NCBI GenBank assembly: GCA_965215185.1
Contig: OZ244034.1
Coordinates: forward strand, 1,088,001 to 1,152,000
Direction of reading: 5' to 3'
Length of the DNA stretch: 64,000 bases
Origin: Acidimicrobiia bacterium
Lineage (GTDB): Bacteria > Actinomycetota > Acidimicrobiia > Spongiisociales > ZC4RG35
Made by a program: the position numbers and the translations under genes. Numbering within the stretch: position 1 is the stretch's first letter; the number at the start of each line of letters is the position of its first letter. Shown here in pieces: positions 1 to 64,000 of the stretch. The notes beneath the pieces are model-generated. The model was not told the origin of the DNA. It did not search any database and saw only the letters and a list, made by a program, of their open reading frames with translations.

Positions 1-1457
1 GATTCGATGTCTTGTCGGATTCCATACAAGGGTTCGAAGAGGGGATCTGTTTCGGGGATGGGTCGCAGGGCGCGGGTTCGGCGGGTGTGTCGTTTGGCTT
101 GGCGTTCTTGGGGGGTGCTGTTGTTTCGGATCCAGGTGATGGCTCCGATCATGTGTGGTGGCGCGACGGGGTGGTCGGGGATTTCCCATTGGGTGTAGAC
201 GATGTGTTTGCGGGTTCGTTTCCCGGGTTTTTTGATTTGGGTGCGGGTTCGTCGGAGGGGCTGGTAGTAGGGGTGTCCGGTTCCGTCGAAGACGAGGATG
301 GTGGGGGTGCCGTTGAGCGCGACGATGTTTTCTTCGAACTCGCCGTGTGCGGTTTTGAAGGTGCCGGGTCCCAGGTTGACTGCTGCGGTTTTGCCTTGGC
401 TGGTGCGGGGTGTTTTGCTTATTGGCAGGATGCCTTGGTCCATGAGACGGTCACAGTCGGCGGAGCGCATGGCCATGTCGTAGGTGACGGCGCGTATTCC
501 TTGGGTGAGGTGGGGAAAGTCTTTGCACATTTGGATGATCTTTTTGGTGAACAGGTTGGAGTCGGACTGTCCGGGTTGGTCGAGGATTTCCGCGAATAGA
601 GGGATGCGTTCCTGCCGGTGGGGTCCGCGTACCACGGCGGCTACAACACAGTAGCAGTAGCCTTTTTCTTCGCCGGGCATGGGACGAACGTCGGGGTCGC
701 AGCGATGCTTGGGTTTGTGGCCGGGCTTGCCGGGTGGTGGGTTCTTGAAGGCGGCGAGTGTAAAGGTGCCGTCACCGGCGACTATCTGGGTGGGATCGGG
801 ACGGCTGATGGAACCGGTGGTGGGGTCTAGCAGGTCTATGAATCGGGCGGCTTCCAGGGAGGCGCCGGTGGCTGCTTTTTGCAAACGGTTGATGACCCAC
901 GGATTCATGTAGGTTGTTCGAAAATAGTACTCGTTGTCACGGGTGGGCGGCTCTTCGGACAGTCTCCGGTTGGGATGGTCGGGCCACGCTTGTTCGGCGA
1001 CTTTTCTGAGCATGTTCCATTTTTTCTGTTCGGTGGGGAACTTCCAGTTGCGGTTGATGGTGTTCAGGTTCCTGTTCGTTGACCGTAACGAGCCGTAGAT
1101 GAAAACCGCCACTTGGAACAGGAGCCATTCGGCAGCGGTGTGCTTGCGGGGCCTGCCGCTTTTCCGGCGGTCTCCGAACACGGCCCGGATAGCGTTTTCT
1201 ATCAGTTCGCTTAGTTCCCATAGAAGCGAGTTGGACACTAGGGATGACAGGTTCTCGTCGTCTCCCCACCCGAGACCCTCCCCTTTGACGTTCCGTTCGC
1301 TGTTGCTTCCCGGAGTGTCGGACCTTTTCAATACCAGAGGTGTGTCTTCCCGTTCCTGGTAGGTGGGGTCTTCCCAAACCAAGTCGACCTGGTCTGCTCG
1401 TATCGGGTCCAGGTTGTCGTTGAACACCCGGGGACGGGCACCCTTTTTCTTACCCAC
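1..1457 (-). CDS. DDE transposase (IS4-superfamily-like), runs off the window start; not in the ORF track
   Basis: Manual translation gives an open frame from GTG 1457 (GGAGG upstream): MGKKKGARPR...SGRPRKH...VAGDGT...KGY...TYDMAM...LYGIRQDIES, i.e. D, D and a Y-x2-R-x3-E motif. Confidence 0.8.
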   Translation of the reverse strand, partial: MGKKKGARPRVFNDNLDPIRADQVDLVWEDPTYQEREDTPLVLKRSDTPGSNSERNVKGEGLGWGDDENLSSLVSNSLLWELSELIENAIRAVFGDRRKSGRPRKHTAAEWLLFQVAVFIYGSLRSTNRNLNTINRNWKFPTEQKKWNMLRKVAEQAWPDHPNRRLSEEPPTRDNEYYFRTTYMNPWVINRLQKAATGASLEAARFIDLLDPTTGSISRPDPTQIVAGDGTFTLAAFKNPPPGKPGHKPKHRCDPDVRPMPGEEKGYCYCVVAAVVRGPHRQERIPLFAEILDQPGQSDSNLFTKKIIQMCKDFPHLTQGIRAVTYDMAMRSADCDRLMDQGILPISKTPRTSQGKTAAVNLGPGTFKTAHGEFEENIVALNGTPTILVFDGTGHPYYQPLRRTRTQIKKPGKRTRKHIVYTQWEIPDHPVAPPHMIGAITWIRNNSTPQERQAKRHTRRTRALRPIPETDPLFEPLYGIRQDIE

Positions 1458-2371
1458 TCTGCCCCTCCATGAACACTTCAAGTCGTGCTTGCCCAACCTG
1501 TTTCCAGTCGTATCCCAATGCTTTGATCACGCTGGTCAGCGAGTCGGAACCGAGGAACCGGGCAGCGGCCTCCAACCCAAGACAGTCAAGAATCTGTTTG
1601 GCGGTATGGAGGCGAACTGACCGGGCCGAAACCTCCGGCCGTTCCCCTCAGCCCGGCGTCGCTGATCACTTCGCCCAGCCGGACAGTCACCGCGTGTCCT
1701 CTCCGATCCGTCTCGATCTGCTCGCTCACTGCTAACAGCCTCTTCTCGTCAATCAGCGGACGGATCTGCAGGAACTGGCGGATCGTTTGCTGTCCCCACT
1801 CGCACAAGGGGTTCCGCCGCCCGCCGATCCAAACTCGCCTGTTCGGAAGGTCAAGATCGCTCTTGCGGACCTTGGCTATCTCTGAGGATGTGCCCCCGGC
1901 AAACGCCAACGCAACGATCGTCGCCCGCCGGGAGAACAACTGTCCCCGGTCCGCGAAACCCCTCACCCGTTTGGCTTCTTCCTCGGTCAACGGTCGGGTG
2001 GTCAACGAATCGTGGCAACGAGGGATGCGCTCCCCGGCTAGGCGACGTCCATCGGCCACCAGCCCCAATGTTTCGGCGGCTTCGAACACCGCCATCGCCG
2101 CCCACTGACGGTTACGGGCCGTGGACACCGAAGGCCGAGCATGCTCGCCGCCCGGTGTTTGCCGAGCAGCCCAACACCATGACAACACCACCTCCGACGT
2201 GACGTCCCCCCATCGTCTTATCCCCGCTGTGCGCAGATAACGAAAGAGTCTTTCCGCTTCGCCTGTTAGCTTCGCTGCGGTGCGGACATTGGCACGGTAC
2301 CTTTCTGCTACCAGATCAATGACTCTGGTAATAGCGGGTTCAATGAGCAGAAGTACAGGGGTCACGGTCAT
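1450..2371 (-). pseudogene. Tyrosine-recombinase-fold protein with a frameshift near 1643 and degenerate catalytic residues
   Basis: RRATIVALAFAGGTSSEIAKVRKSDLDL resembles box I. After a +1 shift it reads EVSARSVRLHTAKQIL...AARFLGSDSLTSVIKALGYDW (box II-like), and the stop overlaps the transposase GTG. Confidence 0.65.
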
Positions 2372-2378
2372 TTCTGCC

Positions 2379-2672
2379 TTACAAGATCCCACAACGATTA
2401 CAAAAACCGTTTTTGGGAGGCCCGGTTGGCGATACCCACAAAAGGTGTTCTTTCACTCCCAATACCATATACGCGCGCGCGACGCTAAAAAGGGAACTGC
2501 GCGGCGGATCCTTTTCGGGGCTATGGGATCCTGCCAGCCCGGTGGGGCGCCATGGAACGACCTGCCGGCCCTTCTGCCGAGATGTTGGACACGTCGCCCC
2601 AGCACAACACCAATGTCGGCATTGCGGACAGATTCTCTTGCCGCGACGGAACCTGCTGCCGGGATCGGACAT
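2379..2672 (-). CDS. Small Cys-rich hypothetical protein
   Basis: CPQC...CC...C and CNRC motifs; the stop lies just upstream of the recombinase-like ATG. Confidence 0.3.
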   Translation of the reverse strand: MSDPGSRFRRGKRICPQCRHWCCAGATCPTSRQKGRQVVPWRPTGLAGSHSPEKDPPRSSLFSVARAYMVLGVKEHLLWVSPTGPPKNGFCNRCGIL

Positions 2673-3289
2673 GGCAGCACTGCGCATCTACCAAAGTCCA
2701 CACCTGTAACAATGATTTCACTATCTGCCACTCCCGCCACATAGCCGGCTCGTTGTAACACCAACATGAACCGCAGCACTATCGCTCCAAATACGGTGTT
2801 TCATAACTGATCATCCCCCCCATCATAAAACCCCCCTGTGACACTCTTCGAAGAGAGAACACGATCTACAAGAGGATCACACAAAACTTATCGATCACCG
2901 CACCTGTCGACCAAAAGACACCAAACACCCCGCCAATCACTAAGCGACAGCACCCTGACAACACCCGAACCAAGACACCCCGACCATCGCCCCACGCCTT
3001 CCCCAACCAACATCTGACAGGCCCCCGGACAACCCCTTCCTGAAGGCACTGCGCCAAACCTCTGCTACTAATGTCGACCGACCCACCCCCCGGATTAGCC
3101 GCAGGGCTCTGTTTTGGGGGTCGCGTGTGGTTTCGTTGGGGAAATCATCCGGTAGTTGGGGTGTGAGGTCGTTGGGTTCGCTACCGGTGTGTCCGTTCCG
3201 AGCGGCTTTTCGGCGTTGCTGTCCGAGCGTACAGATAGAAACGAGGGTGCCTCACGGCGGCCTGTCGCTTGGATGGTGGCTGGAGCTTT

Positions 3290-3587
3290 CACGTCCAGTT
3301 CGCCCAACTGGGCGTAGACACCGGCAAAGGCGGAGAGTGGCGTTCGAACGAGCCGCTCACCCGCCTGGAAATGGCCGAGTGGCTGACCAGCATGTTCGAC
3401 CACATCAGCGCTGTCGCCGCCCCGCAGAGCCTGTTCTCTGACATCGACCCGGCTCCGGTCGGTCGTGGAGGGCCTCTACCAAACCGGGGTGACCCGCGGA
3501 TGCTCGGCCACGCCTTTGTTGTACTGCCCGGACGCTCCGGTCCCCCGGGCGCAAATGGCGTCGTTCATCATCAGGGCCATCCAATAA
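3290..3587 (+). pseudogene. S-layer homology (SLH) domain fragment, frameshifted
   Basis: PLTRLEMAEWL...FSDI, then in a shifted frame GLYQTGVTRGCS...YCPDAPVPRAQMASFIIRA. Confidence 0.65.
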
Positions 3588-3656
3588 CCACGCCGCCGCA
3601 ACGTTCAAGAAATCGTTCTCGGCCGATCCGGAAAAGACCGGTACGATTCCCCCTAT

Positions 3657-4778
3657 ATGAAACCTCTCGATGCTTTGTCGCTGGTTCCCACCGTGGAGGA
3701 CTCCAGGCGGGTAGCGGACGCCCTGCCCGGCAGCGTGGTCCTTTTCGGCAGCGTTGCCCGCGGTGACGCCGATCACGACTCCGACATCGATCTGCTGGTG
3801 ATTGTCGATCACGTAGACCGCGACAACCCTTGGGAACATCACCGCTTGTTATGCGACTTGGCAGAAAAGGCCGAGTCGGTAGACGCCCGCGCCGAGTTAG
3901 TGGTGGTGGACTGGCCCGAGTGGATGTCCCGCCGGCAGGTACCGGGACGGGTCGAGCATGCTGCCGACACCCAGGGAACGTGGCTTCGCAGGCACAGTCC
4001 CGGCTCGGAAGTAAAATGGGAAAAACTGATGAACCCGAGAGATGTCGCCACCGCTTCGGTCATAGCAGCGTTGCGTAACGCCACGGTGCGTTTAGAAGGC
4101 GCCGGTTCCTCTATGGTTCCCCACAGAAAGGAAATCAGGCTGGCCAGCGCAGGGGAAGAAAATCTGTATTGGTCGGCATGGCAAAGCAGGCTTGCGCGCA
4201 TCAACGGCGACCTGCACGATGGGTTGGAAGAACTGTTCCGAGCCTTGCGGTTGCTGACGGGGGTTTCTTACAACAAACGGGCCAAACACACCCTAGTGGG
4301 GCCCTTCGACGAGTTTCCCGGTCCGGTACAGGATGCCCTAAGCCAACACTTGACCGTAACGGACATGCAGTGGATTCAAATATGGCACTCGGCTTCTTTT
4401 TACGAAAAAGGCGCCCGGCTTAGCGTCTCCCCTGAGACCACCCGCCAGTTGGGGTATGTCGCCTCGGACGTGGCAGCGTACATTCATAACGTCACGGGTG
4501 TGGCGGCGGGTTTGGCTGTCTATTGCTCATCCACTATAAAAATCAGCCAGGCTGTTATAGCGCTGATACAGGAGGAAGCCTCTAACGGCGACGGCCCAGT
4601 AAAAGCAACCGCTGATCTGGAAACCGTGTTGAAGGACCTGTGGATCACCGTAGATTGGTTGAGGGAAGAACTGGACACCTCGCTGTGGCTGTACCCAGAC
4701 GGAACGCCCCCCAACGGTTGGACACAGCCCACACCCGCCGAGCTTCAAGGCAGACTCCCTCCGTGGAGCGGCCACTAG
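3657..4778 (+). CDS. Nucleotidyltransferase (MNT) domain fused to a helical, possibly HEPN-like C-terminal domain
   Basis: VVLFGSVARGDADHDSDIDLLVIVD is the GS-x10-DxD Pol-beta-type NTase motif. Confidence 0.75.
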   Translation: MKPLDALSLVPTVEDSRRVADALPGSVVLFGSVARGDADHDSDIDLLVIVDHVDRDNPWEHHRLLCDLAEKAESVDARAELVVVDWPEWMSRRQVPGRVEHAADTQGTWLRRHSPGSEVKWEKLMNPRDVATASVIAALRNATVRLEGAGSSMVPHRKEIRLASAGEENLYWSAWQSRLARINGDLHDGLEELFRALRLLTGVSYNKRAKHTLVGPFDEFPGPVQDALSQHLTVTDMQWIQIWHSASFYEKGARLSVSPETTRQLGYVASDVAAYIHNVTGVAAGLAVYCSSTIKISQAVIALIQEEASNGDGPVKATADLETVLKDLWITVDWLREELDTSLWLYPDGTPPNGWTQPTPAELQGRLPPWSGH

Positions 4779-5267
4779 GAATAGCCATTGAGGGCGCAAC
4801 GCCTTGCGGGCGTTCTCGCTCCGCCGGGCGGAAAAACAGAGGCGGTCCCGATGTTTAGCGAGCCCGGTCGGCGGTTTCGTTGAGGGCATGCCCGAAGCGG
4901 TTCGCATATTCCGCTCTGCGTAGTTTGCGGGCAACCTGTCGGCAGGGGAGAGGATTAAGCCGCGCCAACCTTCACTCGGAGATTGTGAAGCTCTGGCAAC
5001 ACAGTGGGACGGGGCGGTTCGAAATGGCGCTCTAATGCCTCGCCGAGATTGTCAAGTGCCTCCCAGTCGGGGTTGGCGCGTTATGTGGCGCGAAACTGTT
5101 GCGGTTTCTATGTTTATGGTAGTTGGGAGGGGCAGTGAGGGGTGGGGTGTTGCGCGTGGCAGGAACACATGGCGGAGATCGGTGTCACCGAGGCCATCCA
5201 AAGAGCACTACCCGCAGCTCGGTTCGGTAAACACACCGAGGATTAGGTGCAGTTGCCGGGCCGAGAA

Positions 5268-5551
5268 CGGTTTCGAAATCCGGTACAACCAGTTTCAGAA
5301 TTGGACGAAAGTGGTTTCACCGCTCTGTTCGCCCGATGCTGTGACCTGGGGTTGTGGGGTTTCGCGCCAGCGCCACAAGGGCGGTGGTGGCGCGAAACTC
5401 GGCGCGAAACTGGATGGGTTTAGGGTTTATGGTAGTTGGAGTGGGGAGTGGGGGGTGGGTTGTTGTGCGGGTGAGGTTTGGTGGGGGTGGGGGTGAGGGT
5501 TTTGGGCGTGTGGGCCGCGGTGGTCTAGGGCGGGGGTGTCTTTTGGGGGGT
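5268..5551 (-). repeat. Conserved downstream end of the DDE element
   Basis: GTTTC at 5270, 5292 and 5314, then GATGCTGTGACCTGGGG and the GTTTCGCGCCA...TGGCGCGAAAC inverted repeat. Homologous blocks at 7513-7619 and 20706-20878; partial at 5068-5150 and 17975-18010. Confidence 0.75.
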
Positions 5552-6414
5552 TTAGGCGGCTTTTTCGAGGGGTCCGGCTCGAGCGTTGGGGAAGTGGTTG
5601 CCGTGCCAGCGGGTCATGTCTTTGCCGGTGCGTGCGTGGTGGGCGACTAGGGCAGTGTTGGTCTGGTACAGGCAGTAGGCGATCCAGTTGAGTTTGAGGC
5701 TGGTTTTGTCTTGGGTGCGGAGCCGGTCGTAGTCCAGTTGTCTTTTGTAGGTCGCGAAGTGCGATTCGATGTCTTGTCGGATTCCATACAAGGATTCGAA
5801 GAGGGGATCTGTTTCTGGTACGGGTCGCAGGGCGCGGGTTCAGCGGGTGTGGCGTTTGGCTTGGCGTTCTTGGGGGGTGCTGTTGTTTCGGATCCAGGTG
5901 ATGGCTCCGATCATGTGCTGTGGCACCACGGGATGGTCGGGTATCTCCCATTGGGTGTACACGATGTGCTTGCGGGTCCGTTTCCCGGGTTTTTTGATTT
6001 GGGTGCGGGTTCGTCGGAGGGGCTGGTAGTAGGGGTGTCCGGTTCCGTCGAAGACGAGGATGGTGGGGGTGCCGTTGAGCGCGACGATGTTTTCTTCGAA
6101 CTCGCCGTGTGCGGTTTTGAAGGTGCCGGGTCCCAGGTTGACTGCTGCGGTTTTGCCTTGGCTGGTGCGGGGTGTTTTGCTTATTGGCAGGATGCCTTGG
6201 TCCATGAGGCGGTCACAGTCGGCGGAGCGCATGGCCATGTCGTAGGTGACGGCGCGTATTCCTTGGGTGAGGTGGGGAAAGTCTTGGCGCATTTGGATGA
6301 TCTTTTGGGTGAACAGGTTGGCGTCGGACTGTCCGGGTTCGTCGAGGATTTCCGCGAAAAGAGGGATGCGTTCCTGCCGGTGGGGTCCGCGTACCACGGC
6401 GGCTACCACACAGT
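5552..6414 (-). pseudogene. DDE transposase copy 2, 5'-truncated, with an internal stop
   Basis: Near-identical to 1-650. CGA>TGA at 5840-5842; C-terminus YGIRQDIESHFATYKRQL...LEKAA. Confidence 0.85.
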
Positions 6415-6601
6415 TGTTGGCGATCATCGAAATTCCCCACTTCCTGGGGCTAATACCCGTTGTTGGGTAGGGCTCTCTCCAAGCTGCTGATTGAAGCAAA
6501 GTCGGCAGCTGTGGAGAGGAGCCCTGGCCCTTATGTTGGCATTGGAGGAATACGTGGAAGTTCATGCTTTGAGAAGGCGGGGATGGTCGATATCGGCTAT
6601 A
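6415..6601 (+). mobile_element. IS21-family left-end remnant with the istA N-terminus
   Basis: Starts TGTTGGCGATCATCGAAATTCCCCAC; ATG 6533 reads MLALEEYVEVHALRRRGWSISAI (IstA HTH). Confidence 0.65.
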
Positions 6602-6937
6602 GTGGCATAGCCGGAGGGTCGGTTTCGTAAGAAACCCCGACCCCCGGGTGTTCGTAGTAGGCGCGCAGATGGTTGGCGTCAGTGAAAAGCATCGGGCGCG
6701 GTCATGGCCGGTGAGGCTCAGCTGAAGATCCAGGGGCGGGCTTGTTTGTTGGAGAGGATGTCGTCGTTTGGTGATTTTGGACTCGATCTTGATGGCGAAC
6801 GGCGCGTCGGCTGCGGGGTTATAGAGTTCCTTGAAGTGGTCGTGGATCACATCAAGGTGCTGTCTCAGTTGAACCATCTGGGCGTCGCTCATGAGTAGCT
6901 CGCCGCGTCGCACTAGGTTGGAGAGCGAGAGTACCTC

Positions 6938-7156
6938 GTGCCGGTATATACTGATCGCTTTATGAGACCTGATCCAAACATCGCCTTGATCCTCTCAATC
7001 TTTTTGGGTGGACTGGGAATTGATCGCATGTACGTTGGCCAAATCGGGCTGGGTGTGCTGAAGCTCCTCACCGCTGGGGGGCTGGGCATCTGGTGGCTGG
7101 TCGATTTGTTCCTGATCCGCGGGATAGCCCGGAAAGCCCAGCAAGAAGGCACTTAG
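6938..7156 (+). CDS. TM2-domain membrane protein, copy 1
   Basis: ALILSIFLGGLGIDRMYVGQIGLGVLKLLTAGGLGIWWLVD is a TM2 signature. Confidence 0.8.
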   Translation: MPVYTDRFMRPDPNIALILSIFLGGLGIDRMYVGQIGLGVLKLLTAGGLGIWWLVDLFLIRGIARKAQQEGT

Positions 7157-7512
7157 CACCCTGAGCGAGGGTTAAGGTGCAGACCGTCCTTCCCTCGGGG
7201 GACATGTCAAGTGCCCGACCTCACCTAAAGGCCGTGGCTGTCCGGTAACCGCTATTCCCAAAGGCGGATAGCGAGGGAACCGAGAAGGTTTGTGGGGGAC
7301 TTTTCTGATCAGTTGTGGGGTAGTTGCTAACTGTCTAGGTTCCGTCATCGGTTCCTTCGCCGGTGGAGCCTGGTATTCGGAGTCTGATTACGGTGCATTA
7401 GTCGCTGCCCAGGCAGCCGGTTCCATCAGTTTCGATAACGAACTCAGGGCCGAACTGTCCGGCGCAACGATCCCCGACCGCAAGTGGATGAATCTCAAAA
7501 CGGGACCGGTAG

Positions 7513-7619
7513 CGGTTTCGGAATTGGCCAGAAGTGGTTTCAGAATTTGCTGAAAGTGGTTTCACCGGCCTGTTCGCGCGATGCTGTGACCTGGGGCGTT
7601 GTGGTTTCGCGCCAGCGCC
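7513..7619 (-). repeat. Isolated copy of the DDE-element end
   Basis: GTTTC at 7515, 7537 and 7559, followed by GATGCTGTGACCTGGGG...GTTTCGCGCCAGCGCC. Confidence 0.7.
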
Positions 7620-7841
7620 GACCCAACAGGGCCTCTCACACGATCACAGAATACGTGTCCGCCAAACCGGGGGAACTCCATTACCACTCCACCCTTTCAA
7701 ATAGGCGGTTCAACCGCAAGCTCCTTCTTTGCAGCCCAACCCTACGGTAGTTGATCCTTTCGGGGTGGTTCCGGTGCGTTGGTGGTGTGATGTGAGTGCG
7801 GTGGTCAATTACTGAGGTTCCCCTAAGTCTCTACCAAACCC

Positions 7842-7971
7842 ACTCATACTGATAGGGGTCCCTTGGCCGGGGCGGGTCTGACCCATACCAAACCTGGCTT
7901 TTGCCTTTGCCCGATCTGTCGGCCTGTTTCCGGCTGAGGGATTGTTCACCGACCCGTGGGCGGATGTGACC
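7842..7971 (+). ncRNA. Truncated IS110 left end / bridge RNA with the target-binding loop only (element C)
   Basis: Highly similar to the reverse complement of 10800-10932; interrupted by an IS3 inverted repeat at 7972. Confidence 0.8.
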
Positions 7972-8025
7972 TGAACCGTGCCGATGCTCCTAGGATGCTC
8001 CTATTTTTGTCAAATCGAGAGCATC

Positions 8026-9252
8026 CTAGATATTCGCAGGGTTTTGTTGGGTGAGCCATTGTTGGTATTGGGTGGCGAGGTGGTGGTTGTGGTATAGGCC
8101 TCGTTCGAGTTGGGAGATGCGGTTGGGGTGGGTTTGGAGGGCGGTGGCGGCGTGGGTGAGGGTGGTCTGTGTGTGGTGGCGTTGGGTGCGTAGGAGGGCG
8201 CCGTTGGGTGTTGGTGGTGGGTTGGTGAGCAGGTGGTAGATCTCTCGGGCGATGTGGCGTTTTAGGCAGCGGATGATCTCCCGGCGGGTTTTGCTCTCGG
8301 TTTGGCGGCGGTGGGTGTATTCGATGGTGGGTTGATGGCAGCGCATCCGGGTGGTGGCGATACGCCATAAGGCGTTGTTGGCTTGGCGGTCGCCGCCTCT
8401 GTTGAGCCGGTGGCGTATGGTCTGCCCGGAGGAGGCCTGGACGGGACTGGCGCCGCATAATGCTGCGAAAGACGCTTCGGTGGTCAGGCGTTTGGGGTTG
8501 TCTCCTGCTGTGACCAGCAAAGCGGCGGCCGTGTCAGGACCGACACCCGGGGCGGAGAGCAGCGCCGGGTTGGCTCGGGAACAAAGACGAGTGATCTCTT
8601 TGTCGAGTTCTTTGATCTCGGTGGTGAGCGCCTGGCAGCGGCGCGCCAGATAGCGCAGTGTTTTCTTGGCGACCGTGGTGGTGGTATCGGCTGTGCCGGG
8701 ACGAAACCCGGCACAGGCTCGGATCCGGGCTTTGGTCGACAGTCCCCGGAGTTGGTGTTTGACCTGCTCGGGAGCGGTGACCACTAGGGCGTGGAGTTGG
8801 TTGATGGCCTGGGTGCGGGCTTTGATTGCGGAACGGCGGACTACCCGCAACATCCTGATTCCCTCGACCAGTCCGTCGGCGGTTTTGGGTCGGGCGGTGG
8901 CTTCACCGTTGAGAGCGGCCCGCCCGGCGGCTTGGGCGTCGGTGGTGTCGGTTTTTCCCAGTCGGCGGCGCAGCTGACGGTTGGGACGGTTGACTTCTAC
9001 CACCTCGATACCGATCCCGGTGAGATAGCGGGTCAGGCCGGCGCCGTAGCTGCCGGTGCCTTCCACCCCAACCCGCACCACACGACCCTGGGATCTCAAC
9101 CAGCCGCCCAGTTCCTCAAAGCCGGTTGCATCGGCCGGGAACGGAGCGGTTCCCAGGACTCGACCGGCGGTGTCCACTGCCGCCGCGACATGACAATCGC
9201 GATGGGTGTCCACCCCGCCAAACACCTCGACCAGGCTCTCTTTTTGTGACAT
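8026..9252 (-). CDS. IS110-family DEDD recombinase with a C-terminal XRE-like HTH
   Basis: GGVDTH, GVEGTG, GKTDTTDA, QASSG, RGGDRQAN; tail LRTQR...TLTHAATALQTHPNRISQLERG. Confidence 0.95.
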   Translation of the reverse strand: MSQKESLVEVFGGVDTHRDCHVAAAVDTAGRVLGTAPFPADATGFEELGGWLRSQGRVVRVGVEGTGSYGAGLTRYLTGIGIEVVEVNRPNRQLRRRLGKTDTTDAQAAGRAALNGEATARPKTADGLVEGIRMLRVVRRSAIKARTQAINQLHALVVTAPEQVKHQLRGLSTKARIRACAGFRPGTADTTTTVAKKTLRYLARRCQALTTEIKELDKEITRLCSRANPALLSAPGVGPDTAAALLVTAGDNPKRLTTEASFAALCGASPVQASSGQTIRHRLNRGGDRQANNALWRIATTRMRCHQPTIEYTHRRQTESKTRREIIRCLKRHIAREIYHLLTNPPPTPNGALLRTQRHHTQTTLTHAATALQTHPNRISQLERGLYHNHHLATQYQQWLTQQNPANI

Positions 9253-9483
9253 GAATGTCTTCTTCTTCCTTGGATAGACTCGCGGGTATCACCGGACCGG
9301 AAGCGGTGGACAGAACACTCATGATGGTGTGGAGAAGCAAGGCTCCTATAAGGTCACATCCGCTCCCGGGTCGGGGAGTGTCCCCAGGCCGAAAGCAGGC
9401 CGACAGATCATAGATAAGGCACAAACGGCCAGTTTGTCAAGGGGTCAGACCCGCCCCGACCAAGGGACCCCACCATTATGAGT
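9253..9483 (-). ncRNA. Bridge RNA region of IS110 A
   Basis: Guide segments at 9432-9440 (left target), 9407-9413 (right target, 6/7 match), 9342-9349 and 9316-9322 (donor). Confidence 0.8.
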
Positions 9484-9488
9484 GTTTG

Positions 9489-10703
9489 TCAAATCGAGTT
9501 TTGTGTGGTGATCCATTGTTGGTATCGGGTGGCGAGTTGATGGTTGTGGTATTGGCCTCGCTCGAGTTGTGATAGGCGTATTGGGTAGGTGTGGAGGGCC
9601 TCGGCGGCGTGAGCGAGGGTTGTTCGCGTGTTTTTGCGTAGACAGCGCAGATGGGCGCCGTCGGGTGTGTCCGGTGGGTTGGTGAGCAGCCTGTGGATCT
9701 CTCGGGCGATGTGACGTTTGAGGCAGCGGATGATCTCGCGACGGTTTTTGCCTTCTGTTTGTCTTTTTTGGACATAGGCGATGGTTGGCTGGTGGCGGCG
9801 CATGCGGGTGGTGGCGATCCGCCACAGGGCCTGGTTGGCCTGGCGGTTCCCGCCGCGGTTGAGACGGTGCCGGACGGTACGTCCCGAGGACGCTTGGACA
9901 GGGCTTACGCCGCACAGAGCAGCGAAAGAGGATTCTGAGTGCATGCGTTCGGGGTTGTCGCCTGCTGCGACCAATAACACCGCGGCGGTGTCGGCGCCGA
10001 TCCCGGGGGCGGCCAACAGTGCCGGGTTGACCTGGGCGCAGAGATGGTTGATCTGGGTGGTGAGTTCTCCGATCTCTGCGGTGAGGGTCTGGTATCGGCG
10101 GGCCAGGGAACGCAACGCCGCTTTGGCGTATCTGATGGTGGTGTCGGCTGTGCCTGGGCGGAAACCGGCGCAGGTCTTTACGCGGGCTTTGGGAGAAAGT
10201 CCTCCAAGTTGGTGTCTGACCTGGTCGGGAGCGGTAACAATCAGGGCGTGCAGCTGGTTGATGGCCTGGGTTCGGGCTTTGGTCGCCGAACGGCGGGCCA
10301 CCGTGAGCATCCGTATTGCTTCTACTGGACCGTTACCGCTTTTGGGCACTGCGGTGGCCTGTCCGCTGAGAACCGCCCGAGCCGCGGCTTGGGCATCGGC
10401 GGTGTCAGTCTTGCCCAACCGGCGGCGCAACTGACGGTTTGCACGGTTCACTTCCACCGCCTCCATGCCGATACTGGTGAGGTGGCGGGCCAGACCGGCG
10501 CCGTAGCTGCCGGTGCCCTCCACCCCGACTCGGACCACCCTGCCGTGGGACTGTAGCCAATCGCCCAGTTGCTCATAACCGGCCGTGTCGACCGCGAAAG
10601 GGGCTGTTCCCAGGACTCGACCGGTGCTGTCCACCACCGCTGCCACATGAACATCCCGATGGGTGTCCACCCCACCAAACACATCTACCTGACCTACTGA
10701 CAT
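9489..10703 (-). CDS. IS110-family DEDD recombinase (element B) with a C-terminal XRE-like HTH
   Basis: Same motifs as element A; its TGA stop overlaps the right-end TTGACA. Confidence 0.95.
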   Translation of the reverse strand: MSVGQVDVFGGVDTHRDVHVAAVVDSTGRVLGTAPFAVDTAGYEQLGDWLQSHGRVVRVGVEGTGSYGAGLARHLTSIGMEAVEVNRANRQLRRRLGKTDTADAQAAARAVLSGQATAVPKSGNGPVEAIRMLTVARRSATKARTQAINQLHALIVTAPDQVRHQLGGLSPKARVKTCAGFRPGTADTTIRYAKAALRSLARRYQTLTAEIGELTTQINHLCAQVNPALLAAPGIGADTAAVLLVAAGDNPERMHSESSFAALCGVSPVQASSGRTVRHRLNRGGNRQANQALWRIATTRMRRHQPTIAYVQKRQTEGKNRREIIRCLKRHIAREIHRLLTNPPDTPDGAHLRCLRKNTRTTLAHAAEALHTYPIRLSQLERGQYHNHQLATRYQQWITTQNSI

Positions 10704-10932
10704 GATTCCTCCTACTCGGAATATAATTCGGGCTGTTCACCAGACCCGCTGGCGGATGGACAACACACTCATGGTGGTGGAGAAGCAAGGCTCCTATCAG
10801 GTCACATCCGCCCACGGGTCGGTGAACAATCCCCCAGCCGGAAAACAGGTCGACAGATCGGCACCAAGGCACAAAACCAGGTTTCATAAGGGTCAGACCC
10901 GCCCCGGCCAAGGGACCCCTATCAGTATGAGT
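10704..10932 (-). ncRNA. Bridge RNA region of IS110 B
   Basis: Guide segments at 10880-10888 and 10857-10864 (target), 10790-10797 and 10766-10772 (donor). Confidence 0.8.
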
Positions 10933-11150
10933 GGGTTTCATAGAGGGTTGGTTGTTTGTGTAATTGGGGGTTTGATCGGGTTGGTTTGATGGTAGTTGGT
11001 TTCGTGTTCGGCGGGGGTGGTGTAGGTGGTATCTGGGGTGATTCCGCGAGGGTGGCGAAGGTGGTGTGGTCAAGGTCTCGCCAGGGTCCCCGGTTGCGGA
11101 TCAGTTCAGTTTTGTATAGACCGATGGTGGTCTCTGCCAGGGCATTGTCA

Positions 11151-11529
11151 AAGCCTCTATGAGTTTTCTCAGGTCAACAACCACGAAATGGGTGTGCTGG
11201 TTGACAGGAGTCAGTCCAGGGACCTGTACATGCAGATCTACGACGAGGCGATGAGGATTGTACGCCTGAGCGACGAAATCCGGGTCAAGGTTGCCCGAGT
11301 ACCGAAAGCACCCGTCGAGGATCCCCGACCCGGTGAGGCTCCCACCTGTCCAAAGTGCAACGAGACCATGGTCGTTCGCACAGCCAGGAAAGGCGCCAAC
11401 AAGGGCGAAACCTTTTGGGGGTGCTCCACCTTCCCCAAGTGCTGGGGCATGAGGCCTCTTGAAACTGCCCAAGCTGCCCCAAAGACCCCTTCCCGACGTG
11501 GGTTCCGTTCCCGACGGAAACGTTCTTAG
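11151..11529 (+). pseudogene. 5'-truncated gene: PLD-like C-terminal piece plus topoisomerase-type C4 zinc ribbon
   Basis: LYEFSQVNNHEMGVL...CPKCNETMVVR...FWGCSTFPKC. Confidence 0.65.
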
Positions 11530-11596
11530 CGATCACCCTAAGTACTCGCTGGCTTAGTCCTTAGGGGGTCGGTCGGTTAGTGAGGCTGGACCAGAG

Positions 11597-12050
11597 CTAT
11601 AGGTTTGGTCCAGTCGTTTGGCCACGATCCTGCCCGAGTCCGGCCAGACAGTCGGCCATGTCGTTCAAGGCGTGTCCGGAATGGCTTTTCACCTTCTCCC
11701 AGCGGATGTCCCGTCCGTTGAGCAGCCCGGCGATGGTTTCGATCAGTTCTCTGTGCGCCACCGGTTTACCCCCGGATCTCCGCATGTTGCGCTCGCGCCA
11801 ACCGGGAAGCCATTTGGTGAACGTTTTGATGACATATCTGCTGTCCGCTTGGATCAACAGCGGCTGGTCCGGTGGGAGAGACACCTAGAGTCTCGAGGAG
11901 GGCGGTCAGTTCCATGGCTTGGTGCGTTGTGTTGGGGTCACTGCCCCATTGGTACCGGCCGTCTTCGGTGGCCCATCCCCAGCCACCGGCGCCGCCCCTA
12001 ATTTCGCCAGACCCGTCAGTAGCGACAGTCAATCTTCTCATTTTGTTCAC
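11597..12050 (-). pseudogene. rnhA: Ribonuclease HI, frameshifted near 11886
   Basis: TDGS...GWG...MELTA in one frame; DSRYVI...W...KPV...WEKVKSHSGHALNDMAD in the next. Confidence 0.8.
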
Positions 12051-12263
12051 TGGCCTGTAATCCTAAGAGGAATCGTTGCAGTTCCTGATCACCTTACCGG
12101 GAATGGTCGAAAGGACTTGGGCCGAGCGGCAACAGCCCACCTCCGCTCCATTCTGCACTCCAAGTAGAAGGACCGGTCGGACAACTCCGGGTGCTGGCCG
12201 CCCGTCCTCAAGGCCATCATGGCAGGTCTGCGGTTCGGCTGATGAGCCGGGTTTCTTGGGCGT

Positions 12264-13082
12264 TTAGTCGGCATCAGGGTTTTGGGTCCTACTAGTTAGG
12301 TGTTCCTGTATCTGTCCTAACGAAGCTTCGATGCGTTCTTGGCGCTGTTCAAGAGACCTCAGTCGGTTAACGAGGTCGGACTCTTGGTCTGATTCAACGA
12401 AGTATGCGGCTATGTTGGCGGTAATGAAGGACACCACCCCGATCCCGGCCAGCATCAATACCACCGCGGTTGCCCGGCCTCCCGTAGTGACCGGGGAGAA
12501 ATCTCCGTAACCGACGGTGGTGAGGGTCACCACCGTCCACCATAGGCCATCAACTAGCGAGTGTCCCTCGAATAAAGCGAACAGCCCCCCGGTTGCCAAC
12601 GCTATGAGAACGAAGGCGGCGGTTGCGTAGCCGAGTCCCCGCTTTCGGAGAACGCGACGCAGATGCGTCAAACCCCGGGCGGAAGCCGCCGCTAAACCCG
12701 CCAACCGGAGAAGGCGAAGAACCCGGACAAGGCGAGACAATCGCGCAAGCCGGGTGAGAGCGAACAGTTCGCCCAGCAGTGGAAAAGAGACAAGAATGAC
12801 CAGAAGGTCCAGCCAGGCCTTCCTGGCATAAGCAAGACGGTCGTCGGTCAGGAGAATCACCACCGCGAATTCCACAGTGAACGCTGCCCAGATAAGCCAA
12901 TTGACTATCTCGAAAACAGTCTCCCACCCACCGACGGCGATCTGTTCGCCTATTACTACCGGGAGAACCGCCAGCGCCGCAACCATCACCGGTATCTCGA
13001 ACTGTTGACGAACCTTCGCAGCCCGCGGGTTCAGCACATCGTCGATAGTCCGGTGATCCCTCACAAATCCCAAAGAGTACAC
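12264..13082 (-). CDS. Potassium channel family protein (6TM type)
   Basis: TTVGYGD selectivity filter and an Arg-rich S4-like helix (RLARLSRLVRVLRLLR). Confidence 0.9.
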   Translation of the reverse strand: MYSLGFVRDHRTIDDVLNPRAAKVRQQFEIPVMVAALAVLPVVIGEQIAVGGWETVFEIVNWLIWAAFTVEFAVVILLTDDRLAYARKAWLDLLVILVSFPLLGELFALTRLARLSRLVRVLRLLRLAGLAAASARGLTHLRRVLRKRGLGYATAAFVLIALATGGLFALFEGHSLVDGLWWTVVTLTTVGYGDFSPVTTGGRATAVVLMLAGIGVVSFITANIAAYFVESDQESDLVNRLRSLEQRQERIEASLGQIQEHLTSRTQNPDAD

Positions 13083-13209
13083 ACGGCGACTCGGCTAGAG
13101 CACTTGCGCAAGAACCGGCGAGTACCAGGGTTCGCAACTAGGCGGCTCGGCCACAATATGCCCGCCGTTGGCGATCGTTAGCCTCCCCAAAACGAGGAAG
13201 GAGACTCCA

Positions 13210-13567
13210 ATGATCGAAACGTTAGAACAGGTCGCTTGCACCGTCTGGAACGAACTGGGCTATGGATACCGAGAAGATGTCTACGAAAAACGCCATGGCC
13301 CACGAAATGCGCACCACCCATCCAAACATGGTGTTCAATGTCGAAGCCTACGTGGAAATCCTGTACAAAGGCGTAGCGGTGGGATTGCAGCGTCTGGATT
13401 TCATAATCGATGACGAGCTGGCTGTCGAACTCAAAACGGGCGCAAAAATAGCACCAGCCCACCGGGCACAAAGGGAAGCGTATCTACGGACCACGCGCCT
13501 CGAGAAAGGCCTAATTGTCTGCTTTACCCCCACAGGCGTGGAATGTGAGCCAATAACCAGCTCGTGA
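13210..13567 (+). pseudogene. GxxExxY (PD-(D/E)XK) protein, frameshifted at an A-run near 13286
   Basis: LGYGYREDVYE, then RLDFIIDDELAVELK...AQ...YL...GLIVCF. Confidence 0.8.
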
Positions 13568-13617
13568 GACAGGCCTCAACAGTTCCAAACCGCCTCACTA
13601 CCCAACCGTCACTGATC

Positions 13618-14845
13618 GAGGCTTCGCGATATGTTGGGATTCGGGTAGGGAGGGGGTCGTTGGATAGGGGTTGAGGCCTCGCTGGAATTGGTGGTGTAAG
13701 CATTGCCTATCCAGGAGGCCTCAATGAGTTTCGATGTTATGAGGGTGCGGTTGCACCTGCCCACGTGTGACCGGTGTGGTGGTGGACACCCCCGCAGAGT
13801 TGGTGGTGGGGGTTCAATGTCAGGAAGTTGTCATCGTGTCCGTTTTGTGGGCTTTCTTGCCAGCAGGTGCATGACCGTCGCCGGCGGGAGATCCGCGATC
13901 TGGAGCACGGCGGCCGCTCGACGGTGTTGTTATCCCAGCGGCGGTTCGTGTGCGGTGCTTGTGGGAAACGGCACATGGAAAACCATCCCCAGTTCGAAGG
14001 CAGTATTACCCGGCGGCTGGCCCGGCGGCTGGTCCGGGACGCTCAGGTGATGCCGATCAGTGCGGTGTCCCGACATCATGGGGTGGGGTGGCATCTGGTC
14101 ATGGGACGTCTGGTGACTGGTCCGGGCTGGTCGGAGATCATCGTCGCAAACAGATGATTGATGAGACATCGATCCGCAAACGGCATCGGTATGTGACCGT
14201 GATCCTCAACGGCGACACCGGAGAGATGTTGGACATGATCGAAGGACGGTCCAAAGCGCTCAAGGTTTTTCATTGAGCAAGGACCCCGATGGTGTCAGAA
14301 CGTAGTCACCGACGGTTCCCACTCCTACCGGGCAGCTATTCACTATCTTCCCGGAGCCCGTCACGTCCTGGACCGCTTCCAGTCCGATGGTCGCCCAAGG
14401 ACTACCCTGGTACGCAGAGAACTGACGCCGCCAACCGCCCGGTGTGAAACCCGCCTCGAACCGGACCTGTTCCGCGCCCGGTTCGCTCTCCTGAAAAGAC
14501 ACGACCGTCTCGGACCGGAAAAATTCGGCCCATCCGCGTCTTCGGGTCGCCTTTACAAGAGCTCTACAGCCTCTATCAGGCCGACGACCTCCAAGGCGCC
14601 CTCGACGCTCTCCAACGCTTCGCCGACCTCTACGAAACCGGCCAGATTCCCGAGTACCACAACACCGTGACACCATCCTCAACTGGTCAGACGAAATCCT
14701 CAACTGGCACCACAGCCGCCGTTCCAACGGACCCCTCGAAGGCACCAACAACCTAATCCAAACCCTCCGCAGAACCGCCCACGGCTTCACAAACAGGCCT
14801 CAACAGTTCCAAAGCCGACCACAATCCCACGAATTCCGAAGGGCC
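13618..14845 (+). mobile_element. Degenerate ISL3-family element with an 8-bp target duplication
   Basis: CPFCG...VHD zinc finger, IDETSIRKRHRYVTV, SNGPLEGTNN...HGF; CACTGATC at 13610-13617 and 14846-14853. Confidence 0.85.
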
Positions 14846-14888
14846 CACTGATCCAAGTGAGCTGACTCCACAAAACCAGGAGACCATC
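14846..14888 (+). repeat. IS3-family right-end remnant
   Basis: CACTGATCCAAGTGAGCTGACTCCACAAAACC...ACCATCA, also present at about 22134-22177. Confidence 0.7.
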
Positions 14889-15190
14889 ACAAGAGATATT
14901 ACGATATTGGCACCATATCTATCCTGGCCAATCGACGGGGAATAGAAAGATAAAGTCTACACGTTCAGTTCCCAGATGAGTGCCTCCAATCTGCATTAGT
15001 GTCTGGGACTAGAACGGCGAGCCGGTGACTATCGAGAAGTGGCTGACTGACTACAATCGGACCGTCTTTAAGGATCGATAACATTATTGGAGTACAAATA
15101 AGACATGCAGAGGAACATCCGATTACAGGCAGTCTGATTCTTGGGGGCAGAGTCAGTGCGCCACCTGGCTGGTAGCAGAGGAGACCTGCA

Positions 15191-17680
15191 TTGGGCAGAA
15201 TCGTCGACGCCTTAAGCCGACTGGTTACGGCCCGTCCTATGGTGACGCTTGCCGCTCTATTCGTTACGACGATCTTCTTCGCCGCGGGAAGTGCTCAGCT
15301 TGCGCCACAGTCGACCAATGAGTCGTTCTTGCCCCAAGACAGCGAGATCACGAAGACATTGGAGGACCTAGAGGCTCTCTTCAGTGACTCCGCATCGGTA
15401 ACCCTCATGACATTAATCTTCCGAGGGGAGGCTCTCACTCCCGAAGGGCTCGCGCAGATGGAACGTGTTATTGAGGGGGTGCTCACGGACCCAGAAGTCG
15501 CCGACAACTTGGCGCCGAAGGATGCGGTCGTATCGCCTTCTCGGTTGGTAGCCGCCACGCTGCGGGTGACCAGTTTTGAAGGAATCACCCAAGCTCAGAT
15601 TGACGGGGCGATGAACGCCATTCGCAACACGCCGGAACTCGCACAGGTCCGGAGGGCGCTGGATGGGCTGACCGGAACCGATGACGACGGTACCCCCATT
15701 GCGGTCGCCAGTGTACGGCTGTTTGACATAGATGGGGCGGGCACCGCAGGCGACGCCGAACTCAGGATTAGCGAGTTGGTCAAACAGGAGAAGGGACCAC
15801 TCTCGGTTCGCAGCCTCTCGCAAGCTGTCATCGACGAAGCCCAAAGGGAAGCTACGGGTCCAAGGGGGCAGCGATTGTTGGGTCTGGCGCTGGTCGTTAT
15901 CGCGGCGATGACATTCCTCTTTATGCGCACGATATCCGATTTGTTGCTCACCCTAGGAGGTCTGGCTCTCGCGCTTATCTGGACGGTAGGCGCGCAGGGT
16001 TGGCTCGGACCGAACGCCCTCGGCCTCATCGGTCCGCCCAGCTCACTGGCATCGGTCGTACCATTAATTGTGATCGGACTTGCCGTCGACTATTCGATCC
16101 AAACCGTCGCTCTCTACCGTGAGCAAACGAATTCGGGTGAATCAGTAGCAAACGGAGTTCGCATAGGCCTGCGAAACGCGATCGTCCCTTTGTCGCTTGC
16201 GGCTATCACAACGATCATTAGCTTTTTCACAACGCTACTGTCGCCGTTCCCTGCGATCTCCGACTTCGGTGTCGTTACCGGCTTGGGAGTGGGTTTGAGC
16301 TTGATCGCGATGCTCACCCTGGTCCCTTCCGTCCGGGCAATAATCGACAGAAGGCGGGAGGACCGAGGTAACTTCGTTCCTGCTTATCCGATTGCAGAAG
16401 CAATTCCGGGCGTCAAAAGAGCAGCAGAGAAGCTTGGTGTGGTATTGGCACGCAGGCCGACCCTCTTTTTGTTGCTTGTGGTTTTGGTGACAATAGGGCT
16501 TGGGTATGAGGCTACTCGGATCGACACTGAATTCGGCAGGCAAGATTTGTTACCTCGGGATAGTGAAGTGATTGAGGACCTCACGACACTCGAAGCTGCC
16601 CTGGGCGGTTCGACAGAAATGGTAAATGTACTCATATCTGCTGAATTGACGGATACCCGAACAGTCCTGAACCTTTGGGATTTCATGACAGCGTTCCAGG
16701 ATGAAGGACAGCGACCGGCAGGCGTAGAGGGCAATATCAGTCTCTCGTTCGGTCACATCGCGTTTGACTGGATCACAGATGACGGCAGTCTGGAAGACAA
16801 GTACGACCCCGAGTTGGCAAGGCTTTTTCAGGAGGCGACCGCAGGCCTGCACGTTGACGCAAGACTCGTGCAGGAATTCATTGACAAACTGGAATCCAAG
16901 GAACCCGAAGTTGTACGGCAGGTCCTGGTCAACAACCCGGAAGGCATTGACACGATGCTGATTCAGTTCCAGGCACTTACCGACAACCCGGGGCGCACGG
17001 TGGACATGACCGAAGAAACCAAGCGACTGTGGTTGGGAAACAACCGCGAGATCACACCGACGTCCCAATCCATCGTAAGCATTGAGATCTCGAAAGTGGT
17101 TACAGAGACTCAAAGAAGGGCGATCATCACAACTATCGCTGCTGCCCTCGGCATACTCATCCTCTTCTGGGCATCCGTCCGCCAACCTGCCCTTGCCTTT
17201 ATAGCAGTCGGTCCTATCGTCCTGGCACTTGTATGTGCCCTGGGCACGATGTCTCTTCTCAACATCCCCTATACACCGGTGACCTCGATTATCACGGCAC
17301 TTTCGGTGGGAATTGGCGTGGACTACACAATTCATATGATCCACCGCTACCGAGAAGAATTCGCAAAGGAGCGCGACCCAGAAACCGCTGCAATACGGAC
17401 TCTTGCCACCACCGGTGCAGCCCTGCTGGGCTCGGCCCTCACGACAGCGGTGGGATTTGGAGTACTGACAATTTCGTCTATCCCCTCGTTCCAGCAATTG
17501 GGGCTCACCGCTGCCATCACAATCGCATACTCGCTGATCGTCTCCACCTTAGTTGTACCGCCGGCCTTGACTGTATGGGGCGTTTATCAAAATGCGCGGT
17601 TACGCTCCAAGGTGAGACACTTTTGGGATGATCTCGACGTCACCATAGACAACATTCATCAGCGCTACGAGGCTGACTGA
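15191..17680 (+). CDS. MMPL/RND-family transporter
   Basis: Two repeats with GLAVDYSI and GIGVDYTIH; about 12 TM segments. Confidence 0.9.
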   Translation: MGRIVDALSRLVTARPMVTLAALFVTTIFFAAGSAQLAPQSTNESFLPQDSEITKTLEDLEALFSDSASVTLMTLIFRGEALTPEGLAQMERVIEGVLTDPEVADNLAPKDAVVSPSRLVAATLRVTSFEGITQAQIDGAMNAIRNTPELAQVRRALDGLTGTDDDGTPIAVASVRLFDIDGAGTAGDAELRISELVKQEKGPLSVRSLSQAVIDEAQREATGPRGQRLLGLALVVIAAMTFLFMRTISDLLLTLGGLALALIWTVGAQGWLGPNALGLIGPPSSLASVVPLIVIGLAVDYSIQTVALYREQTNSGESVANGVRIGLRNAIVPLSLAAITTIISFFTTLLSPFPAISDFGVVTGLGVGLSLIAMLTLVPSVRAIIDRRREDRGNFVPAYPIAEAIPGVKRAAEKLGVVLARRPTLFLLLVVLVTIGLGYEATRIDTEFGRQDLLPRDSEVIEDLTTLEAALGGSTEMVNVLISAELTDTRTVLNLWDFMTAFQDEGQRPAGVEGNISLSFGHIAFDWITDDGSLEDKYDPELARLFQEATAGLHVDARLVQEFIDKLESKEPEVVRQVLVNNPEGIDTMLIQFQALTDNPGRTVDMTEETKRLWLGNNREITPTSQSIVSIEISKVVTETQRRAIITTIAAALGILILFWASVRQPALAFIAVGPIVLALVCALGTMSLLNIPYTPVTSIITALSVGIGVDYTIHMIHRYREEFAKERDPETAAIRTLATTGAALLGSALTTAVGFGVLTISSIPSFQQLGLTAAITIAYSLIVSTLVVPPALTVWGVYQNARLRSKVRHFWDDLDVTIDNIHQRYEAD

Positions 17681-17699
17681 GACCATCAGGCGTATCCAT

Positions 17700-17975
17700 G
17701 CTCATTTCCGTGTACATACGGTTCCTCTTCGGGTTTGGGCTGAGCTAGGGACGGTATGGGATTTCGGGTAGGCCTCAACCGAGTGGAGCGTCTGATGACT
17801 CCACCATGTATACCAGGCGTCACCTGCCAAAAGACCTCCCATCGTCGCAAACGTCGAGTGACTGGCGAGGTACCTGCTGATTTGGTTGGGCGGCGGTTTG
17901 AACCGCTCCGAGTTTTCCGGAGGATTTGGTGGTACCCCACTTTGGTGGAGTTGGGATATTTGAATTAGTGGTGTG
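17700..17975. mobile_element. IS3-family fragments (OrfB piece and a terminal IR)
   Basis: VGLNRVERLM...DLVGRRF; TGAACCGCTCCGAGTTTTCCGGAG at 17899, similar to 20879-20955. Confidence 0.6.
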
Positions 17976-18248
17976 CTGACCTGGGGTGTTGTGGTTTCGC
18001 TCCAGCGCCACCTCAACCAGGATGTTTACACCATCTATCTGGTGCGGGTCGGGGCGGACGGTGACTGGGACACGGTGAAAGAACTCCACGATGTGTACCT
18101 TGAAGCCAGGCGGGACAACCATCAGGCAATGCAAGACGGACTCGACGGGCTGCTATCGGATTTCGTTGGGCATGGGGACTACTCGGGGGAGTGGCAATAA
18201 ACCCACCGGCCACGAGTGGTTAGTGGCACGCTCGGTCTGTCAGGTCGG

Positions 18249-20015
18249 TTAGAACGCCCACAGGCGGGGAATAAAGACGACGGACAGGACCCAGAAGATT
18301 AGGTTGAGCGGCACGCCGGCGCGTAGGAAATCGGTGTACTTGTAGCCCCCCGGGTTGTAAATCATCGTGTTGGTCTGGTACCCGACCGGCGTGGAAAACC
18401 CAGTGGAAGCGGCGAAGGTGATGGCCATCAGGAAAGGCCGGGGATCCACTCCGATCTGCTCGGCGGTGGATATGGCTATTGGGGCTAGAAGCACCGCCGC
18501 TGCTGCGTTGCTCATGGTTTCGGTCATGACCGCTGCCAGCAAGTAGATGGCCGCTAGGACAGCCACTGGTCCCAGGTGTCCGACCATCCCCACGGCGTGT
18601 TCGGCGATGAAACCCGACGCTCCGCTGGTGTGCATGGCGACACCCAAGGGAAGTATTCCGGCGAGGAGGAAAATGACCTGCCAGTTGATAGACCTGTAAA
18701 CGTCTTCGGGTTTGAGGATGCGGGTCATTACCAGGGCCACGCAACCGAGCAGAGCAGAAACCAGGATAGGTACGACATCGAAAGCGGCTAGACCCACGAC
18801 CGCTACGAGTATTCCGACGGCCAGTGGGGCTTTGCGTCGCAGGGCCGTGCCGGGGAGCTCGTTGAGGACTATGAAGTCGCTGCTGCGACGCAGAGACTGC
18901 ATTTCCCTCACATGCGTTTGGATCAGCAGCGAGTCTCCCACGACAAGTTTGATCCCGCTGAGTTTCTCGTGAACCGTTTCGCCTCGGCGTTGCATGGCCA
19001 GCACCAGGGCCTTGTAGCGGTTGCGGAAATCGGTTTCTTTGAGGGTACGCCCGACGAGTTTAGAACCGGGAGCCACCAGGGACTGAACGAGACGCAGATC
19101 CTCGTTTTGCAGGGCCTCGTCCCGGAGTTCGAAATCGGCGTTGATTCGGAGACCCATCGTCCCTCGGAGGCGTATCAGGTCGGGCAGGGAACCATGCACC
19201 AGCAGCACGTCGTCGGGTTGAAGCACCCGTCTCAGCGGCGCCCAACCATTTTCTTCGTCGGTGAGTACCCGTATGACGGTTATGTCGTGATCCTCTCCGA
19301 GTCTGCTTTCCACCACCGATTTGCCGACTAGGGGAGACTTGGCGCGTACTCGCAGTTCGGTCACGTATTCGCCCAAGTGGTAGGTGGTCGCCAACCGCCC
19401 CTGCTGGCGGTCCGGCAACAACCACCGTCCGAACAGCAAGAAAAACGCTACTCCGGCAACGAAAAGAATCAAGCCCATCCGGGTGAACTCGAACATGCTG
19501 AACGCCCCATACCCAGCATCCGCGCTGATCGCACTGACCAGCAGGTTGGTGGAAGTGCCGATGAGGGTGCATACCCCGCCGAACTGCGAGGCGTAAGAAA
19601 GGGGAATCAGGAGCTTCGAGGCGGATATATTCCGTCTGGTGGCGAGGATTGTAACCAGGGGAATGAACACGGCAACCGCGGCGGTGTTGTTCACAAAAGC
19701 CGACATGACGGTGATCGTCACCATGATCACCACCAGAGCGGTGAAATGGTTCCGGCTGAACCGGATCATGAGCCTGCCCACCACACTGGTGGCACCCGTT
19801 TTTTGCAGCCCGGCGCCGAGGACAAACATAGCGGCTACAGTCAAAGTGGCGTGGTTGCTAAAACCGGAAAACCCTTCTTTGGGTGTGACCAACCCGAGGA
19901 TCAGCAGCACACCCAAACCCAGCATGGCGACGATATCCAGAGGATATTTTTCGGAGGTGAACAGCACCACGATCCCCACGAGGATCGCCAACACGGCGAG
20001 GCCTTCGCCGGTCAT
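18249..20015 (-). CDS. SLC13/DASS-family permease with TrkA-C domains
   Basis: SAFVNNTAAVA, LIGTSTNL, TPVGYQTN; start uncertain. Confidence 0.9.
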   Translation of the reverse strand: MTGEGLAVLAILVGIVVLFTSEKYPLDIVAMLGLGVLLILGLVTPKEGFSGFSNHATLTVAAMFVLGAGLQKTGATSVVGRLMIRFSRNHFTALVVIMVTITVMSAFVNNTAAVAVFIPLVTILATRRNISASKLLIPLSYASQFGGVCTLIGTSTNLLVSAISADAGYGAFSMFEFTRMGLILFVAGVAFFLLFGRWLLPDRQQGRLATTYHLGEYVTELRVRAKSPLVGKSVVESRLGEDHDITVIRVLTDEENGWAPLRRVLQPDDVLLVHGSLPDLIRLRGTMGLRINADFELRDEALQNEDLRLVQSLVAPGSKLVGRTLKETDFRNRYKALVLAMQRRGETVHEKLSGIKLVVGDSLLIQTHVREMQSLRRSSDFIVLNELPGTALRRKAPLAVGILVAVVGLAAFDVVPILVSALLGCVALVMTRILKPEDVYRSINWQVIFLLAGILPLGVAMHTSGASGFIAEHAVGMVGHLGPVAVLAAIYLLAAVMTETMSNAAAAVLLAPIAISTAEQIGVDPRPFLMAITFAASTGFSTPVGYQTNTMIYNPGGYKYTDFLRAGVPLNLIFWVLSVVFIPRLWAF

Positions 20016-20705
20016 TCGGCCCGGTCCACGATCAAACCGGGTGTCCACCGGCAATACCCGAGTCCACGGTTGGGTGTCCACGGTTCGGTTCTTGTGATCA
20101 TTTTCGCTCCGGTATGCGCCCGCTGGTCACGGTTTGAACGTGACCCATACACCTAAACCTTGTTTCCCGGTGTTGATCCCCGGATGTTGCGGGCCTGTAG
20201 AGGCGGTGACTAGATGGTTGGAGACCCGAGGCGTATTTGATGGGAGCCTACCCGCATCCCCATAAAACCTTCGCTTGTTACGCCCCTGTCCGCTATTCGA
20301 CCGGGATCCAAGACATTGGTCTACGCTTAGGTACCCACTGTGAAAAACGACATGGCCACCACCAGCACTGATGATCTTTGGCGGCTGGCATGGTCCGCCG
20401 CTCCCGCTGGTGCCTTAACGACTTCGCCGTTCAGTGCTTCCGACTTGATCTGGTCAAGGAGCGACTTACCCAACGTGGTCTCCAGTGGGTAGGCAATCAC
20501 CTAGCGAAACCGCGTTAACGGACACAACCATCGATGCATTGGCAGGACGAGCGGCCCCAGTGGAATGCGACCCAGCCGAACCCGCTATGTAGGACATCCT
20601 TCAATCTTAAGAGGACGACCGCTGCAAGGGAGGTAACTACAAGAGCGGCTTGGAGGTGCGTGACCGAGAATTCCACGGGGCGCAACTTTGAGGACATGCG
20701 GCAGC

Positions 20706-20878
20706 CGTTTCAGGAATAGCCAAAACTGGTTTCGGAATTGGCTGAAAGTGATTTCAGCGTCCTGTTTGCGGGATGCTGTGACCTGGGGTGTTTTGGTTTC
20801 GCGCCAGCGCCCAAGGGCGGGGTTGGCGCGAAACTGTTGGGGTTTCTGTGCTTATGGTAGTTGGGGCGGAGAGTGGGG
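20706..20878 (-). repeat. DDE-element end of copy 3, separated from its transposase by an IS3 insertion
   Basis: (G/A)TTTC at 20707, 20729 and 20751; homology continues at 22202. Confidence 0.75.
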
Positions 20879-20976
20879 TGAACCGCGCCGGGTTTGGTAG
20901 AGGGTTTGGTGGTACCCGACTTTGGTGGAGTCGGGTTATTTGAATTGGTGGTGTGACTGACCCGGAAGGAGTCTTC

Positions 20977-21285
20977 ATGCCTTATCGATATCCACCCGAG
21001 TTCCGTCGCAGGGTGCTGGATCTGCTGGCAGTTGGCAGGTCGGTAGCGTCGTTGTCAGCGGATCTTGGGGTGTCTGATCAGACGATCTACAACTGGCGGC
21101 GCCAAGACCGAATCGACCGCGGTCTACAACCGGGTGCCACTTCGGAGGAACAGGCCGAACTGTGGGCCGCTCGCTGTCGGATCGTCGAGCTGGAAACCGA
21201 ACTGGCCGTGACCAAGCGGGCTATTGAACTGCTGGGAGACCAGGTGGTGCACCTCAAAGACGCTACCAGGCGATCCGGACCATGA
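20977..21285 (+). CDS. IS3-family OrfA
   Basis: MPYRYPPEFRRRVL...LGVSDQTIYNWRRQ HTH. Confidence 0.85.
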   Translation: MPYRYPPEFRRRVLDLLAVGRSVASLSADLGVSDQTIYNWRRQDRIDRGLQPGATSEEQAELWAARCRIVELETELAVTKRAIELLGDQVVHLKDATRRSGP

Positions 21286-22153
21286 GAACCGAAGGGCTTC
21301 CCAGGTGGCGTGTCGAGTGCTCGAGGTGTCACAGTCCGGGTTCTACGCCAGGGTGGTCCCGGCCGCCGTCAGCCCGCTTGCATCCGCCACGCCTGGTTGA
21401 CCGACGTCATCTGTCACATCCATGAACAGTCACGCGGCACCTATGGGGCGCGGCGGGTGCACGCCGAACTGCGGTTGGGTCATGGAATAACCGTCGGACA
21501 CAACGCAGTAGCGATGCTGATGCGCAGAGCCGGTCTAGCTGGTCTTAGTAGGTGACCGAAGTCCCAGACGGCGGACCCGCCCGGTGGACACGCCCGGTGG
21601 ACCTGGTCGACCGTAACTTCGCCCGTTTCGAACCGGACCAACTGTGGGTGACCGATATCACAGAGCATCCCACCCGGCAAGCGCAAGGTGTACTGCGCGG
21701 TGGTGCTGGACGTGTACGGGCCGCCGGGTCGTCGGCTGGTCGATCGACAACACGGCCACCTCCGGACTGGTCACCTCCGCGTTAGGTATGGCAATCGGGA
21801 ACCGCCAACCCGACCCCGGCACGGTCATACATTCGGACCAGGGCACCCAATTCACCTCCTGGGCGTTCACCCAACGGGCCCTCGAATCCGGTCTGGTTCC
21901 GTCCATGGGAACCGTCGGGGACTGTTTCGATAACGCCACCATGGAATCGTTTTGGGCTCGTATGCAGGTCGAGCTGTTGGACCGCAGGAGGTGGAGGACC
22001 CGTATCGAACTCGCCAACGCTATCTTCGAGTACCTAGAGATCTTCCACAACCGCCACCGGCGCCACACCGCACTGGAAATGCGCACCCCCATCGAATACG
22101 AAAGAAACCACAACAACAACCTAACCATCGCACCACTGATCCAAGTGAGCTGA
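21282..22153 (+). pseudogene. IS3-family OrfB, multiply frameshifted
   Basis: YGARRVHAEL, LWVTDIT, HSDQGTQF, DNATMESF. Confidence 0.85.
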
Positions 22154-22342
22154 CTCCACAAAACCGGGGGACCATCACTCTATGAATCCCGGTACGGTTC
22201 AGGGGGTTGGTTGTGGCGCGGGTGGGGTTTATGTGAGGTTTTGAGGGGCTGGATCTAGGGGTTTTGGAGTGTGGGCCGCGGTGATCCAGGGCTTTTGGGT
22301 GTTTGGCCCGCGGTGATCTGGGGCGGGGTGGTTTTGGGGTGT

Positions 22343-22905
22343 TCAGGCGACTTGTTCGAGGGGTCCGGCTCTGGTGTCGGGGAAGTGGCTGCCGAACCAG
22401 CGGCTGATGTCTTTCCCGGTTCGTTTATGGTGGGCGACTAGGGCGGTGTTGATTTGGAATAGGTTGTAGTTGAGTTGTCGCTTGTAGGTACTGAAGTGCG
22501 ATTCGATGTCTTGCCGGGGTCCGTACAGCGGTTTGAAGGAGGGGTCTGTTTCGGGTATGGGCCGCAAACCGCGGGTTCGGCGGGTGTGGCGTTTGGCTTG
22601 GCGTTCTTGGGGGGTGCTGTTGTTACGGATCCTGGTAGTGGCTCCGACCATGTGCGGTGGGACGAGAGGTTTGTCGGGTATTTGCCATAGGGTGTAGACG
22701 ATGCTTTTCGGGTTCGGGGTCCGGGTTTTTTGATTTGGGTACGGACCCGGCGAAGGGGCTGGTAGTGGGGGTGGCCGTCTCCGTCCCTAACGGCGATGGT
22801 GGGGGTGCCGTTGAGGAGTGCTGTTGTGACGTATGAGGGTGGTGGCACCAACGAGGTCAGTGGGGACGAGTGGTTTGTCGGGGATAGCCCAGGTGCCGTA
22901 CATCA
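22343..22905 (-). pseudogene. DDE transposase copy 3, degraded, joined to a fragment of a more divergent paralog
   Basis: YGPRQDIESHFSTYKRQL; 22810-22905 reads MYGTWAIPDKPLVPTDLVGATTLIRHNSTPQ. Confidence 0.75.
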
Positions 22906-23190
22906 TGTTGCGATGGAGCACAACCGAAGCGAAGTTGAAAAACCATCTACATCAAGACCGGACCGAACGGCCAACAACTTGCTCCGGTGGAGGGCTGTCT
23001 GGTAACTGCCATAACCGGAAACAACCCCGGCCGTGGGGGGGGTCAGGAACCAAGCTGACCGAAGTCCGGTCCCAGTGAGTTGGCTGCCGTACCGCGGCAA
23101 GGACTGCGACCTTCGAATGCTGCCCGCGCATAGACCATACCAGTTCGGCGGAGGGTAGGGGTGGTCATCGGACGCTCACTCCAGGGATGA

Positions 23191-23406
23191 TTGGTGTATA
23201 CTGATCGCTTTATGAGACCTGATCCAAACATCGCCTTGATCCTCTCAATCTTTTTGGGTGGACTGGGTATTGATCGCATGTACGTTGGCCAAATCGGACT
23301 GGGTGTACTGAAGCTCCTCACCGCTGGGGGGCTGGGCATCTGGTGGCTGGTCGATTTGTTCCTGATCCGCGGGATAGCCCGGAAAGCCCAGCAAGAAGGC
23401 ACTTAG
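23191..23406 (+). CDS. TM2-domain membrane protein, copy 2
   Basis: Protein identical to copy 1 from YTDRF onward. Confidence 0.8.
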   Translation: MVYTDRFMRPDPNIALILSIFLGGLGIDRMYVGQIGLGVLKLLTAGGLGIWWLVDLFLIRGIARKAQQEGT

Positions 23407-23727
23407 CCCCCTGAGCAAGGTTTAAGGTGCAGACCGTCCTTCCCTCGGGGGAGATGTCAATGCCCGACCTCGCCTAAGGGGCGTGGCTGTCCGGTAACCG
23501 CTATTTCCAAAGGCGGATAGCAGGGAAAATCGGGAAGGTTTGTGGGGGACTTTTCTGAACCAGTTGTGGGGTATGTTGGTAACTGTCCAGGTTCCGTCAT
23601 CGGTGGAGTCCGACTCCTGTGCATTAGTCGTTGCCCAGGCAGCCAGGTCCAACGGGTTCGATAACGAACTTAGGGCCGCATTGTCCGGCGCAGCGATCCC
23701 CTCGACATGGGTGGAGATCCGGCTCAG

Positions 23728-23835
23728 ATGATCACACATAGGGAAGACGTGAGATTCACGCGCTGAGGACACAGGGGTGGTCGATCTCGGAAATCGCGCG
23801 GCATGTGGGCGCTGACGGCAAAACGGTGCGCGCCC
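23728..23835 (+). pseudogene. IS21 istA N-terminal fragment
   Basis: EIHALRTQGWSISEIARHVGADGKTVR. Confidence 0.6.
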
Positions 23836-23957
23836 GCTGGTATCTATTTCGATGGAACCTCTCGGCCCTCAGTGCATCGTAAATGTCCATTCGGTAACAT
23901 GGCCGATCCGCACTCTTGAAGGTTGGGATTTTTGTCTGTTCACCCACACCAGAGGGG

Positions 23958-24605
23958 TCAGGTTCCGAAACGCTCCTCCAGAACTCTGATCACCTCCGAG
24001 GGGGCGATCTTCCGTTCGGCAGCCAAAACCAGCATGTGATAGAGAAGGTCAGCCATCTCCTCGGCTACTCGCCGGTTGGGTTCCTGTCCCTGAGCATGCT
24101 CTTTGGCAGCCATCAGCACTTCCGTGGCCTCTTCCACCACCTTGCGGGCACTCATATTCACGCCGCCTTCCAACAACCGGGTTGTGTAGGAGCCCGAGGG
24201 CCGCTGGGCGGCGCGGGAAGCGATCACTTCCCATAACCGCTCCAACCACTGGAACCCCTCCCCACGGGGACCGTCGGCGAAACAGGTAACGGTGTTACGG
24301 TGACAGGCGGGACCAGCCGGCCGGGCGGTGATCAATAGCGTGTCGGCATCACAGTCGGATTCGATCTTTACCACCTCAAGAAGGGAGCCGCTCGTGGCGC
24401 CTTTTAACCACAGTTCACCACGCGACCTCGACCAGAAGTGCACATAGCCGCTCTCCAAGGTGAGTAGGTAGGACTCTCGGTTGAGATAGGCCACCATCAG
24501 AACCTGACCTGTCCTGGCGTCTTGCACAACGCCCGGGATGAGACCTTGCGAGTCCCAGCGAAGCTCGTCGGGCGGGGGAGTGGCGGTTAGAGAAGACTTG
24601 GTCAT
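23958..24605 (-). CDS. hisIE: Phosphoribosyl-AMP cyclohydrolase / phosphoribosyl-ATP diphosphatase
   Basis: [35 protein letters not shown]. Confidence 0.95.
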
Positions 24606-25363
24606 GTCAGACGAACCGGTACGCCGGCCCGAGCCATGGCCAGCTTGACCTCATGGATCTCGATCTCTCGGCGATGAAATATGGAGGCAGCCAGCACTGC
24701 TTCGGCCCCGGCCTTCTGGCACACTTCGACGCAATGCTCGGTAGTACCCGCGCCACCGGAAGCGATCACCGGGACCTCCACAGCTTCAGTCACCGCGGCG
24801 GTCAGTTCCAGGTCATAACCGATCTTGGTTCCGTCCCGATCCATGGAGGTCAGCAGAATCTCCCCGGCGCCCAGTTCCACCCCCCGCTGCGCCCACTCCA
24901 CCGCATCCCAGCCCACCGGCTTTCGGCCTCCCACCACCACCACCTCGAAGCCACCCTGAGGAAGCCGCCGGGCATCGATGGCCAGCACCACACATTGGCG
25001 TCCAAAACGGAGGCGGCATTCGCTTAGAAGCTGCGGACGACGCACAGCTGCGGTGTTGATGCTCACCTTGTCGGCGCCGGCCCGAAGCGCCGATTTCATA
25101 TCCTCCGGAGACCGTATGCCCCCACCAACCGTGAGGGGAACGAACACCTCCGAAGCAGTCTGCCTGACCACATCCCACATGGTGTCCCGTTTTTCGGGGG
25201 CAGCCGCGATGTCCAGAAAACAGATCTCGTCGGCGCCTTCGGCCGCATACCGGCTTGCCAATTCCGTGGGATCCCCCTCGTCGGTCAGGTTGACGAAGTT
25301 GACCCCTTTCACCACTCGGCCGGCCGCAACGTCCAGGCAGGGAATGATTCTCTTGCGAAGCAT
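24602..25363 (-). CDS. hisF: Imidazole glycerol phosphate synthase, cyclase subunit
   Basis: [30 protein letters not shown]. Confidence 0.97.
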
Positions 25364-25995
25364 CAGCCGCCACCGTTTCCCTGCTCGTCCGCCCAGGTGC
25401 GACAATCGGAGAGAAAGTTGGACAGTACCTTAAGCCCGTTGGCGCCGGAACGCTCGGGGTGGAACTGGACGCCCACGCGGTGGCCGTCTCGAACCGCCAC
25501 GCAGAACCGACGCCCGTATTGGGCTTCACCTGTCACCACCCCCGGGTCGGTGGGCGCCGGGGCGTAGGAGTGCAGGAAATAGAAGGTGGGATCGGGAGGA
25601 AGGCCCTCCCAAAGAGGATCGTCTGCAGTCATCAGAAGATCGTTCCATCCGATATGGGGAAGTCGGGGCGTTTCCTGTAACCGCTCCACCCGACCATCCA
25701 TTAATCCCAGACAGGTGCTGTCGTCCTCCGAACTTCCCTCGAAGAACAGCTGTAAACCCACGCAGATCCCCAATAGCGGGCCCGACCATGCGGTTAGAGG
25801 CTCCACTAACTCGGCCTTTCGCAACCGCTGCATGGCGGTGCCGGTGTTGCCCACTCCGGGTAGTACCACTCCATCTGTTCCCTCAAGCTGTCGTGGTTCG
25901 GTGACAAGTACCGTCTCGGCGCCCACCTTTTCCAAGCCCTGGGTGATGGAGACCAGATTCCCAGCGCCGTGATCTACTACGGCAATGGTGGTCAA
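25363..25995 (-). CDS. hisH: Imidazole glycerol phosphate synthase, glutaminase subunit
   Basis: LPGVG, GICVGLQ, PHIGWN, QFHPERS. Confidence 0.97.
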
Positions 25996-26579
25996 CCCAC
26001 CCCCTTGGTGGAAGCCACTCCCTCTCGGCGCGGGTCGCGCTCCACTGCTTGACGCAAAGCCCGGGCCAGAGCCTTGATGGCGGCCTCCGCCTGATGGTGA
26101 TCATTGAGGCCGCGGGAACTGAGGTGAAGAGAAAAGCCCGCCGTACGCGCCATCGCCTCCAGTGCGTGGGGGAGGTTCTGGGTGGTGAGGTTGCCGATGG
26201 TGGGGTTTTGCAGAGGAAGGTCGATCACCGCATAGGGTCTGCCGCCTACATCCACGGCGGCGCTGCCCAACGCTTCGTCCATGGGGACGGCCGCGTCTCC
26301 AAAGCGGTTGATGCCCGACCGGTCACCCAGCGCCTCAGCCATAGCCGATCCCAACACCAAGGCGGTGTCTTCGACGGTGTGATGGTCGTCAACAATCAGG
26401 TCGCCCCGGGTGGTGATACTCAGATCGAAAAGAGCATGGTGTGCCAGCGAGGTGAGCAGGTGATCGAAAAAACCGACTCCAGTGGATATCTCGGCCTGCC
26501 CGGATCCATCCAGGTTCAGGCTGATTTCCACCGAGGTCTCCCGGGTGTCCCGGGTTATGTGTGCGGTTCTATCTGGCAT
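25992..26579 (-). CDS. hisB: Imidazoleglycerol-phosphate dehydratase
   Basis: DDHHTVED, PMDEAL, NDHH.AEA. Confidence 0.97.
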   Translation of the reverse strand: MPDRTAHITRDTRETSVEISLNLDGSGQAEISTGVGFFDHLLTSLAHHALFDLSITTRGDLIVDDHHTVEDTALVLGSAMAEALGDRSGINRFGDAAVPMDEALGSAAVDVGGRPYAVIDLPLQNPTIGNLTTQNLPHALEAMARTAGFSLHLSSRGLNDHHQAEAAIKALARALRQAVERDPRREGVASTKGVG

Positions 26580-27891
26580 ATCTGTGGTCACGCTCCTTTG
26601 CGGTAAACCGTAACTCGGCGGCCCGTCGGTGGGCGGTGAAACCTTCCACATCGGCTAGGCGGGTGATTATCGGAAGAATCTTGGCCAAGCCCTCCCGGGT
26701 GAGACGTTGCTCTTGGCGCCAAGAGCCGAAATCCTCCACCGAGAGGGGACCGTAACAGGCGGCCAGGCCACCGGTGGGGAGGACATGGTTGGCGCCGGTG
26801 GCGTAGTCACCGGCCGACTCCGGCGACCACCTGCCCACATAGACCGAGCCGGCCGCGGTGACCGCCTTGGCATGTGTATCCGTGTCGGAGGTGAGCAGGG
26901 AAACGTGCTCGGGCGCGTATCGATTGGCGAATGCGATTGCGGCAGCCATGTCAGGGGCAATCACCGTCATCCCGTGATTGGCCAGGGCCTCGGCCAGGAT
27001 ATCCCGGCGTTCCAGGGTGGAAAGTTGCTCTTCCAGGGCGGCTTCCACTTGGTGGGGAAGGTCAGGGTCGGTGGTGACCAATACCGCCGGGGAGTCCGGC
27101 CCATGTTCGGCCTGACAGAGCAGGTCCGCCGCCACCAACACGGGATCTGCACAATGATCGGCCAGCACCAAGACTTCCGAGGGCCCGGCGGGCAGATCTA
27201 TACCGCAGTCCCCGAACACCGCCAGCTTGGCGGCGGTCACCCATTGGCTGCCGGGGCCCACCACCTTCTGGACCCGCCGGATCTGCTCGGTCCCATAGGC
27301 GAAGGCGGCCACTGCTCCCGCCCCTCCCATCGCCCACACCTCATCAGCACCGGCCACCTGACAAGCGGCCAGAGTGGCCGGGTGGACGGTTCCATTCGGG
27401 CCGGCGGGAGTGGCCACCGCCACCTGCTTCACCCCGGCTACCTTGGCAGGGGTGACCGTCATCAAAGCGGTGGACGGATAGGCAGCCTTGCCGCCGGGCA
27501 CATAGGCGCCCACCCTCCTCAGGGGAGACCAGCGGCGGGTGATGAAGACCCCTGGGATGTTCTCGGTGTGAAGGTCCGAGGGAATCTGACGCCGGTGAAA
27601 GTCGGCGATGTGGTCACGGGCACTTTCCAGGGCCTCCACTATCTGCGGCATGGCCCGTACAGCCGCTTCAAGTTCAGAGCGCGATACCCGAAAATATCCG
27701 CCTCCATGCCGCTTCGACAACCGGTGCATGGCTTGGTCGCCCTCCAATCTCACCTCTTCGCAGATGGTCTGAGCAATTCTTCGAACCTCGGGGTCGGGAA
27801 CCGCGGTGCGCCGGCATAGCCGGGTCAGCTCAAGCTCGGTCAACTCCGCAAGCCGTATCCGGCGCAGCCGGGGTGGGGAAGAGCCCATCAT
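26569..27891 (-). CDS. hisD: Histidinol dehydrogenase
   Basis: YVPGG.A.YPS, AGPSE, QAEH, APEH, GDY..GANHVLPT. Confidence 0.97.
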   Translation of the reverse strand: MMGSSPPRLRRIRLAELTELELTRLCRRTAVPDPEVRRIAQTICEEVRLEGDQAMHRLSKRHGGGYFRVSRSELEAAVRAMPQIVEALESARDHIADFHRRQIPSDLHTENIPGVFITRRWSPLRRVGAYVPGGKAAYPSTALMTVTPAKVAGVKQVAVATPAGPNGTVHPATLAACQVAGADEVWAMGGAGAVAAFAYGTEQIRRVQKVVGPGSQWVTAAKLAVFGDCGIDLPAGPSEVLVLADHCADPVLVAADLLCQAEHGPDSPAVLVTTDPDLPHQVEAALEEQLSTLERRDILAEALANHGMTVIAPDMAAAIAFANRYAPEHVSLLTSDTDTHAKAVTAAGSVYVGRWSPESAGDYATGANHVLPTGGLAACYGPLSVEDFGSWRQEQRLTREGLAKILPIITRLADVEGFTAHRRAAELRFTAKERDHRYAR

Positions 27892-28751
27892 GGGATCAGC
27901 TGTCCAATTTCGAGCACCAGTATCCCTTTGGCGCCCGCTTGTTCCAGACGGGGCAGCAGTTCCCACAGATCGGAGGCGTCCACCACCGAGTGCATCGCCA
28001 CCATCTGAGATTCGGCCAGGGGAACGATGGTGGGCGCGGTGAGCCCGGGAATGATCCGGCTAATCGTGTCGATGTTGTCAAATGAAGTGTTCAGAAGGAC
28101 ATAACGTTTGCGACGCCCGGCGGTGACCGCTCCCACCGCGGTTATCAGTTTCCGGACCAGTGGAAGGTTCTTCTTCTCGGGAAGTCCGGCCAAGACGGCT
28201 TGTGATTCCACCAGCACGCCGATCTCCCTCAGTCCGTTGAGGCGCAGGGTGGATCCGGTGGAAACCAGGTCCACCACCGCGTCTGCCAAAGCGATCTTGG
28301 TGGCTGCCTCCACCGACCCCTTCAAGGCCACCACCGAGGCTGAAATGGAGTGATCGGCGAAGAACCGGGCGGTGGTACGGGGATGGGAAGTGGCGATCCG
28401 CAAACCCTTCAGGTCGGCCACAGAGTGGACTGGGGAAGAAGTCGGTACGGCCGCGGCCAGTCGACAGAAGCCGTAATCCAGTTTGGCAAGGGGCTCGAGG
28501 CTCGAATCCCCATTGGCCTCTTCCATAAGGTCCAGCCCGGTGATGCCGACATCCGCCACACCCTCGATGAGCATCCCCGGTATGTCCTCGGTGCGTACCA
28601 ACACCAGATCCAACTCGACATTGCGGACCCGCAGGGAAAGCACCCGGTCGGTGATTTCAAAGGACATTCCGGCGCTCTTGAGGAGCCGCAGCGACGGCTC
28701 TCGCAGTCGGCCCTTGTTGGGCACCGCCAGAGTGAGAGCCTTCTTGTTCAT
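27888..28751 (-). CDS. hisG: ATP phosphoribosyltransferase, long form
   Basis: AVPNKGRL, GITGLD, GSVE, DLVSTGSTL. Confidence 0.97.
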   Translation of the reverse strand: MNKKALTLAVPNKGRLREPSLRLLKSAGMSFEITDRVLSLRVRNVELDLVLVRTEDIPGMLIEGVADVGITGLDLMEEANGDSSLEPLAKLDYGFCRLAAAVPTSSPVHSVADLKGLRIATSHPRTTARFFADHSISASVVALKGSVEAATKIALADAVVDLVSTGSTLRLNGLREIGVLVESQAVLAGLPEKKNLPLVRKLITAVGAVTAGRRKRYVLLNTSFDNIDTISRIIPGLTAPTIVPLAESQMVAMHSVVDASDLWELLPRLEQAGAKGILVLEIGQLIP

Positions 28752-29065
28752 TGGGTTTCTTCCGATTCGGCTTTTGACTTCATTCGGGCGAGAGCCAGCC
28801 GGTAACCCCCCGTCCCATGACGTAACCACTGGTTAATCCGGGTAATGGTGGCAGTGGCGGCGCCGGTGATCGACGAGATCTCTCGATAGGAGAGGCCACG
28901 ATCCAGTTGCCGTACCACCGCCCACCGCTGGCTCAGGTCAGCCAACTCCTTGAGGGTGCACAGGTCCCGGAAGAACAGAGCCGCCTCATCCGCTGTCTCC
29001 AAGGACAGCATCGTGGAGAACAGAGCCTTGGTGTCCTGATTTCGCCATGTTCCGTCGAGAGTCAT
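28748..29065 (-). CDS. YerC/YecD TrpR-like regulator, probable his repressor
   Basis: FFRDLCTLKEL..LSQRW...SYREI...TGA.TATITR...GTGGY. Confidence 0.9.
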   Translation of the reverse strand: MTLDGTWRNQDTKALFSTMLSLETADEAALFFRDLCTLKELADLSQRWAVVRQLDRGLSYREISSITGAATATITRINQWLRHGTGGYRLALARMKSKAESEETQ

Positions 29066-29093
29066 ACCATTTCGGTTTCGTTTTGCTTTTCGC

Positions 29094-29137
29094 TTACTGC
29101 CCTAATGTGATAGTATGTTAGCACGCTATTACAGTAG
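29094..29137. promoter_or_regulatory. Candidate tandem TrpR-type operator in a divergent promoter
   Basis: nTAn at exact 8-bp spacing: 29094, 29102, 29110, 29118, 29126, 29134. Confidence 0.55.
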
Positions 29138-29192
29138 AACAATCCCAGGAAATGATAGTGGCGACAACAGGCCCGATTGAAGGGGTTACAAA

Positions 29193-29894
29193 ATGCAGAT
29201 AATCCCCGCAGTCGACATCTTGGAGGGCCGGGTGGTCAGGTTGTTGCACGGCGACTACGGTCGGGTCACCCCCTACTCCGATCACCCGGTGCAAGTGGCG
29301 GGACGCTGGCTGGAGCAGGGCGCCCAACTGGTCCATGTGGTGGATTTGTCAGGTGCACGGTCCGGAGAGCCCGACCAACAGATATGGAGGGACATGACCC
29401 GGGCGGGGATTCCCTTCCAAGTGGGCGGTGGGATCCGCGCCCCCGCCACGGCCCGGGCAGCACTTGAGGCAGGTGCCCAACGGGTGGTGATGGGAACCGC
29501 GGCAGTGTGGAACCCGGCGGCTTTGCGAGAGGTGGGAGAATTGGAGCGGGTGGTGGCGGCGCTTGACATCCGAGCCGGCCGAGCCAGGGGAGCGGGATGG
29601 CTCGATGAAGGGCGCTCGGTCACCGAAACAGTAAGGGGTCTGCGAGAGGCAGGGGTAGTGAGGCTGTTGGTCACCGGAATCGAGCGAGATGGCGCCATGC
29701 AGGGACCAGACCTGAACCTGCTCCGAGAAGTCGGGTCACTATCCGACATGGCGATAATCGCCTCGGGCGGGGTAGGGAACCTCGCCGACCTCGAGGCGGT
29801 GGCAACCCTGGAATGCGAGGCGGCAATAGTAGGACGGGCCCTTTATGAAAGCCGTTTCACTCTAGCCCAGGCTATTGCCGTCACCGGCAGCTAG
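29193..29894 (+). CDS. hisA: ProFAR isomerase (HisA/PriA family)
   Basis: IIPAVDI..GRVVRL..G, HVVDL, QVGGGIR, ASGGV. Confidence 0.95.
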   Translation: MQIIPAVDILEGRVVRLLHGDYGRVTPYSDHPVQVAGRWLEQGAQLVHVVDLSGARSGEPDQQIWRDMTRAGIPFQVGGGIRAPATARAALEAGAQRVVMGTAAVWNPAALREVGELERVVAALDIRAGRARGAGWLDEGRSVTETVRGLREAGVVRLLVTGIERDGAMQGPDLNLLREVGSLSDMAIIASGGVGNLADLEAVATLECEAAIVGRALYESRFTLAQAIAVTGS

Positions 29895-30709
29895 CCCTCC
29901 GATCTCTGGCGACGGGCCTCGAACAGCACCACTGCCGCCGCCGCGCCGGCATTGAGAGAGTCGACGGTACCCGACATGGGAATCTGCACCTTTACGTCAG
30001 CCCCCTCCAACCACAAATCGGACAATCCGTATTGTTCGGAGCCAATCACCACGGCCGCTCCGCCAGCCAGATCGGCTCTCCAGGACGGTACGGCGGCCGC
30101 CGGGCTGGTGGCGATCACCAGCAGACCTTTCTCTTTTAGCCATTCCAACGCAGCGTGGCTATCCGCTACTGCCAGTGGCACGGTGAACAGCGACCCCAGG
30201 GAAGCGCGCACCACATTGGGGTTGAAAACATCGGTGGTCGGATCGGCCACCACCACCGCATCTGCTCCCGCCGCCTCGGCGGTCCGGATCATGGCACCCA
30301 GGTTGCCGGGCTTCTCCACCGACTCCACCACCAACACCAGGGAATCAGAACCGACCTGAAGCCCGGAGAGGGGAAGCGACGGCTGCCGCAGCACTGCTAG
30401 CAACCCTTCCGGGCGATCCCGATAGGAAACCTTGCGGAAGGCCGGTTCGGACATCTCCACCACCGGCGCCACCTGCCCGATCTCTGCCAGAAGTTTCTCC
30501 TCGTTTCCCCCCAGATAGAGGGGAGGACAACAAAAGACAGACAGTATCTGCGACTTCCAAGCCAGTGCCCGTTGCATTTCCCGGTACCCCTCCACCAAGA
30601 AGGCACCGGTTCTTTGCCTCTCTCGGCGGTTGCGAAGTCGCACCAGCGACTTCACGCGCGGGTTCTGAGGAGAGGTAATGGGATCACGCACGAGATACGC
30701 CTGAGGCAT
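29891..30709 (-). CDS. TrmH/SpoU RNA methyltransferase
   Basis: EKPGNLGA.IR, GSEQYGL, IPM...SLN. Confidence 0.92.
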   Translation of the reverse strand: MPQAYLVRDPITSPQNPRVKSLVRLRNRRERQRTGAFLVEGYREMQRALAWKSQILSVFCCPPLYLGGNEEKLLAEIGQVAPVVEMSEPAFRKVSYRDRPEGLLAVLRQPSLPLSGLQVGSDSLVLVVESVEKPGNLGAMIRTAEAAGADAVVVADPTTDVFNPNVVRASLGSLFTVPLAVADSHAALEWLKEKGLLVIATSPAAAVPSWRADLAGGAAVVIGSEQYGLSDLWLEGADVKVQIPMSGTVDSLNAGAAAAVVLFEARRQRSEG

Positions 30710-31698
30710 CAGGAGCCCCTCCGTTGAGCCTTCCATCGAGGTCGATACAGAAACTCCCGTAGCGCCACCACAATCACCACCGCCAACAGGGGAGCGAAGG
30801 GCGCAAATGCCTGCGTTACCGATCCAGTCGCCGCCGACAACCCCGATACGATCACAAAGGCCCCCAGCAATAATCTGGCCATTCCCACCCGATCGGAGGA
30901 GATGGTGCGATCGGCATGATCGGTGGGAGATTTCACATCTGTGCCGATTGCGCCCAGCGCCAAGGCAAACACCAGACCGGCGCCAACTAGGAGATAAATC
31001 CCCAAGGAACCGTCCTGCACACCGTCACCCGCCAACCTCTCAAACATTCTGGCGAAGGCCGGCAGGCCGGCTATGGACAAAGCGATGATCAATCCCTTCC
31101 GGACCCCCAGCCTCCCGTACACCAAAATCAGACTCGCCGCCGACACCGCGGCCAGGTGAGCCCACCACCACGAATCAACCTCGCCCAGGAACAAATAGAA
31201 CAACGATGCGCCCACCGCTACCCCTCCGGCAATCCACCGGTGCGAAGCCGAGGCGACCGGGGGAATACAGGTATCGAGAAACAGGGCGGCGGCCATCACA
31301 GCCCCCGCCCACCACCCGGTTTGGGTGCCGGAGAAGACCACGGCGCCCAGACCCAATAATCCTGCTTCCCAACGGGCCGGCGCCAATCCACTACTGCCCA
31401 CCATCACTTTGATGACCAGCAGCATTACGAACAAAACCCCGGCGTGACTGTCCAGCCACAAGGCCAAGCCGCCTCCCGCCAATGCCGCCAGGTTGGCGGA
31501 AACCGGGTAGTCGGGGTCTATCTCCCGGGACAATGCCCAGCACAGGTAGGCGGCCAGACCCGACTCGACTCCCTCGGCCCATCCTCCCCACAGGTAGCCT
31601 GCCGCACCGAACACAAACAGCGATGCCAGCGCCAAGCGGTCCGAGAAGCGCTGGAGGTCCAAGGGACGGGTGACGCTTACCCGATAGGCCGGTATCAC
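30709..31698 (-). CDS. Hypothetical multi-pass membrane protein
   Basis: Hydrophobic, WALSREIDPD motif, coupled to its neighbours. Confidence 0.7.
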   Translation of the reverse strand: MIPAYRVSVTRPLDLQRFSDRLALASLFVFGAAGYLWGGWAEGVESGLAAYLCWALSREIDPDYPVSANLAALAGGGLALWLDSHAGVLFVMLLVIKVMVGSSGLAPARWEAGLLGLGAVVFSGTQTGWWAGAVMAAALFLDTCIPPVASASHRWIAGGVAVGASLFYLFLGEVDSWWWAHLAAVSAASLILVYGRLGVRKGLIIALSIAGLPAFARMFERLAGDGVQDGSLGIYLLVGAGLVFALALGAIGTDVKSPTDHADRTISSDRVGMARLLLGAFVIVSGLSAATGSVTQAFAPFAPLLAVVIVVALREFLYRPRWKAQRRGS

Positions 31699-32813
31699 AC
31701 AAACCTCTGGGGAGCCAGTACCGCCGGATTGAGACCAAGGTCGACCAGCCGAGGTGAGACCTTGGAATCCAGAATCAAGGAGGCGGTCAGTTCACCCGCG
31801 CCGGGGGCGGTCTGAATCCCCGTGCCTCCCTGGCCCACCAGCCAGAAGAACCCTTCCGCCCGGGGATCGAAGCCGATCACCATCTCCCGATCGGGAGCGA
31901 AGGTGCGCAGTCCCGTCCACGAGGAACGGACCGAGCGAATCCCCAGGGTGGTGGCCTGGTTGATCCGTTCAATGGCCAAGGCGATATCGAGCGGTTCGGG
32001 ACGCGCATCGCAGGGAGGAGAGGGGTTCTCCTCCGAAAGAGAACAGAGCAACTGGATTCCGTCAGGTTTGAAATACCACTCCATACCCACGTTGGCCACC
32101 AACGGCCACTCTCGGTAATCATCGGATCCCGGCGCCATGAAGACAGTCCGTCGCATCGGGGTGATGCCCACCGGTTGGACACCTGCCAAACTGGCTATCT
32201 CATCTCCCCAGGCTCCGGCGGCATTCACCACGACCTGAACCTCCTGCCAGTCATCCGCCGCCCTCACCTTCCATCCTCCGGCGGTTTTTTGCAGGGCGGT
32301 GACCGGCGACGAAACCCGGATCTCAGCGCCCCTCCGGCGGGCGCCCCGCACGAAAGCCTGATGGATTGCGGCGACGTCCATATCAGCAGCACCGGGCTCC
32401 CACACCGCCCCGGCCAGCTTGTCCCTCCGAAGGGCAGGACAGAGCTCACACGCCTGTTCGGGTTCCAACCATTTCACCGCAGTGCCTGACCTTCCCGCCT
32501 CCTCCTCCCATTGTCGCAGGGCTTCTACCTGGTGTTCCTCTCCTACCAACATTCCCCCGCGCTTGGAAAGGAATGGAAAGTCGGATAGTCCCTTTGGAGG
32601 GCGGTCGAAGAAACTGCGGCTGGCCATGGTCAGGGGCCGAAGGCCGGACGATCCGTAAGACTCGAAGAGAAGAGCGGCGGAACGTCCGGTGGTGTGATAC
32701 GCCAAGGTCGATTCGGCTTCGATCACTACCACGTCGGCTCGCTCCGCAAGATAGTAAGCGGCGGCTACCCCGGCGATCCCCCCTCCCATCACCGCAACCC
32801 GCAGGGGTGTCAT
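31695..32813 (-). CDS. FAD-dependent oxidoreductase (DAO family)
   Basis: GGGIAG, TGRSAA, VNAAGAW, GQGGTGIQ. Confidence 0.9.
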   Translation of the reverse strand: MTPLRVAVMGGGIAGVAAAYYLAERADVVVIEAESTLAYHTTGRSAALLFESYGSSGLRPLTMASRSFFDRPPKGLSDFPFLSKRGGMLVGEEHQVEALRQWEEEAGRSGTAVKWLEPEQACELCPALRRDKLAGAVWEPGAADMDVAAIHQAFVRGARRRGAEIRVSSPVTALQKTAGGWKVRAADDWQEVQVVVNAAGAWGDEIASLAGVQPVGITPMRRTVFMAPGSDDYREWPLVANVGMEWYFKPDGIQLLCSLSEENPSPPCDARPEPLDIALAIERINQATTLGIRSVRSSWTGLRTFAPDREMVIGFDPRAEGFFWLVGQGGTGIQTAPGAGELTASLILDSKVSPRLVDLGLNPAVLAPQRFV

Positions 32814-32820
32814 GGCTTTC

Positions 32821-33330
32821 CTACAGATACAGTCCGGTGGGAGGCCGGTCATTGGGGTCGGGACGGCCTGCCCTGAGTTGGGCCCGTTGCGCGGCTTGGG
32901 CCTGGGCAACCATCTGTTTGGTGACCAGACTAGCCTGAATGCCTTGGAAAAGGCCTTCCAACCATCCGATCAGCTGGGCTTGGGCGATGCGCACCTCAGA
33001 TGAGGTGGGAGGATCGTCCCCCAGCAACGGCTCGAACATGCGGTCGAACTCGCTGAGGAGATGTTCGCTGAGCACATCTCGCAACTCTATTAGGGAACGG
33101 TCATGGATCCTGGAGATGAGATCCCGCCCGGACTCATCGGGAGTTGCCTCCCGCACTTCCTCCAATATCGATCTGGTCATGGTGGCGATCCTGATCAACT
33201 TGGCCGGCTCGGTGACCTGGGTGTCAGATCCGGAAACCAGGCGCCCGTCTCCGTCGGCGGTGACATCTGGGTCACCCGGCACTTCCTCCACCAGATCGGG
33301 CTGCAGGGTTTGATCAGATCGCATGCCCAT
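32821..33330 (-). CDS. bpa: Bacterial proteasome activator
   Basis: PAKLIRIA..., AQAQLIGWLEGLF, C-terminal GLYL (HbYX motif). Confidence 0.9.
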   Translation of the reverse strand: MGMRSDQTLQPDLVEEVPGDPDVTADGDGRLVSGSDTQVTEPAKLIRIATMTRSILEEVREATPDESGRDLISRIHDRSLIELRDVLSEHLLSEFDRMFEPLLGDDPPTSSEVRIAQAQLIGWLEGLFQGIQASLVTKQMVAQAQAAQRAQLRAGRPDPNDRPPTGLYL

Positions 33331-33380
33331 CAGGCTACTTCAACAACGCGCACTTTATAAAGCCACCGGATGCTATTGCC

Positions 33381-34073
33381 TTACACTGGGATTTCGGCGC
33401 CGTTGAGAACCCAGGCTTCTTTGGTGAGCAGAAACTCGGCTACCCGGGCAACATCGTCGGGGGTGGGCCAGAGGCTGTGATCGGCATCAGGCATGGCTTC
33501 CCGGGAGGCCGGAGTGTCTATCACCGAAGGAACCAGAACCGAAACGGAGACACCGGTTTTCTGCAGTTCTGCAGCCAGTGTTCGACTCAGCGCCACCACC
33601 CCTGCCTTGGCGATGTTGAACGCCCCCTGGGCAGGAGGAGCGTTGAAGGCGGCCTGGCTGGCAGTCAGCACCACCCGGGCCCACTCGGCACGGCGCAGAT
33701 GGGGCAACGCCGCCCGCACCGCGGTAAAGGTGGAACGCAGATTGGAGTCGAGCATTCTCTCCAGACGCAGATCAGAAGTTTGCTCGATGGTCCTTCCTCC
33801 CGCCCAGCTTCCGGCCAGGCAAGCCAGCCCAGAGATGTCGCCCCACCTGTCACTCAACTCTCCCAAGAATCCTTCCATGGCTCGGGAACTGGTCACATCC
33901 ACTCTCCGCAGCATGATGCGATCATGGTAAGTGCCGAACCTATCCTCAAAGCGGTCGGCCTCGGCAGGTTTGAGGTAGGTGACTCCCAACCGGAGGTCGG
34001 GGTTCTTCAGCAACCTGGTGATGAGAGAGTTGCCCAGCCATCCTGTCCCACCAGTTATGACCACCGTTCTCAT
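33381..34073 (-). CDS. SDR-family oxidoreductase
   Basis: TGGTGWLG; the active-site motif reads FNIAK rather than YxxxK. Confidence 0.85.
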   Translation of the reverse strand: MRTVVITGGTGWLGNSLITRLLKNPDLRLGVTYLKPAEADRFEDRFGTYHDRIMLRRVDVTSSRAMEGFLGELSDRWGDISGLACLAGSWAGGRTIEQTSDLRLERMLDSNLRSTFTAVRAALPHLRRAEWARVVLTASQAAFNAPPAQGAFNIAKAGVVALSRTLAAELQKTGVSVSVLVPSVIDTPASREAMPDADHSLWPTPDDVARVAEFLLTKEAWVLNGAEIPV

Positions 34074-34228
34074 AGGCCTGATTCTGGCAGAGTCGGAAGC
34101 CAAATCGAGATCAATTCCAGGCTTGATGCGCCTCTGATGGTGCATGGATCAAGATCTGAGTAGCTCGGTCACCCCGCGAAAGATGAAAAGAGGCCCTAAT
34201 CAAAGGAACTGCCTAGTCTCGTAAGACG

Positions 34229-35296
34229 ATGGCCACCCTGGGAATCACCGGTCCGCCCAACAGCGGCAAAAGCTCTCTGTTCGCGGCACTCACCGACCGC
34301 CACGAAGGGATCGCCCCCTTTCCGTTCTCGACTACCGCCGCCCGAGTAGGTGTCGTTGCGATGGAGGACCCGGTTTTGGAAGAAGTGGGCAGGCTGGAAG
34401 GATCCAAACGCATCACCTACAGTGCGTTGGAAGCCACCGACACCCCGCCACGGAGCAGATCGGGAGGAGAGCCCGACACAGAAACGATGGGCAGGCTTCG
34501 TCAGTCCGACTGCCTGGTGGTCGTGCTCCGCTCCTTCAATGACCCGGCCGTTCCCGATTCGGAGTCGGGGGTGGACCCGGTTCAGCAGGCGGAGGAGACC
34601 ATGCTCGACCTAGCGATCGCAGATGCGGACATGTTCGAGCGATCTTTGGTGAGGCTCCGCAATCAGGCCACTTCCCGGCCGGAGCGCCGGGCGGTCTATG
34701 AGGTGGTGGCCCGCGCCGCCGCCATCGCCAGGGAGGGCGACATGCTGCGATCGGCGCCGTGGTCGAAAGCCGAGCGGACTGCCTTGGCAGACTTCGCGCC
34801 CCTAACTCTCAAACCGATCATCTGGGTGGTGAACGCCGACGAAGACCTCCACTCGTCCACCGATCACCGATTGCGGGAAGTGGTGCCCGATCGAGATCCG
34901 GTATTGACCCTGACCTTGGCTTTAGAAGCCGAGGCCGCCTCGTTGGACCCCGGGGACCGAAAGGAGATGAGGGAGGCGTTCGGACTGGGGGAGGGGGCAT
35001 CGTCCACCGTGGCCCAGGCTGCCACGTCCGCCCTCGGCCTGTGCACCTTCTACACGGCCGGCCGGCGGGAAACCCGGGCATGGCTCACCCCGCATGGCTC
35101 TAGCGCTCGTCAGGCGGCGGGCAAGATCCATTCCGATATGGAAAGAGGCTTCATCAGAGCTGAGGTGGCGACTGCCCGGACCGTGATCGATGCCGGAGGG
35201 TGGGACGCGGCCCGCGGAAAGGGAATGGTGCGGGTGGAGGGGCGCGATTACACCGTTCAACCCCAAGACCTCATGCACGTTAGGTTTTCGGTATAG
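34229..35296 (+). CDS. YchF/Obg-like P-loop NTPase, divergent
   Basis: GPPNSGKS, PFST, TGS-like domain AAGKIHSDMERGFIRAEV. Confidence 0.85.
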   Translation: MATLGITGPPNSGKSSLFAALTDRHEGIAPFPFSTTAARVGVVAMEDPVLEEVGRLEGSKRITYSALEATDTPPRSRSGGEPDTETMGRLRQSDCLVVVLRSFNDPAVPDSESGVDPVQQAEETMLDLAIADADMFERSLVRLRNQATSRPERRAVYEVVARAAAIAREGDMLRSAPWSKAERTALADFAPLTLKPIIWVVNADEDLHSSTDHRLREVVPDRDPVLTLTLALEAEAASLDPGDRKEMREAFGLGEGASSTVAQAATSALGLCTFYTAGRRETRAWLTPHGSSARQAAGKIHSDMERGFIRAEVATARTVIDAGGWDAARGKGMVRVEGRDYTVQPQDLMHVRFSV

Positions 35297-35339
35297 ATGC
35301 CCTTACCCGCAGGTCGACGAATGTATTGTTATCAACTGA

Positions 35340-37559
35340 GTGCTTCCCGTATTTGCCGCCGCTGAACCGGGGGAATTCACCCTCCTAGATGAGCACCAAC
35401 TGTATATCTTCTTCCTGCAGTTGGTCCTTTTAGTAGGAACCGCGCGGCTATTGGGTGGGATCGCCAACAAACTGCGCCAGCCCCCGGTGGTGGGGCAACT
35501 CGTTGCCGGAGTGGTTATAGGACCAAGTGTCCTGGGTCAGTTCTATCCAGAGACCTTCGATTGGATCTTTTCGGACTCCACCGTGGGATCGGTGATATAC
35601 GGTCTGGCCTGGCTGGCGGTGATCATGGTGCTGGTGGTGATCGGATATGAGACCGACCTGGGAATTATCGCCCGTCTGCGCAATGCAGCCCTCAATGTCT
35701 CCGCCGGCGCCCTGCTGGTTCCTCTGGTGGTGGTGGGATCGGTGGCGCTCTTAACTCCTTCATCTTTCATCGGGACCAGCGGACGGGGCCTGTATGCGGC
35801 CTTCATGGCGCTGGCGCTCTCGGTGGCCGCCTTGCCGGTGGTGGCCAAAATTCTTCAGGACCTGGGCATGCTTCGCCGCAACTTCGGTCAAGTGACCCTG
35901 GCGGTGAGCATGACCATGGATTCGGTGGGGTGGTTGATCCTGGCCGGCCTGGCCGGGATCGCACAGGAAGGTTTCGAGCCTGCCCAGTTGCTCACCTCCC
36001 TGGGAGGGCTGGTGGTGTTCTTGGCGGTGGCGGCCACGCTGGGAAGGTGGTTGCTCAACCAAGCCATGCGTTTGGCTCTGCGGGACGGATCGAATCTCCG
36101 AGCGGCTCTCACGGTGAGTCTGGTGGCAGCGATCGGGGGAGGAGCGGTGACCCACCTCTTGGGACTGGAAGCCATCCTGGGGGCGTTCATCGTGGGGATT
36201 ATCCTCGCCACGCTCCGCTACCAGATGAGCGAGGTCCGGTATGTCCTGGAGGCGATCACCGACTCCTTCTTCGCCCCCATATTCTTCGCCTTCAGCGGGC
36301 TCCGGGTGGATGTAACACTGTTGGCATCTGCCAGTGCCATCATCTGGACGGTGGTTCTCATCGTCCTGGCGGTGGCGGCCAAGATGTTCGGAACCCTGGT
36401 GGGGGCCCGCCGGGCCGGCCTCAGTGTCAGAGAGGGATTGGCCCTCGGGTCCGGCTTGTCCGCCCTTGGCGCCATGGGCATCGTGGTGGCTTTGGTTGGC
36501 TTGAGCCTGGGCGTGGTGAGCCCCACCGGATACACGGTGATTGTGTTAGCCGCCATCGTTACCTCGCTGGTTGCTCCGGCGTTGCTGAAGATGGCCGTCA
36601 AGGGAATGGAGGCCGGAGAGGAAGAAAAGACCCGTCTGGAGTCGGAGGCCATCCGCTCCCAGGCGCAGATTCTGGGATCGCGCCGGATACTCCTTCCTAC
36701 CCGGGGAGGAGCAAACACCGTTTACGCCGCCGCCCAGATAAGCATCCTGTTTCCCGATGCGGAGGTGACAGTGCTGGCAGTCACCGGTGCAAAGGGCAAT
36801 TGGGGGAAGCGTCTCCTGGGCATTCAGACCGAACCCGATCAGGGTCCAGAGGAAACGTTGAAGGCGCTGGGTTCCGAGGGCCATCGCCTGATTAGAAGGA
36901 AGAGACGGGATCCGGCGGACGCGATTTTGAAGGAAGCGGCGCTCGGATATGACTTGGTGGTGCTGGGAGCGACAGAGGGCACCGATGAAAGCGAAGTGTT
37001 CTCCAGCGTGATCGACCGGGTTCTGGCCAAATTGGATCGACCCACCCTGATTTTTCGATATCCCAGCACCGACCCGAACGCCAGCCTCTCGGAATTAGCC
37101 ATTCCCGAAGCGAGGAGAGTGCTGTTGTCGGTGGAATCAAACCGGGCTTCCCGCGCAGCCGAGGAGGTGGCATACTCCTTGGCCTCCCACAATGACGGGC
37201 TGGTGTACGCCTTGCATCTGATCACCGAGAGCGCCGACGGCCCGATCCACTACGACATGATAAGCAGCGCTCAGAACTTCAAGGTCGGTCGGGAAATGGT
37301 GGAGGAATCGGTAGCTTTCGGAGAACGGCTGGGCGCCAGAGTACAAGCCGACGTCCGGCCTGTTGCCCAACCGGAAGGGGAACTGGTAGCCACCGCCAAT
37401 TCCGAGAATTGGGACTTGTTGGTGATGGGCGCCACCAGTCGACCTCTTACCAATCGGCCTTTCTTCGGTTACGGGATGTCCTATGTACTAAAGCACGTGA
37501 CTGTTCCACTGGTGATAGTCGCCATGCCCGATGTTGTCTCCCGTTACACACCCCATTGA
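35340..37559 (+). CDS. Cation:proton antiporter with C-terminal USP domains
   Basis: CPA2-like TM region; DLVVLGA and DLLVMGA USP motifs. Confidence 0.9.
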   Translation: MLPVFAAAEPGEFTLLDEHQLYIFFLQLVLLVGTARLLGGIANKLRQPPVVGQLVAGVVIGPSVLGQFYPETFDWIFSDSTVGSVIYGLAWLAVIMVLVVIGYETDLGIIARLRNAALNVSAGALLVPLVVVGSVALLTPSSFIGTSGRGLYAAFMALALSVAALPVVAKILQDLGMLRRNFGQVTLAVSMTMDSVGWLILAGLAGIAQEGFEPAQLLTSLGGLVVFLAVAATLGRWLLNQAMRLALRDGSNLRAALTVSLVAAIGGGAVTHLLGLEAILGAFIVGIILATLRYQMSEVRYVLEAITDSFFAPIFFAFSGLRVDVTLLASASAIIWTVVLIVLAVAAKMFGTLVGARRAGLSVREGLALGSGLSALGAMGIVVALVGLSLGVVSPTGYTVIVLAAIVTSLVAPALLKMAVKGMEAGEEEKTRLESEAIRSQAQILGSRRILLPTRGGANTVYAAAQISILFPDAEVTVLAVTGAKGNWGKRLLGIQTEPDQGPEETLKALGSEGHRLIRRKRRDPADAILKEAALGYDLVVLGATEGTDESEVFSSVIDRVLAKLDRPTLIFRYPSTDPNASLSELAIPEARRVLLSVESNRASRAAEEVAYSLASHNDGLVYALHLITESADGPIHYDMISSAQNFKVGREMVEESVAFGERLGARVQADVRPVAQPEGELVATANSENWDLLVMGATSRPLTNRPFFGYGMSYVLKHVTVPLVIVAMPDVVSRYTPH

Positions 37560-37565
37560 TCTACT

Positions 37566-38075
37566 GTGCGTTCGTTACTAGCCGACCTTCTGGGCGGCTG
37601 GGGAGTGCCCAACCCTTTGGTGGTGGCGTTGATATCCGCCCTCCCCGTGCTTGAGTTGCGGGCTGGCATACCTTTGGGAAGACTTGTTTTGGAGATGAGC
37701 CCCCTTTCAACCTGGGCCTGGGGCGTGGCTGGCAATCTGGCGCCCGTGCCTCTGGTCTTTTGGATTCCGGGAGTGTTTGATCGATTTTGCTCTGCTGATC
37801 GTCTCCCCTGGATGCGGCGCTTGATGGACCGGATGTATGCCCGCACCCGTCGCCGCCACACCAACTTGTTTCTTCGCCTGCAGGATCTGGCGTTGGTGGC
37901 GTTGGTGGCGATCCCTCTCCCACTGACCGGAGGTTGGACCGGAGTGCTGGCCGCATATGTTTTCGGTGTTCCTTTCCGACGTGCCATCTGGCTGATAACC
38001 CTGGGAGTGGCCATCGCCGGTGCGCTGGTCCTGCTCCTGGTTGAGGCCGGTTTGCTGGTCTGGGGTTCAGGGTAG
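37566..38075 (+). CDS. Small multi-drug export family membrane protein
   Basis: PVLELRAGIP and VAIPLPLTGGWTG. Confidence 0.85.
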   Translation: MRSLLADLLGGWGVPNPLVVALISALPVLELRAGIPLGRLVLEMSPLSTWAWGVAGNLAPVPLVFWIPGVFDRFCSADRLPWMRRLMDRMYARTRRRHTNLFLRLQDLALVALVAIPLPLTGGWTGVLAAYVFGVPFRRAIWLITLGVAIAGALVLLLVEAGLLVWGSG

Positions 38076-38411
38076 AACACCGGTCGGTATTCATCCTCGG
38101 CAAGTCCGGCGGGTCCGAATCTGTTGAGTAGGCAGATGCAGGTCCCGGGTGGAAGGAAAGGGTAGAGAGGAAGCTCCGGGGAGGAGACTTTCGTCATCAT
38201 CGTGGCTTGAACATCCACGATCGCGCGCCTACTCCATGTAGCCGGCCGGATGGAAACAAGCCTCTTTCTTGGTCTGTCGAGATCTTTCCGGCGCTCTCCC
38301 CGCCACCGATGGGTGGGGCTCTCGACGCTGCCCCAGGTGCGGGCACCCGCGGTGAGTCCTTTTGTTATGATTGGCGCTGGCCGCGATGACATTGGCGGAA
38401 AGGAAGACACA

Positions 38412-39614
38412 TTGTCCTCTATCACATTTGAAAGCGTCGGCAAAGTGTATCCGGGAGGAACCAGGGCAATCACCGACGTGAGCATCGAGGTTGGTGACGG
38501 GGAATTCGTGGTATTGGTCGGCCCGTCCGGATGCGGCAAATCCACCCTGCTGCGGATGGTGGCGGGATTGGAGGAAGTCACCGAGGGAGTCCTTCGGATC
38601 GGCGAGAACGTGGTGAACGACGTATCCCCCAAAGACCGGGACATCGCCATGGTCTTTCAGAATTACGCCCTCTACCCCCACATGAGTGTCTTCGACAATA
38701 TGGCGTTCGGTTTGAAAATGCGGCGCCTGCCGCGCGAGGAAATTCGCCGCAAGGTGGCCGAGGCCGCCGCCATCCTGGAAATCTCCGAGTTGATGGACCG
38801 AAAGCCCAAGTCATTGTCGGGGGGACAGCGGCAGCGGGTGGCGATGGGTCGGGCGATCGTCCGCGAGCCCGCCGCTTTCCTGATGGACGAACCCCTTTCC
38901 AATCTCGACGCCAAGTTGCGGGTGCAGATGCGCTCCGAGTTGGGGCTTCTTCACAACCGGCTGAAGACCACCACCTTATATGTGACTCACGATCAAGTGG
39001 AGGCGATGACTATGGGAGACCGGGTGGCGGTGCTCCGCAAGGCCAGCGAACACCAAACCAACCTCCAGCAGATCGACACGCCTCGGATTCTATACGACTA
39101 CCCCGCCAACCTGTTTGTGGCCGGGTTTATCGGCTCGCCTTCCATGAATTTCGTGTACGGAAAGATCCGCTCTCACGGTGCGGAAACTTCCCTGGCTTTC
39201 GCCGACGAGGAGATACCACTCAACCGTTCAGTGTTCACTCAGCATCCCCACTTGGGTTCCTATGCGGATAGCCAGGTGGTAGTGGGAATCAGGCCCGAAG
39301 CCTTCGAGGTCCACTCTCCGACCTCAGAATCCGACGGCGGGGGGACCATCACCGCCGAAGCCAGCTTGGTGGAGCAACTGGGATCGGAAGCCTATGTCCA
39401 CTTCAGCAAGCCTTCGCCTCCGGTAATTACCCCCGACATCCGGGAACTCTTGGAAGACGAGGGAAGCGACATCTCCTCCCTGGGGGACAGGACAAAATTC
39501 GTGGCCAGGGTCAATCCCGATTTGGCGCCTTCCTCCGGAGATCGGATTCACCTGATCCTCGATGTCTCCAAGCTGCACTTCTTCGACCCCGAGACCGGCG
39601 CTGCCATCAGTTGA
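38412..39614 (+). CDS. Sugar ABC transporter ATP-binding protein (MsiK/UgpC-like)
   Basis: GPSGCGKS, VFQNYALYPH, LSGGQRQR, DEPLSNLD. Confidence 0.95.
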   Translation: MSSITFESVGKVYPGGTRAITDVSIEVGDGEFVVLVGPSGCGKSTLLRMVAGLEEVTEGVLRIGENVVNDVSPKDRDIAMVFQNYALYPHMSVFDNMAFGLKMRRLPREEIRRKVAEAAAILEISELMDRKPKSLSGGQRQRVAMGRAIVREPAAFLMDEPLSNLDAKLRVQMRSELGLLHNRLKTTTLYVTHDQVEAMTMGDRVAVLRKASEHQTNLQQIDTPRILYDYPANLFVAGFIGSPSMNFVYGKIRSHGAETSLAFADEEIPLNRSVFTQHPHLGSYADSQVVVGIRPEAFEVHSPTSESDGGGTITAEASLVEQLGSEAYVHFSKPSPPVITPDIRELLEDEGSDISSLGDRTKFVARVNPDLAPSSGDRIHLILDVSKLHFFDPETGAAIS

Positions 39615-39636
39615 GTCTCCCGGTTGGGCCGGCTGG

Positions 39637-40962
39637 CTAATTCTTCAGGAAACCCCATTCCGAGCGAGCGTCGCGAGCCTTTTCCACGTTGACCAGGCTC
39701 AGCAGTACCAATCCCACTACAAAGAAGAACACCAGCGATAACACGGCAGGTCGACTCGAACCGGTCACCTGGCGGAAGGTGGCGAAAATGATCGGCCCCC
39801 AAATGGCGGAGAACTTGGTAAACACCGAGAAGAAGCCGAAGAACTCGGCGGAAGCCTGCTGGGGAATGATCGACCCATACAGGCTGCGGCTTAGCGCCTG
39901 GGTTCCTCCCAACACCATCCCGATAACCATCCCCAGCGCCAACAGAGGATAATTCTGGCCGACCGGCAGGTTGTAAGCGGCAATCAGCACACCTACCCAA
40001 ATCACCAGGGCGAAAGACACCGCACGCTTGGGGCCGATCCAATCGGACAGCCTTCCAAATGCCAGCGCCCCGAAAAAGGCCATGAACTGCACCACCAGCA
40101 GGACCAATGCGATGAAGAAGGTGCTGATCTCCAAAGTTTCCGAAGAGTAGATGGCAGAGATGTTTATAACTGTCTGAACCCCATCGATATAAAAGATGTA
40201 GGCCACAACGAACAACAGCAGATGCTTGTGTCCGGCCAGGTTGCGACAAGTGCTCCAGGTGCGGCCGAAACCAAGCCGCAGATAAGCCAGGTACCGACTC
40301 TCACCATCTCCGATTCCCAGGGGTTCCTGGGCTTCTCCTACCTCCTGCAAGCGCCGGAAGGCAAACCAGGAAAACCCTGCCCACCAAAGCCCCGCGCCGC
40401 CAATGGCCAGCCGAGCAGCCAGAGACTCTTCAATGCCCAGATCTTCCGCATAGAAGATGAACATCAATACCAAGAGCAGGTAGATCCCACCTCCGACGTA
40501 TCCGAAGGCGTATCCCTTGGAACTGACCCGGTCGATGGTGTCGTCGGTGGTGATGACCGGAAGCATCCCGTCGTAAAAGACGTTGGAGGCGGCGAGTCCG
40601 AAATGGGAGGCCAAGAACATCAAGATGGCCAACAGCACACTGCCGGTGGAAACGAAGGCAAAGCAGGTAATGAACAAAGCCCCCCCATAGGCAAACACCT
40701 TCAAGAACATCAGTCGCCGGGCGCTGTAATCGGCGATAGCCCCCAGCACCGGGGTTATCAGAAAGAGCGCCAAGGAGATCAGGCCGACCATATATCCCCA
40801 CAGTGACTCGGCGCTCAACCCCATCCAACCCTCATCGGGTATGAGCACTGACCCAAAATAAGTGGGAAGTATCCCCACTGTGATCACGACATAACCGGAA
40901 TTGGCCCAGTCGTACATGGCCCACCCGAAAATGGTGCGTTGATCGTTACGCATCTGGGTCAA
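39637..40962 (-). CDS. MFS transporter (UMF1/ATG22-like)
   Basis: WAMYDWANS, GYVGG, QALSRS. Confidence 0.88.
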   Translation of the reverse strand: MTQMRNDQRTIFGWAMYDWANSGYVVITVGILPTYFGSVLIPDEGWMGLSAESLWGYMVGLISLALFLITPVLGAIADYSARRLMFLKVFAYGGALFITCFAFVSTGSVLLAILMFLASHFGLAASNVFYDGMLPVITTDDTIDRVSSKGYAFGYVGGGIYLLLVLMFIFYAEDLGIEESLAARLAIGGAGLWWAGFSWFAFRRLQEVGEAQEPLGIGDGESRYLAYLRLGFGRTWSTCRNLAGHKHLLLFVVAYIFYIDGVQTVINISAIYSSETLEISTFFIALVLLVVQFMAFFGALAFGRLSDWIGPKRAVSFALVIWVGVLIAAYNLPVGQNYPLLALGMVIGMVLGGTQALSRSLYGSIIPQQASAEFFGFFSVFTKFSAIWGPIIFATFRQVTGSSRPAVLSLVFFFVVGLVLLSLVNVEKARDARSEWGFLKN

Positions 40963-41130
40963 ACATTACCCCTCGAATCCTCAGGGTCCCGGTTCTGGAG
41001 CGGATCGTCCTCAACCTCGCCCAGTCTCTCTGACCGTCTGCTAATCTCGGCTCAGCCCGATGCCTCACCTTGGCACATGGTCATCTTCTATGCCTGTTGC
41101 TTTCCCCCCCTCTCGCTTCTCCACAGCGCC

Positions 41131-41961
41131 ATGGCCTTCTTTCTCGCCGGACTGACCTCTCTCCTTTACGGGCTGTGCGACTTCGCCGGGGGTCTGGCCA
41201 CCCGCCGGGCGCCAGTGCTGGTGGTGACCCTGTGGGCCAATGTGGTGGGGCTGGGCATAGCCATCTTGATTTCCGTGATGCATCATCTGATCATCGGCGA
41301 CTCGGCAACCATCACCGATCTCGTTTGGGGAGCAGTAAGCGGAGTAGCCGGAGTGGCCGGACTGGCCTTGTACTTCCAGGGAATGGCGAAAGGCCAGATG
41401 GCGGTGGTGGCACCCGTCTCCGCGGTCACCCTGGCGGTAGTTCCCCTTTTCTTCGGGATGCTGACGGGAGAACGCTATAGCTTGGTGTCCTGGGTGGGGG
41501 TGGCATTGGCCCTTCCGGCTCTGTGGCTCACTGTCCACCAACGCAATCCCGGACAACGCCCCGGCAAAGCAATCTACGGTGTGGTGTCGGGCCTGACCTT
41601 CTCGTTGTTTTTGATCGGCATCGCTCAAACTTCACCTGAATCCGGGGTGTGGCCCCTGGTCACAGTCCGGATAGGAGGTCTGACCGTGCTGGGAATCCTT
41701 CTGGCGGTGCGGAAGATCCCACCCGTTCTGCCGAGAGAAGCACGCCCCCTGGCACTGTTGGCTGGTGGTGACATCCTGGCAAACCTCACCTATCTCTTGG
41801 CCGTGCGAATCGGGCCGTTCGGACTGGTGGCTGTGGCATCGTCCTTTTACCCGGTGGTGATCGCGGTGATGGCCAGGATGATTGAAAAAGAGAAGATGTC
41901 CCCTGCCCGGGTCTTTGGCCTGACCCTTTCGATGATCTCTCTGGGACTTATCGCCCTTTAA
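41131..41961 (+). CDS. EamA/DMT transporter, paralog 1
   Basis: YGLCDFAGGLATRR, AVVAP, SFYP. Confidence 0.85.
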   Translation: MAFFLAGLTSLLYGLCDFAGGLATRRAPVLVVTLWANVVGLGIAILISVMHHLIIGDSATITDLVWGAVSGVAGVAGLALYFQGMAKGQMAVVAPVSAVTLAVVPLFFGMLTGERYSLVSWVGVALALPALWLTVHQRNPGQRPGKAIYGVVSGLTFSLFLIGIAQTSPESGVWPLVTVRIGGLTVLGILLAVRKIPPVLPREARPLALLAGGDILANLTYLLAVRIGPFGLVAVASSFYPVVIAVMARMIEKEKMSPARVFGLTLSMISLGLIAL

Positions 41962-41964
41962 CCC

Positions 41965-42795
41965 ATGGCCTTTGCCCTGGCAGGACTCACCGCCCTTTTC
42001 TACGGCTCAAGCCATTTCGCCGGAGCATTGGCAACTCGCCGGGCCTCGGTCTTGGCCGTCACCTTCTGGGCCAATGCCGTGGGGCTGGTCCTGGCGGTAT
42101 GCGCGGCGGTGGTCCATCACATTGTCGTAGGGGACACAGTGACCTTCACAGACCAAGCCTGGAGTGCCTTGTGCGGAGTAGCGGGAGTCGTCGGGGTGGC
42201 CTTCTACTTGCAAGGACTGGCCAAGGGACAGATAGCGGTAGTAGCTCCAGTCTCGGCAGTGACGCAGGCGATCGTTCCTTTTCTGTTCTCGGTAGCAGTG
42301 GGAGAACACCATACGGTCTCAGCCTGGGTGGGGGTGCTGGTGGCCATTCCGGCCCTATGGCTCACCGTTCACCGGCAGAAAGAACAAGGCCGGCCCGGAC
42401 GGGCATGGTACGGACTGGCGGCAGGTCTGGCCTTCTCCCTGTTTTTTGTGACAATTACCCAAACCTCACCGGAGGCCGGGTTCTGGCCACTGGTGACGTT
42501 GCGAGTCAGCGGCTTGGTACTGCTGGGAATATTCTTCCTGGCACGGCGAACGGCCCCCGCTGTTCCCTCCGAAGCCCGGCCGATGACGCTTTTGTCCGGC
42601 GGTTATATCCTGGCCAACCTCACCTACCTGCTGGCAACACGGATCGGACCGTTCGGGCTGGTCACGGTGACCGCTTCTTTCTATCCGGTGGTCACCTCCC
42701 TGCTGGCTGCGGTGGTGGTAAAGGAGAAGATACCCCTGCAACGCATGGCGGGTATGGCGCTGTCGGTTGTCTCTCTGGCGTTGATCACCATCTAA
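41965..42795 (+). CDS. EamA/DMT transporter, paralog 2
   Basis: Colinear with paralog 1, 276 aa. Confidence 0.85.
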   Translation: MAFALAGLTALFYGSSHFAGALATRRASVLAVTFWANAVGLVLAVCAAVVHHIVVGDTVTFTDQAWSALCGVAGVVGVAFYLQGLAKGQIAVVAPVSAVTQAIVPFLFSVAVGEHHTVSAWVGVLVAIPALWLTVHRQKEQGRPGRAWYGLAAGLAFSLFFVTITQTSPEAGFWPLVTLRVSGLVLLGIFFLARRTAPAVPSEARPMTLLSGGYILANLTYLLATRIGPFGLVTVTASFYPVVTSLLAAVVVKEKIPLQRMAGMALSVVSLALITI

Positions 42796-42985
42796 TCGCC
42801 ATCAGGCGCGGGCGGCCACCGACGTGGGCTGGCATGGGTGGTCCCAAGAGGGTGCCCCGACCCTTTAACCGGCTTGTAACAAGGCAACAGATCTGTAAAC
42901 CACTAGTCTCTGCTTAGCCCACCCTCGTCGAAACCCGGCTTTCTCTGCCCTTGTTTACCCACTCCTCATCTTTTACCGGTGTCCC

Positions 42986-43816
42986 ATGGCCATTGCTCTG
43001 GCTGTACTGACTTCTATCCTTTACGGGGCCTTCGACTTCGCTGGGGGATTGGCAACCCGGGGGGCGCCTGTTTTTGCGGTGGCCTTCTGGGCCAACATCA
43101 TGGGGCTAGGCCTATCCCTCCTTATAGCCGGAACCCACCACATCTTGGTGGGGGCTTCCTTCGCCTTCTCCGACATTGCCTGGGGAGCGTTTAGCGGGGT
43201 GGCCGGGGTCGCTGGAGTGGTCTTCTACTTTCAGGGACTGGCTAAGGGACGGATGGCGGTGGTTTCACCGGTATCTGCGGTTACCTTGACAATGGTGCCC
43301 TTCCTGTTCGGATTGCTTACGGGCGAGACCTATGCCCTACTGTCATGGATAGGAGTGGCCCTAGCCATACCAGCTTTGTGGCTGACCGTCGCCAACCGCC
43401 AAACCCAGAACCGCCCCGGGAAGGCCGCATACGGATTCGCGGCCGGCATGTTGTTTTCCCTGGTCTTTATCGGCTTAGCCCAGATCTCCCCGGAGGCCGG
43501 TTTCTGGCCCCTGGTGACCTTCAAATGCGGCAGCCTCGCATCGGTGGGGATTATGGTGAAGGTCCGCAGAGTTCCACTCCGGATGCCAAAGAGAGAATGC
43601 ACGCTGGCCATGATGGCAGGGGGCAGCGTTCTGGCCAACCTTACGTACCTGTTGGCGGTGCAAATCGGCCCCTTGGGACTGGTGGCCGTGGCCTCGGCTT
43701 TCTATCCGGGGGTCGTCGCCTTGTTGGCCTTCTTTGTGGATAGGGAGAGAATCTCCCCCTATCGGGCTGCTGGCCTAGCGCTCTCGGTGATCGCTTTGGC
43801 GCTAATTGCTATGTGA
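42986..43816 (+). CDS. EamA/DMT transporter, paralog 3
   Basis: Colinear with paralogs 1 and 2, 276 aa. Confidence 0.85.
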   Translation: MAIALAVLTSILYGAFDFAGGLATRGAPVFAVAFWANIMGLGLSLLIAGTHHILVGASFAFSDIAWGAFSGVAGVAGVVFYFQGLAKGRMAVVSPVSAVTLTMVPFLFGLLTGETYALLSWIGVALAIPALWLTVANRQTQNRPGKAAYGFAAGMLFSLVFIGLAQISPEAGFWPLVTFKCGSLASVGIMVKVRRVPLRMPKRECTLAMMAGGSVLANLTYLLAVQIGPLGLVAVASAFYPGVVALLAFFVDRERISPYRAAGLALSVIALALIAM

Positions 43817-43830
43817 ACCACCGAGTCAGA

Positions 43831-44271
43831 TCAGCGCAATACCAACCGGGCGCCCAATATCAGGAACATGATGCCCAGCAGTTTGCTCAATGAGATCTCT
43901 CGAACCGGTGCGCCCATCCACCCGAAGTGGTCGATTATGGTCCCGCCGGTAAGTTGTGCGGTGACCAATAGCATCGAACCGGCCAATACCCCCACCCTGG
44001 ACACCGTGAAGGCGATACTGCTAATGATCACGATACCGGCGAGCCCCGCCAGGTAGAGATAGGGGGGGATGCCCTGCCATTCGGCGAGACTTGGGCTTCG
44101 GGTGGCCAGCAAAAACACACCAAGCACCAGCGCGCCGACCACGAAATTGGCTGCAGTGCCAGCCATCATCCCCACTCTTTGTTCGAATTGCCCCATCATC
44201 TGGCTTTGGATGGCGGCCAACACCCCTCCCACCAATCCGAATAGCACCACCACTAACGCACTCACCGTCAC
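43831..44271 (-). CDS. DMT-family transporter (YdcZ-like)
   Basis: AQL....IDHFGW motif. Confidence 0.85.
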   Translation of the reverse strand: MTVSALVVVLFGLVGGVLAAIQSQMMGQFEQRVGMMAGTAANFVVGALVLGVFLLATRSPSLAEWQGIPPYLYLAGLAGIVIISSIAFTVSRVGVLAGSMLLVTAQLTGGTIIDHFGWMGAPVREISLSKLLGIMFLILGARLVLR

Positions 44272-44390
44272 TGAGGTTAACCAAAGACGCGGTTGGCTTT
44301 TCTATTCTCTTCAGCCCTTATTACTGATTTTTCTTCTGCATGGCTTTACAATCAGTTTTGAATTACAATTTGTTCACAAGCCAGTGACGC

Positions 44391-44563
44391 GACACGGGAG
44401 AGTCTCGCTAGTCGAGACGCCGAAGGGGCAAATCCTCCCAGGAATCTCTCAGGCCACAGGACCGTGTTGAAGAGGCAGAGCTGAAGAAGGCGGAACGCAC
44501 CGCCGCCGAAGGAGCAAACTCCGCGAACCGGAGCAAAACTCTCAGGTAACCGGGACAGCAGGG
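44391..44563 (+). promoter_or_regulatory. Tandem glycine riboswitch
   Basis: Two aptamers, GGAGAG...CGCCGAAGGGGCAA...CTCTCAGG and CGCCGAAGGAGCAA...CTCTCAGGT, directly upstream of gcvP. Confidence 0.92.
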
Positions 44564-44596
44564 AGGACCAAGTAGACGCTGCCCGAGGAGAACACC

Positions 44597-47446
44597 ATGT
44601 CCAGCCGCCAACCCCTTGATTTCGCTGACCGACATATCGGGCCTCGGGGCAACGACATCGAAAAGATGCTGAAGGTGATCGGCGCCGAGTCCTTGGGCCA
44701 ACTGATGAGGGAGACGATACCGTTTTCGATCCGCTTGGATCGCGAACTCAATCTACCCGCTGCTCTCGGCGAGCCGGAGGCGCTGGGGAACCTGAAGGAG
44801 ATCGCCTCCCGGAACCAAGTGATGACTTCGCTGATCGGGCTGGGCTATTACAACGTCCACGTCCCTTCGGTGATCCAACGCCAGGTATTGGAGAATCCCG
44901 CCTGGTATACCGCCTACACCCCCTATCAGCCCGAGATTTCCCAGGGTCGTTTGGAGGCGCTGCTCAATTTTCAGACCATGGTCTCGGATCTCACCGGAAT
45001 GGAAGTGGCCAACGCCTCCCTTCTGGATGAGGGAACAGCGGCCGCCGAAGCCATGACCATGGCCCGTCGGATTTCCCGCCGTCGTCGCGCCACGCGGTTC
45101 TGGGTGGACACCGACACCTTTCCTCAGACCATCGAGGTGATCCGTACCCGCGCCCAATGGATGGATATCGACGTGGCGTTGGATCATCCCGAAGACATGG
45201 ACTTCCTGGACGGAGAATCATTCGGAGTGCTATTCCATTACCCGGGAGCCAGTGGGCAGGTGCGGGACCTCAGCAAAGCGGTGGAAGAAGCCCGAGCCGC
45301 CGGGATGGTGGTAGTTGTGGCCACCGATCTCTTGGCTCTCACTTTGCTGGCCCCGCCGGGGGATTGGGGAGCGGACATTGCGGTGGGATCCTCACAACGT
45401 TTCGGGGTTCCCATGATGTTCGGAGGCCCCCACGCCGGATTCATTGCCACCCGCGAAAGGCATGTACGCTCTCTCCCCGGACGGTTGGCGGGGTTGTCCG
45501 TCGACTCCAATGGAGATCCGGCCCTGCGGTTGGCGCTCCAAACCCGGGAACAACATATTCGCCGTCAACGAGCCACTTCCAACATTTGCACTGCCCAGGT
45601 GCTCTTGGCGGTGATGGCATCCTTCTATGCCTCATGGCATGGCCCACAGGGTCTAACCGCCATTGCCCGGCGAATCAACCGGCTCGCTGCGCGGATGGCG
45701 GCAGGTCTCCGTTCGGCGGGATGGGGACTGGTCAACTCCGCTTGGTTTGACACACTGTCGGTAAGAGCCGGAGAGTCAGCCGACCTGGTGATGGACACCG
45801 CACTGGCAGCCGGCATCAACCTGCGGCGCATCGACAGGTACACCGTCGGGATTTCCTTGGACGAAACAACCGATGAAGAAACCGCAACCCGAGCACTCTC
45901 CGCCTTCTCAGCGGACCTTCCCGCCACGGGTAACACTCCAGCGTTCCCTCAAAATCTGGCCCGGCAAAGCTCTTTCTTGAGCCATCCGGTGTTCAACAGT
46001 TATCACTCCGAGCACGAAATGCTCCGATACATCCGGCGTTTGTCGGATCGTGATCTCGCTTTGGACCGGACCATGATTCCGCTGGGATCCTGCACCATGA
46101 AGCTCAACCCGGCATCGTCGATGATCCCGGTCACCTGGCCGGAATTCTGCAACATGCACCCTTTTGCCCCGATCGAACAGGCTGAAGGGTATATGCAGCT
46201 TTTCTCGGACCTTGAGGACTGGCTGATCGAGATCACCGGCTATCAGGCGGTATCACTTCAGCCCAACGCCGGATCCCAGGGGGAACTGGCCGGTTTGGCG
46301 GCGATTCGCGCCTACCACCAGGCACATGGCGAAGACCACCGTCGGGTGTGTCTCATTCCCTCCTCCGCGCACGGGACCAACGCCGCTTCGGCAGTGATGG
46401 CCGGCATGCGCATCGCGGTGGTCAAATGCGATGAGCAGGGAAACATCGACCTGGTGGACTTGAAGGACCAAATAGCCCGCCAAGGAAACCAGCTAGCGGC
46501 GATCATGATCACCTATCCCTCCACCCATGGGGTGTTTGAGGACAGCGTTAGACAGGTGTGCGAAATGGTGCACAACGCCGGTGGCCAGGTGTATGTGGAT
46601 GGGGCCAACCTCAACGCCTTGGTGGGCCTTGCCCAGCCGGGCGCCTTTGGCGCCGACGTCTCCCACCTCAACCTCCACAAGACCTTTACCATTCCTCATG
46701 GGGGAGGGGGCCCGGGAGTGGGTCCGGTGGCGGTTCGGGCTCATCTTGCTCCGTACCTCCCCAACCATCCCCTGCAGTACGCGGCCGGACCCTCCACCGG
46801 TATCGGCCCCATCGCCGCGGCTCCCTGGGGGTCGGCGGGGATCCTCCCCATTCCCTGGATGTACATGAGAATGATGGGAGGAACGGGCTTGAAGAGAGCA
46901 TCAGAAACGGCCATCCTGGCGGCCAACTATCTAAAAGACAGGCTTTCTCGAGACTATCGGGTCCTGTATGTGGGAGAGCAGGGGAGAGTGGCGCACGAGG
47001 TGATCATCGATCTTCGGGAGTTCGTCGACACGGCCGGCGTGAACGCCGAGGATGTGGCCAAGCGTCTCACCGACTACGGCTTCCATGCTCCCACCCTCAG
47101 TTTCCCCGTTCCCGGCACCCTGATGATCGAACCGACCGAATCCGAGCCCTTGGCGGAACTCGACCGCTTCTGTGCAGCAATGTTCTCGATCCGGGAGGAG
47201 ATTCGACGAATAGCAGATGGGGAGTGGCCCCAGAACGACAACCCTCTTCACCATGCGCCTCACACTGCCCGGGTGGTGACCGCGGATCACTGGGATCGTC
47301 CCTACCTCCGGTCCACCGCGGCCTGGCCCGTCCCCGGCCTAGCGCCCGACAAGTACTGGTCGCCCGTGGGTAGGGTCGACTCGGTAACGGGGGATCGCAA
47401 CTTACAGTGCTCCTGTCCGCCTATCGAATCCTATGTCGAAGAGTAA
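44597..47446 (+). CDS. gcvP: Glycine dehydrogenase (decarboxylating)
   Basis: [29 protein letters not shown]. Confidence 0.98.
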
Positions 47447-47632
47447 ACGCCTACAACCTTCGATTTGACTCAGCACATGAAAATGGGGATTCGAGCCTCG
47501 CTAGTTGATTCTGTTCTGCCACCTCAGGATTGGCTGCACAGCCCGACTGTCCTGCAATGCAAACCCCCACAAAGTGTCCCACCCCGCGGTAGAATAAATG
47601 TCCAGGAGTTGGGATAAGAAAGGCAAGGATCG

Positions 47633-48232
47633 ATGCCCACTAGTACGGATGAACTGGTGACCCTGGTTACCAAAGCCCAACAGGCCACAAATAACCTTGA
47701 TTCAGAACTGCGACGAGTTGCTTTTGAGCGGGTGCTCGATCATCTTCTTTCGAATTCCGCCGCTGCTGACGCAGCGAGACCGAACCGCCAAGCATCCCGG
47801 GATGTCGCTGGAGTGGCCAAGCCAGACGCTGACGGTGTTTTAGCAGACACACAACAGCGAATAGACGCAATAGCCCGCTACTTCAAGATCTCGCCTGAAG
47901 TTGTGTACCACATTTTCGATACTTCAGAAGAAGACCCAAAACTAGTGCTTTCGACCAAACAACTGGCGGAAGCCAAGGCCCAGGCCACTCGGGAGATCAC
48001 TCTGCTGGTGGGAGGGGCCCTCACCGCTCTAGGGCTTCAGACAACAACCTCTCAAATCAGAGAAGTGGCCGATGACTACGGAAAACTTGACAGTCCCAAC
48101 TTCATGACAACCCTGACGAACCTTGAGGAAATATCAGTCCTGGGCAAGCCCAGATCGCCTAACCGGATCATACGCATGAAGGTCGCTGGAGTAGAAGCTG
48201 CACAGGCTGTTGCTGGGCGCATCGTCAGTTGA
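47633..48232 (+). CDS. Hypothetical protein
   Basis: 199-aa ORF with an AAGGA ribosome-binding site. Confidence 0.7.
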   Translation: MPTSTDELVTLVTKAQQATNNLDSELRRVAFERVLDHLLSNSAAADAARPNRQASRDVAGVAKPDADGVLADTQQRIDAIARYFKISPEVVYHIFDTSEEDPKLVLSTKQLAEAKAQATREITLLVGGALTALGLQTTTSQIREVADDYGKLDSPNFMTTLTNLEEISVLGKPRSPNRIIRMKVAGVEAAQAVAGRIVS

Positions 48233-48308
48233 TCAACTCGAATGAAGGGAGGGGCAAAGGTGACCGACTCAGGCAGGGCTAAGCCTGATTGGCAGCTAAC
48301 CAGCAGGT

Positions 48309-48743
48309 ATGACTTCTTTTAGTAGCTTCCACCAAGAGGTCGGTATCGCTGCCAATCTCTTCAAAGATGGGCACTACGATGATGCTGTCCGAAAGGCTTC
48401 TCAACGCTTTGTCAATCGCGTCCAGGAGTTGGCAGACCGTCTTGATCTCGACGGCGTCGGGCTGATGAACAAGGCCTTTTCACATAAATCTCCGCTACTC
48501 GAATTCAATGATCGTGAGACTTTGATCGAACGTGATGAGCACGATGGGTACCGGTTCCTTGCGGTTGGCCTTACCCAGGCGTTGCGAAACGTTCTCACAC
48601 ACCATGACAACTACGGGTTGGAGGCCGTTCCCGCCCTTGAATGGATGGCATTCATCAGTGCCATGCATCGCCGCCTCGACCAAGCCCAGCAAATCCCACA
48701 AGATTCATCTACATCAATGACTCCGCGGACCGACGCAAATTAG
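48309..48743 (+). CDS. TIGR02391-like (HEPN-like) protein
   Basis: GHYDDAV, LDGVGLMNKAFS, EHDG...LRNVLTH. Confidence 0.75.
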   Translation: MTSFSSFHQEVGIAANLFKDGHYDDAVRKASQRFVNRVQELADRLDLDGVGLMNKAFSHKSPLLEFNDRETLIERDEHDGYRFLAVGLTQALRNVLTHHDNYGLEAVPALEWMAFISAMHRRLDQAQQIPQDSSTSMTPRTDAN

Positions 48744-49224
48744 GCAATCTGCTTTGGGTTATGCCGGCCGGTGCCACTAGCAGCCACAGGACTGCAGCCC
48801 ATGGCACCTCAAACATCTGTCGCAACAGGATGAGATTTCGTCGAGGGCCGGGAAATGCCGGAAGTGTTTTTGAATCGACCATCAGCCATCTTATACGGTC
48901 ACGCCCCCGGTCCTGATAACGCTCCAGCCGGTCATCGGCCGACTCTGACGATCTCTTCCGCTCAAGGGTTGTCCGACCTCGGCGACAAGTTCGATCAGAT
49001 ATTGGTGGGTGGACTCGCGAATTCCATAGTGTCCCACTTGACCAAGGCTTCTTCCTGATGCAAACTTGGACAGTTCAATATTGCCTGCCTCGGTTGTCTG
49101 GGAATCACTTCAAACCATCATCGTCTCCTTGCAACCATTCATACAGAGATATCCAACTTCCGCGACAGTCTTTTGAACGCCTAACCGGTAGGCTTGACTC
49201 AATCTTGAAAGCAAAAGGCGCCAT

Positions 49225-49740
49225 ATGGATCGTGTTCCGCGCCGACTAGCTTCTCCTGTCATCCACCCCGCGGCGTACATCGCCTCCACCGCCCGAATAT
49301 TTGGTGATGTGGTGGTGAAAGCCGACGCGGTGGTGATGTTCGGCGTGCTGATCCGAGCCGAAACGGAGCGGATCGTGGTGGGGGAGGAGACCAATATCCA
49401 GGACAACTCGGTACTCCACGCCGACCGGGGATTCCCGACCCTGGTGGGCAGGCGAGTGACCATAGGCCACTTGGCCTTGGTGCACGGGTCAGTGGTGGGA
49501 GATCACTGCCTGTTGGGGATGGGCGCCATCGCCCTCAACGGATCGGTTATGGGAGAAGGGTCGTGGTTGGCTGCCGGATCCGTGCTGGGAGAGGGAAAAG
49601 AAATACCACCTTGGACCATCGCGGTGGGAACACCCGCCCGTCCTCTCCGAGAACTGCGTCCCCACGAGATCCAGCGCGCCGAGATGGGCATTGAGGAGTA
49701 TCTGACCTTGGGCGCCACCTACCGGCGCATAGAAGGATGA
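49225..49740 (+). CDS. Gamma carbonic anhydrase-like protein (PaaY/YrdA family)
   Basis: NIQDNSVLH, VTIGH, VHG; hexapeptide repeats. Confidence 0.9.
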   Translation: MDRVPRRLASPVIHPAAYIASTARIFGDVVVKADAVVMFGVLIRAETERIVVGEETNIQDNSVLHADRGFPTLVGRRVTIGHLALVHGSVVGDHCLLGMGAIALNGSVMGEGSWLAAGSVLGEGKEIPPWTIAVGTPARPLRELRPHEIQRAEMGIEEYLTLGATYRRIEG

Positions 49741-49815
49741 GATCCGCCCGATCCGTGCGGCCCTGACCAGCCGAAAGCGAAGCCGTCCCAGCCCCGGTCC
49801 GTCGGCTTTGTGGAT

Positions 49816-50517
49816 CTAGCCGACGGCCAGTTCACGCATCTCAAAATCACCGCCACTGTGTTCGCGCAACTGCTCGGGCCGACCCGCCAGGATGGGAAAC
49901 GTCCCGAAATGCATTGGGATCACAGTCTCCACCCCCAGGAGATGTGCGGCCTTGGCCGCCGAGCGCGGATCCATGGTGAAATGTCCCCCGATCGGAAGGC
50001 AGGCGATGTTCGGTTCCCATAGCTCTCCAATCAACCCCATGTCCCCGAAAACATCGGTATCACCGGCGTGGTAGATGGTGGATCCCCCGGGAAAGTCAAG
50101 TACCCAACCGCCGGCTGAACCACCGCTGATTATTCCTTCCTCGCCAAGGATGCCCGAGGAATGAACCGCGTGAACGAAGGTGCCCTTCACCCCGCCTGGA
50201 GCCAACACCGTGCCGCCTTTGTTGAGGGGGATTGTTTGATCGTCCTCCAAGCCCTGCTGCATCAGCCAACTCTTTATTTCGAAGATCGAGAAGACGGTGG
50301 CGCCGGTGGACAACGCAATGGATGCGGCATCGCCGAGGTGGTCGAAATGACCATGGGTTATGAAAATAGCATCGACCTTCTCGGGGCGTTTCTCGTCCGT
50401 GGGACAGAGGGGATTGTCTCCGAGGAACGGATCAATCAGAAGAGTGGTGCCGTCGTCAAGTCGAAAGCGGAAGGCGGCATGCCCCAGCCAGGTGATCTCC
50501 ACTCCATCAAGTTGCAT
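49816..50517 (-). CDS. Metal-dependent hydrolase (MBL fold)
   Basis: WLGHA, THGHFDH, YHAGDT, IPMHFGTF. Confidence 0.9.
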   Translation of the reverse strand: MQLDGVEITWLGHAAFRFRLDDGTTLLIDPFLGDNPLCPTDEKRPEKVDAIFITHGHFDHLGDAASIALSTGATVFSIFEIKSWLMQQGLEDDQTIPLNKGGTVLAPGGVKGTFVHAVHSSGILGEEGIISGGSAGGWVLDFPGGSTIYHAGDTDVFGDMGLIGELWEPNIACLPIGGHFTMDPRSAAKAAHLLGVETVIPMHFGTFPILAGRPEQLREHSGGDFEMRELAVG

Positions 50518-50562
50518 GGTCGTTCTCCTTGAATCGCGTCTACACCTCCCAATATTAGCATC

Positions 50563-50591
50563 TTGACTAACGAACGATCGTTCGTTAGAGT
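50563..50591 (+). promoter_or_regulatory. paa promoter with a 22-bp palindromic operator
   Basis: TTGACT-17bp-TAGAGT overlapping the perfect palindrome CTAACGAACGATCGTTCGTTAG (50567-50588). Confidence 0.8.
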
Positions 50592-50598
50592 GGCGGGT

Positions 50599-51537
50599 AT
50601 GAAAGACGAGCATTCCGGCCGAGCCCGCTTTCAAGCATTGCTGGCTGCCGAGGAGAAGGTGGAACCCGCCGACTGGATGCCAGATGGTTATCGCAAGACG
50701 CTTATTCGCCAGATCGCCCAGCACGCCCATTCCGAGGTGATCGGGATGCAGCCGGAGGGCAATTGGATAAGCCGCGCTCCCACACTCCAACGCAAAGCCA
50801 TTCTGATGGCCAAGGTCCAAGATGAGGCGGGGCACGGGTTATACCTCTATTCAGCAGCCGAGACTCTGGGCATCACCCGGGACGAGATGATGCGTCTGCT
50901 TCATGAGGGCAAGCACAAATATTCCTCCATCTTCAATTACCCAACCCTCAGCTGGGCCGACATCGGCTGCATCGGATGGCTGGTGGACGGAGCCGCCATC
51001 ACCAATCAGGTGATGCTGACTCGCTGCTCTTACGGCCCCTATGCCCGGGGCATGGTGCGGATCTGCAAAGAGGAGTCCTTCCATCAGCGGCAGGGTTTCC
51101 AGATCATGGCCACCCTCAGCCGCGGAACCCCCGCCCAGCGGGAGATGGCCCAAGACGGACTCAACCGATGGTGGTGGCCTTCACTGATGATGTTCGGACC
51201 ACATGACTCGGAATCCACCCACAGCCAACAATCCATGGAGTGGAAGATAAAGCGGGTATCCAACGACGCTCTGCGACAGCAGTTCGTGGATATGACTGTG
51301 CCGCAGGCCGAATTTCTCGGATTGCAGATCCCCGACTCGGATCTTCGCTGGAATCCCCAGCGCGGGCACTACGACTTCGGGGAGATCGATTGGGAGGAGT
51401 TCTGGGCAGTGGTGAGGGGCAACGGACCGATGAATAGGGAGCGAGTAGATCATAAACGGGCCGCCTGGGAAGAGGGCGCCTGGGTTAGGGAAGCCGCGGC
51501 GGCCTATGCCGCCGGCCAAGCGGGAAAGGTCGCCTGA
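50599..51537 (+). CDS. paaA: Phenylacetyl-CoA epoxidase subunit A
   Basis: [29 protein letters not shown]. Confidence 0.97.
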
Positions 51538-51887
51538 TGTCCTATTCTGTTCCCCGCCTGCCCGAAGAACGAGAGTCCGACTTCGCGCCGCAGAGCCAAG
51601 GTGGGCTCTCCGGGTGGCCGCTGTGGGAGGTCTTCATTCGCCAGCGCCGGGGGATGTCTCATGTCCACGCCGGGAGTCTCCATGCTCCGGACGCGGAGAT
51701 GGCCCTCCAATCCGCCCGAGACGTTTACACCCGCCGGGGGGAGGGAATCAGCCTGTGGGTGGTGAAGTCATCGCAGATTACCTCCTCCGACGCCGACGAC
51801 GCCGGGGCCCTGTTCGAACCCACCGCAAGCAAGCCGTACCGTGACGCCACCTACTACCCGGTTCCCGAAGAGGTGAAGTGGCTGTGA
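51537..51887 (+). CDS. paaB: Phenylacetyl-CoA epoxidase subunit B
   Basis: WPLWEVF, HAGSLHA, ARDVYTRR. Confidence 0.95.
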   Translation: MSYSVPRLPEERESDFAPQSQGGLSGWPLWEVFIRQRRGMSHVHAGSLHAPDAEMALQSARDVYTRRGEGISLWVVKSSQITSSDADDAGALFEPTASKPYRDATYYPVPEEVKWL

Positions 51888-52681
51888 ATCCAGTCGTGGG
51901 CTCGACCTTGTCGGAAACCGCCGCCGGAACCCACCCCCTCTTGTTTGGCTATGTGCTCCACCATGCCGATGACAATCTGGTTCTCGCCCAACGGATGTCG
52001 GGATGGATTTCACGCGCTCCGGATCTTGAGGAAGATATAGCCATGGCGAACATCGCCTTGGATCTGTTGGGCAGGGCGCGGATGCTGCTGGACTATGCAG
52101 GGCAACTGGAAGGAAACGGCCGGTCCGAGGATCATTTGGCGATGTTCCGCTCCGAGCGAGAGTTCACCAACCTTCTTCTGGTTGAGCAGCCCAACGGCGA
52201 TTTCGCTCATACCATGGTTCGCCAGTTCCTTTACGATGCATATCAGGTCGAGCTTTGGGAAGGACTTCGCATTTCACAGGATGCTTTTTTGGCGGGCATC
52301 GCCGGAAAGGCCATCAAAGAGGCCCGTTATCACCTGAGGCACTCATCGAATTGGATATTGCGGCTCGGAAAGGGTACCGGGGAGAGCCATCGACGAACCC
52401 AACAGGCTGTAAACGGCTTGTGGCGTTTCACTCCGGAGATGTTTGAAGTAGAAGAGACAACCCAAGAGCTGGCTGAATCCGGGATCGCCGTCGACCCGGT
52501 CCAGATGCAGGCGGCGTGGGATCGGCTTGTACAGGAAACCTTCTCGGCGGCCGGGTTGCGGATCCCTACCGACGGTTACTCACGTTCAGGTGGACGGTTA
52601 GGTCTTCACACTGAACACCTGGGATATTTACTGGCGGAGATGCAGTGGATGCAACGCTCCTATCCGGACATGGAATGGTGA
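51878..52681 (+). CDS. paaC: Phenylacetyl-CoA epoxidase subunit C
   Basis: APDLEEDIA, EQPNGDFA, KEARYH. Confidence 0.95.
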   Translation: MAVNPVVGSTLSETAAGTHPLLFGYVLHHADDNLVLAQRMSGWISRAPDLEEDIAMANIALDLLGRARMLLDYAGQLEGNGRSEDHLAMFRSEREFTNLLLVEQPNGDFAHTMVRQFLYDAYQVELWEGLRISQDAFLAGIAGKAIKEARYHLRHSSNWILRLGKGTGESHRRTQQAVNGLWRFTPEMFEVEETTQELAESGIAVDPVQMQAAWDRLVQETFSAAGLRIPTDGYSRSGGRLGLHTEHLGYLLAEMQWMQRSYPDMEW

Positions 52682-53151
52682 TAACCGCCGGCGAAATCCG
52701 GGCACGACTGGCGCAAGTGCCAGATCCAGAACTCCCGTGGGTATCCATCGCAGAGTTGGGGATCCTCCGGGGCGCCCACATAGCACAGGGAAGGGCCGTT
52801 GTGGAAATCACACCTACATGGTCGGGTTGCCCGGCGATGGATGCCATCAAAGATTCCATCCAGGAGGTACTGCAGGAAGCCGGTTTCCGCGCCGATCAAA
52901 TCAAGATCAACACCCATTACAGTCCGGCGTGGAGCACCGATGACATCACCGCCGACGGGCTCCGCAAACTCAGAGCAGCCGGTATCGCTCCTCCCCTCCA
53001 ACCTGCGGGAGATCCGATGGGGACCACTCAATGCCCCCGCTGTGACTCGCCCGGTGTGAGGCAAGTCAGTGAATTCGGGTCCACCCCTTGCAAAGCGTTG
53101 ATGGTTTGCAGCAGTTGCTTGGAGCCTTTTGATCGCTTCAAGGAACTCTGA
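52675..53151 (+). CDS. paaD: Phenylacetyl-CoA epoxidase subunit D
   Basis: VPDPE, TPTWSGCP, CPRC...FGSTPCK...C..C. Confidence 0.95.
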   Translation: MVITAGEIRARLAQVPDPELPWVSIAELGILRGAHIAQGRAVVEITPTWSGCPAMDAIKDSIQEVLQEAGFRADQIKINTHYSPAWSTDDITADGLRKLRAAGIAPPLQPAGDPMGTTQCPRCDSPGVRQVSEFGSTPCKALMVCSSCLEPFDRFKEL

Positions 53152-54227
53152 TGGACGCTCCACCGGTTTTCCACCGTTTATATATATCTGAAGTAAAACG
53201 TGAGACTGCCGAATCGGTAGCGGTCACGTTTTCGATCCCACCCCACTTGGAAACCAAATTTCGATATCTGGCCGGTCAACACGTAACGGTCCGTGCCCAT
53301 ATTGACGGTGAGGATGTGCGACGCAGCTACTCGCTGTGCGCAGACGCCTCCACCGGACAGATCCGCATCGGGATCAAGAAGCTAACGGGAGGCAAATTCT
53401 CTACCTACGCCAACTGTGGACTTCGCGCCGGAGACTCCTTGGACGTAATGCCCCCGGTGGGAGAGTTCACCATCACCCCCGACCCCCAGTCGAAACGACA
53501 CTACGCGGCGGTGGCGGCGGGAAGTGGTATCACCCCGGTCCTGTCTCTGATCTCCACCACCCTTCGAGCCGAGCCGGGGTGCTCTTGGACTCTGGTGCTG
53601 GGCAACCGCTCGGCCGCTTCGATCATGTTCCTCGAGGACCTGGCCGCCCTGAAAGACCGATATTCGGCGCGTTTCCATCTGATCCATGTCCTCAGTCGCG
53701 AACAGCAGGCCTCGTCACTGCTCAGCGGGCGAATCGACCGCCCCCGACTGGAGGGGATATTCAGGGTGCTGTTGGACCCAGAATCGGTGGATCTTTGGTT
53801 CCTATGCGGCCCTTATCAGATGGTCACCATGATTCGGGAGACCCTGGAAGAACGGGGCGTGGAGCCCGCCGACATCCGGGATGAATTGTTTTTCGCCGGG
53901 CCGCCACCTGCCTCGAGTACGTTTGAGGGCGGGGAACCGTCGGAGGGCGGAGTGGAACTGACCTTCACTTTGGATGGACGTACCTCGACGGTGTGGATGG
54001 GGCCTCAGGCCCGGGTCCTGGACGCCGCCCTGACCGTCCGACATGAGTTGCCCTGGTCGTGTCGGGGCGGAATGTGCGCCTCTTGCAAGGCCCAGGTGCT
54101 GGATGGAGAAGTCTTCATGGAGCACAACTACGCCTTGGTGGCCGAAGATCTGGAAGCAGGTTACGTTCTGACGTGTCAGGCCGTTCCTCAAAGCGACCGG
54201 CTGACTGTGGACTTCGACCGACGATGA
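53151..54227 (+). CDS. paaE: Phenylacetyl-CoA epoxidase reductase subunit
   Basis: RRSYS, GSGITP, C.GG.C..C 2Fe-2S motif. Confidence 0.93.
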   Translation: MDAPPVFHRLYISEVKRETAESVAVTFSIPPHLETKFRYLAGQHVTVRAHIDGEDVRRSYSLCADASTGQIRIGIKKLTGGKFSTYANCGLRAGDSLDVMPPVGEFTITPDPQSKRHYAAVAAGSGITPVLSLISTTLRAEPGCSWTLVLGNRSAASIMFLEDLAALKDRYSARFHLIHVLSREQQASSLLSGRIDRPRLEGIFRVLLDPESVDLWFLCGPYQMVTMIRETLEERGVEPADIRDELFFAGPPPASSTFEGGEPSEGGVELTFTLDGRTSTVWMGPQARVLDAALTVRHELPWSCRGGMCASCKAQVLDGEVFMEHNYALVAEDLEAGYVLTCQAVPQSDRLTVDFDRR

Positions 54228-54844
54228 GCACCACCACCCGGCACAGCCGCGAGAGCGTAATCCAGGCGGCGGGGAAGCTCTTCGCGCTGCGGGGCTACCA
54301 CGGCACCTCCATGCAGGATCTGGGAAATGAACTTGGCCTGTTCAAGTCCTCCATCTACTCCCATGTCTCCTCCAAAGAAGACCTATTGCTGGAAGTGGTT
54401 CGCCGCGCCGAGCGGCTGTTCAATCAGTCCGCCCAAAGGGCGATGGAAAACAACGTGGGGGAGGCAGCCCGACTTCAGGCACTCATCACCGGCCATCTTC
54501 AAGTCATCTTGGACCATCGCGATGAAGCCAGCACCTTCCTCAACGAGGCTCGGGCGCTCGACGCACGCTATCGGCAAACAGTAATCGCCGCCCGTGACGG
54601 CTATGAAGGCATCTTCCGCGAAGTACTCCGGGCCGGCATCAACAGTGGTGACTTCAATCCCCACATCGACCCGGTGATGGCCACCATCTTCATACTCTCC
54701 ATACTCAATGCAGTGGGTCGCTGGTACCGGCCGGACGGAAAGCTGGGACGTGAAGATCTAGCCCACGAAATGTGGGAGTTCATCAGTTCCGGATTGACCC
54801 GTCCCGGGAACACCAGCCCACCAGCAGCCGGGCTTCAGACGTAG
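54224..54844 (+). CDS. TetR-family regulator (PaaR-like)
   Basis: LF..RGYHGTS...SSIYSH..SKEDLL; last gene of the paa operon. Confidence 0.88.
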   Translation: MSTTTRHSRESVIQAAGKLFALRGYHGTSMQDLGNELGLFKSSIYSHVSSKEDLLLEVVRRAERLFNQSAQRAMENNVGEAARLQALITGHLQVILDHRDEASTFLNEARALDARYRQTVIAARDGYEGIFREVLRAGINSGDFNPHIDPVMATIFILSILNAVGRWYRPDGKLGREDLAHEMWEFISSGLTRPGNTSPPAAGLQT

Positions 54845-55506
54845 GACATCTCCCGGCGGAACTTCTTCCAATCTGAGGTCTTCACCGACCACACAGAATC
54901 GGTGATGATTTGCAGCACACCTTGGCCCAACAGCAGCCAAGCCACCCACGAGGGGAAATTCGACGACCAGGCCACAATCAACATCAGGAAAGGAATCGCT
55001 TTGGAGACGATGGCGCCAGAGGCGTGCATCCAGGCCCGCCCTCGCGCTCCGGCCCGAAGATAGGTGTCGTAGTCGACTTTCACTCCCGGCTGAGGACGTT
55101 TCAACGACCCCACAAACCAATGAGTGAAACGTATCCCCACCATCCTGCCCACCAGTTGGTGGCCCAGTCCGTGGGTGGTGGTCGTCAGAACGCCGCCGCC
55201 CCCCAGCAACACCAAGCCATCCCATGGTCTGGGCAGAAAATGAGCCCAGACCACCAACAGCACCCCCGCCACAGTGCCCAAGGTCATAACCGCATTGCCC
55301 ACCCGGGACGGCACCGCAAAAAGAGCCCACTCCAGGAAAGCCTTGCGATCGATCTGGGCAATCCGTGGAGCAAAGCCGTCCACCAAATCAGGTGAGGATT
55401 TCACAGACGCCACCGCTTTCCAAAAACCGGTACCAGCCAGCCCCTTACCAGCGCCCACCGCCTTCTGGGCAGCCGTCAGCGCCTCTTTGATGCCCGACGG
55501 CTCCAC
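54835..55506 (-). CDS. Hypothetical membrane protein
   Basis: TM segments and an HGLGH motif; probable GTG start with RBS. Confidence 0.65.
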   Translation of the reverse strand: MEPSGIKEALTAAQKAVGAGKGLAGTGFWKAVASVKSSPDLVDGFAPRIAQIDRKAFLEWALFAVPSRVGNAVMTLGTVAGVLLVVWAHFLPRPWDGLVLLGGGGVLTTTTHGLGHQLVGRMVGIRFTHWFVGSLKRPQPGVKVDYDTYLRAGARGRAWMHASGAIVSKAIPFLMLIVAWSSNFPSWVAWLLLGQGVLQIITDSVWSVKTSDWKKFRREMSYV

Positions 55507-55519
55507 TAGCGCAGCTCCC

Positions 55520-56275
55520 TCAGCGATGCTCGGGATTGTCGAAGTCGAAACGACATCCGGCGTCCCACGCGGCACGCTGGTTACCGTGCACCGGCCACCC
55601 ACCCGCGTCGACGAGCATGCGCGCCGCGTGAAGGAGGTTCCAGGTCATGAAAGTGGTGTTGCGATTGGTGAAATCGTTCTCCGGGCCACCCGAGCCAGGG
55701 TCCAGGTACGAGGGTCCAGGGCCGGCTTCTCCTATCCATCCGGCATCGGCCTGCGGAGGAATCACGAACCCGATGTGCTGCAGGGCGTAGAGAATGCTCA
55801 TCGAACAGTGCTTTATCCCGTCCTCGTTGCCGGTGATGAGACACCCGCCCACCCGGCCGTAATAGGCGTACTGCCCGTGCTCATTGAGGACTCCCGAGGC
55901 GGAATAGAGCCGTTCGACCACCTGGGTGCACACCGAAGTTTTATCTCCCAGCCAGATCGATGAACCCAACACCAGGATGTTGGCGTCCATCACCTCCTGC
56001 AGAATGGCCGGCCAGTCATCCCGCTCGAAGCCATGTTCGGTCATATCCGGCCAAACTCCCGGAGCGATCACATGGTCAACGGCACGAAACTGGGTGACCT
56101 TGACCCCATTGCGTTCCATGATCGCCGCCGATAGGTCCATCAAACCTTGGGTGTGAGATATTTCCGGCGACTTCTTGAGGGTGCAATTGATAAAGACCGC
56201 CGACAAATCAGAAAAATCCCAGTTGCTTTGGCTGCAAAGTTCTTCCTGCCTGACGCTAAGTGGGGCGGTGCTCAT
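55520..56275 (-). CDS. Flavodoxin / NADPH-dependent FMN reductase family
   Basis: NCTLK, SSIWLG, GNEDG. Confidence 0.88.
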   Translation of the reverse strand: MSTAPLSVRQEELCSQSNWDFSDLSAVFINCTLKKSPEISHTQGLMDLSAAIMERNGVKVTQFRAVDHVIAPGVWPDMTEHGFERDDWPAILQEVMDANILVLGSSIWLGDKTSVCTQVVERLYSASGVLNEHGQYAYYGRVGGCLITGNEDGIKHCSMSILYALQHIGFVIPPQADAGWIGEAGPGPSYLDPGSGGPENDFTNRNTTFMTWNLLHAARMLVDAGGWPVHGNQRAAWDAGCRFDFDNPEHR

Positions 56276-56365
56276 AAGACAGTCTCCTATTACGTTCTGC
56301 TTACGGGAAATGGTACCTAACGGAAGGTAGAATGCCTCAATGTATGTCGCTGCGATCTGAGCATT

Positions 56366-57118
56366 TTGACGGTTGAACTGGACCTGATTACCGGCGTATT
56401 GTTGGTCCTGGCCGGGTTCGCGTCGGCCTTCATAAATGTCATGGCAGGGGGAGGGTCGGCGGTCACCCTGATAATCCTCGAGCCGTTGCTCGGCGCCAAC
56501 ATCGCCAACGCCACCAACCGGGTGGCAATCGTCCTCGCCAACATCTTGGGAACCGCCAACTTCTCACGCAAGCAACTGGTCCCGTGGAAACTTTCCTTCA
56601 GCCTGCTCATCCCCACCATGATCGGGACCGGACTGGGAGCATGGGTCGCCACCCGGGTCTCCAATGAAACGATGCGCACCGCCTTCGCGGTGGTGCTGGT
56701 CGGAGTGGCCCTTTCGGTGCTGCTCAAACCATCAGCCTGGGTGAAAGGGCAGGTGGACCCACGATTGGGGAAGTGGGGGAAGGCAGCGGCTTTCCTCGCC
56801 ATCGGCTTTTACGGGGGCTTCATTCAGGTAGGAGTGGGGTTTTTGCTGATCAGTGGACTGGTGCTGGGATGCGGGCTCGACCTAGTGAAAGGCAGCGCCG
56901 CCAAGATGTTTCTGATCGCTTGCTACACCGCCTTGGCACTGGGGATCTTCGCCTTGGCCGATCAGGTCAACTGGGGAGTGGGCTTGGTGATGGCGATCGG
57001 TAACTGCAGCGGCGCGTGGCTGGGAACCCGCCTCGCCATTGACAAGGGCGCCGGGCTGATCCGCTGGCTATTGGCGATCGCCTCGGTGGGGGTGGCCGTG
57101 CGCATGTTGTTCTTCTAG
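56366..57118 (+). CDS. TauE/SafE sulfite exporter family
   Basis: AGGG, ANATN, GFYGGF..GVG. Confidence 0.88.
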   Translation: MTVELDLITGVLLVLAGFASAFINVMAGGGSAVTLIILEPLLGANIANATNRVAIVLANILGTANFSRKQLVPWKLSFSLLIPTMIGTGLGAWVATRVSNETMRTAFAVVLVGVALSVLLKPSAWVKGQVDPRLGKWGKAAAFLAIGFYGGFIQVGVGFLLISGLVLGCGLDLVKGSAAKMFLIACYTALALGIFALADQVNWGVGLVMAIGNCSGAWLGTRLAIDKGAGLIRWLLAIASVGVAVRMLFF

Positions 57119-57159
57119 CTGAAGCGATCCCGGCGCATGAATCCCTAATCTGTTTTGGG

Positions 57160-58203
57160 ATGATCATTCCTGTTCTCCTGTCCGGAGGGATCGGCATCCG
57201 ATTGTGGCCGCTGTCCACTCCCGAATCTCCCAAACAGTTTCTACGGATCCTCGGAGAGGAGTCTCTTCTACAGACAGCCGCCCGGAGGGTTATGGGCATG
57301 GAGGGAGTTGGCCCCCCGGTAGTGGTGACCAACCAGACCATGCGCAAACAGACCATCGACCATCTGGCCGAGATCGGATGTACACCCGCCGCGGTGCTGA
57401 CCGAACCGGTGGGTCGCAACACCGCCCCGGCTTCGATGGCAGCCGCCCTGTGGGCCGACCCCGACGATCTGCTGCTGGGACTTCCCACCGACCATCTGAT
57501 CACCGACGTGGAGGCTTTCCGAACCGCCATTCGTCAGGGGGTTGCATCCGCCCGGGAGGGTGAGTTGGTCATCTTCGGGATTGAGCCCACCCGCCCTCAT
57601 ACCGGGCTGGGGTATATGGAGGTGGTTGCCGGTCCTCGCCCCGAGGTGCTGGGTATCCGCCGATTCGTGGAAAAGCCGGACCTTCAGACCGCCCACCGCA
57701 TGGTGGAGTCCGACAACTATCTCTGGAATGGAGGAATGTTCCTAACTAAAGCCGGGAAGATGAGGGAGGTGATCTCTTCGTTGCTTCCGGGGGTGGCTGA
57801 GGCGGTCTCCGAAGCCTTCTCCGCAGCTCGCCGCCGCGACGACAGGACCATAGAGTTGGGCCCCCAATTCGAAACAGCCCCTTCGATCTCGGTAGCCAAA
57901 GGTCTGTGGGAACGGGCGGAACGGATCCTGGCGGTCCGGCTGGCCGCCGGATGGTCGGATATCGGGTCGTGGGAGGCTCTGGGAGAGATACTGGGAGCAG
58001 ACACCCAAGGCAACGTGATAAGCGGCGCGGCGGTCGTGGAAGCCGCCCAAGGAGTGCAGATTCACTCCCCACACGCCAAAACCGCGGTGGTTGGCGTCTC
58101 TGATGTGGTGGTGGTGGTCGCCAATGGACGAGTTTTGGTAACAAGTCGGCAAATGTGGGAACAGACAACTGATGCGATCAAGCGCTTGGATGATCTCTCC
58201 TAA
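57160..58203 (+). CDS. Mannose-1-phosphate guanylyltransferase family
   Basis: GG.G.RLWPLS...PKQF, EP.GRNTA, FVEKP, WSDIGSW. Confidence 0.88.
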   Translation: MIIPVLLSGGIGIRLWPLSTPESPKQFLRILGEESLLQTAARRVMGMEGVGPPVVVTNQTMRKQTIDHLAEIGCTPAAVLTEPVGRNTAPASMAAALWADPDDLLLGLPTDHLITDVEAFRTAIRQGVASAREGELVIFGIEPTRPHTGLGYMEVVAGPRPEVLGIRRFVEKPDLQTAHRMVESDNYLWNGGMFLTKAGKMREVISSLLPGVAEAVSEAFSAARRRDDRTIELGPQFETAPSISVAKGLWERAERILAVRLAAGWSDIGSWEALGEILGADTQGNVISGAAVVEAAQGVQIHSPHAKTAVVGVSDVVVVVANGRVLVTSRQMWEQTTDAIKRLDDLS

Positions 58204-58525
58204 CCGACTGGCGGAAAGAGCGCCGCTTTGGTTGGCCGCCTTGGTTCTGGTGATCGGAACGGCGGCGTGTTCCCCTTCGCCTTCTCTGGACGCCACCGGG
58301 CCGGAACTCTTCAGCGAACTGTGCTCCGCCTGCCATGGCGATGGACTGGAAGGCAAGGCAGGTCCACCCCTGGGACCGGGCTCACCGAGCGCGGTGCTGC
58401 CGGACGACTATCTGGTTACCTCCATTCGCCGGGGACGGGGAACGATGCCTTCCTTCGGTCACCTGAACGACGCCCAGGTAACCCGGTTGGTGGCATACAT
58501 TCGAGAAGTTCAAGCCGGACAATGA
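58190..58525 (+). CDS. Cytochrome c lipoprotein
   Basis: TAAC lipobox, CSACH, MPSF. Confidence 0.85.
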   Translation: MISPNRLAERAPLWLAALVLVIGTAACSPSPSLDATGPELFSELCSACHGDGLEGKAGPPLGPGSPSAVLPDDYLVTSIRRGRGTMPSFGHLNDAQVTRLVAYIREVQAGQ

Positions 58526-59529
58526 CGCCTCCTCCGGATCGGGCGTTCACCCGAGGGCCTCTCGCCGGACTGTCGGCATGGACGGTTGCGATCCCAATGG
58601 CCCTTCGCTATCGACGACTCAAAGAACGCAAAGCCGTGCTGCTACGCGGACCGGCGGGTTGGGGAGAATTTTCGCCCTTCGACGAATACGACGACACCAC
58701 TGCGGCACGCTGGCTGGCGTCGGCTCGGGAATCGGCTGTCAAACAACTTCCACAACCGAGACGTGACCGGATCCCGGTCAACGTCACCGTACCCCCAATC
58801 GGGGCCGAGCAGGCCCGCCGGTTGGTAGCCAACTCGGGCTGCCACACCGCCAAGGTGAAAGTGGCAGAAGCCGGCCAGCATTTCAGCGCCGATCTGGCGC
58901 GGGTGGCGGCAGTGCGAGAGGCCCTGGGAGATAGCGGTTTTCTGCGCATAGACGTCAACGGGGCATGGGGAGTGGACGAGGCGGAAGCCTGTCTCGGTCG
59001 CCTGGCTCAGTTCGATCTCCAGTACGTCGAGCAGCCCTGCGCCACCTTGTTGGAGTTGGCCGAATTGCATCCGCGGACGAATATCCCGATCGCCGCCGAC
59101 GAGTCGATTCGCTCGGGCGCCTCACCCGAGCAGATCGTCGACTCGGGCGCAGTGGACATGCTGGTGATGAAGGTCCAGCCCATGGGAGGCGTTGCCCGGA
59201 TGCTGGACTGGGCATCGCGCACCGGTCTTGCAGTGATTCCCTCCTCGGCATTGGAGACCTCCGTCGGCCTGGCCTCGGGACTTGCGGCGGCGGCGGCCCT
59301 GCCGGAATTACCCTATGCCTGCGGGCTGGCCACCGTCTCGCTGCTGGCCGGAGATGTGGTCCGCCACCCCTTGGCGCCCGACCAGGGAACGATCACCCTG
59401 CGCCGCCCCACACCGGCCCCGGAGTTGCTGGAGAGATGGCGACCCGAAGAAGAGGTAGCCTCAATCATGATCGCCCGCCTGGAGCGGATCGCTGCTGTGC
59501 TGAAAGACCATGAGCCATTCTCACCCTAA
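58522..59529 (+). CDS. menC: o-Succinylbenzoate synthase
   Basis: GWGEFSPF, KVKV, DVNG.W, EQP, ADES. Confidence 0.92.
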   Translation: MTPPPDRAFTRGPLAGLSAWTVAIPMALRYRRLKERKAVLLRGPAGWGEFSPFDEYDDTTAARWLASARESAVKQLPQPRRDRIPVNVTVPPIGAEQARRLVANSGCHTAKVKVAEAGQHFSADLARVAAVREALGDSGFLRIDVNGAWGVDEAEACLGRLAQFDLQYVEQPCATLLELAELHPRTNIPIAADESIRSGASPEQIVDSGAVDMLVMKVQPMGGVARMLDWASRTGLAVIPSSALETSVGLASGLAAAAALPELPYACGLATVSLLAGDVVRHPLAPDQGTITLRRPTPAPELLERWRPEEEVASIMIARLERIAAVLKDHEPFSP

Positions 59530-61231
59530 CCCTTCCGTAGCTTTGGCCAGGGTGGTGGTGGACGAACTGGTGCGGGGGAGAGTGTCCCGATTTGTGGTAT
59601 CGCCGGGATCCAGGTCCGCCGCGTTGGCCATAGCGGTGGAGGAACACCCCGGCGCGACTTTGGCGGTGCTCATCGATGAGCGTTCCGCGGCCTTCTTTGC
59701 GATGGGCGCCGCTCGCATGGGAGGTTCGCCGGCGGCGGTGATCACCACCTCGGGCACCGCAGTGGCCAACCTGTTTCCCGCAGTGGTCGAAGCCGACGCC
59801 TCCGGAACCCCGCTCATCCTGCTCACCGCCGACCGTCCCCCCGAACTGCGGGAAACCGGCGCCAATCAAACCATCGACCAATTGAAACTATTCGCGCAAT
59901 TGGTCAGGTGGTCCTGGGAGGCCGGACCGGCCGAGGACCGCCCGGAATCCAACTCCTACTGGAGATCTTCGACGGCTCGAACGGTAGCGGAGGCGCGGGG
60001 ATGGGGAGGGCGGCCGGGGCCGGTCCATCTCAACCTGGCATTCCGAGAACCCACCGCCCCCACCTACGACGATGGACGCTCCCGGGCCCAGCCCTTTGAA
60101 GCCGCTACAAGTGGGCGACCGGCAGGAAAGCCCTGGATTACGGCTCGGCGGACTCCACCCACCGACCTTTCTTTCCTTGCCGCGGTGGAGCAGGCCAAAC
60201 GGGGTGTGATAGTGGTGGGGGAGGGGGCGGGGGGCACGCAGATCTATGCGCGATTGGCCGAGCGGCTCGGATGGCCGCTCATCGCCGAGGCTCTGTCCGG
60301 AGCGCGTCGACCGCCTTCCATCTCCACCTATCACCATCTTCTCCAAGGCTCTCCGCCAGCGCTTCGTCCCGATCTGGCGCTGTGCTTCGGCACAACCGGG
60401 CTCAGCCCCAACCTTTCGGCCCTGCTGGGGGATCCCTCCGTGCCACAGGTGGTTGTGGGAGCCCCCGGACCTTGGGCCGATCCCAGTCGGGCAGTCTCAC
60501 ACTTGACGGCAGGTTCGCCTCCCACCGTAGCCCAGGCTGTGTTGGACCGGATCGAGGAGGGCGGGACCGACCGGGAATGGCTGGGGAGATGGCTGGGAGC
60601 CGAACAGGTCTGCCGCCAGGTGGTTGACAACATTCTGGACTCCAGCGACACTCCCACCGAGCCTCGGACGGCCCGAGATCTGTCAGGACTGCCGCTCGAC
60701 GCCCTGGTCGTGGGATCATCGATGCCCATCCGGGATGTGGAGATGTTCGCCCACCTGACTCCTGAACAGGTAATCGGGAACCGGGGCGCATCCGGGGTAG
60801 ACGGTCTGGTCTCCACCTCGTTGGGGGCGGCCTGGGTGAAACAGGGACGGGTGGCTTGCATCACCGGCGACCTGGCGCTTCTCCACGACTCCAACGGGTT
60901 CCTGGTGAACGACCGCCCCTCATGTGTCTTGGTGGTGATCAACAACGACGGGGGAGGGATCTTCAATTTCCTGCCCCAGGCCGCTTTTCCGCATTTTGAG
61001 AAGCTCTTTGGAACTCCACACGGGCGGGACTTGGGGACTCTGGCGCAGTTTCACGATCTTGGGTACCGAAGGCTGGAGCGAGCCGTGGACCTGGTTCCCA
61101 CAGTGGAAAGCGCCCTCACCAGTGGCGGGGTGTGGTTGGTAGAGGTCCGCACCGACCGGGAAGAGAACCACCGGCTGCACCAGAGCATCGGGGCGGAGAC
61201 CACCCGACGGGTTGCTTCGATCCTGGGCTAA
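59510..61231 (+). CDS. menD: SEPHCHC synthase
   Basis: PGSRS, DERSA.F, TSGTA, NRGASG.DG, NNDGGGIF. Confidence 0.95.
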   Translation: MSHSHPNPSVALARVVVDELVRGRVSRFVVSPGSRSAALAIAVEEHPGATLAVLIDERSAAFFAMGAARMGGSPAAVITTSGTAVANLFPAVVEADASGTPLILLTADRPPELRETGANQTIDQLKLFAQLVRWSWEAGPAEDRPESNSYWRSSTARTVAEARGWGGRPGPVHLNLAFREPTAPTYDDGRSRAQPFEAATSGRPAGKPWITARRTPPTDLSFLAAVEQAKRGVIVVGEGAGGTQIYARLAERLGWPLIAEALSGARRPPSISTYHHLLQGSPPALRPDLALCFGTTGLSPNLSALLGDPSVPQVVVGAPGPWADPSRAVSHLTAGSPPTVAQAVLDRIEEGGTDREWLGRWLGAEQVCRQVVDNILDSSDTPTEPRTARDLSGLPLDALVVGSSMPIRDVEMFAHLTPEQVIGNRGASGVDGLVSTSLGAAWVKQGRVACITGDLALLHDSNGFLVNDRPSCVLVVINNDGGGIFNFLPQAAFPHFEKLFGTPHGRDLGTLAQFHDLGYRRLERAVDLVPTVESALTSGGVWLVEVRTDREENHRLHQSIGAETTRRVASILG

Positions 61232-62445
61232 CGCAAGTCGAGGGCGGTGGTCATCGCCTGAAGCTTGAGCCGGGTTTCGGCCAGTTCCTCCTCAGGTAAA
61301 GAGCCCTCAACGATTCCCGCTCCGGCGAACAGGCGAGCTCCGGTGTCTTTCAACTGGGCGCAACGCAGGGCGATGGCCCATTCCCCGTTGTCTGCGGCAT
61401 CGAACCATCCCACCGGACCACCATATCCTGCCCGATCGATCCCTTCCAGACGGCGGATGGCCACCAGCGCCGCCGCTCGCGGGACGCCTCCTACCGCAGC
61501 GGTGGGATGAAGATGCTCCAAGACCTCGAAACATGAAACCTGCTCGTCCAAAACCCCCGTGAACGAGGTGGCCAGATGACGCAAGTTAGCCAGTTCGCGA
61601 AGCGTCGGCACGGTGTCGCGATCCAGTTGGGAGCACACCTGCGCCAATGCTTCTTCCACCGAACGGGCGGTCAACTCGTGCTCACGTCGGTTTTTGTCCG
61701 AGTCGAGCAATTGATCGGCCAGCCGTCGGTCCTGTTCAGGATCGGGATGGCGTGGAGCCGTCCCGGCCAGGGCTACCGATTCCACGTTCCTGTCCTTTTG
61801 GCGAAGCAACAACTCCGGGCTGGCCCCCACCAAGCCTTCCACCAAAAAGGTGAAACATTCCGAGAAAGTGGCGTGGAGCCTTCCCAGAAGCAACCGCACA
61901 TCGAAAGGGGCTTTGCTCCATACCTCCACGTCCCGGGCGAGCACCACCTTTTCAAAACGTCCGGAGTGAATCATTCCCACCGCCTGGGCCACCGACTCCA
62001 TCCACTTCCAATCAGGGTGCGTAGAGCCAAGGTAACGGGGCCGATCAGGCGTTGCCTCTTGGTGAGAGCAGGATTGGAACGAGACAGGATCGATGTCCCC
62101 CACAGTGGTGATCCAGGCGAGACGGCCTTTGCGACCCACGATCACCTCGGGAACCGCCACCACCGATCCCCGAACCTGCGGGTCGAAGGTGAAGGAAGCA
62201 AAGCCGACCGGACCGCTCCCTTCTTCCCGCACCAAATCCTCAAGCTGCGCCCCCGACAGCCAAGTCCGCCAGGCGTCCCGCGCCCGAACATAGCGTCCCT
62301 CGCCGACCCCCGGATCAAATCGCCAAGCCCGACCGTACCCCTCGAGGGAGAAGTCTTCGTTCATCCAGGCAAAGGAGGGGCAGGACAAACGCTTCGGATC
62401 GACGCCGCTCCCGTCGAGGGGACGCGAGCGAATCAGAAAGCTCAC
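61228..62445 (-). CDS. menF: Isochorismate synthase
   Basis: KVVLAR, GASPELL, LAGT, HPTAAVGG, AGAGIV. Confidence 0.9.
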   Translation of the reverse strand: MSFLIRSRPLDGSGVDPKRLSCPSFAWMNEDFSLEGYGRAWRFDPGVGEGRYVRARDAWRTWLSGAQLEDLVREEGSGPVGFASFTFDPQVRGSVVAVPEVIVGRKGRLAWITTVGDIDPVSFQSCSHQEATPDRPRYLGSTHPDWKWMESVAQAVGMIHSGRFEKVVLARDVEVWSKAPFDVRLLLGRLHATFSECFTFLVEGLVGASPELLLRQKDRNVESVALAGTAPRHPDPEQDRRLADQLLDSDKNRREHELTARSVEEALAQVCSQLDRDTVPTLRELANLRHLATSFTGVLDEQVSCFEVLEHLHPTAAVGGVPRAAALVAIRRLEGIDRAGYGGPVGWFDAADNGEWAIALRCAQLKDTGARLFAGAGIVEGSLPEEELAETRLKLQAMTTALDLR

Positions 62446-62942
62446 GGGGCGATAGACTGTTCCAGCCTAGAACGGGCGGTCTGCAGCAGGATCCTGCGGA
62501 AATGGCCGGCCACCAACTCGCCGGTGGCATTCATCATGGTCTGATAGGCATCTAACAGCCGTTCGGATGCCTCGTCCTCTGAGTCAGCAGTGAATTCCAC
62601 CGAATCGCGTACGAATCGCACGAACACCTCCACTGCCCGCACCGCGATGGGACGCATGACCTGATCCACCTGTCCGGCCAACTCCAGCAATTCATCCAGC
62701 GGAACGCCTTCTTCAAGTAGCGTCCTGCCGGCGCGAAGAGCATCAGCGTCTTTGGCGTTGTAGAGCCGGATAGGGTGGGTGCGCTCGGGAATCAGGATTC
62801 CCAGCCGGTCCAAAGCCTCCAACACGATGGCCGAAAGTCCCGAGGCCGCCGAGAGTTGCTCCAAGTCAATAGAGGAGCCACTTTCACCCTGAACCAAAGT
62901 TTCGTAGATCGAACGATCCCAGGGATCGAGTTGGCCGGACAC
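62442..62942 (-). CDS. MerR-like HTH protein
   Basis: LEQLSAASG...LGIL...Y...LLEEGVPL. Confidence 0.65.
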   Translation of the reverse strand: MSGQLDPWDRSIYETLVQGESGSSIDLEQLSAASGLSAIVLEALDRLGILIPERTHPIRLYNAKDADALRAGRTLLEEGVPLDELLELAGQVDQVMRPIAVRAVEVFVRFVRDSVEFTADSEDEASERLLDAYQTMMNATGELVAGHFRRILLQTARSRLEQSIAP

Positions 62943-62967
62943 GAATTCTCAGAACCCGCCCCGGGTT

Positions 62968-63408
62968 TCAGGCGGCACGCTCGAGGTGTCTTCTGACTTG
63001 GTTCTTCAAGGTGGCCACAATCGCTCCCATCCCCCGCAGACGCAGCGGTGAAACTACTTCCTCCAACCCCACCCCGTAATAGAAATCGTCGGGAAGATCC
63101 AGCACCGTCTGAGCGGATTCACCGTCCAGACCCACTGCCAGCAGCCCCGCGTAGCCGCGGATGGTGGGCGATTGGGGGGGTGCATCGAAAAACATCCTTA
63201 CCGTCTGGTCCTCCTCAAGGCGAATGGCCAGAAAGAACGGCGTTTGGCACTCCACTACCTGCTCCAACTGGTCTTTCATCTCACCGCGATACTCCGGGGG
63301 CAATGGTGGAAGGGTACGAGACAAATCCAACAATGCGTGGCCCCGTATGGAGCGGGGAGTGCTCTGCAATAAGGCCAGGATGCGGTCAAGGCGCGCGGGA
63401 AGAGGCAT
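62968..63408 (-). CDS. sufE: SufE-family sulfur acceptor
   Basis: ECQTP, SPTIRG.A, SPLRLRG. Confidence 0.88.
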   Translation of the reverse strand: MPLPARLDRILALLQSTPRSIRGHALLDLSRTLPPLPPEYRGEMKDQLEQVVECQTPFFLAIRLEEDQTVRMFFDAPPQSPTIRGYAGLLAVGLDGESAQTVLDLPDDFYYGVGLEEVVSPLRLRGMGAIVATLKNQVRRHLERAA

Positions 63409-63528
63409 CGCCTTAAGAGTACCACCAACCTGCAGGGGGAATACTGGCGGCTATTGGTGAGGTTAAACACTATTAACATAGGAGTTACTTCTGCTCCTTT
63501 CCCTGCACGTCAACCTGGAGAAACATGC

Positions 63529-64000
63529 ATGTCTGACACTGACACTCCCAAGTTCGCCGCCTACTCAAATCCCGGAATGCTGGTTTCCACCGACTGGCTG
63601 GCTCAGCGGCTGGACGACCCCAAGATAATCCCGGTGGAATCGAACGAGGATCCGTTGCTCTACGACACCGGCCACATCCCGGGGGCGGTCAATCTTGACT
63701 GGCACCTTGACCTGAACCATCCGCTGATCAGGGACTACCTGGACAGTGACGGTTATTCCTCGGTGATGGGAAGTAAGGGAATCAGTCCCGACTCCACATT
63801 GGTTTTCTACGGAGACAACTTCAACTGGTGGGCCACCTATGCGTTGTGGGTGGTATCGCTTTTCGGACATGCAGATATCCGGGTGTTAGACGGAGGGCGT
63901 ATGAAATGGGAAGAGGAGGGCCGCCCCATGACCACTAAGCCCACCGAGCGCCCCACAGCCGAGTACCCGACAACCAGTCGGGACGACAGCCGGATCCGCG
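63529..64000 (+). CDS. Sulfurtransferase (tandem rhodanese, CysA/SseA-like), runs off the window end
   Basis: Manual translation: LVSTDWL...YDTGHIPGA...YGD..NWWA...LDGGR.KW. Confidence 0.9.
   Translation, partial: MSDTDTPKFAAYSNPGMLVSTDWLAQRLDDPKIIPVESNEDPLLYDTGHIPGAVNLDWHLDLNHPLIRDYLDSDGYSSVMGSKGISPDSTLVFYGDNFNWWATYALWVVSLFGHADIRVLDGGRMKWEEEGRPMTTKPTERPTAEYPTTSRDDSRIR

Follow-up and report, generated by a model that had tools for sequence, protein, structure and literature searches.

What a gene with a tyrosine recombinase (YR) fold is doing directly in front of a DDE transposase gene is the question raised by the first lines of the window, as we call the whole stretch of 64,000 nucleotides analysed here. 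Three open reading frames (ORFs) of the same orientation lie there on the minus strand (2382-2687, 1586-2392 and 3-1496), and a sequence-only reading had taken them for a candidate new transposon type in which an inactive YR fold is reused as a subunit. We report data suggesting, with a probability of roughly 0.7, that the window opens inside a site- and orientation-specific, cargo-carrying DDE transposon of Actinomycetota, in which a dead recombinase would act as the target selector.

Gene content of the locus

The features of the locus are collected in Table 1. The transposase gene extends beyond the window start by 207 nt, to window -207 (G000:C1:1087793), and the complete frame (window -207..1457, 555 aa) is 98% identical to cluster P0004. 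With the frame change taken into account, the YR frame stops at the TAA at 1452-1450 and overlaps the transposase GTG at 1457-1455, so that the co-oriented pair with overlapping stop and start, as read from the letters, is borne out. The frameshift suspected near 1643 is one extra G at 1632/1633, a base that is absent from all contig depth in the sequencing runs X1, X4 and X6. The Cys-rich ORF had been counted as part of the same module and is indeed co-oriented, but it has no Pfam or NCBIfam match, no tblastn match in any other fetched locus, and neither homologue nor self-hit among 5.8 billion proteins. Judged by its sequence it is probably not a gene, and it appears to lie outside the conserved module.

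The transposase recurs in the window, as had also been noticed, in the form of partial copies at 5555-6412, 22346-22738 and 22705-22815. The first is a C-terminal fragment within an older element (96% amino acid identity, residues 283-568, with one in-frame TGA), and a single full transposase copy is present in the genome of the window (G000). Rfam at the gathering threshold gave nothing in window positions 1-26000 and ARAGORN predicted no tRNA in the window, so that the displaced 8-bp words described below are not tRNA remnants.

Table 1. Features of the window and their coordinates (positions in the window; strand - is the strand of the module)
Feature	Position	Strand	Remarks
DDE transposase gene	1..1457	-	start GTG 1457-1455; 486/555 codons inside the window
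YR-fold accessory gene, catalytic residues apparently eroded	1450..2371	-	broken by an extra G at 1632/1633
Cys-rich 102-aa ORF	2382..2687	-	no family match, no homologue
Candidate cargo gene, 373 aa, N-terminal nucleotidyltransferase domain	3657..4778	+	Pfam NTP_transf_2 3.8e-9, Polbeta 1e-7
Right-end-like fragment	5062..5130	-	inside the 5.75-kb unit; TGGCGCGAAAC motif at 5086-5096 (+ strand)
Left end	5262..5374	-	terminal inverted repeat GGCGCTGGCGCGAAAC, then three more GAAAC repeats spaced 45, 22 and 22 nt
8-bp word GCCCTTGT	5375..5382	-	equals bases 1-8 of the tRNA-Arg(CCT) adjoining the other end
Older element, internal deletion	5383..7619	-	right end 5383-5554, left end 7507-7619
Second tandem junction	20699..20880	-	right-end copy 20819-20880, 7-nt word GCCCTTG, left-end copy 20699-20811
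Decayed transposase fragments, residues 394-568	22346..22815	-	tblastn 65% and 84% identity, plus profile matches

The candidate cargo gene, antisense to the module, is flanked by the left end (5374) and the YR gene. The 107-113 nt of the left end are also found at 7507-7619, at 20699-20811 and in three other genomes, and in contigs from the runs X4 and X7 the match ends exactly at 5374. The word GCCCTTGT that follows reads as a target-site duplication. The right-end-like fragment at 5062..5130 is followed by neither an 8-bp word nor a left end, and the 5.75-kb unit looks like a composite of a 313-bp left-end-to-right-end miniature and a transposase-bearing element without a left end of its own. 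Since the unit between 5374 and -376 contains this internal right-end fragment, the true left end may be lost. The window copy thus has an intact transposase and a YR gene with a one-base frameshift absent from other runs, and its left boundary is ambiguous.

The transposase resembles Tn5 and IS4 enzymes

The window copy carries the DDE motifs GDGT, YDMA and DIES, and D229, D327, R481 and E485 are invariant in 37/37 diverse relatives. The family is large (897 representatives at E<=1e-3, 201 at E<=1e-30). The five best Foldseek matches were all Tn5 transposase (E 1.7e-6 to 1.9e-5) and VIA structural matching placed Tn5 at Z 13.7-14.5, with the next entry at 9.8 and TnsB chains at Z 6.0-6.2; the best Tn5 match (Z 14.5, rmsd 4.3) aligned 297 residues over model residues 64-548. 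The Tn5-like fold includes the insertion domain between the second D and the E, and the model has a long helical N-terminal region. By sequence profiles, no Pfam DDE_Tnp_1 match was obtained for the window protein, and this family matched 6/37 relatives, all sub-threshold (at best 21.7 bits, cut-off 23); the transposase profile gave no meaningful match among PDB sequences. The signature of IS4 transposases is Y-x2-R-x3-E-x6-K, and R481, E485 and K492 (>=90%) stand at its spacing; the window copy reads YGIRQDIESHFATYK, and members of the family differ at the Y. Model and motifs together suggest a Tn5/IS4-like DDE enzyme of 555 aa.

The YR-like protein keeps the fold and appears catalytically eroded

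The YR-like sequence profile matches XerA (E 5e-4). In a structural model of P0022, an 81%-identical homologue (pLDDT 89), the top matches are all tyrosine recombinases (XerA Z 17.6, XerH 14.8, lambda Int 14.8, Cre ~14), and XerH, lambda Int, Cre and Tn1549 Int match the two-domain, core-binding plus catalytic, fold with Z 13-15 over residues 5-307. The model also matches the phage regulators SroF (Z 12.1), YopR (10.1) and MrpR (9.6), which are catalytically inactive YR-fold proteins. The window ORF reaches 12.3 bits against Pfam Phage_integrase, for which the cut-off is 27.1, and 7/41 YR-like relatives match this family, all sub-threshold (best E 7.8e-4).

The catalytic set of tyrosine recombinases is R-K-H-R-H/W-Y. 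The altered boxes picked out in the sequence-only reading, GGTSSE, RSVR and LGS, are all present in the window gene. With catalytic positions assigned by alignment to the XerA profile and by the spacing usual in tyrosine recombinases, not by residue-level structural superposition, the 41 closest relatives have T37/S3/I1 at Arg I, R40/S1 at the His of HxxR, and S, A, L, V or P, never H, at His III; R254 and R257 are retained in 40/41 and H230 in 41/41. The Tyr is expected at the distance from the LGH equivalent that is seen in XerD and lambda Int, and this position is Y21/H16/F2/V1 with one gap. The earlier remark that the window protein has no Tyr there needs correction, in that a Tyr (..ALGYDW) does occur three residues beyond the usual spacing; the position is unconserved in the family. 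Distant subfamilies (n=15) keep Arg I, have lost Arg II and the His, and carry F5/W2/L2/Y4/H2 at the Tyr position. The complete catalytic set was retained in none of the relatives examined, so the R-H-R-H-Y residues are not kept in intact homologues, close (n=41) or distant (n=15). We take the protein of ~305 aa to have the full recombinase fold with eroded catalytic residues, as judged from model and alignment.

Linkage, distribution and mobility of the two-gene module

Loci were assessable for linkage where the transposase was near-full and >=900 nt upstream of it were available; in 27/27 of them a YR-like gene lies immediately upstream of the transposase on the same strand, and the linkage that the earlier reading asked about thus extends to all assessable homologues. 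It persists down to ~25-30% transposase identity and across the phylum sample. The conserved core is two translationally coupled genes, the YR-fold gene followed by the transposase. An ATPase gene between the YR gene and the right end was seen in no locus. A complex prediction for the transposase and the YR-like protein scored 0.27 (mark 0.32), which speaks neither for nor against a complex. The YR-like gene evolves ~2x faster than the transposase, everywhere and not just where the target changes.

The module is patchily present, in 24/201 genomes of the family and in 26/401 of the phylum sample, and scans of genome and metagenome contig collections yielded only 2 and 6 loci, respectively. The pairing had been called unfamiliar among named IS families, and in agreement with this neither the YR-transposase pairing nor tRNA 5'-end targeting by a bacterial DDE transposon was found described in the full-text literature, a coverage outside which subscription journals and ISfinder/TnCentral lie.

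Insertion at the first base of tRNA genes

A tRNA gene on the same strand lies 168-252 nt past the last aligned transposase codon in 34/44 assessable loci, and at the junctions read (sets of 14 and of 22) the transposase-side end adjoins tRNA base +1. The targets are tRNA-Arg(CCT), Arg(CCG), Lys(TTT), Phe(GAA), Ala(TGC) and Thr(GGT). At least four of the 10/44 transposase 3' ends without an adjacent tRNA are tandem junctions (L003, L017, L018 and L101). In one family 29 tRNA-Phe loci were compared; 16 are unoccupied, with tRNA-Asp and a short spacer directly upstream, and in 9/29 an element end adjoins +1. The end motif was absent upstream of the other 48 tRNAs in the genome of the window. At tRNA-Arg(CCT) the end is kept in 16/16 genus genomes read, including two that are transposase-less (G008 and G015). 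One locus (L068) has two right ends facing each other across an inverted 8-bp word, which indicates that orientation is not absolute.

Element ends, duplication and tandem arrays

The element in the window has the imperfect terminal inverted repeats GGCGCTGGCGCGAAAC and GGTGGTGGCGCGAAAC, which match at 13/16 positions here and at 12/12 in G102. The subterminal GAAAC repeats are asymmetric, four at the left end (45/22/22-nt spacing) and two at the right end (12-nt period), and the end sequences covary between clades (GGCGCGAAAC type vs GGTTGGAAAC type). At 16 tandem junctions in 8 genomes the order is right end, 8 bp equal to tRNA bases 1-8, left end. One copy of these bases per junction fits an 8-bp staggered cut that duplicates them and leaves the tRNA gene whole; going by the sequences compared, the duplication appears documented only for Arg-type elements. 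In Phe-, Ala- and Lys-type elements the 0.5-1.5 kb upstream of the YR gene contained no clean left end accompanied by a matching 8-bp word, and a search with the right-end reverse complement plus 8-bp word found no left ends of Phe-, Ala-, Lys- or Thr-type elements in the fetched flanks. Matches to GCTTGGCAAC were considered as left ends and rejected as coincidental hits within coding sequence. At the far edge of a 31.8-kb island in G214 the word reads GGCCACGT with no clear repeat after it, and in a 1.9-kb insert in G573 no recognisable left end was found.

The stretch from the left end to the YR gene holds variable cargo. The array in G231 has six tandem junctions plus the tRNA junction, with units of 1.5, 3.2, 1.5, 5.25, 2.45 and 11.5 kb; the YR and transposase genes are found solely in the tRNA-proximal unit, whose cargo is a type I restriction-modification system. 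The copy next to the tRNA is intact, and older copies lie farther out and are decayed. In one X6 contig the left end is joined through 8 bp to a right end resembling the element's own. We considered this contig as an excised circle and rejected that reading, since a tandem copy would produce an identical junction and the contig has the depth of its neighbours. The right end has a conserved TAnnnT box 45-60 nt upstream of the tRNA; a promoter/terminator scan of this end, with models of E. coli-type promoters only, found nothing.

Proposed mechanism and alternatives

In the mechanism that we propose the transposase would perform all DNA chemistry. The dead recombinase would serve as a sequence-specific DNA-binding subunit: it would recognise the body of the tRNA gene next to the cut, bring in the transposase and set its orientation, much like TnsD and TnsF in Tn7-like elements. 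An 8-bp staggered cut would duplicate tRNA bases 1-8, and the right end would provide an outward promoter for the tRNA severed from its own, which would explain why the end is retained in every genome of the genus. Linkage and residue loss support the earlier idea of an inactive YR fold reused as a subunit, from which we infer a role in targeting, end-binding or regulation. That this role may be target selection is suggested by the analogy and by the Tn5-like transposase already having an end-binding domain of its own. A bolder version falls, in our estimate, a little short of even odds. It would be a compact, two-protein guided insertion in which the dead YR protein reads the tRNA body and the Tn5-like transposase cuts at +1/+8 in one orientation. 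Such a system would have been retargeted to at least five tRNA species, and promoter replacement would make the remnant unlosable (addiction by promoter capture), hence a lasting landing site where defence and other cargo accumulate.

The transposon could be the same and the division of labour another, with the transposase picking the target and the YR-like protein binding the GAAAC repeats (in architecture or end-synapsis) or acting as a repressor. GAAAC-type sites are repeated at both ends, four left and two right, the YR-like model matches the repressors SroF, YopR and MrpR, and the long helical N-terminal region of the transposase is a candidate for target choice. We nevertheless consider this unlikely. 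Arg, Lys and Phe tRNAs are all used by transposases that are close to one another (branch lengths 0.27-0.3) and whose end repeats are alike, which speaks for specificity residing in a separate module that evolves faster; transposases of the Tn5 type bind their own ends; and the strict orientation and fixed cut position resemble the selector-driven Tn7 family.

Far less probable is that the YR-like protein remains an active recombinase whose catalytic site is non-canonical, and for which right end, 8 bp and left end form the core site at which a circular element integrates conservatively at the tRNA 5' end, the DDE protein having another purpose. The inverted ~12-bp arms around 8 bp do resemble a YR core site and both mechanisms give the same product, R254/R257 (40/41) and H230 (41/41) are kept in close relatives, and the X6 contig shows the expected joint, as a tandem copy would likewise. 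Yet many members carry H, F, W, L or V at the nucleophile position, no member of the close group has R at Arg I, and distant groups without Arg II are still at tRNA +1; moreover, the DDE triad is invariant (37/37) and the transposase is always present in full-length units. We give equally little weight to an immobile, vertically inherited, domesticated pair beside tRNA-Arg, with the repeats in the window produced by local duplication and recombination. Such a pair would agree with the end upstream of tRNA-Arg(CCT) in 16/16 genus genomes examined, with the one full copy in G000, and with the frameshift and unclear left end of the window copy. It is at odds with six different tRNA targets, with both empty and filled tRNA-Phe sites within one family, with unit sizes and cargo that vary within arrays, and with near-identical Phe-type transposases in two bacterial families; contigs of two runs (one each, weak) also skip ~5.8 kb across the unit.

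Comparison with known systems

The present element shares with Tn5/IS50 and IS4 the DDE triad, the long insertion between the second D and the E, R, E and K at the R-x3-E-x6-K spacing after the last strand, and terminal inverted repeats. The target duplication is of similar size, 9 bp in Tn5 and 8 bp here. It differs in that the transposase falls below the DDE_Tnp_1 threshold (21.7 vs 23 bits at best), and in its obligatory upstream partner gene, its multiple asymmetric subterminal repeats, its strict site and orientation specificity, and its kilobases of cargo. Tn7-like transposons have a TnsB-type transposase, the TnsC ATPase and TniQ/TnsD, whereas only two genes are conserved in 27/27 units here. 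With TnsD as the selector protein that reads the target gene, Tn7 inserts downstream of glmS at attTn7 in one orientation and leaves the gene undamaged; a safe-harbour strategy beside a conserved essential gene, with repeated insertions that build islands, would be analogous. The present element, however, sits upstream, at tRNA +1, where it must replace the promoter, and its machinery differs.

Genomic islands at tRNA genes are formed by active integrases that use the 3' part of the tRNA gene, with repeats of 15-50 bp or more. Islands and tandem arrays beside tRNA genes and a short direct repeat from the tRNA are common to both; here, in contrast, the element uses the tRNA 5' end, repeats only 8 bp and has inverted repeats as its ends, and its recombinase-fold protein appears to lack the catalytic residues. 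YopR, MrpR and SroF likewise keep the tyrosine recombinase fold as DNA-binding proteins, but they are prophage repressors, not transposon subunits, and score Z 9.6-12.1, below true recombinases.

The nearest precedent appears to be TnsF, the inactivated YR by which the Tn7-like Tn6022 chooses its target (Faure et al. 2023, PMC10293859); an inactivated YR serving a DDE transposon is thus already known there. The likeness is drawn by role, not by sequence, and would comprise a DDE transposon with an inactivated YR-domain protein, a conserved site, cargo and target-site duplications. Tn6022 requires TnsA, TnsB, TnsC and TniQ plus TnsF and targets comM, that is, five proteins there against two conserved genes here, TnsB against a Tn5-like transposase (Z 14.5, TnsB-like 6.0-6.2), and comM against the first base of tRNA genes. 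IS1202-group DDE insertion sequences are reported to stand at a fixed distance and orientation from dif/pdif, which is bound by XerC/D (PMC10132070). As here, a DDE element would be placed relative to a site bound by a tyrosine recombinase, with the difference that the recombinase there is the host's active Xer and here an element-encoded, putatively inactive YR-fold protein.

Conclusions

The transposon family described here comprises ~900 representative transposases at 50% clustering, has no Pfam model, and is labelled only "hypothetical protein". It may be the second instance, probably an independent one, in which a dead tyrosine recombinase works for a DDE transposase, with a machinery far simpler than that of Tn7 (two proteins, no ATPase), and it makes site and orientation choice by a Tn5-type enzyme bench-testable; it may also serve targeted insertion. 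Insertion at the very first tRNA base, with the element apparently supplying the tRNA promoter, is unusual in bacteria. Finally, the family shapes tRNA-adjacent islands across Actinomycetota, with cargo such as a type I restriction-modification system, and would account for islands otherwise attributed to integrases.

Genes of the module and their linkage

All three open reading frames that the sequence-only reading had placed within window 1-2672 are co-oriented on the minus strand, and the TAA of the YR (tyrosine recombinase) gene, at 1452-1450, does overlap the GTG of the transposase gene at 1457-1455. The transposase N-terminus (VGKKKG...) agrees with the N-termini of relatives. The YR-like ORF is interrupted, the C-terminal 58 residues being read in another frame to the TAA, while intact relatives have 304-310 aa. 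A frameshift had been suspected near 1643; it is present, but its position is one extra G at 1632/1633, as seen against two relatives. Contigs of four public sequencing runs (X1, X4, X6 and X7) were aligned to the region. None of the depth in X1, X4 or X6, from 1, 3 and 3 contigs respectively, contains the extra G, and X7 gives no cover there. The frameshift is therefore private to the present assembly or strain, and the extra G may be an assembly error. The small Cys-rich ORF, which had been listed together with the other two, is treated here as a non-gene: it has no family match in Pfam or NCBIfam, related loci have nothing corresponding to it upstream of the YR gene, and a search of the protein collection returned neither a homologue nor the ORF itself.

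Coordinates of the features (positions in the window, which spans G000:C1:1088001-1152000, unless a genome is named; negative values lie before the window start on the same contig)
Feature	Position	Strand	Remarks
Transposase gene	-207 to 1457	minus	555 aa from GTG; frame crosses window start
YR-like ORF	1586-2392	minus	268 aa
Cys-rich ORF	2382-2687	minus	treated as not a gene
tRNA-proximal unit	-376 to 5374		GCCCTTGT on both flanks
Internal right-end fragment	5062-5130		inside tRNA-proximal unit
Tandem junction	5375-5382		8-bp word GCCCTTGT
IS110-family transposase genes	8026-9252, 9489-10703	minus	within tRNA-Arg island
Ion-channel gene	12264-13082		same island
MMPL-family transporter	15191-17680		same island
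CitMHS/TrkA-C transporter	18249-20081		same island
Tandem junction	20812-20818		
hisI-type gene (PRA-CH plus PRA-PH)	23958-24605		far edge of tRNA-Arg island
Tandem junctions	G002, G014, G012		8-bp word GCCCTTGT
Tandem junction	G102		8-bp word GCCCTCGT
Tandem junction	G030		8-bp word GCCCACGT
Tandem junctions	G231		six sites
Tandem junctions	G260		three sites

For linkage, a re-scan covered 55 non-duplicate loci that came out of searches of the family and the phylum and a scan of metagenomes; 31 have a near-full transposase and 27 of these at least 900 nt upstream. A YR-like gene lies directly upstream of the transposase on the same strand in every assessable locus (27/27), which answers positively the question whether transposase homologues are linked to the YR gene, and the two trees are concordant in their main groups. 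One 350-aa database protein, P0014, aligns in part with each of the two proteins (83% over 53% for the YR-like protein, 96% over 28% for the transposase); it probably reflects a fusion called across a frameshift in a relative and not a natural one. Outside the window, at G000:C1:1316220-1316808 (window 228220-228808), a second YR-like copy (63-64% identity) has decayed: it contains frameshifts and stops, and no transposase adjoins it. In one relative (locus L071, 4163-4624, opposite strand) an ORF of 153 aa with a helix-turn-helix-like segment lies upstream of the YR gene and divergent from it; nothing equivalent was seen in the window.

The transposase family

The transposase has no match in Pfam or NCBIfam, and its clusters carry the Atlas label "hypothetical protein". 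A word-indexed search returned only 12 relatives. With an exhaustive profile search the family comprises 897 representatives at E<=1e-3, 201 of them at E<=1e-30. D229, D327, R481 and E485 do not vary among 37 diverse full-length members, K492 hardly does, and six of the 37 match DDE_Tnp_1 below threshold. The first structural match of the AlphaFold model (pLDDT 88) is the Tn5 transposase (Foldseek E 1.7e-6 to 1.9e-5); in the VIA structure comparison, Tn5 aligns with Z 13.7-14.5 and rmsd ~4.3 over ~295 residues, followed by piggyBac (Z 9.8) and TnsB (~6). These data demonstrate both the fold and a conserved triad.

The YR-like protein

The YR-like protein has 54 relatives and its profile matches XerA (E 5e-4), the alignment covering the catalytic domains. 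For P0022, an intact homologue (81% identical), the model (pLDDT 89) has only tyrosine recombinases as top matches, XerA first (Z 17.6), with XerH, lambda Int, Cre and Tn1549 Int at Z 13-15 over both domains. The catalytic set had been read as eroded, and this extends across 41 close relatives and 15 partners of more distant transposases. In the former the residues are T37/S3/I1 at Arg I, R40/S1 at the His of HxxR, R40/Q1 at Arg II, S20/A12/L5/V3/P1 at His III and Y21/H16/F2/V1 (one gap) at the Tyr position; the latter keep Arg I, have lost Arg II and both His, and read F5, W2, L2, Y4 and H2 at the Tyr position. Invariant residues are concentrated in the N-terminal domain (TARNRQW) and among the basic residues of the old active-site pocket. 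The match to recombinases combined with varied catalytic positions indicates that, as judged from alignment and model, the family has a conserved fold without conserved chemistry. Both the YR fold with its erosion and the linkage to the transposase are established.

Target tRNAs and element ends

Downstream of the transposase stop (in transposase sense) there are ~170 nt that end in two direct repeats and ACCACC; in the window copy the repeats are GTTTCGCGCC with a 12-nt period, and tRNA-Arg(CCT) follows immediately, its +1 base at window -377. Among 44 loci that include the transposase 3' end and 350 nt or more beyond it, 34 have a same-strand tRNA 168-252 nt past the last aligned transposase codon. 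The targets are Arg(CCT), Arg(CCG), Lys(TTT), Phe(GAA), Ala(TGC) and Thr(GGT), the last known from an unpublished genome. Every junction has a common architecture, a TAnnnT-like box, two ~10-nt repeats, 5-7 nt and tRNA +1, which was found at none of the other 48 tRNAs in the window's genome. In genus g1 the end upstream of tRNA-Arg(CCT) is kept in 16/16 genomes examined, including G008 and G015, two genomes without a transposase match. End structure, tRNA +1 position and orientation are established features of the element.

In another bacterial family, 29 tRNA-Phe loci were surveyed for empty sites (two of the loci, one occupied and one empty, belong to unpublished genomes). Sixteen have the native order of tRNA-Asp, a 3-50 nt spacer and tRNA-Phe, and in nine the element end abuts tRNA-Phe +1; three show another state and one is at a contig end. 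Inserts separating the two tRNAs measure 1.9 kb (G573) and 31.8 kb (G214). The shorter (L145, G573:C3, 188-1990) keeps the right end only, the remainder reading as reverse-strand coding sequence.

Tandem arrays and the island in the window

Transposase ends without a tRNA next to them often continue into the first 8 tRNA bases, after which the end recurs in inverted form; in total there are 16 such tandem junctions in 8 genomes. Junction arms in G102 and G030 are GGGATCGGTTGG in place of GGCGCTGGCGCG. The left end comprises ~110 nt with the terminal repeat and three further GAAAC sites, beyond which copies diverge. This pattern is consistent with transposition in which a staggered cut of 8 bp falls at tRNA +1/+8; the 8-bp word itself is established for Arg-type elements. 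Near 2100-2160 of locus L068, an inverted 8-bp word, ACGAGGGC, separates two right ends that point towards each other, which means that an insertion in the opposite orientation occurred at least once.

The G231 array has six junctions and the tRNA junction, with units of 1.5, 3.2, 1.5, 5.25, 2.45 and 11.5 kb, and YR and transposase genes only in the tRNA-proximal 11.5-kb unit. The cargo of this active-looking unit, HsdM, HsdS, HsdR and a pentapeptide-repeat protein (L105, G231:C1, 5533-12344), includes a complete type I restriction-modification system; the transposon family can therefore move defence genes.

In the window, synteny with the genus relative G012 resumes at ~23969, at hisI, so that -376 to ~23960 is an island built at tRNA-Arg(CCT). 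Its tRNA-proximal unit holds the intact transposase gene, the frameshifted YR gene and an opposite-strand nucleotidyltransferase gene. The internal right-end fragment makes the true left boundary of this unit uncertain; the match of contigs from two runs breaks off exactly at 5374, which supports this position as a real terminus. In X4 and in X6, a single contig leaves out ~5.8 kb spanning the unit, a weak sign that it is polymorphic. Further in, the ion-channel, MMPL and CitMHS/TrkA-C genes may have belonged to the cargo of earlier units, now decayed. Both IS110-family genes carry DEDD_Tnp_IS110 plus Transposase_20; the two show 78% similarity over 300 nt and lie between 73-nt inverted repeats (7829-7901 and 10873-10945; 92% complementary).

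Discussion

We suggest that the transposase would carry out cleavage and strand transfer, and that the dead recombinase would select the target and set orientation. Each new insertion would land between the resident copy and the tRNA, which would place the recognised determinant in the tRNA body, 3' of the cut. The role of target selector is favoured for the YR-like protein because closely related transposases whose ends are similar differ in the tRNA they use, and because Tn5-type enzymes bind their own ends; the main rival, that the YR-like protein has an end-binding or repression role, appears unlikely. A further reason to favour a selector is precedent: TnsF of Tn6022 is a tested case of an inactivated YR selecting the target (PMC10293859).

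That the YR-like protein performs a non-canonical recombination is very improbable, given that the nucleophile position reads F, W, L, H or V in many members, and pure domestication of the gene pair is hardly credible against empty and filled sites and several targets.

Insertion severs the tRNA from its upstream operon, so the tRNA must be transcribed from within the element; from this and the conserved TAnnnT box we infer that the right end may drive transcription of the adjoining tRNA (promoter capture).

The sequence-only reading did not recognise the pairing from named IS families, and neither the YR-like/DDE pairing nor the tRNA 5'-end target was found in full-text searches of the openly accessible literature. 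Site-specific DDE transposons guided by a selector are already known in kind, as is an inactivated YR in the selector role; what is new is a two-gene Tn5-type machinery, a tRNA 5'-end as target and, as it would appear, promoter replacement.

What the first reader, a model, noticed from the sequence alone, without database searches (positions are those of the whole stretch)
7832..10945. Three IS110 bridge RNAs whose guides co-vary with their own insertion sites
Seen: three homologous left ends share a scaffold (CTGACCC-N10-TGG...GCC...GATCTGTCG) but differ in the variable slot, and each slot equals its own left flank. A has TTGACAAAC (9432-9440 vs 9484-9492), B has TATGAAACC (10880-10888 vs 10934-10942), C has TACCAAACC (7886-7894 vs 7832-7840). 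A second slot matches the right junction in reverse (B 8/8 ATCGGCAC; A 6/7). Two slots shared by A and B (ATAGGAGC, ATGAGTG) match the element's own ends. Established: this is the target-loop/donor-loop layout of IS110 bridge RNAs. Inference: a natural reprogramming series with one donor specificity and three target specificities.
Basis: partly seen in the sequence, partly recalled or inferred. Interest (0 to 1): 0.85.

Follow-up and report, generated by a model that had tools for sequence, protein, structure and literature searches.

The report
Nested IS110 elements with bridge RNAs
Two stacked jumping genes and the stump of a third carry guide-RNA genes whose variable loops spell out their own insertion sites, a clean natural example of the already known IS110 bridge-RNA mechanism rather than a new kind of system.

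Summary
Window 7842-10932 holds two complete IS110-family elements on the minus strand, plus a truncated left end. A (7995-9483) is inserted inside the right end of B (9485-10932 plus 7984-7993). C (7842-~7971, plus strand) is cut off just before its donor loop.

Each left end folds into two stem-loops with internal loops. The first loop carries a 9-nt slot identical to the element's left flank and a slot reverse-complementary to its right flank. The second carries constant slots matching the element's own ends.

Across 23 distinct guide/flank pairs, from this genome and from named Acidimicrobiia MAG records, 18 match at 8-9 of 9. Own mean is 7.9 against 4.3 for non-own pairs, and 0 of 20,000 permutations reach it. 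Two pairs do not match.

B and C aim at two sequence variants of an IS3-family terminal inverted repeat; A aims at the right end of sibling IS110 elements. A TTGACA-N17-CATAMT promoter is rebuilt across the right-end/left-end junction.

This is the published IS110 bridge-RNA layout (2024), and natural retargeting among relatives is also published. It is a new family member with minor variants. Nothing here shows RNA expression or activity.

The parts
7832..7841 (+). Left target of C (TACCAAACC, 7832-7840) plus the crossover C (7841). It resembles the left inverted repeat of the IS3-family copy at 20879, read in reverse complement.
   Evidence: It matches C's guide slot 9/9. 12 of 13 nt match CCTCTACCAAACC, the reverse complement of 20893-20905.
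7842..7971 (+). C, a truncated IS110 left end. It has the target-binding domain only: left guide 7886-7894 and right-guide side 7908-7915. It is cut just before the donor guide (TAGGAGC) by the terminus of an IS3-type inverted repeat. The boundary is ambiguous within TGA at 7972-7974.
   Evidence: 91% identical to B's left end over 149 nt. No donor loop, and no transposase gene nearby.
7972..7983 (-). Outer part of an IS3-type terminal inverted repeat (minus-strand C-GGCACGGTTCA). This is B's right target, with the crossover C at 7983.
   Evidence: Uninterrupted paralogs at genome 1545653(+), 1110181(+) (= window 22181) and 911689(-) read TATGAA[ATG]CCCGG[CT]ACGGTT.
7984..7993 (-). Last 10 nt of B's right end (CTAGGAGCAT), separated from the rest of B by the insertion of A. 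A's right crossover C is at 7994.
   Evidence: With a single shared C, B's rebuilt right end has a 13-nt tail after TTGACA. That is the same tail length that gives the 17-nt spacer in the 5 of 5 complete copies of this genome listed.
7995..9483 (-). Element A, a complete IS110-family element of 1489 bp. Right end 7995-8025, transposase ORF 8026-9252 (408 aa), left end 9253-9483. In the left end: left target guide 9432-9440, right target guide plus constant GAT 9407-9416, left donor guide 9340-9349, right donor guide plus TT handshake-like dinucleotide 9314-9322.
9484..9492 (-). A's left target TTGACAAAC. It is part of B's right end and includes B's -35-like TTGACA. The crossover C is at 9484.
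   Evidence: 9/9 match to A's guide.
9485..10932 (-). Element B, main part (1448 bp; 1459 bp including the shared C and 7984-7993). Transposase ORF 9489-10703 (404 aa), left end 10704-10932. In the left end: left target guide 10880-10888, right target guide plus GAT 10857-10865, left donor guide 10788-10797, right donor guide plus TG dinucleotide 10764-10772.
10933..10995 (-). B's crossover C (10933), B's left target TATGAAACC (10934-10942) and the inner part of the same IS3-type terminal repeat.
   Evidence: 87% identical over 62 nt to genome 911681-911742, where the repeat is uninterrupted.
20879..22205 (+). An IS3-family element used as reference for the target repeats. Left repeat TGAACCGCGCCGGGTTTGGTAGAGGG starts at 20880. 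The right repeat ends ...CTCTATGAATCCCGGTACGGTTCA at about 22200. The ORFs are broken.
   Evidence: (HTH_Tnp_1 and rve domains), and 57 (best NCBIfam match is IS3 family, below the cutoff because the ORF is partial).

Best explanation
These are IS110-family (IS110 subgroup) insertion sequences whose roughly 230-nt left ends encode bridge RNAs.

The predicted RNA has two domains.

- Target-binding domain. A stem (GGGGCGGGTCTGAC / GTCGGCCTGyyy) encloses an internal loop. Its 5' side is a 9-nt left target guide, identical to the top strand of the left flank. [quoted passage not shown] A constant AU follows that is complementary to the last two bases of the element's own right end.
- Donor-binding domain. 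A stem (GGAUGUGAC / GUC..CC) encloses constant guides. ATAGGAGC matches the right-end terminus, and AUGAGUG is complementary to the left-end start CACTCAT. A following dinucleotide co-varies with the two target bases before the crossover point.

Recombination between the circular form (...GGAGCAT-C-ACTCAT...) and the target crosses over at a single conserved C. The circle junction rebuilds a TTGACA-N17-CATA(A/C)T promoter that would drive the RNA and the transposase.

Inferred local history:
1. C inserted into an IS3-type terminal repeat.
2. Another IS3-type element inserted into C just before its donor guide.
3. B inserted into that element's terminal repeat.
4. A inserted into B's right end, between B's -35 hexamer and B's terminus.
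5. Later loss removed the rest of C and most of the IS3-type element.

Shown here: the sequence matches, their statistics, structure covariation, protein family and catalytic residues, empty-site paralogs. Inferred: that the RNA is made, binds the transposase and directs insertion.
For: Protein.
- Both ORFs hit PF01548 and PF02371.
- Both hit NF033542, 'IS110 family RNA-guided transposase', at 197 and 202 bits against a cutoff of 140.
- B aligns to IS621 transposase (PDB 8wt6, E 1.7e-14) with Asp, Glu, Asp, Asp and the Ser of the SG motif conserved. The residue names come from the passage read.

Guide against flank.
- Within this genome: own mean 8.2/9 against 4.97/9 for non-own pairs, 0 of 100,000 permutations.
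- Adding named Acidimicrobiia MAG loci: 23 distinct pairs, 18 at 8/9 or better, own mean 7.87 against 4.31, 0 of 20,000 permutations.
- Right guide against right flank: own mean 4.81/7 against 2.85/7 for 16 elements, 0 of 20,000 permutations.
- Examples: c979 9/9 and 7/7; B 9/9 and 6/7.

Donor guides are constant and match the element ends in all 22 rows.

The handshake-like dinucleotide matches the target bases in 28 of 38 positions over 19 rows; 2 of 100,000 permutations reach this.

Structure. The RNAalifold consensus of 19 left ends gives the two-domain fold. 95.5% of cells are paired, against 37-58% when partners are slid. 9 of 40 pairs carry compensatory changes (5 of 500 shuffles reach this). 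Covariation score is 0.237 against 0.196 +/- 0.008 (0 of 500 shuffles).

Junction promoter: the spacer is 17 nt in 15 of 17 rows and 18 nt in 2.

Empty sites. Three uninterrupted paralogs exist for B's target and two for the c3012/c3102 target.

Published layout for comparison.
Against: - No direct evidence of the RNA. Rfam 15 has no matching family (0 hits at E<=1 over 7000-12000).
- The only RNA-library data are short metatranscriptome contigs of depth 2-5. They lie on the left ends and also on ORF parts, so they cannot prove transcription.
- 2 of 23 distinct pairs (L041, L073) score 3/9 against their own guide.
- Unlike IS621, no 2-nt core shared by donor and target is visible. Only one C is shared.
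- The left guide sits in two registers relative to that C.
- No two copies in this genome are identical. The closest are the left ends of A and A2, at 98%. Recent activity here is therefore not shown.
- 26 of 39 related loci had no scaffold by my strict pattern and were not examined further.
Confidence: 0.9

Rival explanations
1. The mechanism is as above, but everything in the window is fossil. A, B and C record past guide-directed insertions and none is mobile now. This is compatible with the main explanation; it is a rival only to the idea of a working system in this genome.
For: - All 12 left-end copies in the genome differ. Transposase matches are 68-84% identical to B, and many are fragments.
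- B's right end is split by A, separating B's -35 hexamer from its terminus.
- C lacks a donor loop and a transposase.
- One perfect B target (genome 1545653) is still unoccupied.
Against: - The A and B ORFs are intact, with catalytic residues.
- A has complete ends and an ideal junction promoter, TTGACA-N17-CATAAT.
- In a related genome two copies are about 100% identical at different sites (L044 and L073), so the family has been active recently elsewhere.
Confidence: 0.4
2. Site choice is made by the protein, or by DNA-DNA pairing with conserved motifs (...AAC-C on the left, C... on the right). The slot/flank identities arise because related elements sit in related repeats, not from an RNA guide.
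For: - Many targets share a ...AA(A/C)C-C tail.
- Several targets are repeats: IS3 terminal repeats and sibling right ends.
- No RNA evidence was obtained here.
Against: - With the shared 3-nt tail left out, the six variable positions still match: own values are 6,4,6,6,6,6,6,3,6,5 of 6, against a non-own mean of 2.83.
- The slots lie in internal loops of a fold supported by compensatory changes.
- The two slots pair with opposite strands, exactly as in the experimentally proven IS621 system.
Confidence: 0.04
3. The slot is copied from the flank after insertion, for example by repair or gene conversion between flank and left end, so the identity is a consequence of insertion rather than its cause.
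For: None specific. It would also give own-flank identity.
Against: - The slot lies about 45 nt inside the element, between conserved stems, with no flanking homology to drive conversion.
- The right-flank slot is in reverse complement.
- Uninserted paralogs of the targets exist that already carry the guide-matching sequence.
- L044 and L073 are about 100% identical copies that keep the same slots at two different sites.
Confidence: 0.02

Closest known systems
IS621 (E. coli) and the IS110-subgroup bridge RNA (Durrant et al. 2024, PMC11208160; Hiraizumi et al. 2024, PMC11208158; passages read)
   Same: - DEDD/Ser recombinase.
- Long left end upstream of the gene and a short right end.
- RNA with a target-binding loop followed by a donor-binding loop.
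- A 9-nt left guide of the same sense as the left flank.
- A right guide that is the reverse complement of the right flank, here 6-9 nt, like the 'longer RTG' orthologues the paper mentions.
- Donor guides that match the element ends.
- Handshake-type positions next to the right guides.
- A sigma-70-type promoter rebuilt across the right-end/left-end junction.
   Different: - The protein matches IS621 only distantly (E 1.7e-14, two local stretches).
- There is no CT core. Only a single C is demonstrably shared between donor (..GCAT-C-ACTCAT) and target.
- The left guide ends either on that C or one base before it.
- The host lineage is Acidimicrobiia MAGs.
- The targets are the ends of other insertion sequences rather than REP elements.
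ISEc11 / ISXne4 and other seekRNA elements (Siddiquee et al. 2024, PMC11187229; abstract and passages read)
   Same: Relatives with about 72% identical transposases differ in the target-matching stretch of the RNA and sit in different targets. The authors call this 'natural re-direction' or 'natural re-programming'. It is the same phenomenon as the A/B/C series, where A and B are 74% identical.
   Different: Those examples are mostly IS1111-type, with the RNA downstream of the gene and the order of the two strand-matching stretches reversed. Here the RNA is upstream (IS110 type), and the series lies in one genome, partly nested in one locus.
[quoted passage not shown]
   Same: A DEDD-transposase element whose specific target is the terminal inverted repeat of another mobile element. 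Here B and C sit in IS3-family terminal repeats.
   Different: A different subgroup and a different target family. The guide/target pairing for B and C is inferred here from sequence only.
Expanded and tandem IS110 loci (bioRxiv 10.64898/2026.08.14.744561; passages read)
   Same: That preprint reports recurrent insertion into already occupied IS110 loci, tandem IS110 modules, a lack of target immunity, and the suggestion that bridge RNA can act in trans.
   Different: In the window the second element (A) is a diverged sibling, not a duplicate. Its target loop matches a site inside the first element's right end, so the nesting is guide-directed rather than a tandem duplication.

Membership tests
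IS110 family, IS110 subgroup (bridge-RNA elements) | Recombinase with an N-terminal RuvC-like DEDD domain and a C-terminal Tnp domain carrying the catalytic Ser | tested here: met
   A and B both hit PF01548 and PF02371 and NF033542, above its cutoff. B aligned to IS621 (8wt6) shows D, E, D, D and the Ser of the SG motif conserved. A shares these motifs in the A/B alignment.
IS110 family, IS110 subgroup (bridge-RNA elements) | Long non-coding left end upstream of the gene and a short right end | tested here: met
   Left ends are 231 nt (A, 9253-9483) and 229 nt (B, 10704-10932). Right ends are 31 nt (A) and about 15 nt (B, rebuilt).
IS110 family, IS110 subgroup (bridge-RNA elements) | Left-end RNA folds into stem-loops with two prominent internal loops, the first variable and the second conserved | tested here: met
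   Consensus folds of 8 and 19 left ends, with pair counts and controls. The first loop's slots vary and the second loop's slots are constant. This is prediction only.
IS110 family, IS110 subgroup (bridge-RNA elements) | Left target guide equals the top strand of the left flank; right target guide is the reverse complement of the right flank | tested here: met
   Own matches far exceed non-own matches, with 0 permutations reaching the observed sums. 2 of 23 pairs fail.
IS110 family, IS110 subgroup (bridge-RNA elements) | Donor guides match the element's right-end terminus and left-end start | tested here: met
   ATAGGAGC against ...ATAGGAGCAT, and (A/G/C)TGAGTG against CACTCA(T), in all 22 rows and in the right ends listed.
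IS110 family, IS110 subgroup (bridge-RNA elements) | A core dinucleotide shared by donor and target and covered by all four guides | tested here: inconclusive
   Comparing empty and occupied sites shows only one shared C. The base before it is T at every right junction and A or C at left junctions. The left guide covers the C in one class of elements and stops one base short in the other.
IS110 family, IS110 subgroup (bridge-RNA elements) | Handshake guides: positions next to the right guides pair with the non-cognate DNA after strand exchange | tested here: met
   The constant AU after the right target guide is complementary to the donor's ..AT before the crossover C, and not to the targets' CC or AC. 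The dinucleotide after the right donor guide co-varies with the target bases: 28 of 38 positions, 2 of 100,000 permutations. The published definition was read.
IS110 family, IS110 subgroup (bridge-RNA elements) | A promoter rebuilt across the right-end/left-end junction of the circular form | tested here: met
   A -35 hexamer in the right end (TTGACA, or the variants TTGCAA/TTGTAA that one search also accepted), a 17-nt spacer, then CATA(A/C)T in the left end, in 15 of 17 rows. This is in silico only, and the circle itself was not observed.
IS110 family, IS110 subgroup (bridge-RNA elements) | The RNA is expressed, binds the recombinase, and reprogramming it retargets insertion | not testable with these tools
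   Only low-depth metatranscriptome contigs lie on the left ends. That is no proof of transcription, ends or binding.
Rfam curated RNA family | Match to a curated covariance model | tested here: not met
   0 matches at E<=1 over window 7000-12000 on both strands. I cannot tell from this whether Rfam 15 holds any bridge-RNA model.

The most novel reading that the evidence does not exclude
The sibling IS110 elements of this lineage form a guild. They share one donor loop and carry many target loops, so any sibling's bridge RNA can move any sibling's circle. This would explain L073, an exact copy of L044 sitting in a site that resembles the site of sibling L079 in the same genome, and L041.

One sub-lineage (A, A2, c909, and the element whose right end abuts CTAGGAG in L053) is programmed against the right end of its own siblings. 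It inserts between the sibling's -35 hexamer and its terminus, and so disables the sibling's junction promoter. That would make it a hyperparasitic insertion sequence. A's own right end escapes because the crossover C is replaced by A (TTGACAAAA against the guide TTGACAAAC).
Probability: 0.25. Interest if true: 0.55.

Novelty: new member of a known kind. Interest (0 to 1): 0.35.

Why it matters
This is a well-documented natural series, in one 3.1-Mb Acidimicrobiia-type genome, of one recombinase/donor scaffold carrying at least nine different target loops. Empty-site paralogs fix the crossover point.

For people who engineer bridge recombinases it offers:
- a distant orthologue family with long right guides;
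- a single-base crossover instead of a CT core;
- two left-guide registers;
- a clear handshake dinucleotide.

For mobile-element biology it shows guide-directed nesting: an IS110 in the right end of a sibling IS110, and IS110s in IS3 terminal repeats. Two guides (B and C) track two variants of the same repeat.

None of this changes the known mechanism.

Tried and rejected
1. First crossover model: a 2-nt CA core, with the element running CTCAT...GGAG. Rejected. Five empty-site paralogs lack the extra CAT that this model predicts, and its predicted B target has no good match in the genome. The single-C model also gives the 17-nt promoter spacer and the normal right-end length for B.

2. Rfam scan of 7000-12000 at E<=1 gave nothing.

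3. RNA evidence. One search for runs and one laying of four runs. RNA-library contigs lie on A's left end: X1 record 3, 184 nt, 9316-9496, 1 other letter and 1 gap; and X2 record 9, 9298-9569, 11 other letters. They lie on B's left end: X2 records 13 and 14, 10779-10958. They also lie on ORF parts. Depths are 2-5, and contigs cannot show starts, ends, strand or transcription. I treat this as no evidence either way. No joint corresponding to a circle junction was listed.

4. Showing that the fragment right of B (10946-11155, minus strand) is an IS3 transposase remnant.
   - tblastn and blastn against the window's IS3 copy gave nothing.
   - Pfam gave 0 families at E<=1.
   - Its IS3-type nature therefore rests only on the terminal repeat and its paralogs.

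5. The remainder of C was not found near the window.

6. The first RNAalifold run on 19 full left ends paired the left-end start with the right donor guide. This is expected from their complementarity, and I discarded it because the predicted transcript starts downstream of the -10 hexamer. The trimmed run was used instead.

7. 26 of 39 related loci had no scaffold under my strict pattern and were not analysed further. They may hold diverged left ends.

8. c2345's 'right end' candidate is probably not cognate, because its left end is truncated by another element. It was kept in the count and scored 0/7.

Supplementary files of the papers were not opened; Durrant et al.'s supplementary tables of orthologues and targets could already list this family.

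10. Literature searches: (IS110 + Acidimicrobiia: 0 papers).

Full report
**What is there.**
The window is G000:C1:1088001-1152000 of a single-contig 3.12-Mb genome. On the minus strand lie two ORFs: A at 8026-9252 (408 aa) and B at 9489-10703 (404 aa). They are 74% identical, 294 of 397 residues.
- Both carry PF01548 (DEDD_Tnp_IS110) and PF02371.
- Both pass NCBIfam NF033542, 'IS110 family RNA-guided transposase', at 197 and 202 bits against a cutoff of 140.
- The only solved relative is IS621 transposase (8wt6, E 1.7e-14). In that alignment B keeps the residues corresponding to D11, E60, D102, D105 and S241. Those names come from the passage read, and the two-residue offset of the chain numbering is my inference.
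- Upstream of each ORF is a 229-231-nt non-coding left end. A third homologous left end, C, lies on the plus strand at 7842-~7971.

**The observation.**
The three left ends share the scaffold. They differ in a 10-nt slot between GTCTGACCC and TGG and in a second slot before GATCTGTCG.

**More copies.**
blastn and a pattern search found 12 left-end copies in this genome, plus a 26-nt left-end start remnant at 2601481. Every one starts (C)ACTCAT.

For 10 copies taken as independent, the 9-nt slot matches the copy's own left flank at 9,7,9,9,9,8,9,6,8,8 of 9. I dropped c374 and c3102, which repeat c979 and c3012 including their flanks. Non-own pairs average 4.97 (n=90), and 0 of 100,000 permutations reach the observed sum. 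Counting only the six variable positions gives 6,4,6,6,6,6,6,3,6,5 of 6 against 2.83.

A scan of species-representative genomes with protein B returned 39 loci, nearly all from records titled as Acidimicrobiia or other Actinomycetota MAGs. 13 of the 39 carry the scaffold under my pattern and 26 do not.

Pooling everything gives 28 elements and 23 distinct guide/flank pairs:
- 18 of 23 match at 8/9 or better, and 2 of 23 (L041, L073) match at 3/9.
- The own mean is 7.87 against 4.31 for non-own pairs, with 0 of 20,000 permutations reaching it.
- For the 16 elements with a right-end candidate, the right slot (reverse complement) matches the 7 nt after the right end at 4.81 on average, against 2.85, again with 0 of 20,000 permutations.
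- For B I supplied the right flank beyond A by coordinates. For elements with several right-end candidates the best one was taken, in the own and non-own comparisons alike.

**Fold.**
RNAalifold on 8 and then 19 left ends gives two domains.
- Domain 1 is a long stem enclosing an internal loop, with the left slot on the 5' side, a 3-bp hairpin (GGC/GCC), and the right slot on the 3' side.
- Domain 2 is a stem (GG.UG.GAC / GUC.CA.CC, extended by a strongly co-varying outer helix) enclosing the constant ATAGGAGC and ATGAGTG slots.

On alignment A4, 95.5% of cells pair, against 37-58% when partners are slid by 1-3 columns. 9 of 40 pairs have compensatory changes (5 of 500 shuffles reach this). The covariation score exceeds all 500 shuffles. 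The pairs that RNAalifold draws between the two donor slots never show a double change, and I do not rely on them.

**Comparison with the published layout.**
I read passages of Durrant et al. 2024.
[quoted passage not shown] - The donor loop does the same with the element's ends.
- The left guide is 9 nt and the right guide 4-7 nt or longer.
- The circle junction rebuilds a promoter.
- The RNA was discovered by exactly this kind of guide/target covariation (5,511 target pairs).
- It works in trans.

Hiraizumi et al. 2024 (passages) add handshake guides next to the right guides. These pair with the other DNA after strand exchange.

All of these features are found here.
- The constant AU after the right target guide is complementary to the donor's last two bases (..GCAT) and not to the targets.
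- The dinucleotide after the right donor guide co-varies with the two target bases before the crossover. Examples: UU with AA in A, A2, L051 and L053; GU with AC in c979, c2398, L044, L045b and L048; GA with TC in L049.
- Over 19 rows that is 28 of 38 positions, and 2 of 100,000 permutations reach it. Three of the 22 rows were dropped: c3102 and L063 as duplicates, and L042 because its flank is cut by the contig end.

**Crossover point.**
Uninterrupted paralogs exist for two target families. Comparing them with the occupied sites shows that the left and right junctions share only one C. The element runs ACTCAT...GGAGCAT, and the base before the shared C is the target's on the left and T on the right.
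- B's target, TATGAA[ATG]CCCGG[CT]ACGGTT: genome 1545653, 1110181 and 911689.
- The c3012/c3102 target, ACTGA[AT]ATCCGATGAGCC: genome 2519242 and 2507889.

With this junction, the right end's -35 hexamer (TTGACA, or the variants TTGCAA/TTGTAA accepted) and the left end's CATA(A/C)T are 17 nt apart in 15 of 17 rows and 18 nt apart in 2. B's rebuilt right end then has the normal length.

I first assumed a CA core and rejected it (see Tried and rejected).

The left guide ends on the shared C in one class of elements and one base before it in another. Either a real register shift or a 1-nt target bulge fits, and I could not decide between them.
- Ends on the C: A, c979, c2345, c1005, L040/L045a, L044, L045b, L051, L053.
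- Ends one base before: B, C, c3012/c3102, c2398, L048, L049, L068, L072, L079.

**What the guides aim at.**
The sequence cut by B is the terminal inverted repeat of an IS3-family element.
- A fuller copy in the window (20879-22205) has HTH_Tnp_1 and rve ORFs. Its best NCBIfam match is IS3, below the cutoff because the ORF is partial.
- Its ends read TGAACCGCGCCGGGTTTGGTAGAGGG... and ...CTCTATGAATCCCGGTACGGTTCA.
- Further copies are listed.

B's guide TATGAAACC fits the ...TTTCATAGAG variant. One perfect full target remains unoccupied at genome 1545653. C's guide TACCAAACC fits the ...TTTGGTAGAG variant 9/9. So B and C are aimed at two variants of one repeat.

A's guide TTGACAAAC lies in B's right end, and A's right flank is the last 10 nt of B's right end. 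A2 and c909 also sit in right-end-like CGATTTGCAAAAC. Stacked right ends occur near c979 and c374 and in L049 and L053.

A's own right end reads TTGACAAAA, 8/9 to its guide, with the crossover C missing.

**Local history (inference).**
1. C inserted into an IS3-type repeat.
2. An IS3-type element inserted into C at 7972, just before C's donor guide.
3. B inserted into that element's repeat.
4. A inserted into B's right end.
5. The rest of C and most of the IS3-type element were lost. No transposase remnant of it could be shown.

**The two misfits.**
L073 is about 100% identical to L044 from the same genome. It lies in a site that does not fit its own guides. The site resembles the site and guides of a third sibling, L079, in that genome: GCCTGAATC against the flank GCCTGAAATC, and CACCGA against CACCAG.

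L041 carries c979-type guides but sits in a c3012-type site.

Because the donor loop is shared and bridge RNA works in trans, use of a sibling's RNA is the simplest reading. Exchange of left ends by recombination is the alternative. Neither was tested.

**Novelty.**
The following are all in print:
- the mechanism (2024);
- its discovery by guide/target covariation;
- 'natural re-programming' among relatives (Siddiquee et al.);
- DEDD elements that target other elements' terminal repeats (a reference title seen);
- recurrent insertion into occupied IS110 loci, with RNA acting in trans (preprint passages).

No paper in the library combines IS110 with Acidimicrobiia.

I therefore file this as a new member of a known kind. 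The minor variants worth noting are the single-base crossover, the two guide registers, and guide-directed nesting in a sibling's right end. The finding is real, neat and well supported, but not surprising to a specialist.

Noticed in passing
window 20879-22205: An IS3-family element with 5'-TG...CA-3' terminal inverted repeats. Its orfA is intact (20953-21285). Its orfB region is broken into pieces; only a 169-aa rve ORF remains at 21644-22153. Near-identical orfB copies lie at genome 1281095, 1544412 and 1623507.
   Followed up: partly
window 7507-7619, 20699-20811 and 5268-5374: A repeat of about 110 nt (80-85% identical copies; also at genome 3093809 and 1314043) lies upstream of both C and the IS3 copy. 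It is of unknown nature, possibly a small non-coding repeat family.
   Followed up: no
genome 978,2xx-979,9xx and 371,0xx-374,1xx (loci L006, L007, L014-L017): Stacks of several IS110-type right ends follow one another directly, for example ...CATAGAAGCA|TCGATTTGACAACCATAGGAGCA|TC... That indicates repeated insertion of IS110 relatives into each other's right ends. Transposase fragments of 44-50% identity show a second, more distant IS110 lineage.
   Followed up: partly
L049 and L063 (named MAG record OZ242000.1): These two copies are about 316 nt longer than their siblings and contain two right-end motifs (+1466 and +1782). Only the outer one is followed by the guide-matching flank.
   Followed up: no
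genome 2601456-2601481 (minus strand): An isolated 26-nt match to the left-end start (CACTCATACTTATAGGGGCCCCTTGA), preceded by ...GCCTCAAC, with nothing else of the element. It may be a remnant or a chance match.
   Followed up: no
window 9489-9491: B's stop codon TGA lies inside the TTGACA hexamer of its own right end, so the transposase ORF overlaps the -35 element of the junction promoter.
   Followed up: no
window 11026-11529 and 12264-13082: Next to the insertion-sequence cluster lie an ORF with a topoisomerase-type C4 zinc ribbon (PF01396) and an ion-channel ORF (PF07885/PF00520).
   Followed up: no

What the first reader, a model, noticed from the sequence alone, without database searches (positions are those of the whole stretch)
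7972..10945. IS110 programmed against IS3-family terminal inverted repeats
Seen: removing elements A and B rejoins TGAACCGTGCC|GGGTTTCATAGAG, which is 22/24 identical to the intact IR at 22178-22201 and lies next to an IS3 OrfB C-terminus. Element C's flank (reverse GGGTTTGGTAGAG) is the inner half of the IR variant seen intact at 20879-20902. So the B and C guides track two IR variants (TATG vs TACC). Established: some IS1111-group elements target Tn21 IRs. Inference: RNA-guided parasitism of an abundant IS, which would also immobilise it.
Basis: partly seen in the sequence, partly recalled or inferred. Interest (0 to 1): 0.82.

Follow-up and report, generated by a model that had tools for sequence, protein, structure and literature searches.

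The report
IS110 elements nested inside an IS3 end
Two RNA-guided IS110-type jumping genes sit one inside the other within the terminal repeat of an IS3-type jumping gene, and their guide sequences match the places they landed in; this is a clear natural example of a behaviour already known for this family.

Summary
B (9485-10933 plus its last 11 nt at 7983-7993) is an IS110-family element inserted 11 bp from the outer end of an IS3-family terminal repeat. Removing A and B restores TGAACCGTGCCGGGTTTCATAGAG. That is 22/24 to the repeat at 22178-22201 and 24/24 to an empty repeat elsewhere in the genome. A (7994-9484) is not beside B. It sits inside B's right end, and its own guide matches that site 9/9.

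The left ends encode a two-loop bridge-type RNA. Its left target guide equals the copy's own left flank at 8/9 or better in 31 of 44 copies, against 5 of 1672 cross pairs. B and C differ mainly in this loop (TATG versus TACC), matching two repeat variants.

Junctions between an IS110 right end and an IS3 outer half occur 4 times in this genome and in 5 other species of the genus. Relics also occur in Mycobacterium, Nonomuraea and Actinoallomurus records.

The clade also targets IS3 orfA, sibling IS110 right ends and another IS110's gene, so IS3 ends are one target among several. Immobilisation of IS3 is untested. Published precedents are IS1383/IS1384, IS4321/IS5075 and ISEc21. I file this as a new member of a known kind.

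The parts
7829..7841 (+). Inner half of an IS3-type terminal repeat (CTCTACCAAACCC), the left flank of element C. Base 7841 is the shared junction C.
   Evidence: Identical to the inner half of the intact repeat at 20879-20902. The similarity to other repeat copies runs a few bases further (GAGACTTAGG, seen by eye).
7841..7974 (+). Element C: a left-end (bridge-RNA region) fragment of an IS110-family element, 92% identical to B's left end. It is cut at about position 134-137 by the outer end of the IS3 remnant.
7886..7894 (+). Left target guide of C (TACCAAACC).
   Evidence: Matches C's own flank 9/9. Position.
7972..7982 (+). Outer 11 bp of the terminal repeat of the IS3 remnant (TGAACCGTGCC), separated from its inner half by B and A.
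7983..7993 (-). Last 11 nt of B's right end (CTAGGAGCATC in sense), displaced by A's insertion.
   Evidence: Right-end consensus ...GATTTGACAAnnATAGGAGCATC|flank from 18 right ends. Pattern TAGGAGCATCCTAGGAGCATC found at this place.
7994..9484 (-). Element A: a complete IS110-family element of about 1491 bp, inserted in B's right end. Transposase gene 8026-9252, left-end non-coding region 9253-9484.
   Evidence: Its left-end half is 99.1% identical over 441 nt to G000:C1:2340786-2341224.
9432..9440 (-). Left target guide of A (TTGACAAAC), identical to B's right-end sequence immediately left of A.
   Evidence: 9/9 match.
9485..10933 (-). Element B main body: IS110-family element. Transposase gene 9489-10703, left-end non-coding region 10704-10933.
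   Evidence: A and B proteins are 74% identical.
10880..10888 (-). Left target guide of B (TATGAAACC).
   Evidence: 9/9 match to the inner half of the repeat. Position.
10859..10865 (-). Right target guide of B (GGTGCCG). Its complement CGGCACC fits the junction C plus the outer half (CGGCACG) at 6 of 7 positions.
10766..10797 (-). Candidate donor-binding loop of B. ATAGGAGC (10790-10797) equals the right-end tip. ATGAGTG (10766-10772) is complementary to the left-end tip CACTCAT.
   Evidence: Alignments. The pairing TGAGTG/CACTCA is invariant in 19 of 19 copies. The fold gives two stem-loops, z = -5.4.
10933..10945 (+). Inner half of the terminal repeat of the IS3 remnant (GGGTTTCATAGAG). Base 10933 is the shared junction base.
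10946..11150 (-). Remnant of the 3' end of an IS3-family orfB (frameshifted). The rest of this IS3 is missing.
   Evidence: tblastn, 67-69% identity, E about 1e-16, to an OrfB C-terminus from G000:C1:3010417-3012542. That fragment is rve_3/rve_2. Nucleotide matches.
20879..22201 (+). IS3-family element with both terminal repeats unoccupied (20879-20902 and 22178-22201). orfA lies at 20953-21285. orfB is interrupted.
   Evidence: The orfB reading frame is broken in this copy.

Best explanation
This is a nest built by successive RNA-guided insertions of IS110-family (bridge-recombinase type) elements into other mobile elements.

The guide RNA. Each element carries, in its roughly 230-nt left end, a non-coding RNA that folds into two stem-loops.
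- The first stem-loop has an internal loop holding a 9-nt left target guide. This guide has the same sense as the DNA left of the insertion point. The loop also holds a 6-7-nt right target guide, complementary to the DNA right of the insertion point.
- The second stem-loop carries ATAGGAGC, which equals the element's right tip, and ATGAGTG, which is complementary to its left tip CACTCAT.

Inferred order of events.
1. C inserted next to an IS3-type repeat of the TACC variant.
2. An IS3-family element then inserted into C's left end.
3. B, a close relative of C with a TATG guide, inserted into that IS3's terminal repeat. It entered 11 bp from the outer end, with its left end toward the IS3 interior.
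4. A, whose guide reads TTGACAAAC, inserted into B's right end 11 nt from its tip.
5. Most of the IS3 was later lost.

The pattern across the clade. IS3 terminal repeats are a recurrent target of this clade, but not the only one. Its guides have spread over several repeated, dispensable sequences, mostly other mobile elements. The likeliest reason (inferred) is that such sites are multi-copy and harmless to the host. Splitting the repeat probably disables that IS3 end, but this is not tested.

Shown: the anatomy, the guide-flank covariation, and the recurrence of the junctions. Inferred from the family: the circular intermediate, RNA expression, and recombination at the shared C.
For: Family identity:
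- Both proteins match PF01548 and PF02371 and NF033542 'IS110 family RNA-guided transposase' at 202 and 197 bits, cut-off 140.

RNA structure:
- The consensus fold of 10 and of 19 left ends gives a long stem enclosing an internal loop and a small hairpin. The variable guide positions lie in that loop.
- B's left end folds at -95.5 kcal/mol into two stem-loops, z = -5.4, with 0 of 200 shuffles folding as well.

Guide-flank covariation:
- Left guide against own left flank: 31 of 44 copies at 8/9 or better, and 39 of 44 at 7/9 or better. Cross pairs: 5 of 1672 at 8/9 or better.
- Right guide against own right flank: 8 of 17 at 6/7 or better, against 2 of 258 cross pairs.
- B scores 9/9 and 6/7. 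A scores 9/9 and 4/7. C scores 9/9 on the left.

Target site:
- The rejoined target is 24/24 identical to the empty repeat at G000:C1:1545650.
- B and C differ at 11 of 32 columns in the loop and 3 of 105 outside it, p = 5e-6.

Recurrence:
- The pattern AGGAGCATCGGNNCGGTTCA (up to 1 mismatch) hits 11 of 201 genomes of the family and 6 of 17 of the genus. G000 has 4 hits. The reversed-pattern control has 0.
- Right-end context was confirmed in the 6 loci I inspected.
- An exact scan of 185,579 species genomes returned 11 loci. Eight have an IS110-type right end (…CATAGGAGCATC): 2 Mycobacterium, 3 Nonomuraea, 2 Actinoallomurus and 1 Acidimicrobiia MAG.
- Right-end-inside-right-end nests at the same 11-nt position occur in G000 (2), G002 (2), G003, G006 and G015.

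Weak hint:
- Contigs in 2 runs from 2 studies join 7992 to 9483, skipping 1490 nt, which is the span of element A. This suggests a B without A. The shorter sides are only 21 and 18 nt.
Against: - Every junction between an IS110 right end and an IS3 outer half that I examined beyond B is a relic: a right-end fragment, a truncated element, or a nest. I found no intact IS3 carrying an intact IS110 in its repeat.
- Only B, C and c1005 carry repeat-type left guides in the 17 genomes of the genus. c1005 sits in IS3 orfA with a 6/9 left match.
- C's right guide (complement CGGGCAA) fits the repeat's outer half at only 3 of 7 positions, and C's right flank is lost.
- A perfect empty target persists at 1545650, and 8 repeats within 3 mismatches remain unoccupied. 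This shows no saturation and no sign of current activity.
- No copy in the genome is more than 84% identical to B over its full length.
- The crossover core is not defined. Only one C is conserved at both junctions. The guide-to-junction register differs by 1 nt between copies: 25 copies in register 0 and 14 in register 1.
- No Rfam family matched the region. I obtained no direct evidence of RNA expression or of a circular junction.
Confidence: 0.85

Rival explanations
1. This IS110 lineage is a dedicated parasite or antagonist of IS3-family elements. Its guides are kept tuned to IS3 terminal repeats, and insertion serves to immobilise IS3.
For: - In G000, 5 repeat ends are or were occupied: B, C, 971225, 1283647 and 978209. 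Eight intact repeats lie within 3 mismatches.
- The outer halves at the junctions are all different (GGCAC, GGTAC, GGTGC, GGCGC, GGAGC, GGGGC...), so the events are independent.
- The left guides of B, c1005 and C form a series of single-base steps, TATG, TACG, TACC.
- A further copy, c1005, hits IS3 orfA.
- The junction relic is widespread in Actinomycetota.
- Insertion separates the terminal TG from the inner half of the repeat.
Against: - 9 of the 12 left-end copies in G000 target something other than IS3.
- In 16 other genomes of the genus, none of 37 left-end copies carries a repeat-type guide.
- Empty, perfectly matched repeats persist.
- Most IS3 copies of this type are already decayed without any IS110 in them. 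Only 1 of 6 has an uninterrupted orfB.
- Immobilisation was not tested.
- IS3 elements also insert into IS110 left ends (C and the copy at 1282430), so the damage runs both ways.
Confidence: 0.25
2. The guide-flank identity is produced after insertion. Flank sequence would be copied into the loop, or the reverse, by gene conversion or repair. The guide would then not select the site.
For: None directly. The identity alone cannot show the direction of cause.
Against: - The guide lies 45 nt inside the element, within a conserved stem. Two separate guides match the two flanks on opposite strands.
- Copies with the same guide sit in homologous targets at different loci: c374/c979, c3012/c3102, L027/L030.
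- The mechanism has been shown experimentally for IS621 (PMC11208160, passages read) and for ISEc21 (PMC11187229, passages read).
Confidence: 0.03
3. The arrangement arose by homologous recombination or tandem duplication among IS copies, not by targeted insertion of A into B.
For: - A 2026 preprint describes tandem duplication and repeated local insertion at IS110 loci (10.64898/2026.08.14.744561, passages read).
- The genome is full of rearranged IS fragments.
Against: - A and B are only about 75% identical in DNA and 74% in protein, so this is not a duplication.
- A's boundaries are exact: a full left end and a full right end.
- B's right end resumes exactly where it was interrupted, and A's guide matches the site 9/9.
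- The same 11-nt nest recurs in 4 other species.
Confidence: 0.03

Closest known systems
IS621 and other IS110-group bridge-RNA recombinases (Durrant et al. 2024, PMC11208160; passages read)
   Same: - A DEDD/RuvC-like domain plus a Tnp domain.
- A long non-coding left end upstream of the gene.
- An RNA with a target-binding loop and a donor-binding loop.
- A left guide in the sense of the left target and a right guide complementary to the right target.
- No terminal inverted repeats.
- Targets that are repeated sequences.
   Different: - The target here is another IS's terminal repeat, not a REP element.
- No CT core: only a single conserved C is seen at both junctions, and the register varies by 1 nt.
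- No Rfam model matched.
- Nothing here has been tested at the bench.
IS1383, which targets the inverted repeats of IS1384 in Pseudomonas putida H (Muller et al. 2001). I saw only its title, in the reference list of PMC11208160; the paper itself was not read.
   Same: An IS110-family element whose specific integration site is the terminal inverted repeat of another insertion sequence.
   Different: A different host phylum and a different target IS. The guide basis was not known when that paper appeared. I could not compare sequences.
IS4321/IS5075, which target the terminal repeats of Tn21-family transposons (Partridge and Hall 2003). I saw only the title, in the reference lists.
   Same: Site- and orientation-specific insertion at a fixed position inside a transposon's terminal inverted repeat.
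   Different: Those belong to the IS1111 group, with subterminal inverted repeats and the non-coding region downstream of the gene (PMC11187229). The elements here have the non-coding region upstream, and I saw no subterminal repeats.
ISEc21, an IS110-family element with an upstream non-coding region (Siddiquee et al. 2024, PMC11187229; passage read)
   Same: An IS110-type element whose natural target lies inside IS3-family elements. Target choice depends on the upstream non-coding RNA.
   Different: [quoted passage not shown] Copy c1005 here, in IS3 orfA, is the nearer analogue.
IS6110 hot spot in IS1547 (the ipl locus) in the Mycobacterium tuberculosis complex (PMC3701491, passage read). That IS1547 belongs to the IS110 family is my recollection.
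   Same: An IS3-family element repeatedly inserted into an IS110-family element. Here IS3 copies interrupt the left ends of C and of the copy at G000:C1:1282430. IS6110 ends begin TGAACCGCCCCGG; the only two papers holding that string are IS6110 papers (listing only). This is the same outer-half type as here.
   Different: The direction is opposite to the finding. No preference is shown here (2 events).

Membership tests
IS110 family (IS110 group, bridge-RNA type) | Transposase with an N-terminal DEDD/RuvC-like domain (PF01548) and a C-terminal Tnp domain (PF02371) | tested here: met
   A at E 4e-23 and 3e-20, B at E 2e-26 and 6e-20. NF033542 at 197 and 202 bits, cut-off 140.
IS110 family (IS110 group, bridge-RNA type) | Long non-coding region upstream of the gene (left end) and a short right end | tested here: met
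   The left end is about 230 nt (10704-10933 and 9253-9484). B's stop codon lies inside the right-end consensus.
IS110 family (IS110 group, bridge-RNA type) | Left-end RNA folding into two stem-loops, each with an internal guide loop | tested here: met
   The first loop is supported by consensus folds of 10 and 19 copies, with 5 and 7 pairs showing compensatory changes. Both stem-loops appear in the single-sequence fold of B, z = -5.4. I did not separately count covariation in the stem of the second loop.
IS110 family (IS110 group, bridge-RNA type) | Target guides match the flanking target DNA on both sides | tested here: met
   31 of 44 against 5 of 1672 on the left, and 8 of 17 against 2 of 258 on the right.
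IS110 family (IS110 group, bridge-RNA type) | Donor guides match the element's own right and left tips | tested here: met
   ATAGGAGC in the second loop equals the right-end tip ATAGGAGCATC. TGAGTG is complementary to the left tip CACTCA in 19 of 19 copies.
IS110 family (IS110 group, bridge-RNA type) | A conserved core dinucleotide shared by target and donor | tested here: inconclusive
   Only one C is conserved at both junctions. The base before it varies on the left junction, and the base after it varies on the right. The guide register differs by 1 nt between copies.
IS110 family (IS110 group, bridge-RNA type) | Circular intermediate, RNA bound by the recombinase, and reprogrammable insertion | not testable with these tools
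   Public contigs laid on the region cannot show circles or RNA ends.
IS1111 group (IS4321/IS5075 type) | Subterminal inverted repeats and a non-coding region downstream of the gene | tested here: not met
   The non-coding region is upstream. The tips CACTCATA... and ...ATAGGAGCATC are not inverted repeats of each other (read by eye). The definition is from PMC11187229.
IS elements that target terminal repeats of other transposons | Insertion at one fixed position and in one orientation inside the repeat, in independent events | tested here: met
   All 9 junctions between a right end and an outer half in the genus place the right-end tip directly against GGnnCG(G/A)TTCA, 11 bp from the IS3 outer end. 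B shows both halves. One possible left junction in G007 (L011) is shifted by 2 nt.
IS3 family (the target element) | orfA with HTH_Tnp_1, orfB with an rve integrase core, and terminal repeats beginning TG | tested here: met
   Intact copy at 20879-22201: PF01527, and PF00665/PF13683/PF13333, with repeats starting TGAACCG. For the remnant next to B, only the OrfB C-terminus is present, shown by tblastn to a fragment that is rve_3/rve_2. A direct Pfam scan of a 35-aa stop-free piece of the remnant matched no family.

The most novel reading that the evidence does not exclude
An old and widespread association in Actinomycetota. In this reading, one IS110 clade has spread its bridge-RNA target loops over the ends and genes of other mobile elements. 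The targets are IS3/IS6110-type terminal repeats, IS3 orfA, the right ends of sibling IS110 elements, and another IS110 group's transposase gene. Guides would move in single-base steps (TATG, TACG, TACC) that follow repeat variants. The result would be layered IS-on-IS nests that recur across species. IS3 elements insert back into IS110 left ends, so this would be a reciprocal conflict between two IS families rather than neutral use of safe sites.
Probability: 0.3. Interest if true: 0.6.

Novelty: new member of a known kind. Interest (0 to 1): 0.42.

Why it matters
This locus is a clean natural record of how bridge-RNA guides are retargeted. Two sister left ends differ almost only in the target loop. 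Their guides match two variants of the same 24-bp IS3 terminal repeat, and a third copy carries the intermediate guide.

It also shows that IS3/IS6110-type ends have been hit repeatedly by IS110-type elements in several actinobacterial lineages. In addition, one sub-lineage lands inside its relatives' right ends at a fixed position.

Two questions become testable with natural sequences. How few guide changes move an IS110 between related targets? Does an insertion 11 bp from an IS3 tip disable that end?

The general behaviour is already in print: an IS110-family element inserting in another transposon's repeat, and an IS110-type element targeting IS3-family elements. The value here is as a well-resolved example, not a new principle.

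Tried and rejected
Searches and tests that gave nothing:
- Rfam scan of 7000-12000 at E up to 1: no family matched.
A shorter in-frame piece of 35 aa matched nothing. I used tblastn instead.
- The order-level pattern search returned no usable answer. I repeated it at family level.
- Metagenome scan for left ends with repeat-type guides: 0 hits.
- A second metagenome scan with a looser left-junction pattern (16 specified bases) returned at least 119 stretches. None of the 80 loci handed over has the left-end motif downstream, so they are chance matches and the scan was uninformative.
- In the global exact scan, 3 of 11 loci (two Dorea MAGs and one Cytophagales MAG, 46-50% GC) lack an IS110-type right-end context. 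I treat them as chance or unrelated.
- In the Mycobacterium, Nonomuraea and Actinoallomurus loci I found no complete element and no left end within 1.8-2.2 kb. At most there were C-terminal transposase fragments.

Public sequencing runs:
- Public contigs laid on 7600-11300 are short and dominated by paralogues.
- Most joints (8412/9942, 8547/10011, 9409/10902) connect homologous positions of A and B and say nothing.
- Depth cannot be interpreted.
- I could not define the crossover core.

Ideas considered and rejected:
- That the two repeat variants are simply the left and right ends of one IS3. Another copy has them swapped.
- That A lies beside B. The right-end consensus shows B's tip on the far side of A.

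- Supplementary files of the papers were not requested. Supplementary target tables of PMC11187229 and PMC11208160 might already list IS3-repeat targets, and I could not see them.

Full report
WHAT IS THERE. The window lies in a single-contig genome of 3.12 Mb with 60.7% G+C. Between 7972 and 10945 the minus strand holds two IS110-family transposase genes, at 8026-9252 and 9489-10703. Both match PF01548 and PF02371. Both also match NCBIfam NF033542, 'IS110 family RNA-guided transposase', above its cut-off. The two proteins are 74% identical. The flanks are TGAACCGTGCC (7972-7982) and GGGTTTCATAGAG (10933-10945). Joined, they read TGAACCGTGCCGGGTTTCATAGAG. It is also 24/24 identical to an unoccupied IS3 end at G000:C1:1545650-1545673. 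The intact element at 20879-22201 is IS3-family: orfA carries HTH_Tnp_1 and orfB carries rve domains. The 200 bp right of B match the C-terminus of an IS3-family OrfB, and the fragment it matches is rve_3/rve_2.

BOUNDARIES, AND A CORRECTION. An alignment of 18 right ends from the genome gives the consensus ...CTCGATTTGACAAnnATAGGAGCATC followed by the flank. B's sequence stops at ...GATTTGACAAA and runs straight into A's left tip, CACTCATA. B's missing tip, CTAGGAGCATC, lies on the far side of A at 7983-7993, directly against the IS3 outer half. So A (7994-9484) is inserted inside B's right end, 11 nt from its tip. B is therefore 9485-10933 plus 7983-7993. Element C (7841-7974, plus strand) is a left-end fragment 92% identical to B's left end. 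It ends where the IS3 outer end TGAACC... begins, so that IS3 inserted into C before B entered the IS3.

THE GUIDE RNA. The genome holds 12 left-end copies. In all of them a conserved stem, GGGTCTGAC...GATCTGTC, encloses an internal loop. The 9 nt before a conserved TGG vary from copy to copy and equal the copy's own left flank. I fetched 37 more left ends from 13 other species of the genus, giving 50 rows in all. I dropped 6 rows: 5 were cut by contig ends and 1 was a duplicate fetch. Of the remaining 44, 31 match their own flank at 8/9 or better and 39 at 7/9 or better. Among non-self pairs with different guides, 5 of 1672 reach 8/9. The 7 nt just before ATCTGTC are complementary to the right flank, starting at the junction C. 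Here 8 of 17 copies score 6/7 or better, against 2 of 258 cross pairs. Consensus folding of 10 and of 19 left ends recovers the stem, the internal loop and the small hairpin, with some compensatory pairs. B's left end alone folds into two long stem-loops at -95.5 kcal/mol, z = -5.4. The second stem-loop carries ATAGGAGC, which equals the right tip. It also carries TGAGTG, which is complementary to the left tip in 19 of 19 copies. This is the architecture described for IS621 bridge RNAs (PMC11208160, passages read). Rfam has no model that matches it.

THE THREE ELEMENTS.
- B: the left guide TATGAAACC matches the inner half of the repeat 9/9. The complement of the right guide, CGGCACC, matches the junction C plus the outer half 6/7.
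- C: the left guide TACCAAACC matches its flank 9/9, and that flank is the inner half of the repeat variant at 20879-20902. C's right guide fits the outer half poorly (3/7), and its right flank is lost.
- A: the left guide TTGACAAAC matches B's right end 9/9. The right guide matches 4/7.
B and C differ at 11 of 32 columns inside the loop and at 3 of 105 outside it, Fisher p = 5e-6. The variants are not simply left and right ends, because the IS3 copy at 1544357-1545673 has them swapped. A third copy, c1005, carries the intermediate guide TACGAAACC but sits in IS3 orfA. Its left guide matches there 6/9, and the complement of its right guide (CGAACTA) matches the orfA sequence right of the insertion point (CGAACTG, read from the intact copy) 6/7.

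HOW GENERAL IS THE TARGETING OF IS3 REPEATS?
- In this genome the right-end tip abuts an IS3 outer half 4 times: 971225, 1095972 (B), 1283647 and 978209. The same junction occurs in G002, G003, G006, G007 and G011. The reversed-pattern control gives 0 hits. I confirmed the right-end context in the six loci fetched.
- The outer halves at these junctions differ, so the events are independent.
- Across 201 genomes of the family, 11 have a match with up to 1 mismatch. By my estimate about one such hit is expected by chance at that setting.
- An exact scan of one genome per species returned 11 loci. Eight have an IS110-type right end: Mycobacterium 2, Nonomuraea 3, Actinoallomurus 2 and an Acidimicrobiia MAG 1. 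Three look like chance.
- Every junction I examined other than B is a relic.
- Repeat-type left guides occur only in B, C and c1005 among the 17 genomes of the genus.
- In G000, 8 repeats within 3 mismatches of the two variants are unoccupied, against 5 occupied or once-occupied ends.

OTHER TARGETS OF THE CLADE.
- c374 and c979 sit in the transposase gene of another IS110 group, about 44% identical.
- c2341 sits in that group's right end. c909 sits in a similar ...GATTTGCAAAA sequence.
- c3012, c3102, c2345 and c2398 sit in other repeated DNA.
- Nests of a right end inside a right end at the same 11-nt position occur in G000 (2), G002 (2), G003, G006 and G015. A further hit at 2 mismatches is doubtful, and the control gave 2 hits in one genome at that setting.
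The clade thus mainly lands in other mobile or repeated DNA, and IS3 repeats are one recurrent target among these.

ACTIVITY.
- No second copy of B exists above 84% identity.
- A's left-end half has a 99.1% identical partner over 441 nt.
- Both A and B have open transposase frames.
- A's insertion leaves TAGGAGCATC at the outer end of the composite. The B::A composite therefore still ends in recognisable tips. Whether it can move is inference.
- In public contigs from two studies, one joint skips 7993-9482, which is the span of element A. The shorter sides are only 21 and 18 nt. This is a weak hint that a B without A exists elsewhere.

COMPARISON WITH WHAT IS KNOWN. IS110-type elements that insert in the terminal repeats of other transposons are in print: IS1383 into IS1384, and IS4321/IS5075 into Tn21-family transposons. 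I saw these only as titles in reference lists. ISEc21, an IS110-type element with an upstream non-coding RNA, targets a conserved stretch of IS3-family transposase genes (PMC11187229, passage read). Searches combining IS110 with IS3, inverted repeats, nested insertion or hyperparasitism found no paper describing an IS110 element in IS3-family terminal repeats. Subscription journals and supplementary files were not searched. The reverse relation, IS6110 inserting into IS1547, is known (PMC3701491). It has a parallel here in two IS3 insertions into IS110 left ends.

VERDICT. The 'parasitism and immobilisation' reading is plausible but untested, and it is too narrow for the clade as a whole. I file this as a new member of a known kind, of moderate interest as a natural record of guide retargeting.

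Noticed in passing
window 7841-7974, and G000:C1:1282357-1282430: IS3-family elements have inserted into the left (bridge-RNA) ends of two IS110 copies: C, and the copy at 1282430-1283655. This is the reverse of the finding. It resembles the published IS6110 hot spot in IS1547.
   Followed up: partly
window 7520-7610 and 20720-20812; also G000:C1:1093268, 1314043, 1322549, 1105977: A repeat of about 110 bp (80-85% identity, at least 6 copies) lies near several IS ends. Its nature is unknown; it may be a small non-autonomous element.
   Followed up: no
G000:C1:1005645 (copy c1005): This IS110 copy sits inside IS3 orfA. Its left guide TACGAAACC is one base away from both B's and C's guides. Its right guide matches the orfA site instead of the repeat.
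   Followed up: partly
G000:C1:374093 and 979955 (copies c374, c979): Two copies share the guide AACTCAACC and are inserted at the same codon region (about residue 292) of the transposase gene of a different IS110 group (about 44% identity). Several uninterrupted copies of that gene exist.
   Followed up: partly
G000:C1:3010417-3012542: Two IS3 right-end fragments in inverted orientation, each with an OrfB C-terminus and a terminal repeat, flank a 469-aa open frame on the minus strand. That frame was not identified.
   Followed up: no
window 11026-11529 (+): An open frame with a topoisomerase-type C4 zinc ribbon (PF01396) begins where the IS3 remnant breaks off.
   Followed up: no
left junctions of 39 copies: The 9-nt left guide ends either on the junction C (25 copies) or one base before it (14 copies, all with an extra C in the target). 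The base after the guide is a conserved T, which as U could wobble-pair opposite that extra C. The true crossover core is unresolved.
   Followed up: partly
window 20879-22201 and five other IS3 copies in G000: Only 1 of 6 near-full-length copies of this IS3 type (about 2332855-2334180) has an uninterrupted orfB. The window copy's orfB is broken.
   Followed up: partly

What the first reader, a model, noticed from the sequence alone, without database searches (positions are those of the whole stretch)
7983..9492. IS110 A targets the -35 box in the right end of its sibling IS110 B
Seen: A's target guide is TTGACAAAC. Excising A rebuilds TTGACAAAC|CTAGGAGCATC, which parallels A's own right end TTGACAAAAATAGGAGCATC. 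A's own end differs at the ninth guide position (A vs C). Inference: A is reprogrammed to hit kin elements, may avoid itself through that mismatch, and still leaves B with an outer end, so the AB tandem might move as one unit.
Basis: partly seen in the sequence, partly recalled or inferred. Interest (0 to 1): 0.8.

Follow-up and report, generated by a model that had tools for sequence, protein, structure and literature searches.

The report
IS110 element that targets sibling ends
One RNA-guided jumping gene sits exactly inside the promoter-bearing end of a related jumping gene because its guide RNA spells that end, and its relatives do the same elsewhere, so these elements home in on their own kin.

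Summary
On the minus strand, two intact IS110-family elements lie head to tail. A is 9483..7994. B is 10932..9484 plus an 11-nt tip at 7993..7983. They share about 76% nucleotide identity. A interrupts B's right end (RE) right after TTGACAAAC, 11 nt from B's tip. The same 9-mer lies in the 5' arm of the first internal loop of A's bridge-RNA-like leader, where kin carry the guide that copies their own left flank (22 element/flank pairs, mean 7.6 of 9; 0 of 2000 permutations reach this).

Every other A-type junction in this genome (3 of 3 left, 2 of 2 right) also lies in a kin RE. Remnants of the same nesting occur in four other species of the genus and in one Acidimicrobiia MAG.

All 5 RE-resident elements of this RE type have A instead of the crossover C at RE position 9, which fits self-avoidance. 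These may be one lineage.

Movement of A and B as one unit has no evidence, because only one such copy was found.

The wider context is new. B itself sits 11 nt from the tip of an IS3-family inverted repeat, and other kin carry guides matching each other's transposase codons and bridge-RNA DNA.

This is a new variant of known RNA-guided, mobile-element-end-targeting IS110 biology.

The parts
7994..9483 (-). Element A, a complete IS110-family insertion sequence of 1490 bp. Left end ACTCATAATGG..., right end ...TTGACAAAAATAGGAGCATC.
   Evidence: Boundaries come from homology of the rebuilt B end with 31 kin right ends.
8026..9252 (-). A transposase/recombinase ORF, 408 aa.
   Evidence: Pfam DEDD_Tnp_IS110 (E 4e-23) plus Transposase_20 (E 3e-20).
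9294..9468 (-). A's bridge-RNA-like leader (approximate limits). It forms two long hairpins, each with an internal loop.
   Evidence: Consensus fold of 15 kin left ends and single fold of A. No Rfam family matched.
9432..9440 (-). A's left target guide, TTGACAAAC, on the 5' arm of the first internal loop.
   Evidence: It matches the left flank 9484..9492 at 9 of 9.
9409..9414 (-). A's right target guide, UCUAUG, on the 3' arm of the same loop. Its reverse complement is C+ATAGA.
   Evidence: It matches B's C+CTAGG at 4 of 6 and the consensus kin end C+ATAGG at 5 of 6.
9342..9349 (-). Donor-side guide-like segment AUAGGAGC in the second hairpin. It is identical to 8 nt of the element's own right tip.
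   Evidence: alignment. It is conserved in all 15 kin leaders.
9316..9322 (-). Donor-side guide-like segment AUGAGUG, the reverse complement of C+ACTCAT (tip C plus left-end start).
   Evidence: alignment, read directly.
8005..8013 (-). A's own RE 9-mer TTGACAAAA. It contains the -35-like hexamer (8008..8013) and has A at position 9 where the guide has C.
9484..9492 (-). Left half of A's target: B's RE 9-mer TTGACAAAC. B's stop codon TGA (9489..9491) lies inside the -35-like hexamer.
7983..7993 (-). Right half of A's target: B's severed outer tip CTAGGAGCATC.
9484..10932 (-). Body of element B. Together with the tip at 7983..7993 it totals 1460 bp. ORF 9489..10703, 404 aa. Guide TATGAAACC at 10888..10880.
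10933..10942 (-). B's left target TATGAAACC+C, which is the inner part of an IS3-family-like terminal inverted repeat.
   Evidence: One search found an empty copy of the same site at genome 1545653. Also.
7972..7982 (-). B's right target GGCACGGTTCA, the last 11 nt of that inverted repeat.
10943..11173 (-). Remnant of the IS3-like element that hosts B (C-terminal transposase fragment plus inner repeat).
   Evidence: (weak BLASTP, E 0.003, to the rve ORF of the IS3-family copy at 20879..22201). Pfam found nothing on the 80-aa fragment.
7842..7971 (+). Fragment of a third kin element, C, consisting of the left end with guide TACCAAACC. It is about 92% identical to B's left end. It is cut off where the IS3-like repeat tip begins.

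Best explanation
A is a bridge-RNA-guided IS110-family insertion sequence. The target-binding loop of its RNA is written for the conserved right end of kin elements.

Inferred sequence of events. A's circular form, with its junction ...GCATC|ACTCAT..., recombined with B's right end. The left guide read TTGACAAAC, which is the -35-like hexamer plus 3 nt. The right guide read the following C+ATAG-like bases. Crossover occurred at the C at position 9. This placed A co-directionally 5 nt behind B's stop codon and 11 nt from B's tip.

Shown: the anatomy, the guide/flank rule across the clade, and the recurrence of the same nesting. Inferred: the recombination itself.

Consequences, all inferred. 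B's -35 is separated from its tip, so a circle containing B and closed at the outer tip has no junction promoter. An A-only circle keeps TTGACA-17-CATAAT. A circle closed at A's tip would give B's left end a replacement -35.

A's own end carries A instead of C at position 9. This most likely stops A from treating its own end as a target. That end lies only 11 nt from its own donor crossover, and its tip doubles as the donor arm.

The clade as a whole homes on mobile-element ends and genes. B- and C-type kin use IS3-family inverted-repeat tips. The A lineage has shifted to kin right ends.
For: 1. Anatomy and 9 of 9 guide match.

2. Both ORFs are IS110-type.

3. In the consensus fold, the 9-mer lies on the 5' arm and the second variable block on the 3' arm of one internal loop. 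The second hairpin carries segments equal to the element's own ends. This is the layout and strand rule described for IS621 (passages of PMC11208160).

4. Clade-wide covariation: 22 pairs, mean 7.64 of 9, 0 of 2000 permutations reach the observed mean. For right guides, 12 pairs give a cognate mean of 4.67 of 6 against 2.59 for non-cognate pairs.

5. Other A-type junctions in this genome. Left ends at genome 2341230 (98.9% identical to A) and 909141 follow ...GATTTGCAAAAC|. A right end at 1612692 (99.4% identical to A) is followed by ATAGGAGCGTC.

6. Other genomes. The pattern 'RE tip plus RE remainder' hit 10 times in 5 of 17 genomes of the genus, 0 of 184 genomes of other genera in the family, and 0 with the reversed control. 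Four of the six hits outside G000 are clear nestings. G003 holds a host RE plus a 20-nt left-end scrap plus an RE remainder, and G011 holds an A-like left-end stub after a kin RE. A MAG contig (L065) has a kin transposase 3' end, then ...GATTTGACAACC|, then an element with guide TTGACAAAC and the same right guide.

7. Position 9: 5 of 5 RE-resident ends of the TAGGAGC type have A. The other 26 have 21 C, 3 A and 2 G.

8. Junction promoters computed from the ends: A-only TTGACA-17-CATAAT at 11 of 12; no equivalent if closed at B's outer tip (B's spacer is 17, not the printed 16, once its left end is set at 10932). The integrated region has no promoter-like site on the minus strand and no terminator-like site between B's ORF and A.
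Against: A's right guide fits B's actual sequence at only 4 of 6. B has CTAGG where the guide expects ATAGG.

Near-perfect targets in the same genome are empty. These are ATGACAAAC+ATAGGAGCATC at 943886, TTGCAAAAC+ATAGGAGCATC at 371081, and eight TTGACAACC ends. Only one intact A exists, so current activity is unproven.

The two other A-type left junctions match their guides at only 7 and 8 of 9.

Two of 22 pairs (L002, L006) match at 3 of 9, so guide and site can become uncoupled, for example by recombination between copies.

The five RE-resident ends with A at position 9 may descend from one ancestor. Three ends that are not RE-resident also have A. Two ends of the second subfamily that sit in front of ATAGGAGCTCA have C.

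No circle, transcript or empty B site was observed. The tandem was not confirmed by independent reads.
Confidence: 0.85

Rival explanations
1. The tandem arose through the resident element's own machinery by donor half-site ('half-match') recombination or local expansion. This is the mechanism proposed for expanded IS110 loci. A's target guide would play no role.
For: A preprint reports that internal boundaries of expanded IS110 loci are enriched for one-sided matches to the host element's donor ends, and that IS110 loci grow by repeated local insertion (10.64898/2026.08.14.744561, section 8 read in full). A second preprint reports that half-matches suffice for IS621 recombination (10.64898/2026.08.31.748434, abstract only). 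Here the A|B-tip boundary does carry a donor-arm motif, ATAGGAGCATC followed by CTAGGAGCATC.
Against: A donor-arm crossover would lie at B's tip, not 11 nt inside it. The left boundary equals A's target guide at 9 of 9. The same position and orientation recur at independent sites and in other species.
Confidence: 0.07
2. This was a one-off chance or off-target insertion, and the 9-mer identity is a coincidence caused by shared family sequence.
For: The guides of this clade share A/C-rich 3' halves, so non-cognate pairs already match at a mean of about 4.9 of 9. A's guide also resembles its own end at 8 of 9.
Against: No permutation out of 2000 reached the observed mean. All A-type junctions lie in kin ends. 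The same holds in L065 from another assembly.
Confidence: 0.03
3. The tandem is an assembly artefact or a tandem duplication that later diverged.
For: The region is repeat-rich. Public short contigs break at both junctions, so the adjacency could not be confirmed independently. Tandem duplications of whole IS110 modules are reported (n = 437, units at least 95% identical).
Against: A and B are only about 76% identical, with different guides. The genome is one 3.12-Mb contig. The boundaries are exact to the nucleotide and rebuild a normal 20-nt end. The duplication criterion of at least 95% identity is not met.
Confidence: 0.03

Closest known systems
IS621 and other IS110-group elements with a left-end-encoded bridge RNA (Durrant et al. 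2024, PMC11208160; passages read)
   Same: The recombinase has DEDD plus Tnp domains. There is a non-coding leader of about 230 nt in front of the ORF. The leader forms two hairpins with internal loops. The left guide has the sense of the left flank, and the right guide is the reverse complement of the right flank including the crossover base. A promoter is split across the circle junction, with the -35 in the right end and the -10 in the left end.
   Different: Protein similarity is too low for a sequence hit to any solved structure. The only base common to target and donor at the crossover is a single C; the preceding base varies. The natural target is not a host REP sequence but the right end of kin elements.
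IS110/IS1111 elements that insert into the ends of other mobile elements: IS1383 into IS1384 inverted repeats, and IS4321/IS5075 into Tn21-family inverted repeats (titles only, seen in the reference list of PMC11208160)
   Same: Insertion is position- and orientation-specific inside the terminal repeat of another mobile element. Element B does exactly this with an IS3-family repeat, 11 nt from its tip.
   Different: A's prey is its own family. The target overlaps the prey's junction promoter and its donor arm. A therefore needs a way to spare its own near-identical end.
Expanded or tandemly duplicated IS110 loci (bioRxiv 10.64898/2026.08.14.744561; passages and section 8 read)
   Same: Several IS110 modules lie head to tail at one locus, and internal boundaries carry donor-end motifs.
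   Different: Those tandems are duplications of units at least 95% identical and are attributed to the resident machinery. Here a 76%-identical element with a matching target guide has inserted. That preprint states that IS110 lacks target immunity. Here a possible self-sparing change is seen.

Membership tests
IS110 family (bridge-RNA-guided insertion sequences, IS110 group) | Recombinase with an N-terminal DEDD RuvC-like domain and a C-terminal Tnp domain | tested here: met
   A and B both match PF01548 and PF02371 almost end to end, well above the curated cut-offs. Motifs visible in the translation (GVDTH, VEGTG, KTDTTD, ASSG) look like the catalytic set, but the assignment of roles is recalled, not tested.
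IS110 family (bridge-RNA-guided insertion sequences, IS110 group) | Long non-coding left end upstream of the ORF, no terminal inverted repeats, no multi-base target duplication | tested here: met
   The leaders are 231 nt (A) and 229 nt (B). The ends ACTCAT... and ...GCATC are not inverted copies of each other (read directly). The rebuilt B end has the normal 20-nt layout with nothing duplicated.
IS110 family (bridge-RNA-guided insertion sequences, IS110 group) | Leader RNA with a target-binding internal loop whose two arms covary with the left and right flanks | tested here: met
   Consensus fold of 15 leaders. Left guide versus flank: 22 pairs, 0 of 2000 permutations reach the observed mean. 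Right guide: cognate 4.67 against non-cognate 2.59 of 6.
IS110 family (bridge-RNA-guided insertion sequences, IS110 group) | Donor-binding loop complementary to the element's own ends | tested here: inconclusive
   AUAGGAGC (equal to 8 nt of the right tip) and AUGAGUG (reverse complement of C+ACTCAT) lie in the second hairpin in all 15 leaders. These segments never vary, so there is no covariation. The AUAGGAGC match ends 3 nt short of the tip, an offset I could not explain.
IS110 family (bridge-RNA-guided insertion sequences, IS110 group) | Promoter reconstituted across the circle junction | tested here: met
   In silico only: TTGACA-17-CATAAT for A and TTGACA-17-CATACT for B. No circle or transcript was observed.
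IS110 family (bridge-RNA-guided insertion sequences, IS110 group) | RNA-dependent recombination activity | not testable with these tools
   This needs an expression and recombination assay.
Mobile-element-end-targeting IS110/IS1111 elements (IS1383, IS4321/IS5075 type) | Insertion at one fixed position and orientation inside the terminal sequence of another mobile element, seen repeatedly | tested here: met
   A lineage: the same position, after RE position 9 and 11 nt from the tip, and always co-directional, in all junctions found. B and C type: IS3-family repeat tips, with empty copies of the same sites.
Tandem duplication of IS110 modules | Adjacent same-strand units at least 95% identical | tested here: not met
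   A and B are 75.7% identical.

The most novel reading that the evidence does not exclude
This genus may carry a network of IS110 elements whose bridge RNAs are aimed at each other's functional DNA.

Observed guide-to-target matches:
- The A lineage hits the -35/donor-arm end of kin.
- The e979 type (guide AACTCAACC) sits in the GDRQLN codons of a second subfamily's transposase.
- That second subfamily carries guides matching the A family's QANNA codons, the DNA of its bridge-RNA donor loop on the opposite strand, and its right end.
- An element in G007 (guide GCCTGAAAC) sits in the IRCLKR codons of kin.

If this is adaptive, it would be RNA-guided competition or hyperparasitism among insertion sequences. 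Self-sparing would be achieved by changing the single crossover base in the attacker's own end.
Probability: 0.35. Interest if true: 0.85.

Novelty: new variant of a known kind. Interest (0 to 1): 0.7.

Why it matters
Bridge RNAs are known to aim IS110 elements at host repeats and, in a few cases, at the ends of unrelated transposons. Here a natural guide is aimed at the family's own right end, the stretch that holds both the junction promoter's -35 and the donor arm.

This raises three testable points.
1. IS110 elements may parasitise or disable kin, not only use neutral landing pads.
2. An element whose target is nearly identical to its own donor end needs self-discrimination. A single change at the crossover base is a candidate for the 'target immunity' that a 2026 preprint says the family lacks.
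3. Such pairs are natural specificity experiments for bridge-recombinase engineering. They address which single mismatches block recombination and whether a donor arm can double as a target half-site.

In the paper searches made here, no paper describing kin-end targeting by an IS110 bridge RNA was found. Supplementary tables of natural target sites could not be opened and may hold such cases.

Tried and rejected
Rfam scan of 7600..11100 at E up to 1 found no family.

phmmer of A's protein against solved structures found no hit at E 0.001. No fold-based comparison was attempted.

The metagenome-contig scan with the guide pattern gave two hits, both without IS110 features, so they are chance matches. 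Of the three genome-contig hits, L066 is a chance match, L064 has the guide but a rearranged left end, and only L065 is informative.

One search used a pattern that I mistyped with one extra C. It found nothing, even in the window's own genome, and is void. The corrected pattern was run on the genus only. Most of its 1-mismatch hits are unrelated sequence.

Laying public contigs. A-like sequence at 99% or better is present in X1, X5, X7 and X12, but no listed contig spans either junction with 31 nt on both sides. X12 record 15 reaches only 28 nt into B. Neither support nor doubt about the tandem follows from this. One X7 contig joins 7992 to 9483, skipping 1490 nt, which is A's length. That reads as an uninterrupted end of the type TTGACAAAC + ATAGGAGCATC. 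The shorter side is only 21 nt and likeness was set at 90, which the tool itself flags as unreliable, so I treat it as a hint only. Other joints in that table link homologous parts of A and B or kin and look like contigs from related elements.

The first version of the guide/flank table misplaced the left end of two elements because the flank itself contains ACTCAA. It was corrected.

The 80-aa IS3-like remnant beside B gave no Pfam hit and only a weak BLASTP match. Its IS3 identity rests mainly on the terminal repeat shared with a Pfam-confirmed IS3-family copy.

I considered and rejected a 2-nt core as in IS621, because the base before the crossover C differs between target and donor in most elements. 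I also considered that some left ends begin with an extra C. The empty site at genome 1545653 shows that this C belongs to the target.

I could not explain why one copy of the second subfamily has AATTTGAC on both sides.

Supplementary files were not opened.
Full report
WHAT IS THERE. The window is G000:C1:1088001-1152000 of a single-contig 3.12-Mb genome. Two ORFs lie head to tail on the minus strand: 8026..9252 (408 aa) and 9489..10703 (404 aa). Both match the two Pfam domains of IS110-family transposases, DEDD_Tnp_IS110 and Transposase_20, almost end to end.

Read on the minus strand, the upstream element B begins at 10932 (ACTCATACTG...). It runs through its ORF to ...CTCGATTTGACAAAC (9492..9484). 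There the second element, A, starts (ACTCATAATGG..., 9483). A ends with ...CGATTTGACAAAAATAGGAGCATC (..7994). It is followed by CTAGGAGCATC (7993..7983) and then GGCACGGTTCA (7982..7972).

Kin right ends in this genome and its relatives have the layout CGATTTG-N6-ATAGGAGCATC (31 ends of this type). So TTGACAAAC + CTAGGAGCATC is a normal 20-nt end split by A. A and B are 75.7% identical in DNA and 74% in protein. They are two different elements, not a duplication.

THE GUIDE. About 45 nt into each element's 230-nt leader there is a conserved GGTCTGAC, then a variable block ending in 9 nt before TGG. After a small hairpin comes a second variable block before GATCTGTCG. A consensus fold of 15 full leaders puts these two blocks on the 5' and 3' arms of one internal loop of a long hairpin. 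A second hairpin carries AUAGGAGC and AUGAGUG, which equal the element's own right tip and the reverse complement of its left-end start.

This is the architecture and strand rule published for IS621. [quoted passage not shown]

The first 9-mer equals the left flank in 22 distinct element/flank pairs from this genome and relatives, at a mean of 7.64 of 9. Fifteen of 22 pairs match at 8 or more. None of 2000 permutations reached the observed mean. Two pairs (L002, L006) match at only 3 of 9. The second block, reverse-complemented, equals the tip C plus 5 nt of right flank at 4.67 of 6 in 12 pairs, against 2.59 for non-cognate pairs.

For A, the 9-mer is TTGACAAAC (9440..9432) and its left flank is TTGACAAAC, a 9 of 9 match. 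Its right guide expects C+ATAGA. B offers C+CTAGG (4 of 6) and the consensus kin end offers C+ATAGG (5 of 6). Rfam has no model for this RNA.

DOES THE A LINEAGE ALWAYS DO THIS? A has no second full copy in the genome, but there are fragments.
- A left end at genome 2341230 is 98.9% identical over A 1-446 and has the same guide. It is preceded by ...GCGATTTGCAAAAC|.
- A right end at 1612692 is 99.4% identical over A 1112-1441. It is followed by ATAGGAGCGTC, an RE remainder.
- A more distant kin stub at 909141 has guide TTTGCAAAC and the same right guide as A. It follows ...CTCGATTTGCAAAAC|.

So 3 of 3 left junctions and 2 of 2 right junctions of A-type elements lie in kin right ends, at the same position and orientation.

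Outside this genome, no copy of A above 78% identity was found in 40 relatives. The signature 'RE tip directly followed by an RE remainder' was found 10 times, in 5 of 17 genomes of the genus. It was found in none of 184 genomes of other genera of the family, and never with the reversed control pattern. Four of the six hits outside G000 are clear nestings: G015, G003 and two in G002, one of which is a triple nest. The two G011 hits are ends of a second subfamily in front of ATAGGAGCTCA, and their nature is unclear.

The corrected left-junction pattern found two further traces. G003 has a kin end ...CCGATTTGCAAAAC| followed by only 20 nt of a left end, then ATAGGAGCATC. G011 has an A-like left-end stub behind a kin end.

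A scan of one genome per species for the guide context found a MAG contig labelled Candidatus Spongiisociaceae (Acidimicrobiia). In it, a kin transposase 3' end and ...CCGATTTGACAACC| are followed by an element with guide TTGACAAAC and right guide UCUAUG (L065). Ends reading exactly TTGACAAAC + ATAGGAGCATC exist unoccupied in G003 and G015.

SELF-AVOIDANCE. Position 9 of the 9-mer is C in the targets of most elements. It is the base complementary to the G that ends every right guide, and it equals the last base of the element's own tip (...ATC). It therefore behaves as the crossover base. The base before it varies between target and donor.

A's own end reads TTGACAAAA + ATAGGAGCATC, with A at position 9. 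Among ends of the TAGGAGC type, 5 of 5 that sit inside another end have A at position 9. The other 26 have 21 C, 3 A and 2 G. A sixth nested end (G003, L032) has a spacer one base shorter and was not counted.

For IS621, pairing of both guides with the core was 'strongly preferred' (passage of PMC11208160).

There is also a structural reason. For an end-hunter, the 11 nt to the right of the target crossover are the same 11 nt that serve as its own donor arm, so its own circle would carry a target 11 nt from its donor site. A change at the crossover base removes that problem. This step is inference. The five cases may be one lineage, and two nested ends of the second subfamily keep C.

PROMOTER CONSEQUENCES. 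These were computed from the ends without any observed circle.
- An A-only circle gives TTGACA-17-CATAAT (11 of 12).
- B with a restored end gives TTGACA-17-CATACT. The script printed 16 because I started B's left end one base late.
- A circle of B+A closed at B's outer tip has no comparable promoter.
- A circle closed at A's tip would give B's left end A's -35 at the right spacing.

In the integrated state, the simple scan finds no promoter-like site on the minus strand and no terminator-like site between B's ORF and A. B's stop codon lies inside its -35-like hexamer, and A begins 5 nt later. Read-through from B into A's leader is therefore possible but untested.

A 2026 Nature paper (abstract only) reports that excision substrates bind across both loops. 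On that model, B's guides would still find B's left junction and the outer tip plus GGCAC. This is why unit mobility cannot be excluded. Even so, there is only one A-B copy and only one B in all data searched.

CONTEXT: A CLADE THAT LIVES IN OTHER MOBILE ELEMENTS. B's own target is TATGAAACC+C | GGCACGGTTCA. An empty copy of this site lies at genome 1545653, at the right tip of a 1.3-kb element bounded by inverted repeats TGAA(C/T)CG.... A sister copy in the window (20879..22201) has HTH_Tnp_1, HTH_21 and rve ORFs, so it belongs to the IS3 family. B therefore sits in an IS3-family-like inverted repeat, 11 nt from its tip.

That repeat belongs to a remnant at 10943..11173. Its tip abuts a 130-nt fragment of a third kin element, C (7842..7971, plus strand). 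C follows ...TCTACCAAACC+C, which is itself repeat-like sequence matching C's guide at 9 of 9. The locus is a four-deep nest.

Elsewhere in the genome, other kin-directed insertions are seen.
- Kin with guide AACTCAACC sit in the transposase ORF of a second IS110 subfamily (about 44% protein identity) at the codons GDRQLN.
- Copies of that subfamily carry guides matching the A family's QANNA codons (7 of 9), the opposite strand of its bridge-RNA donor-loop DNA (9 of 9, 8 of 9, 8 of 9), and its right end.
- An element in G007 with guide GCCTGAAAC sits in kin codons IRCLKR (9 of 9).

WHAT IS KNOWN. Targeting of other elements' ends by this superfamily is documented for IS1383 and for IS4321/IS5075 (titles only, in the reference list of PMC11208160). 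A 2026 preprint describes expanded and tandemly duplicated IS110 loci and half-site recombination, and states that the family lacks target immunity. Its tandems are units at least 95% identical, which A and B are not.

Six searches of the paper library turned up no description of an IS110 bridge RNA aimed at kin right ends. Supplements were closed and may list such targets.

VERDICT. Self-sparing is plausible, with correlative support. Unit mobility is untested. This is a new variant of a known kind.

Noticed in passing
window 10933-10942 and 7972-7982; genome C1:1545653-1545673; window 20879-22201: B-type and C-type kin target the terminal inverted repeat of IS3-family elements, 11 nt from the tip. 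The IS3-family copy at 20879..22201 has both repeats unoccupied. Its left repeat holds a 9 of 9 match to element C's guide (TACCAAACC) and its right repeat an 8 of 9 match to B's guide.
   Followed up: partly
window 7842-7971 (+): A 130-nt left-end fragment of a third kin element, C, about 92% identical to B's left end. It is cut where the IS3-like repeat tip begins. The locus is thus a four-level nest: repeat-like site, C, IS3-like element, B, A.
   Followed up: partly
genome C1: 2343681-2345153, 978243-981100, 371690-372808, 1665808-1666942 and others: A second IS110 subfamily, about 44% protein identity to A. Its right end is ..TTGGAGATCATAGAAGCATC and its left end starts CTGTGAGTATT. Its guides match the A family's transposase codons, its bridge-RNA DNA on the opposite strand, and its right end. 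In turn, A-family elements with guide AACTCAACC sit in its transposase ORF at the GDRQLN codons.
   Followed up: partly
genome C1: about 978220-981060: One copy of the second subfamily has AATTTGAC on both sides, and its right guide expects ATAGG, which lies 4 nt further along. This does not fit a simple single insertion.
   Followed up: no
L005 (G007:C68), position about 856: A kin element with guide GCCTGAAAC and right guide expecting C+GCTAC is inserted in another kin's transposase ORF at ...CGCTGCCTGAAAC|GCTACATC. Both guides match perfectly.
   Followed up: partly
L002 and L006 (G011, G002): Two elements whose left guides match their flanks at only 3 of 9. L002 sits in the site used by the ACTGAAATC-guided elements of G000. 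This suggests exchange of left-end segments between copies after insertion.
   Followed up: no
genome C1: 3012713 and 3102726; also right flanks at 1322627, 990410, 3014191 and 3104200: Several kin share the target ...CACTGAAATCC | GATGAGCC.... It looks like another repeated sequence, possibly the end of a further mobile element.
   Followed up: no
window 9342-9349 against 7994-8004: The donor-side guide-like AUAGGAGC matches the right tip but stops 3 nt before the tip's end. This is a different register from the target loop.
   Followed up: no
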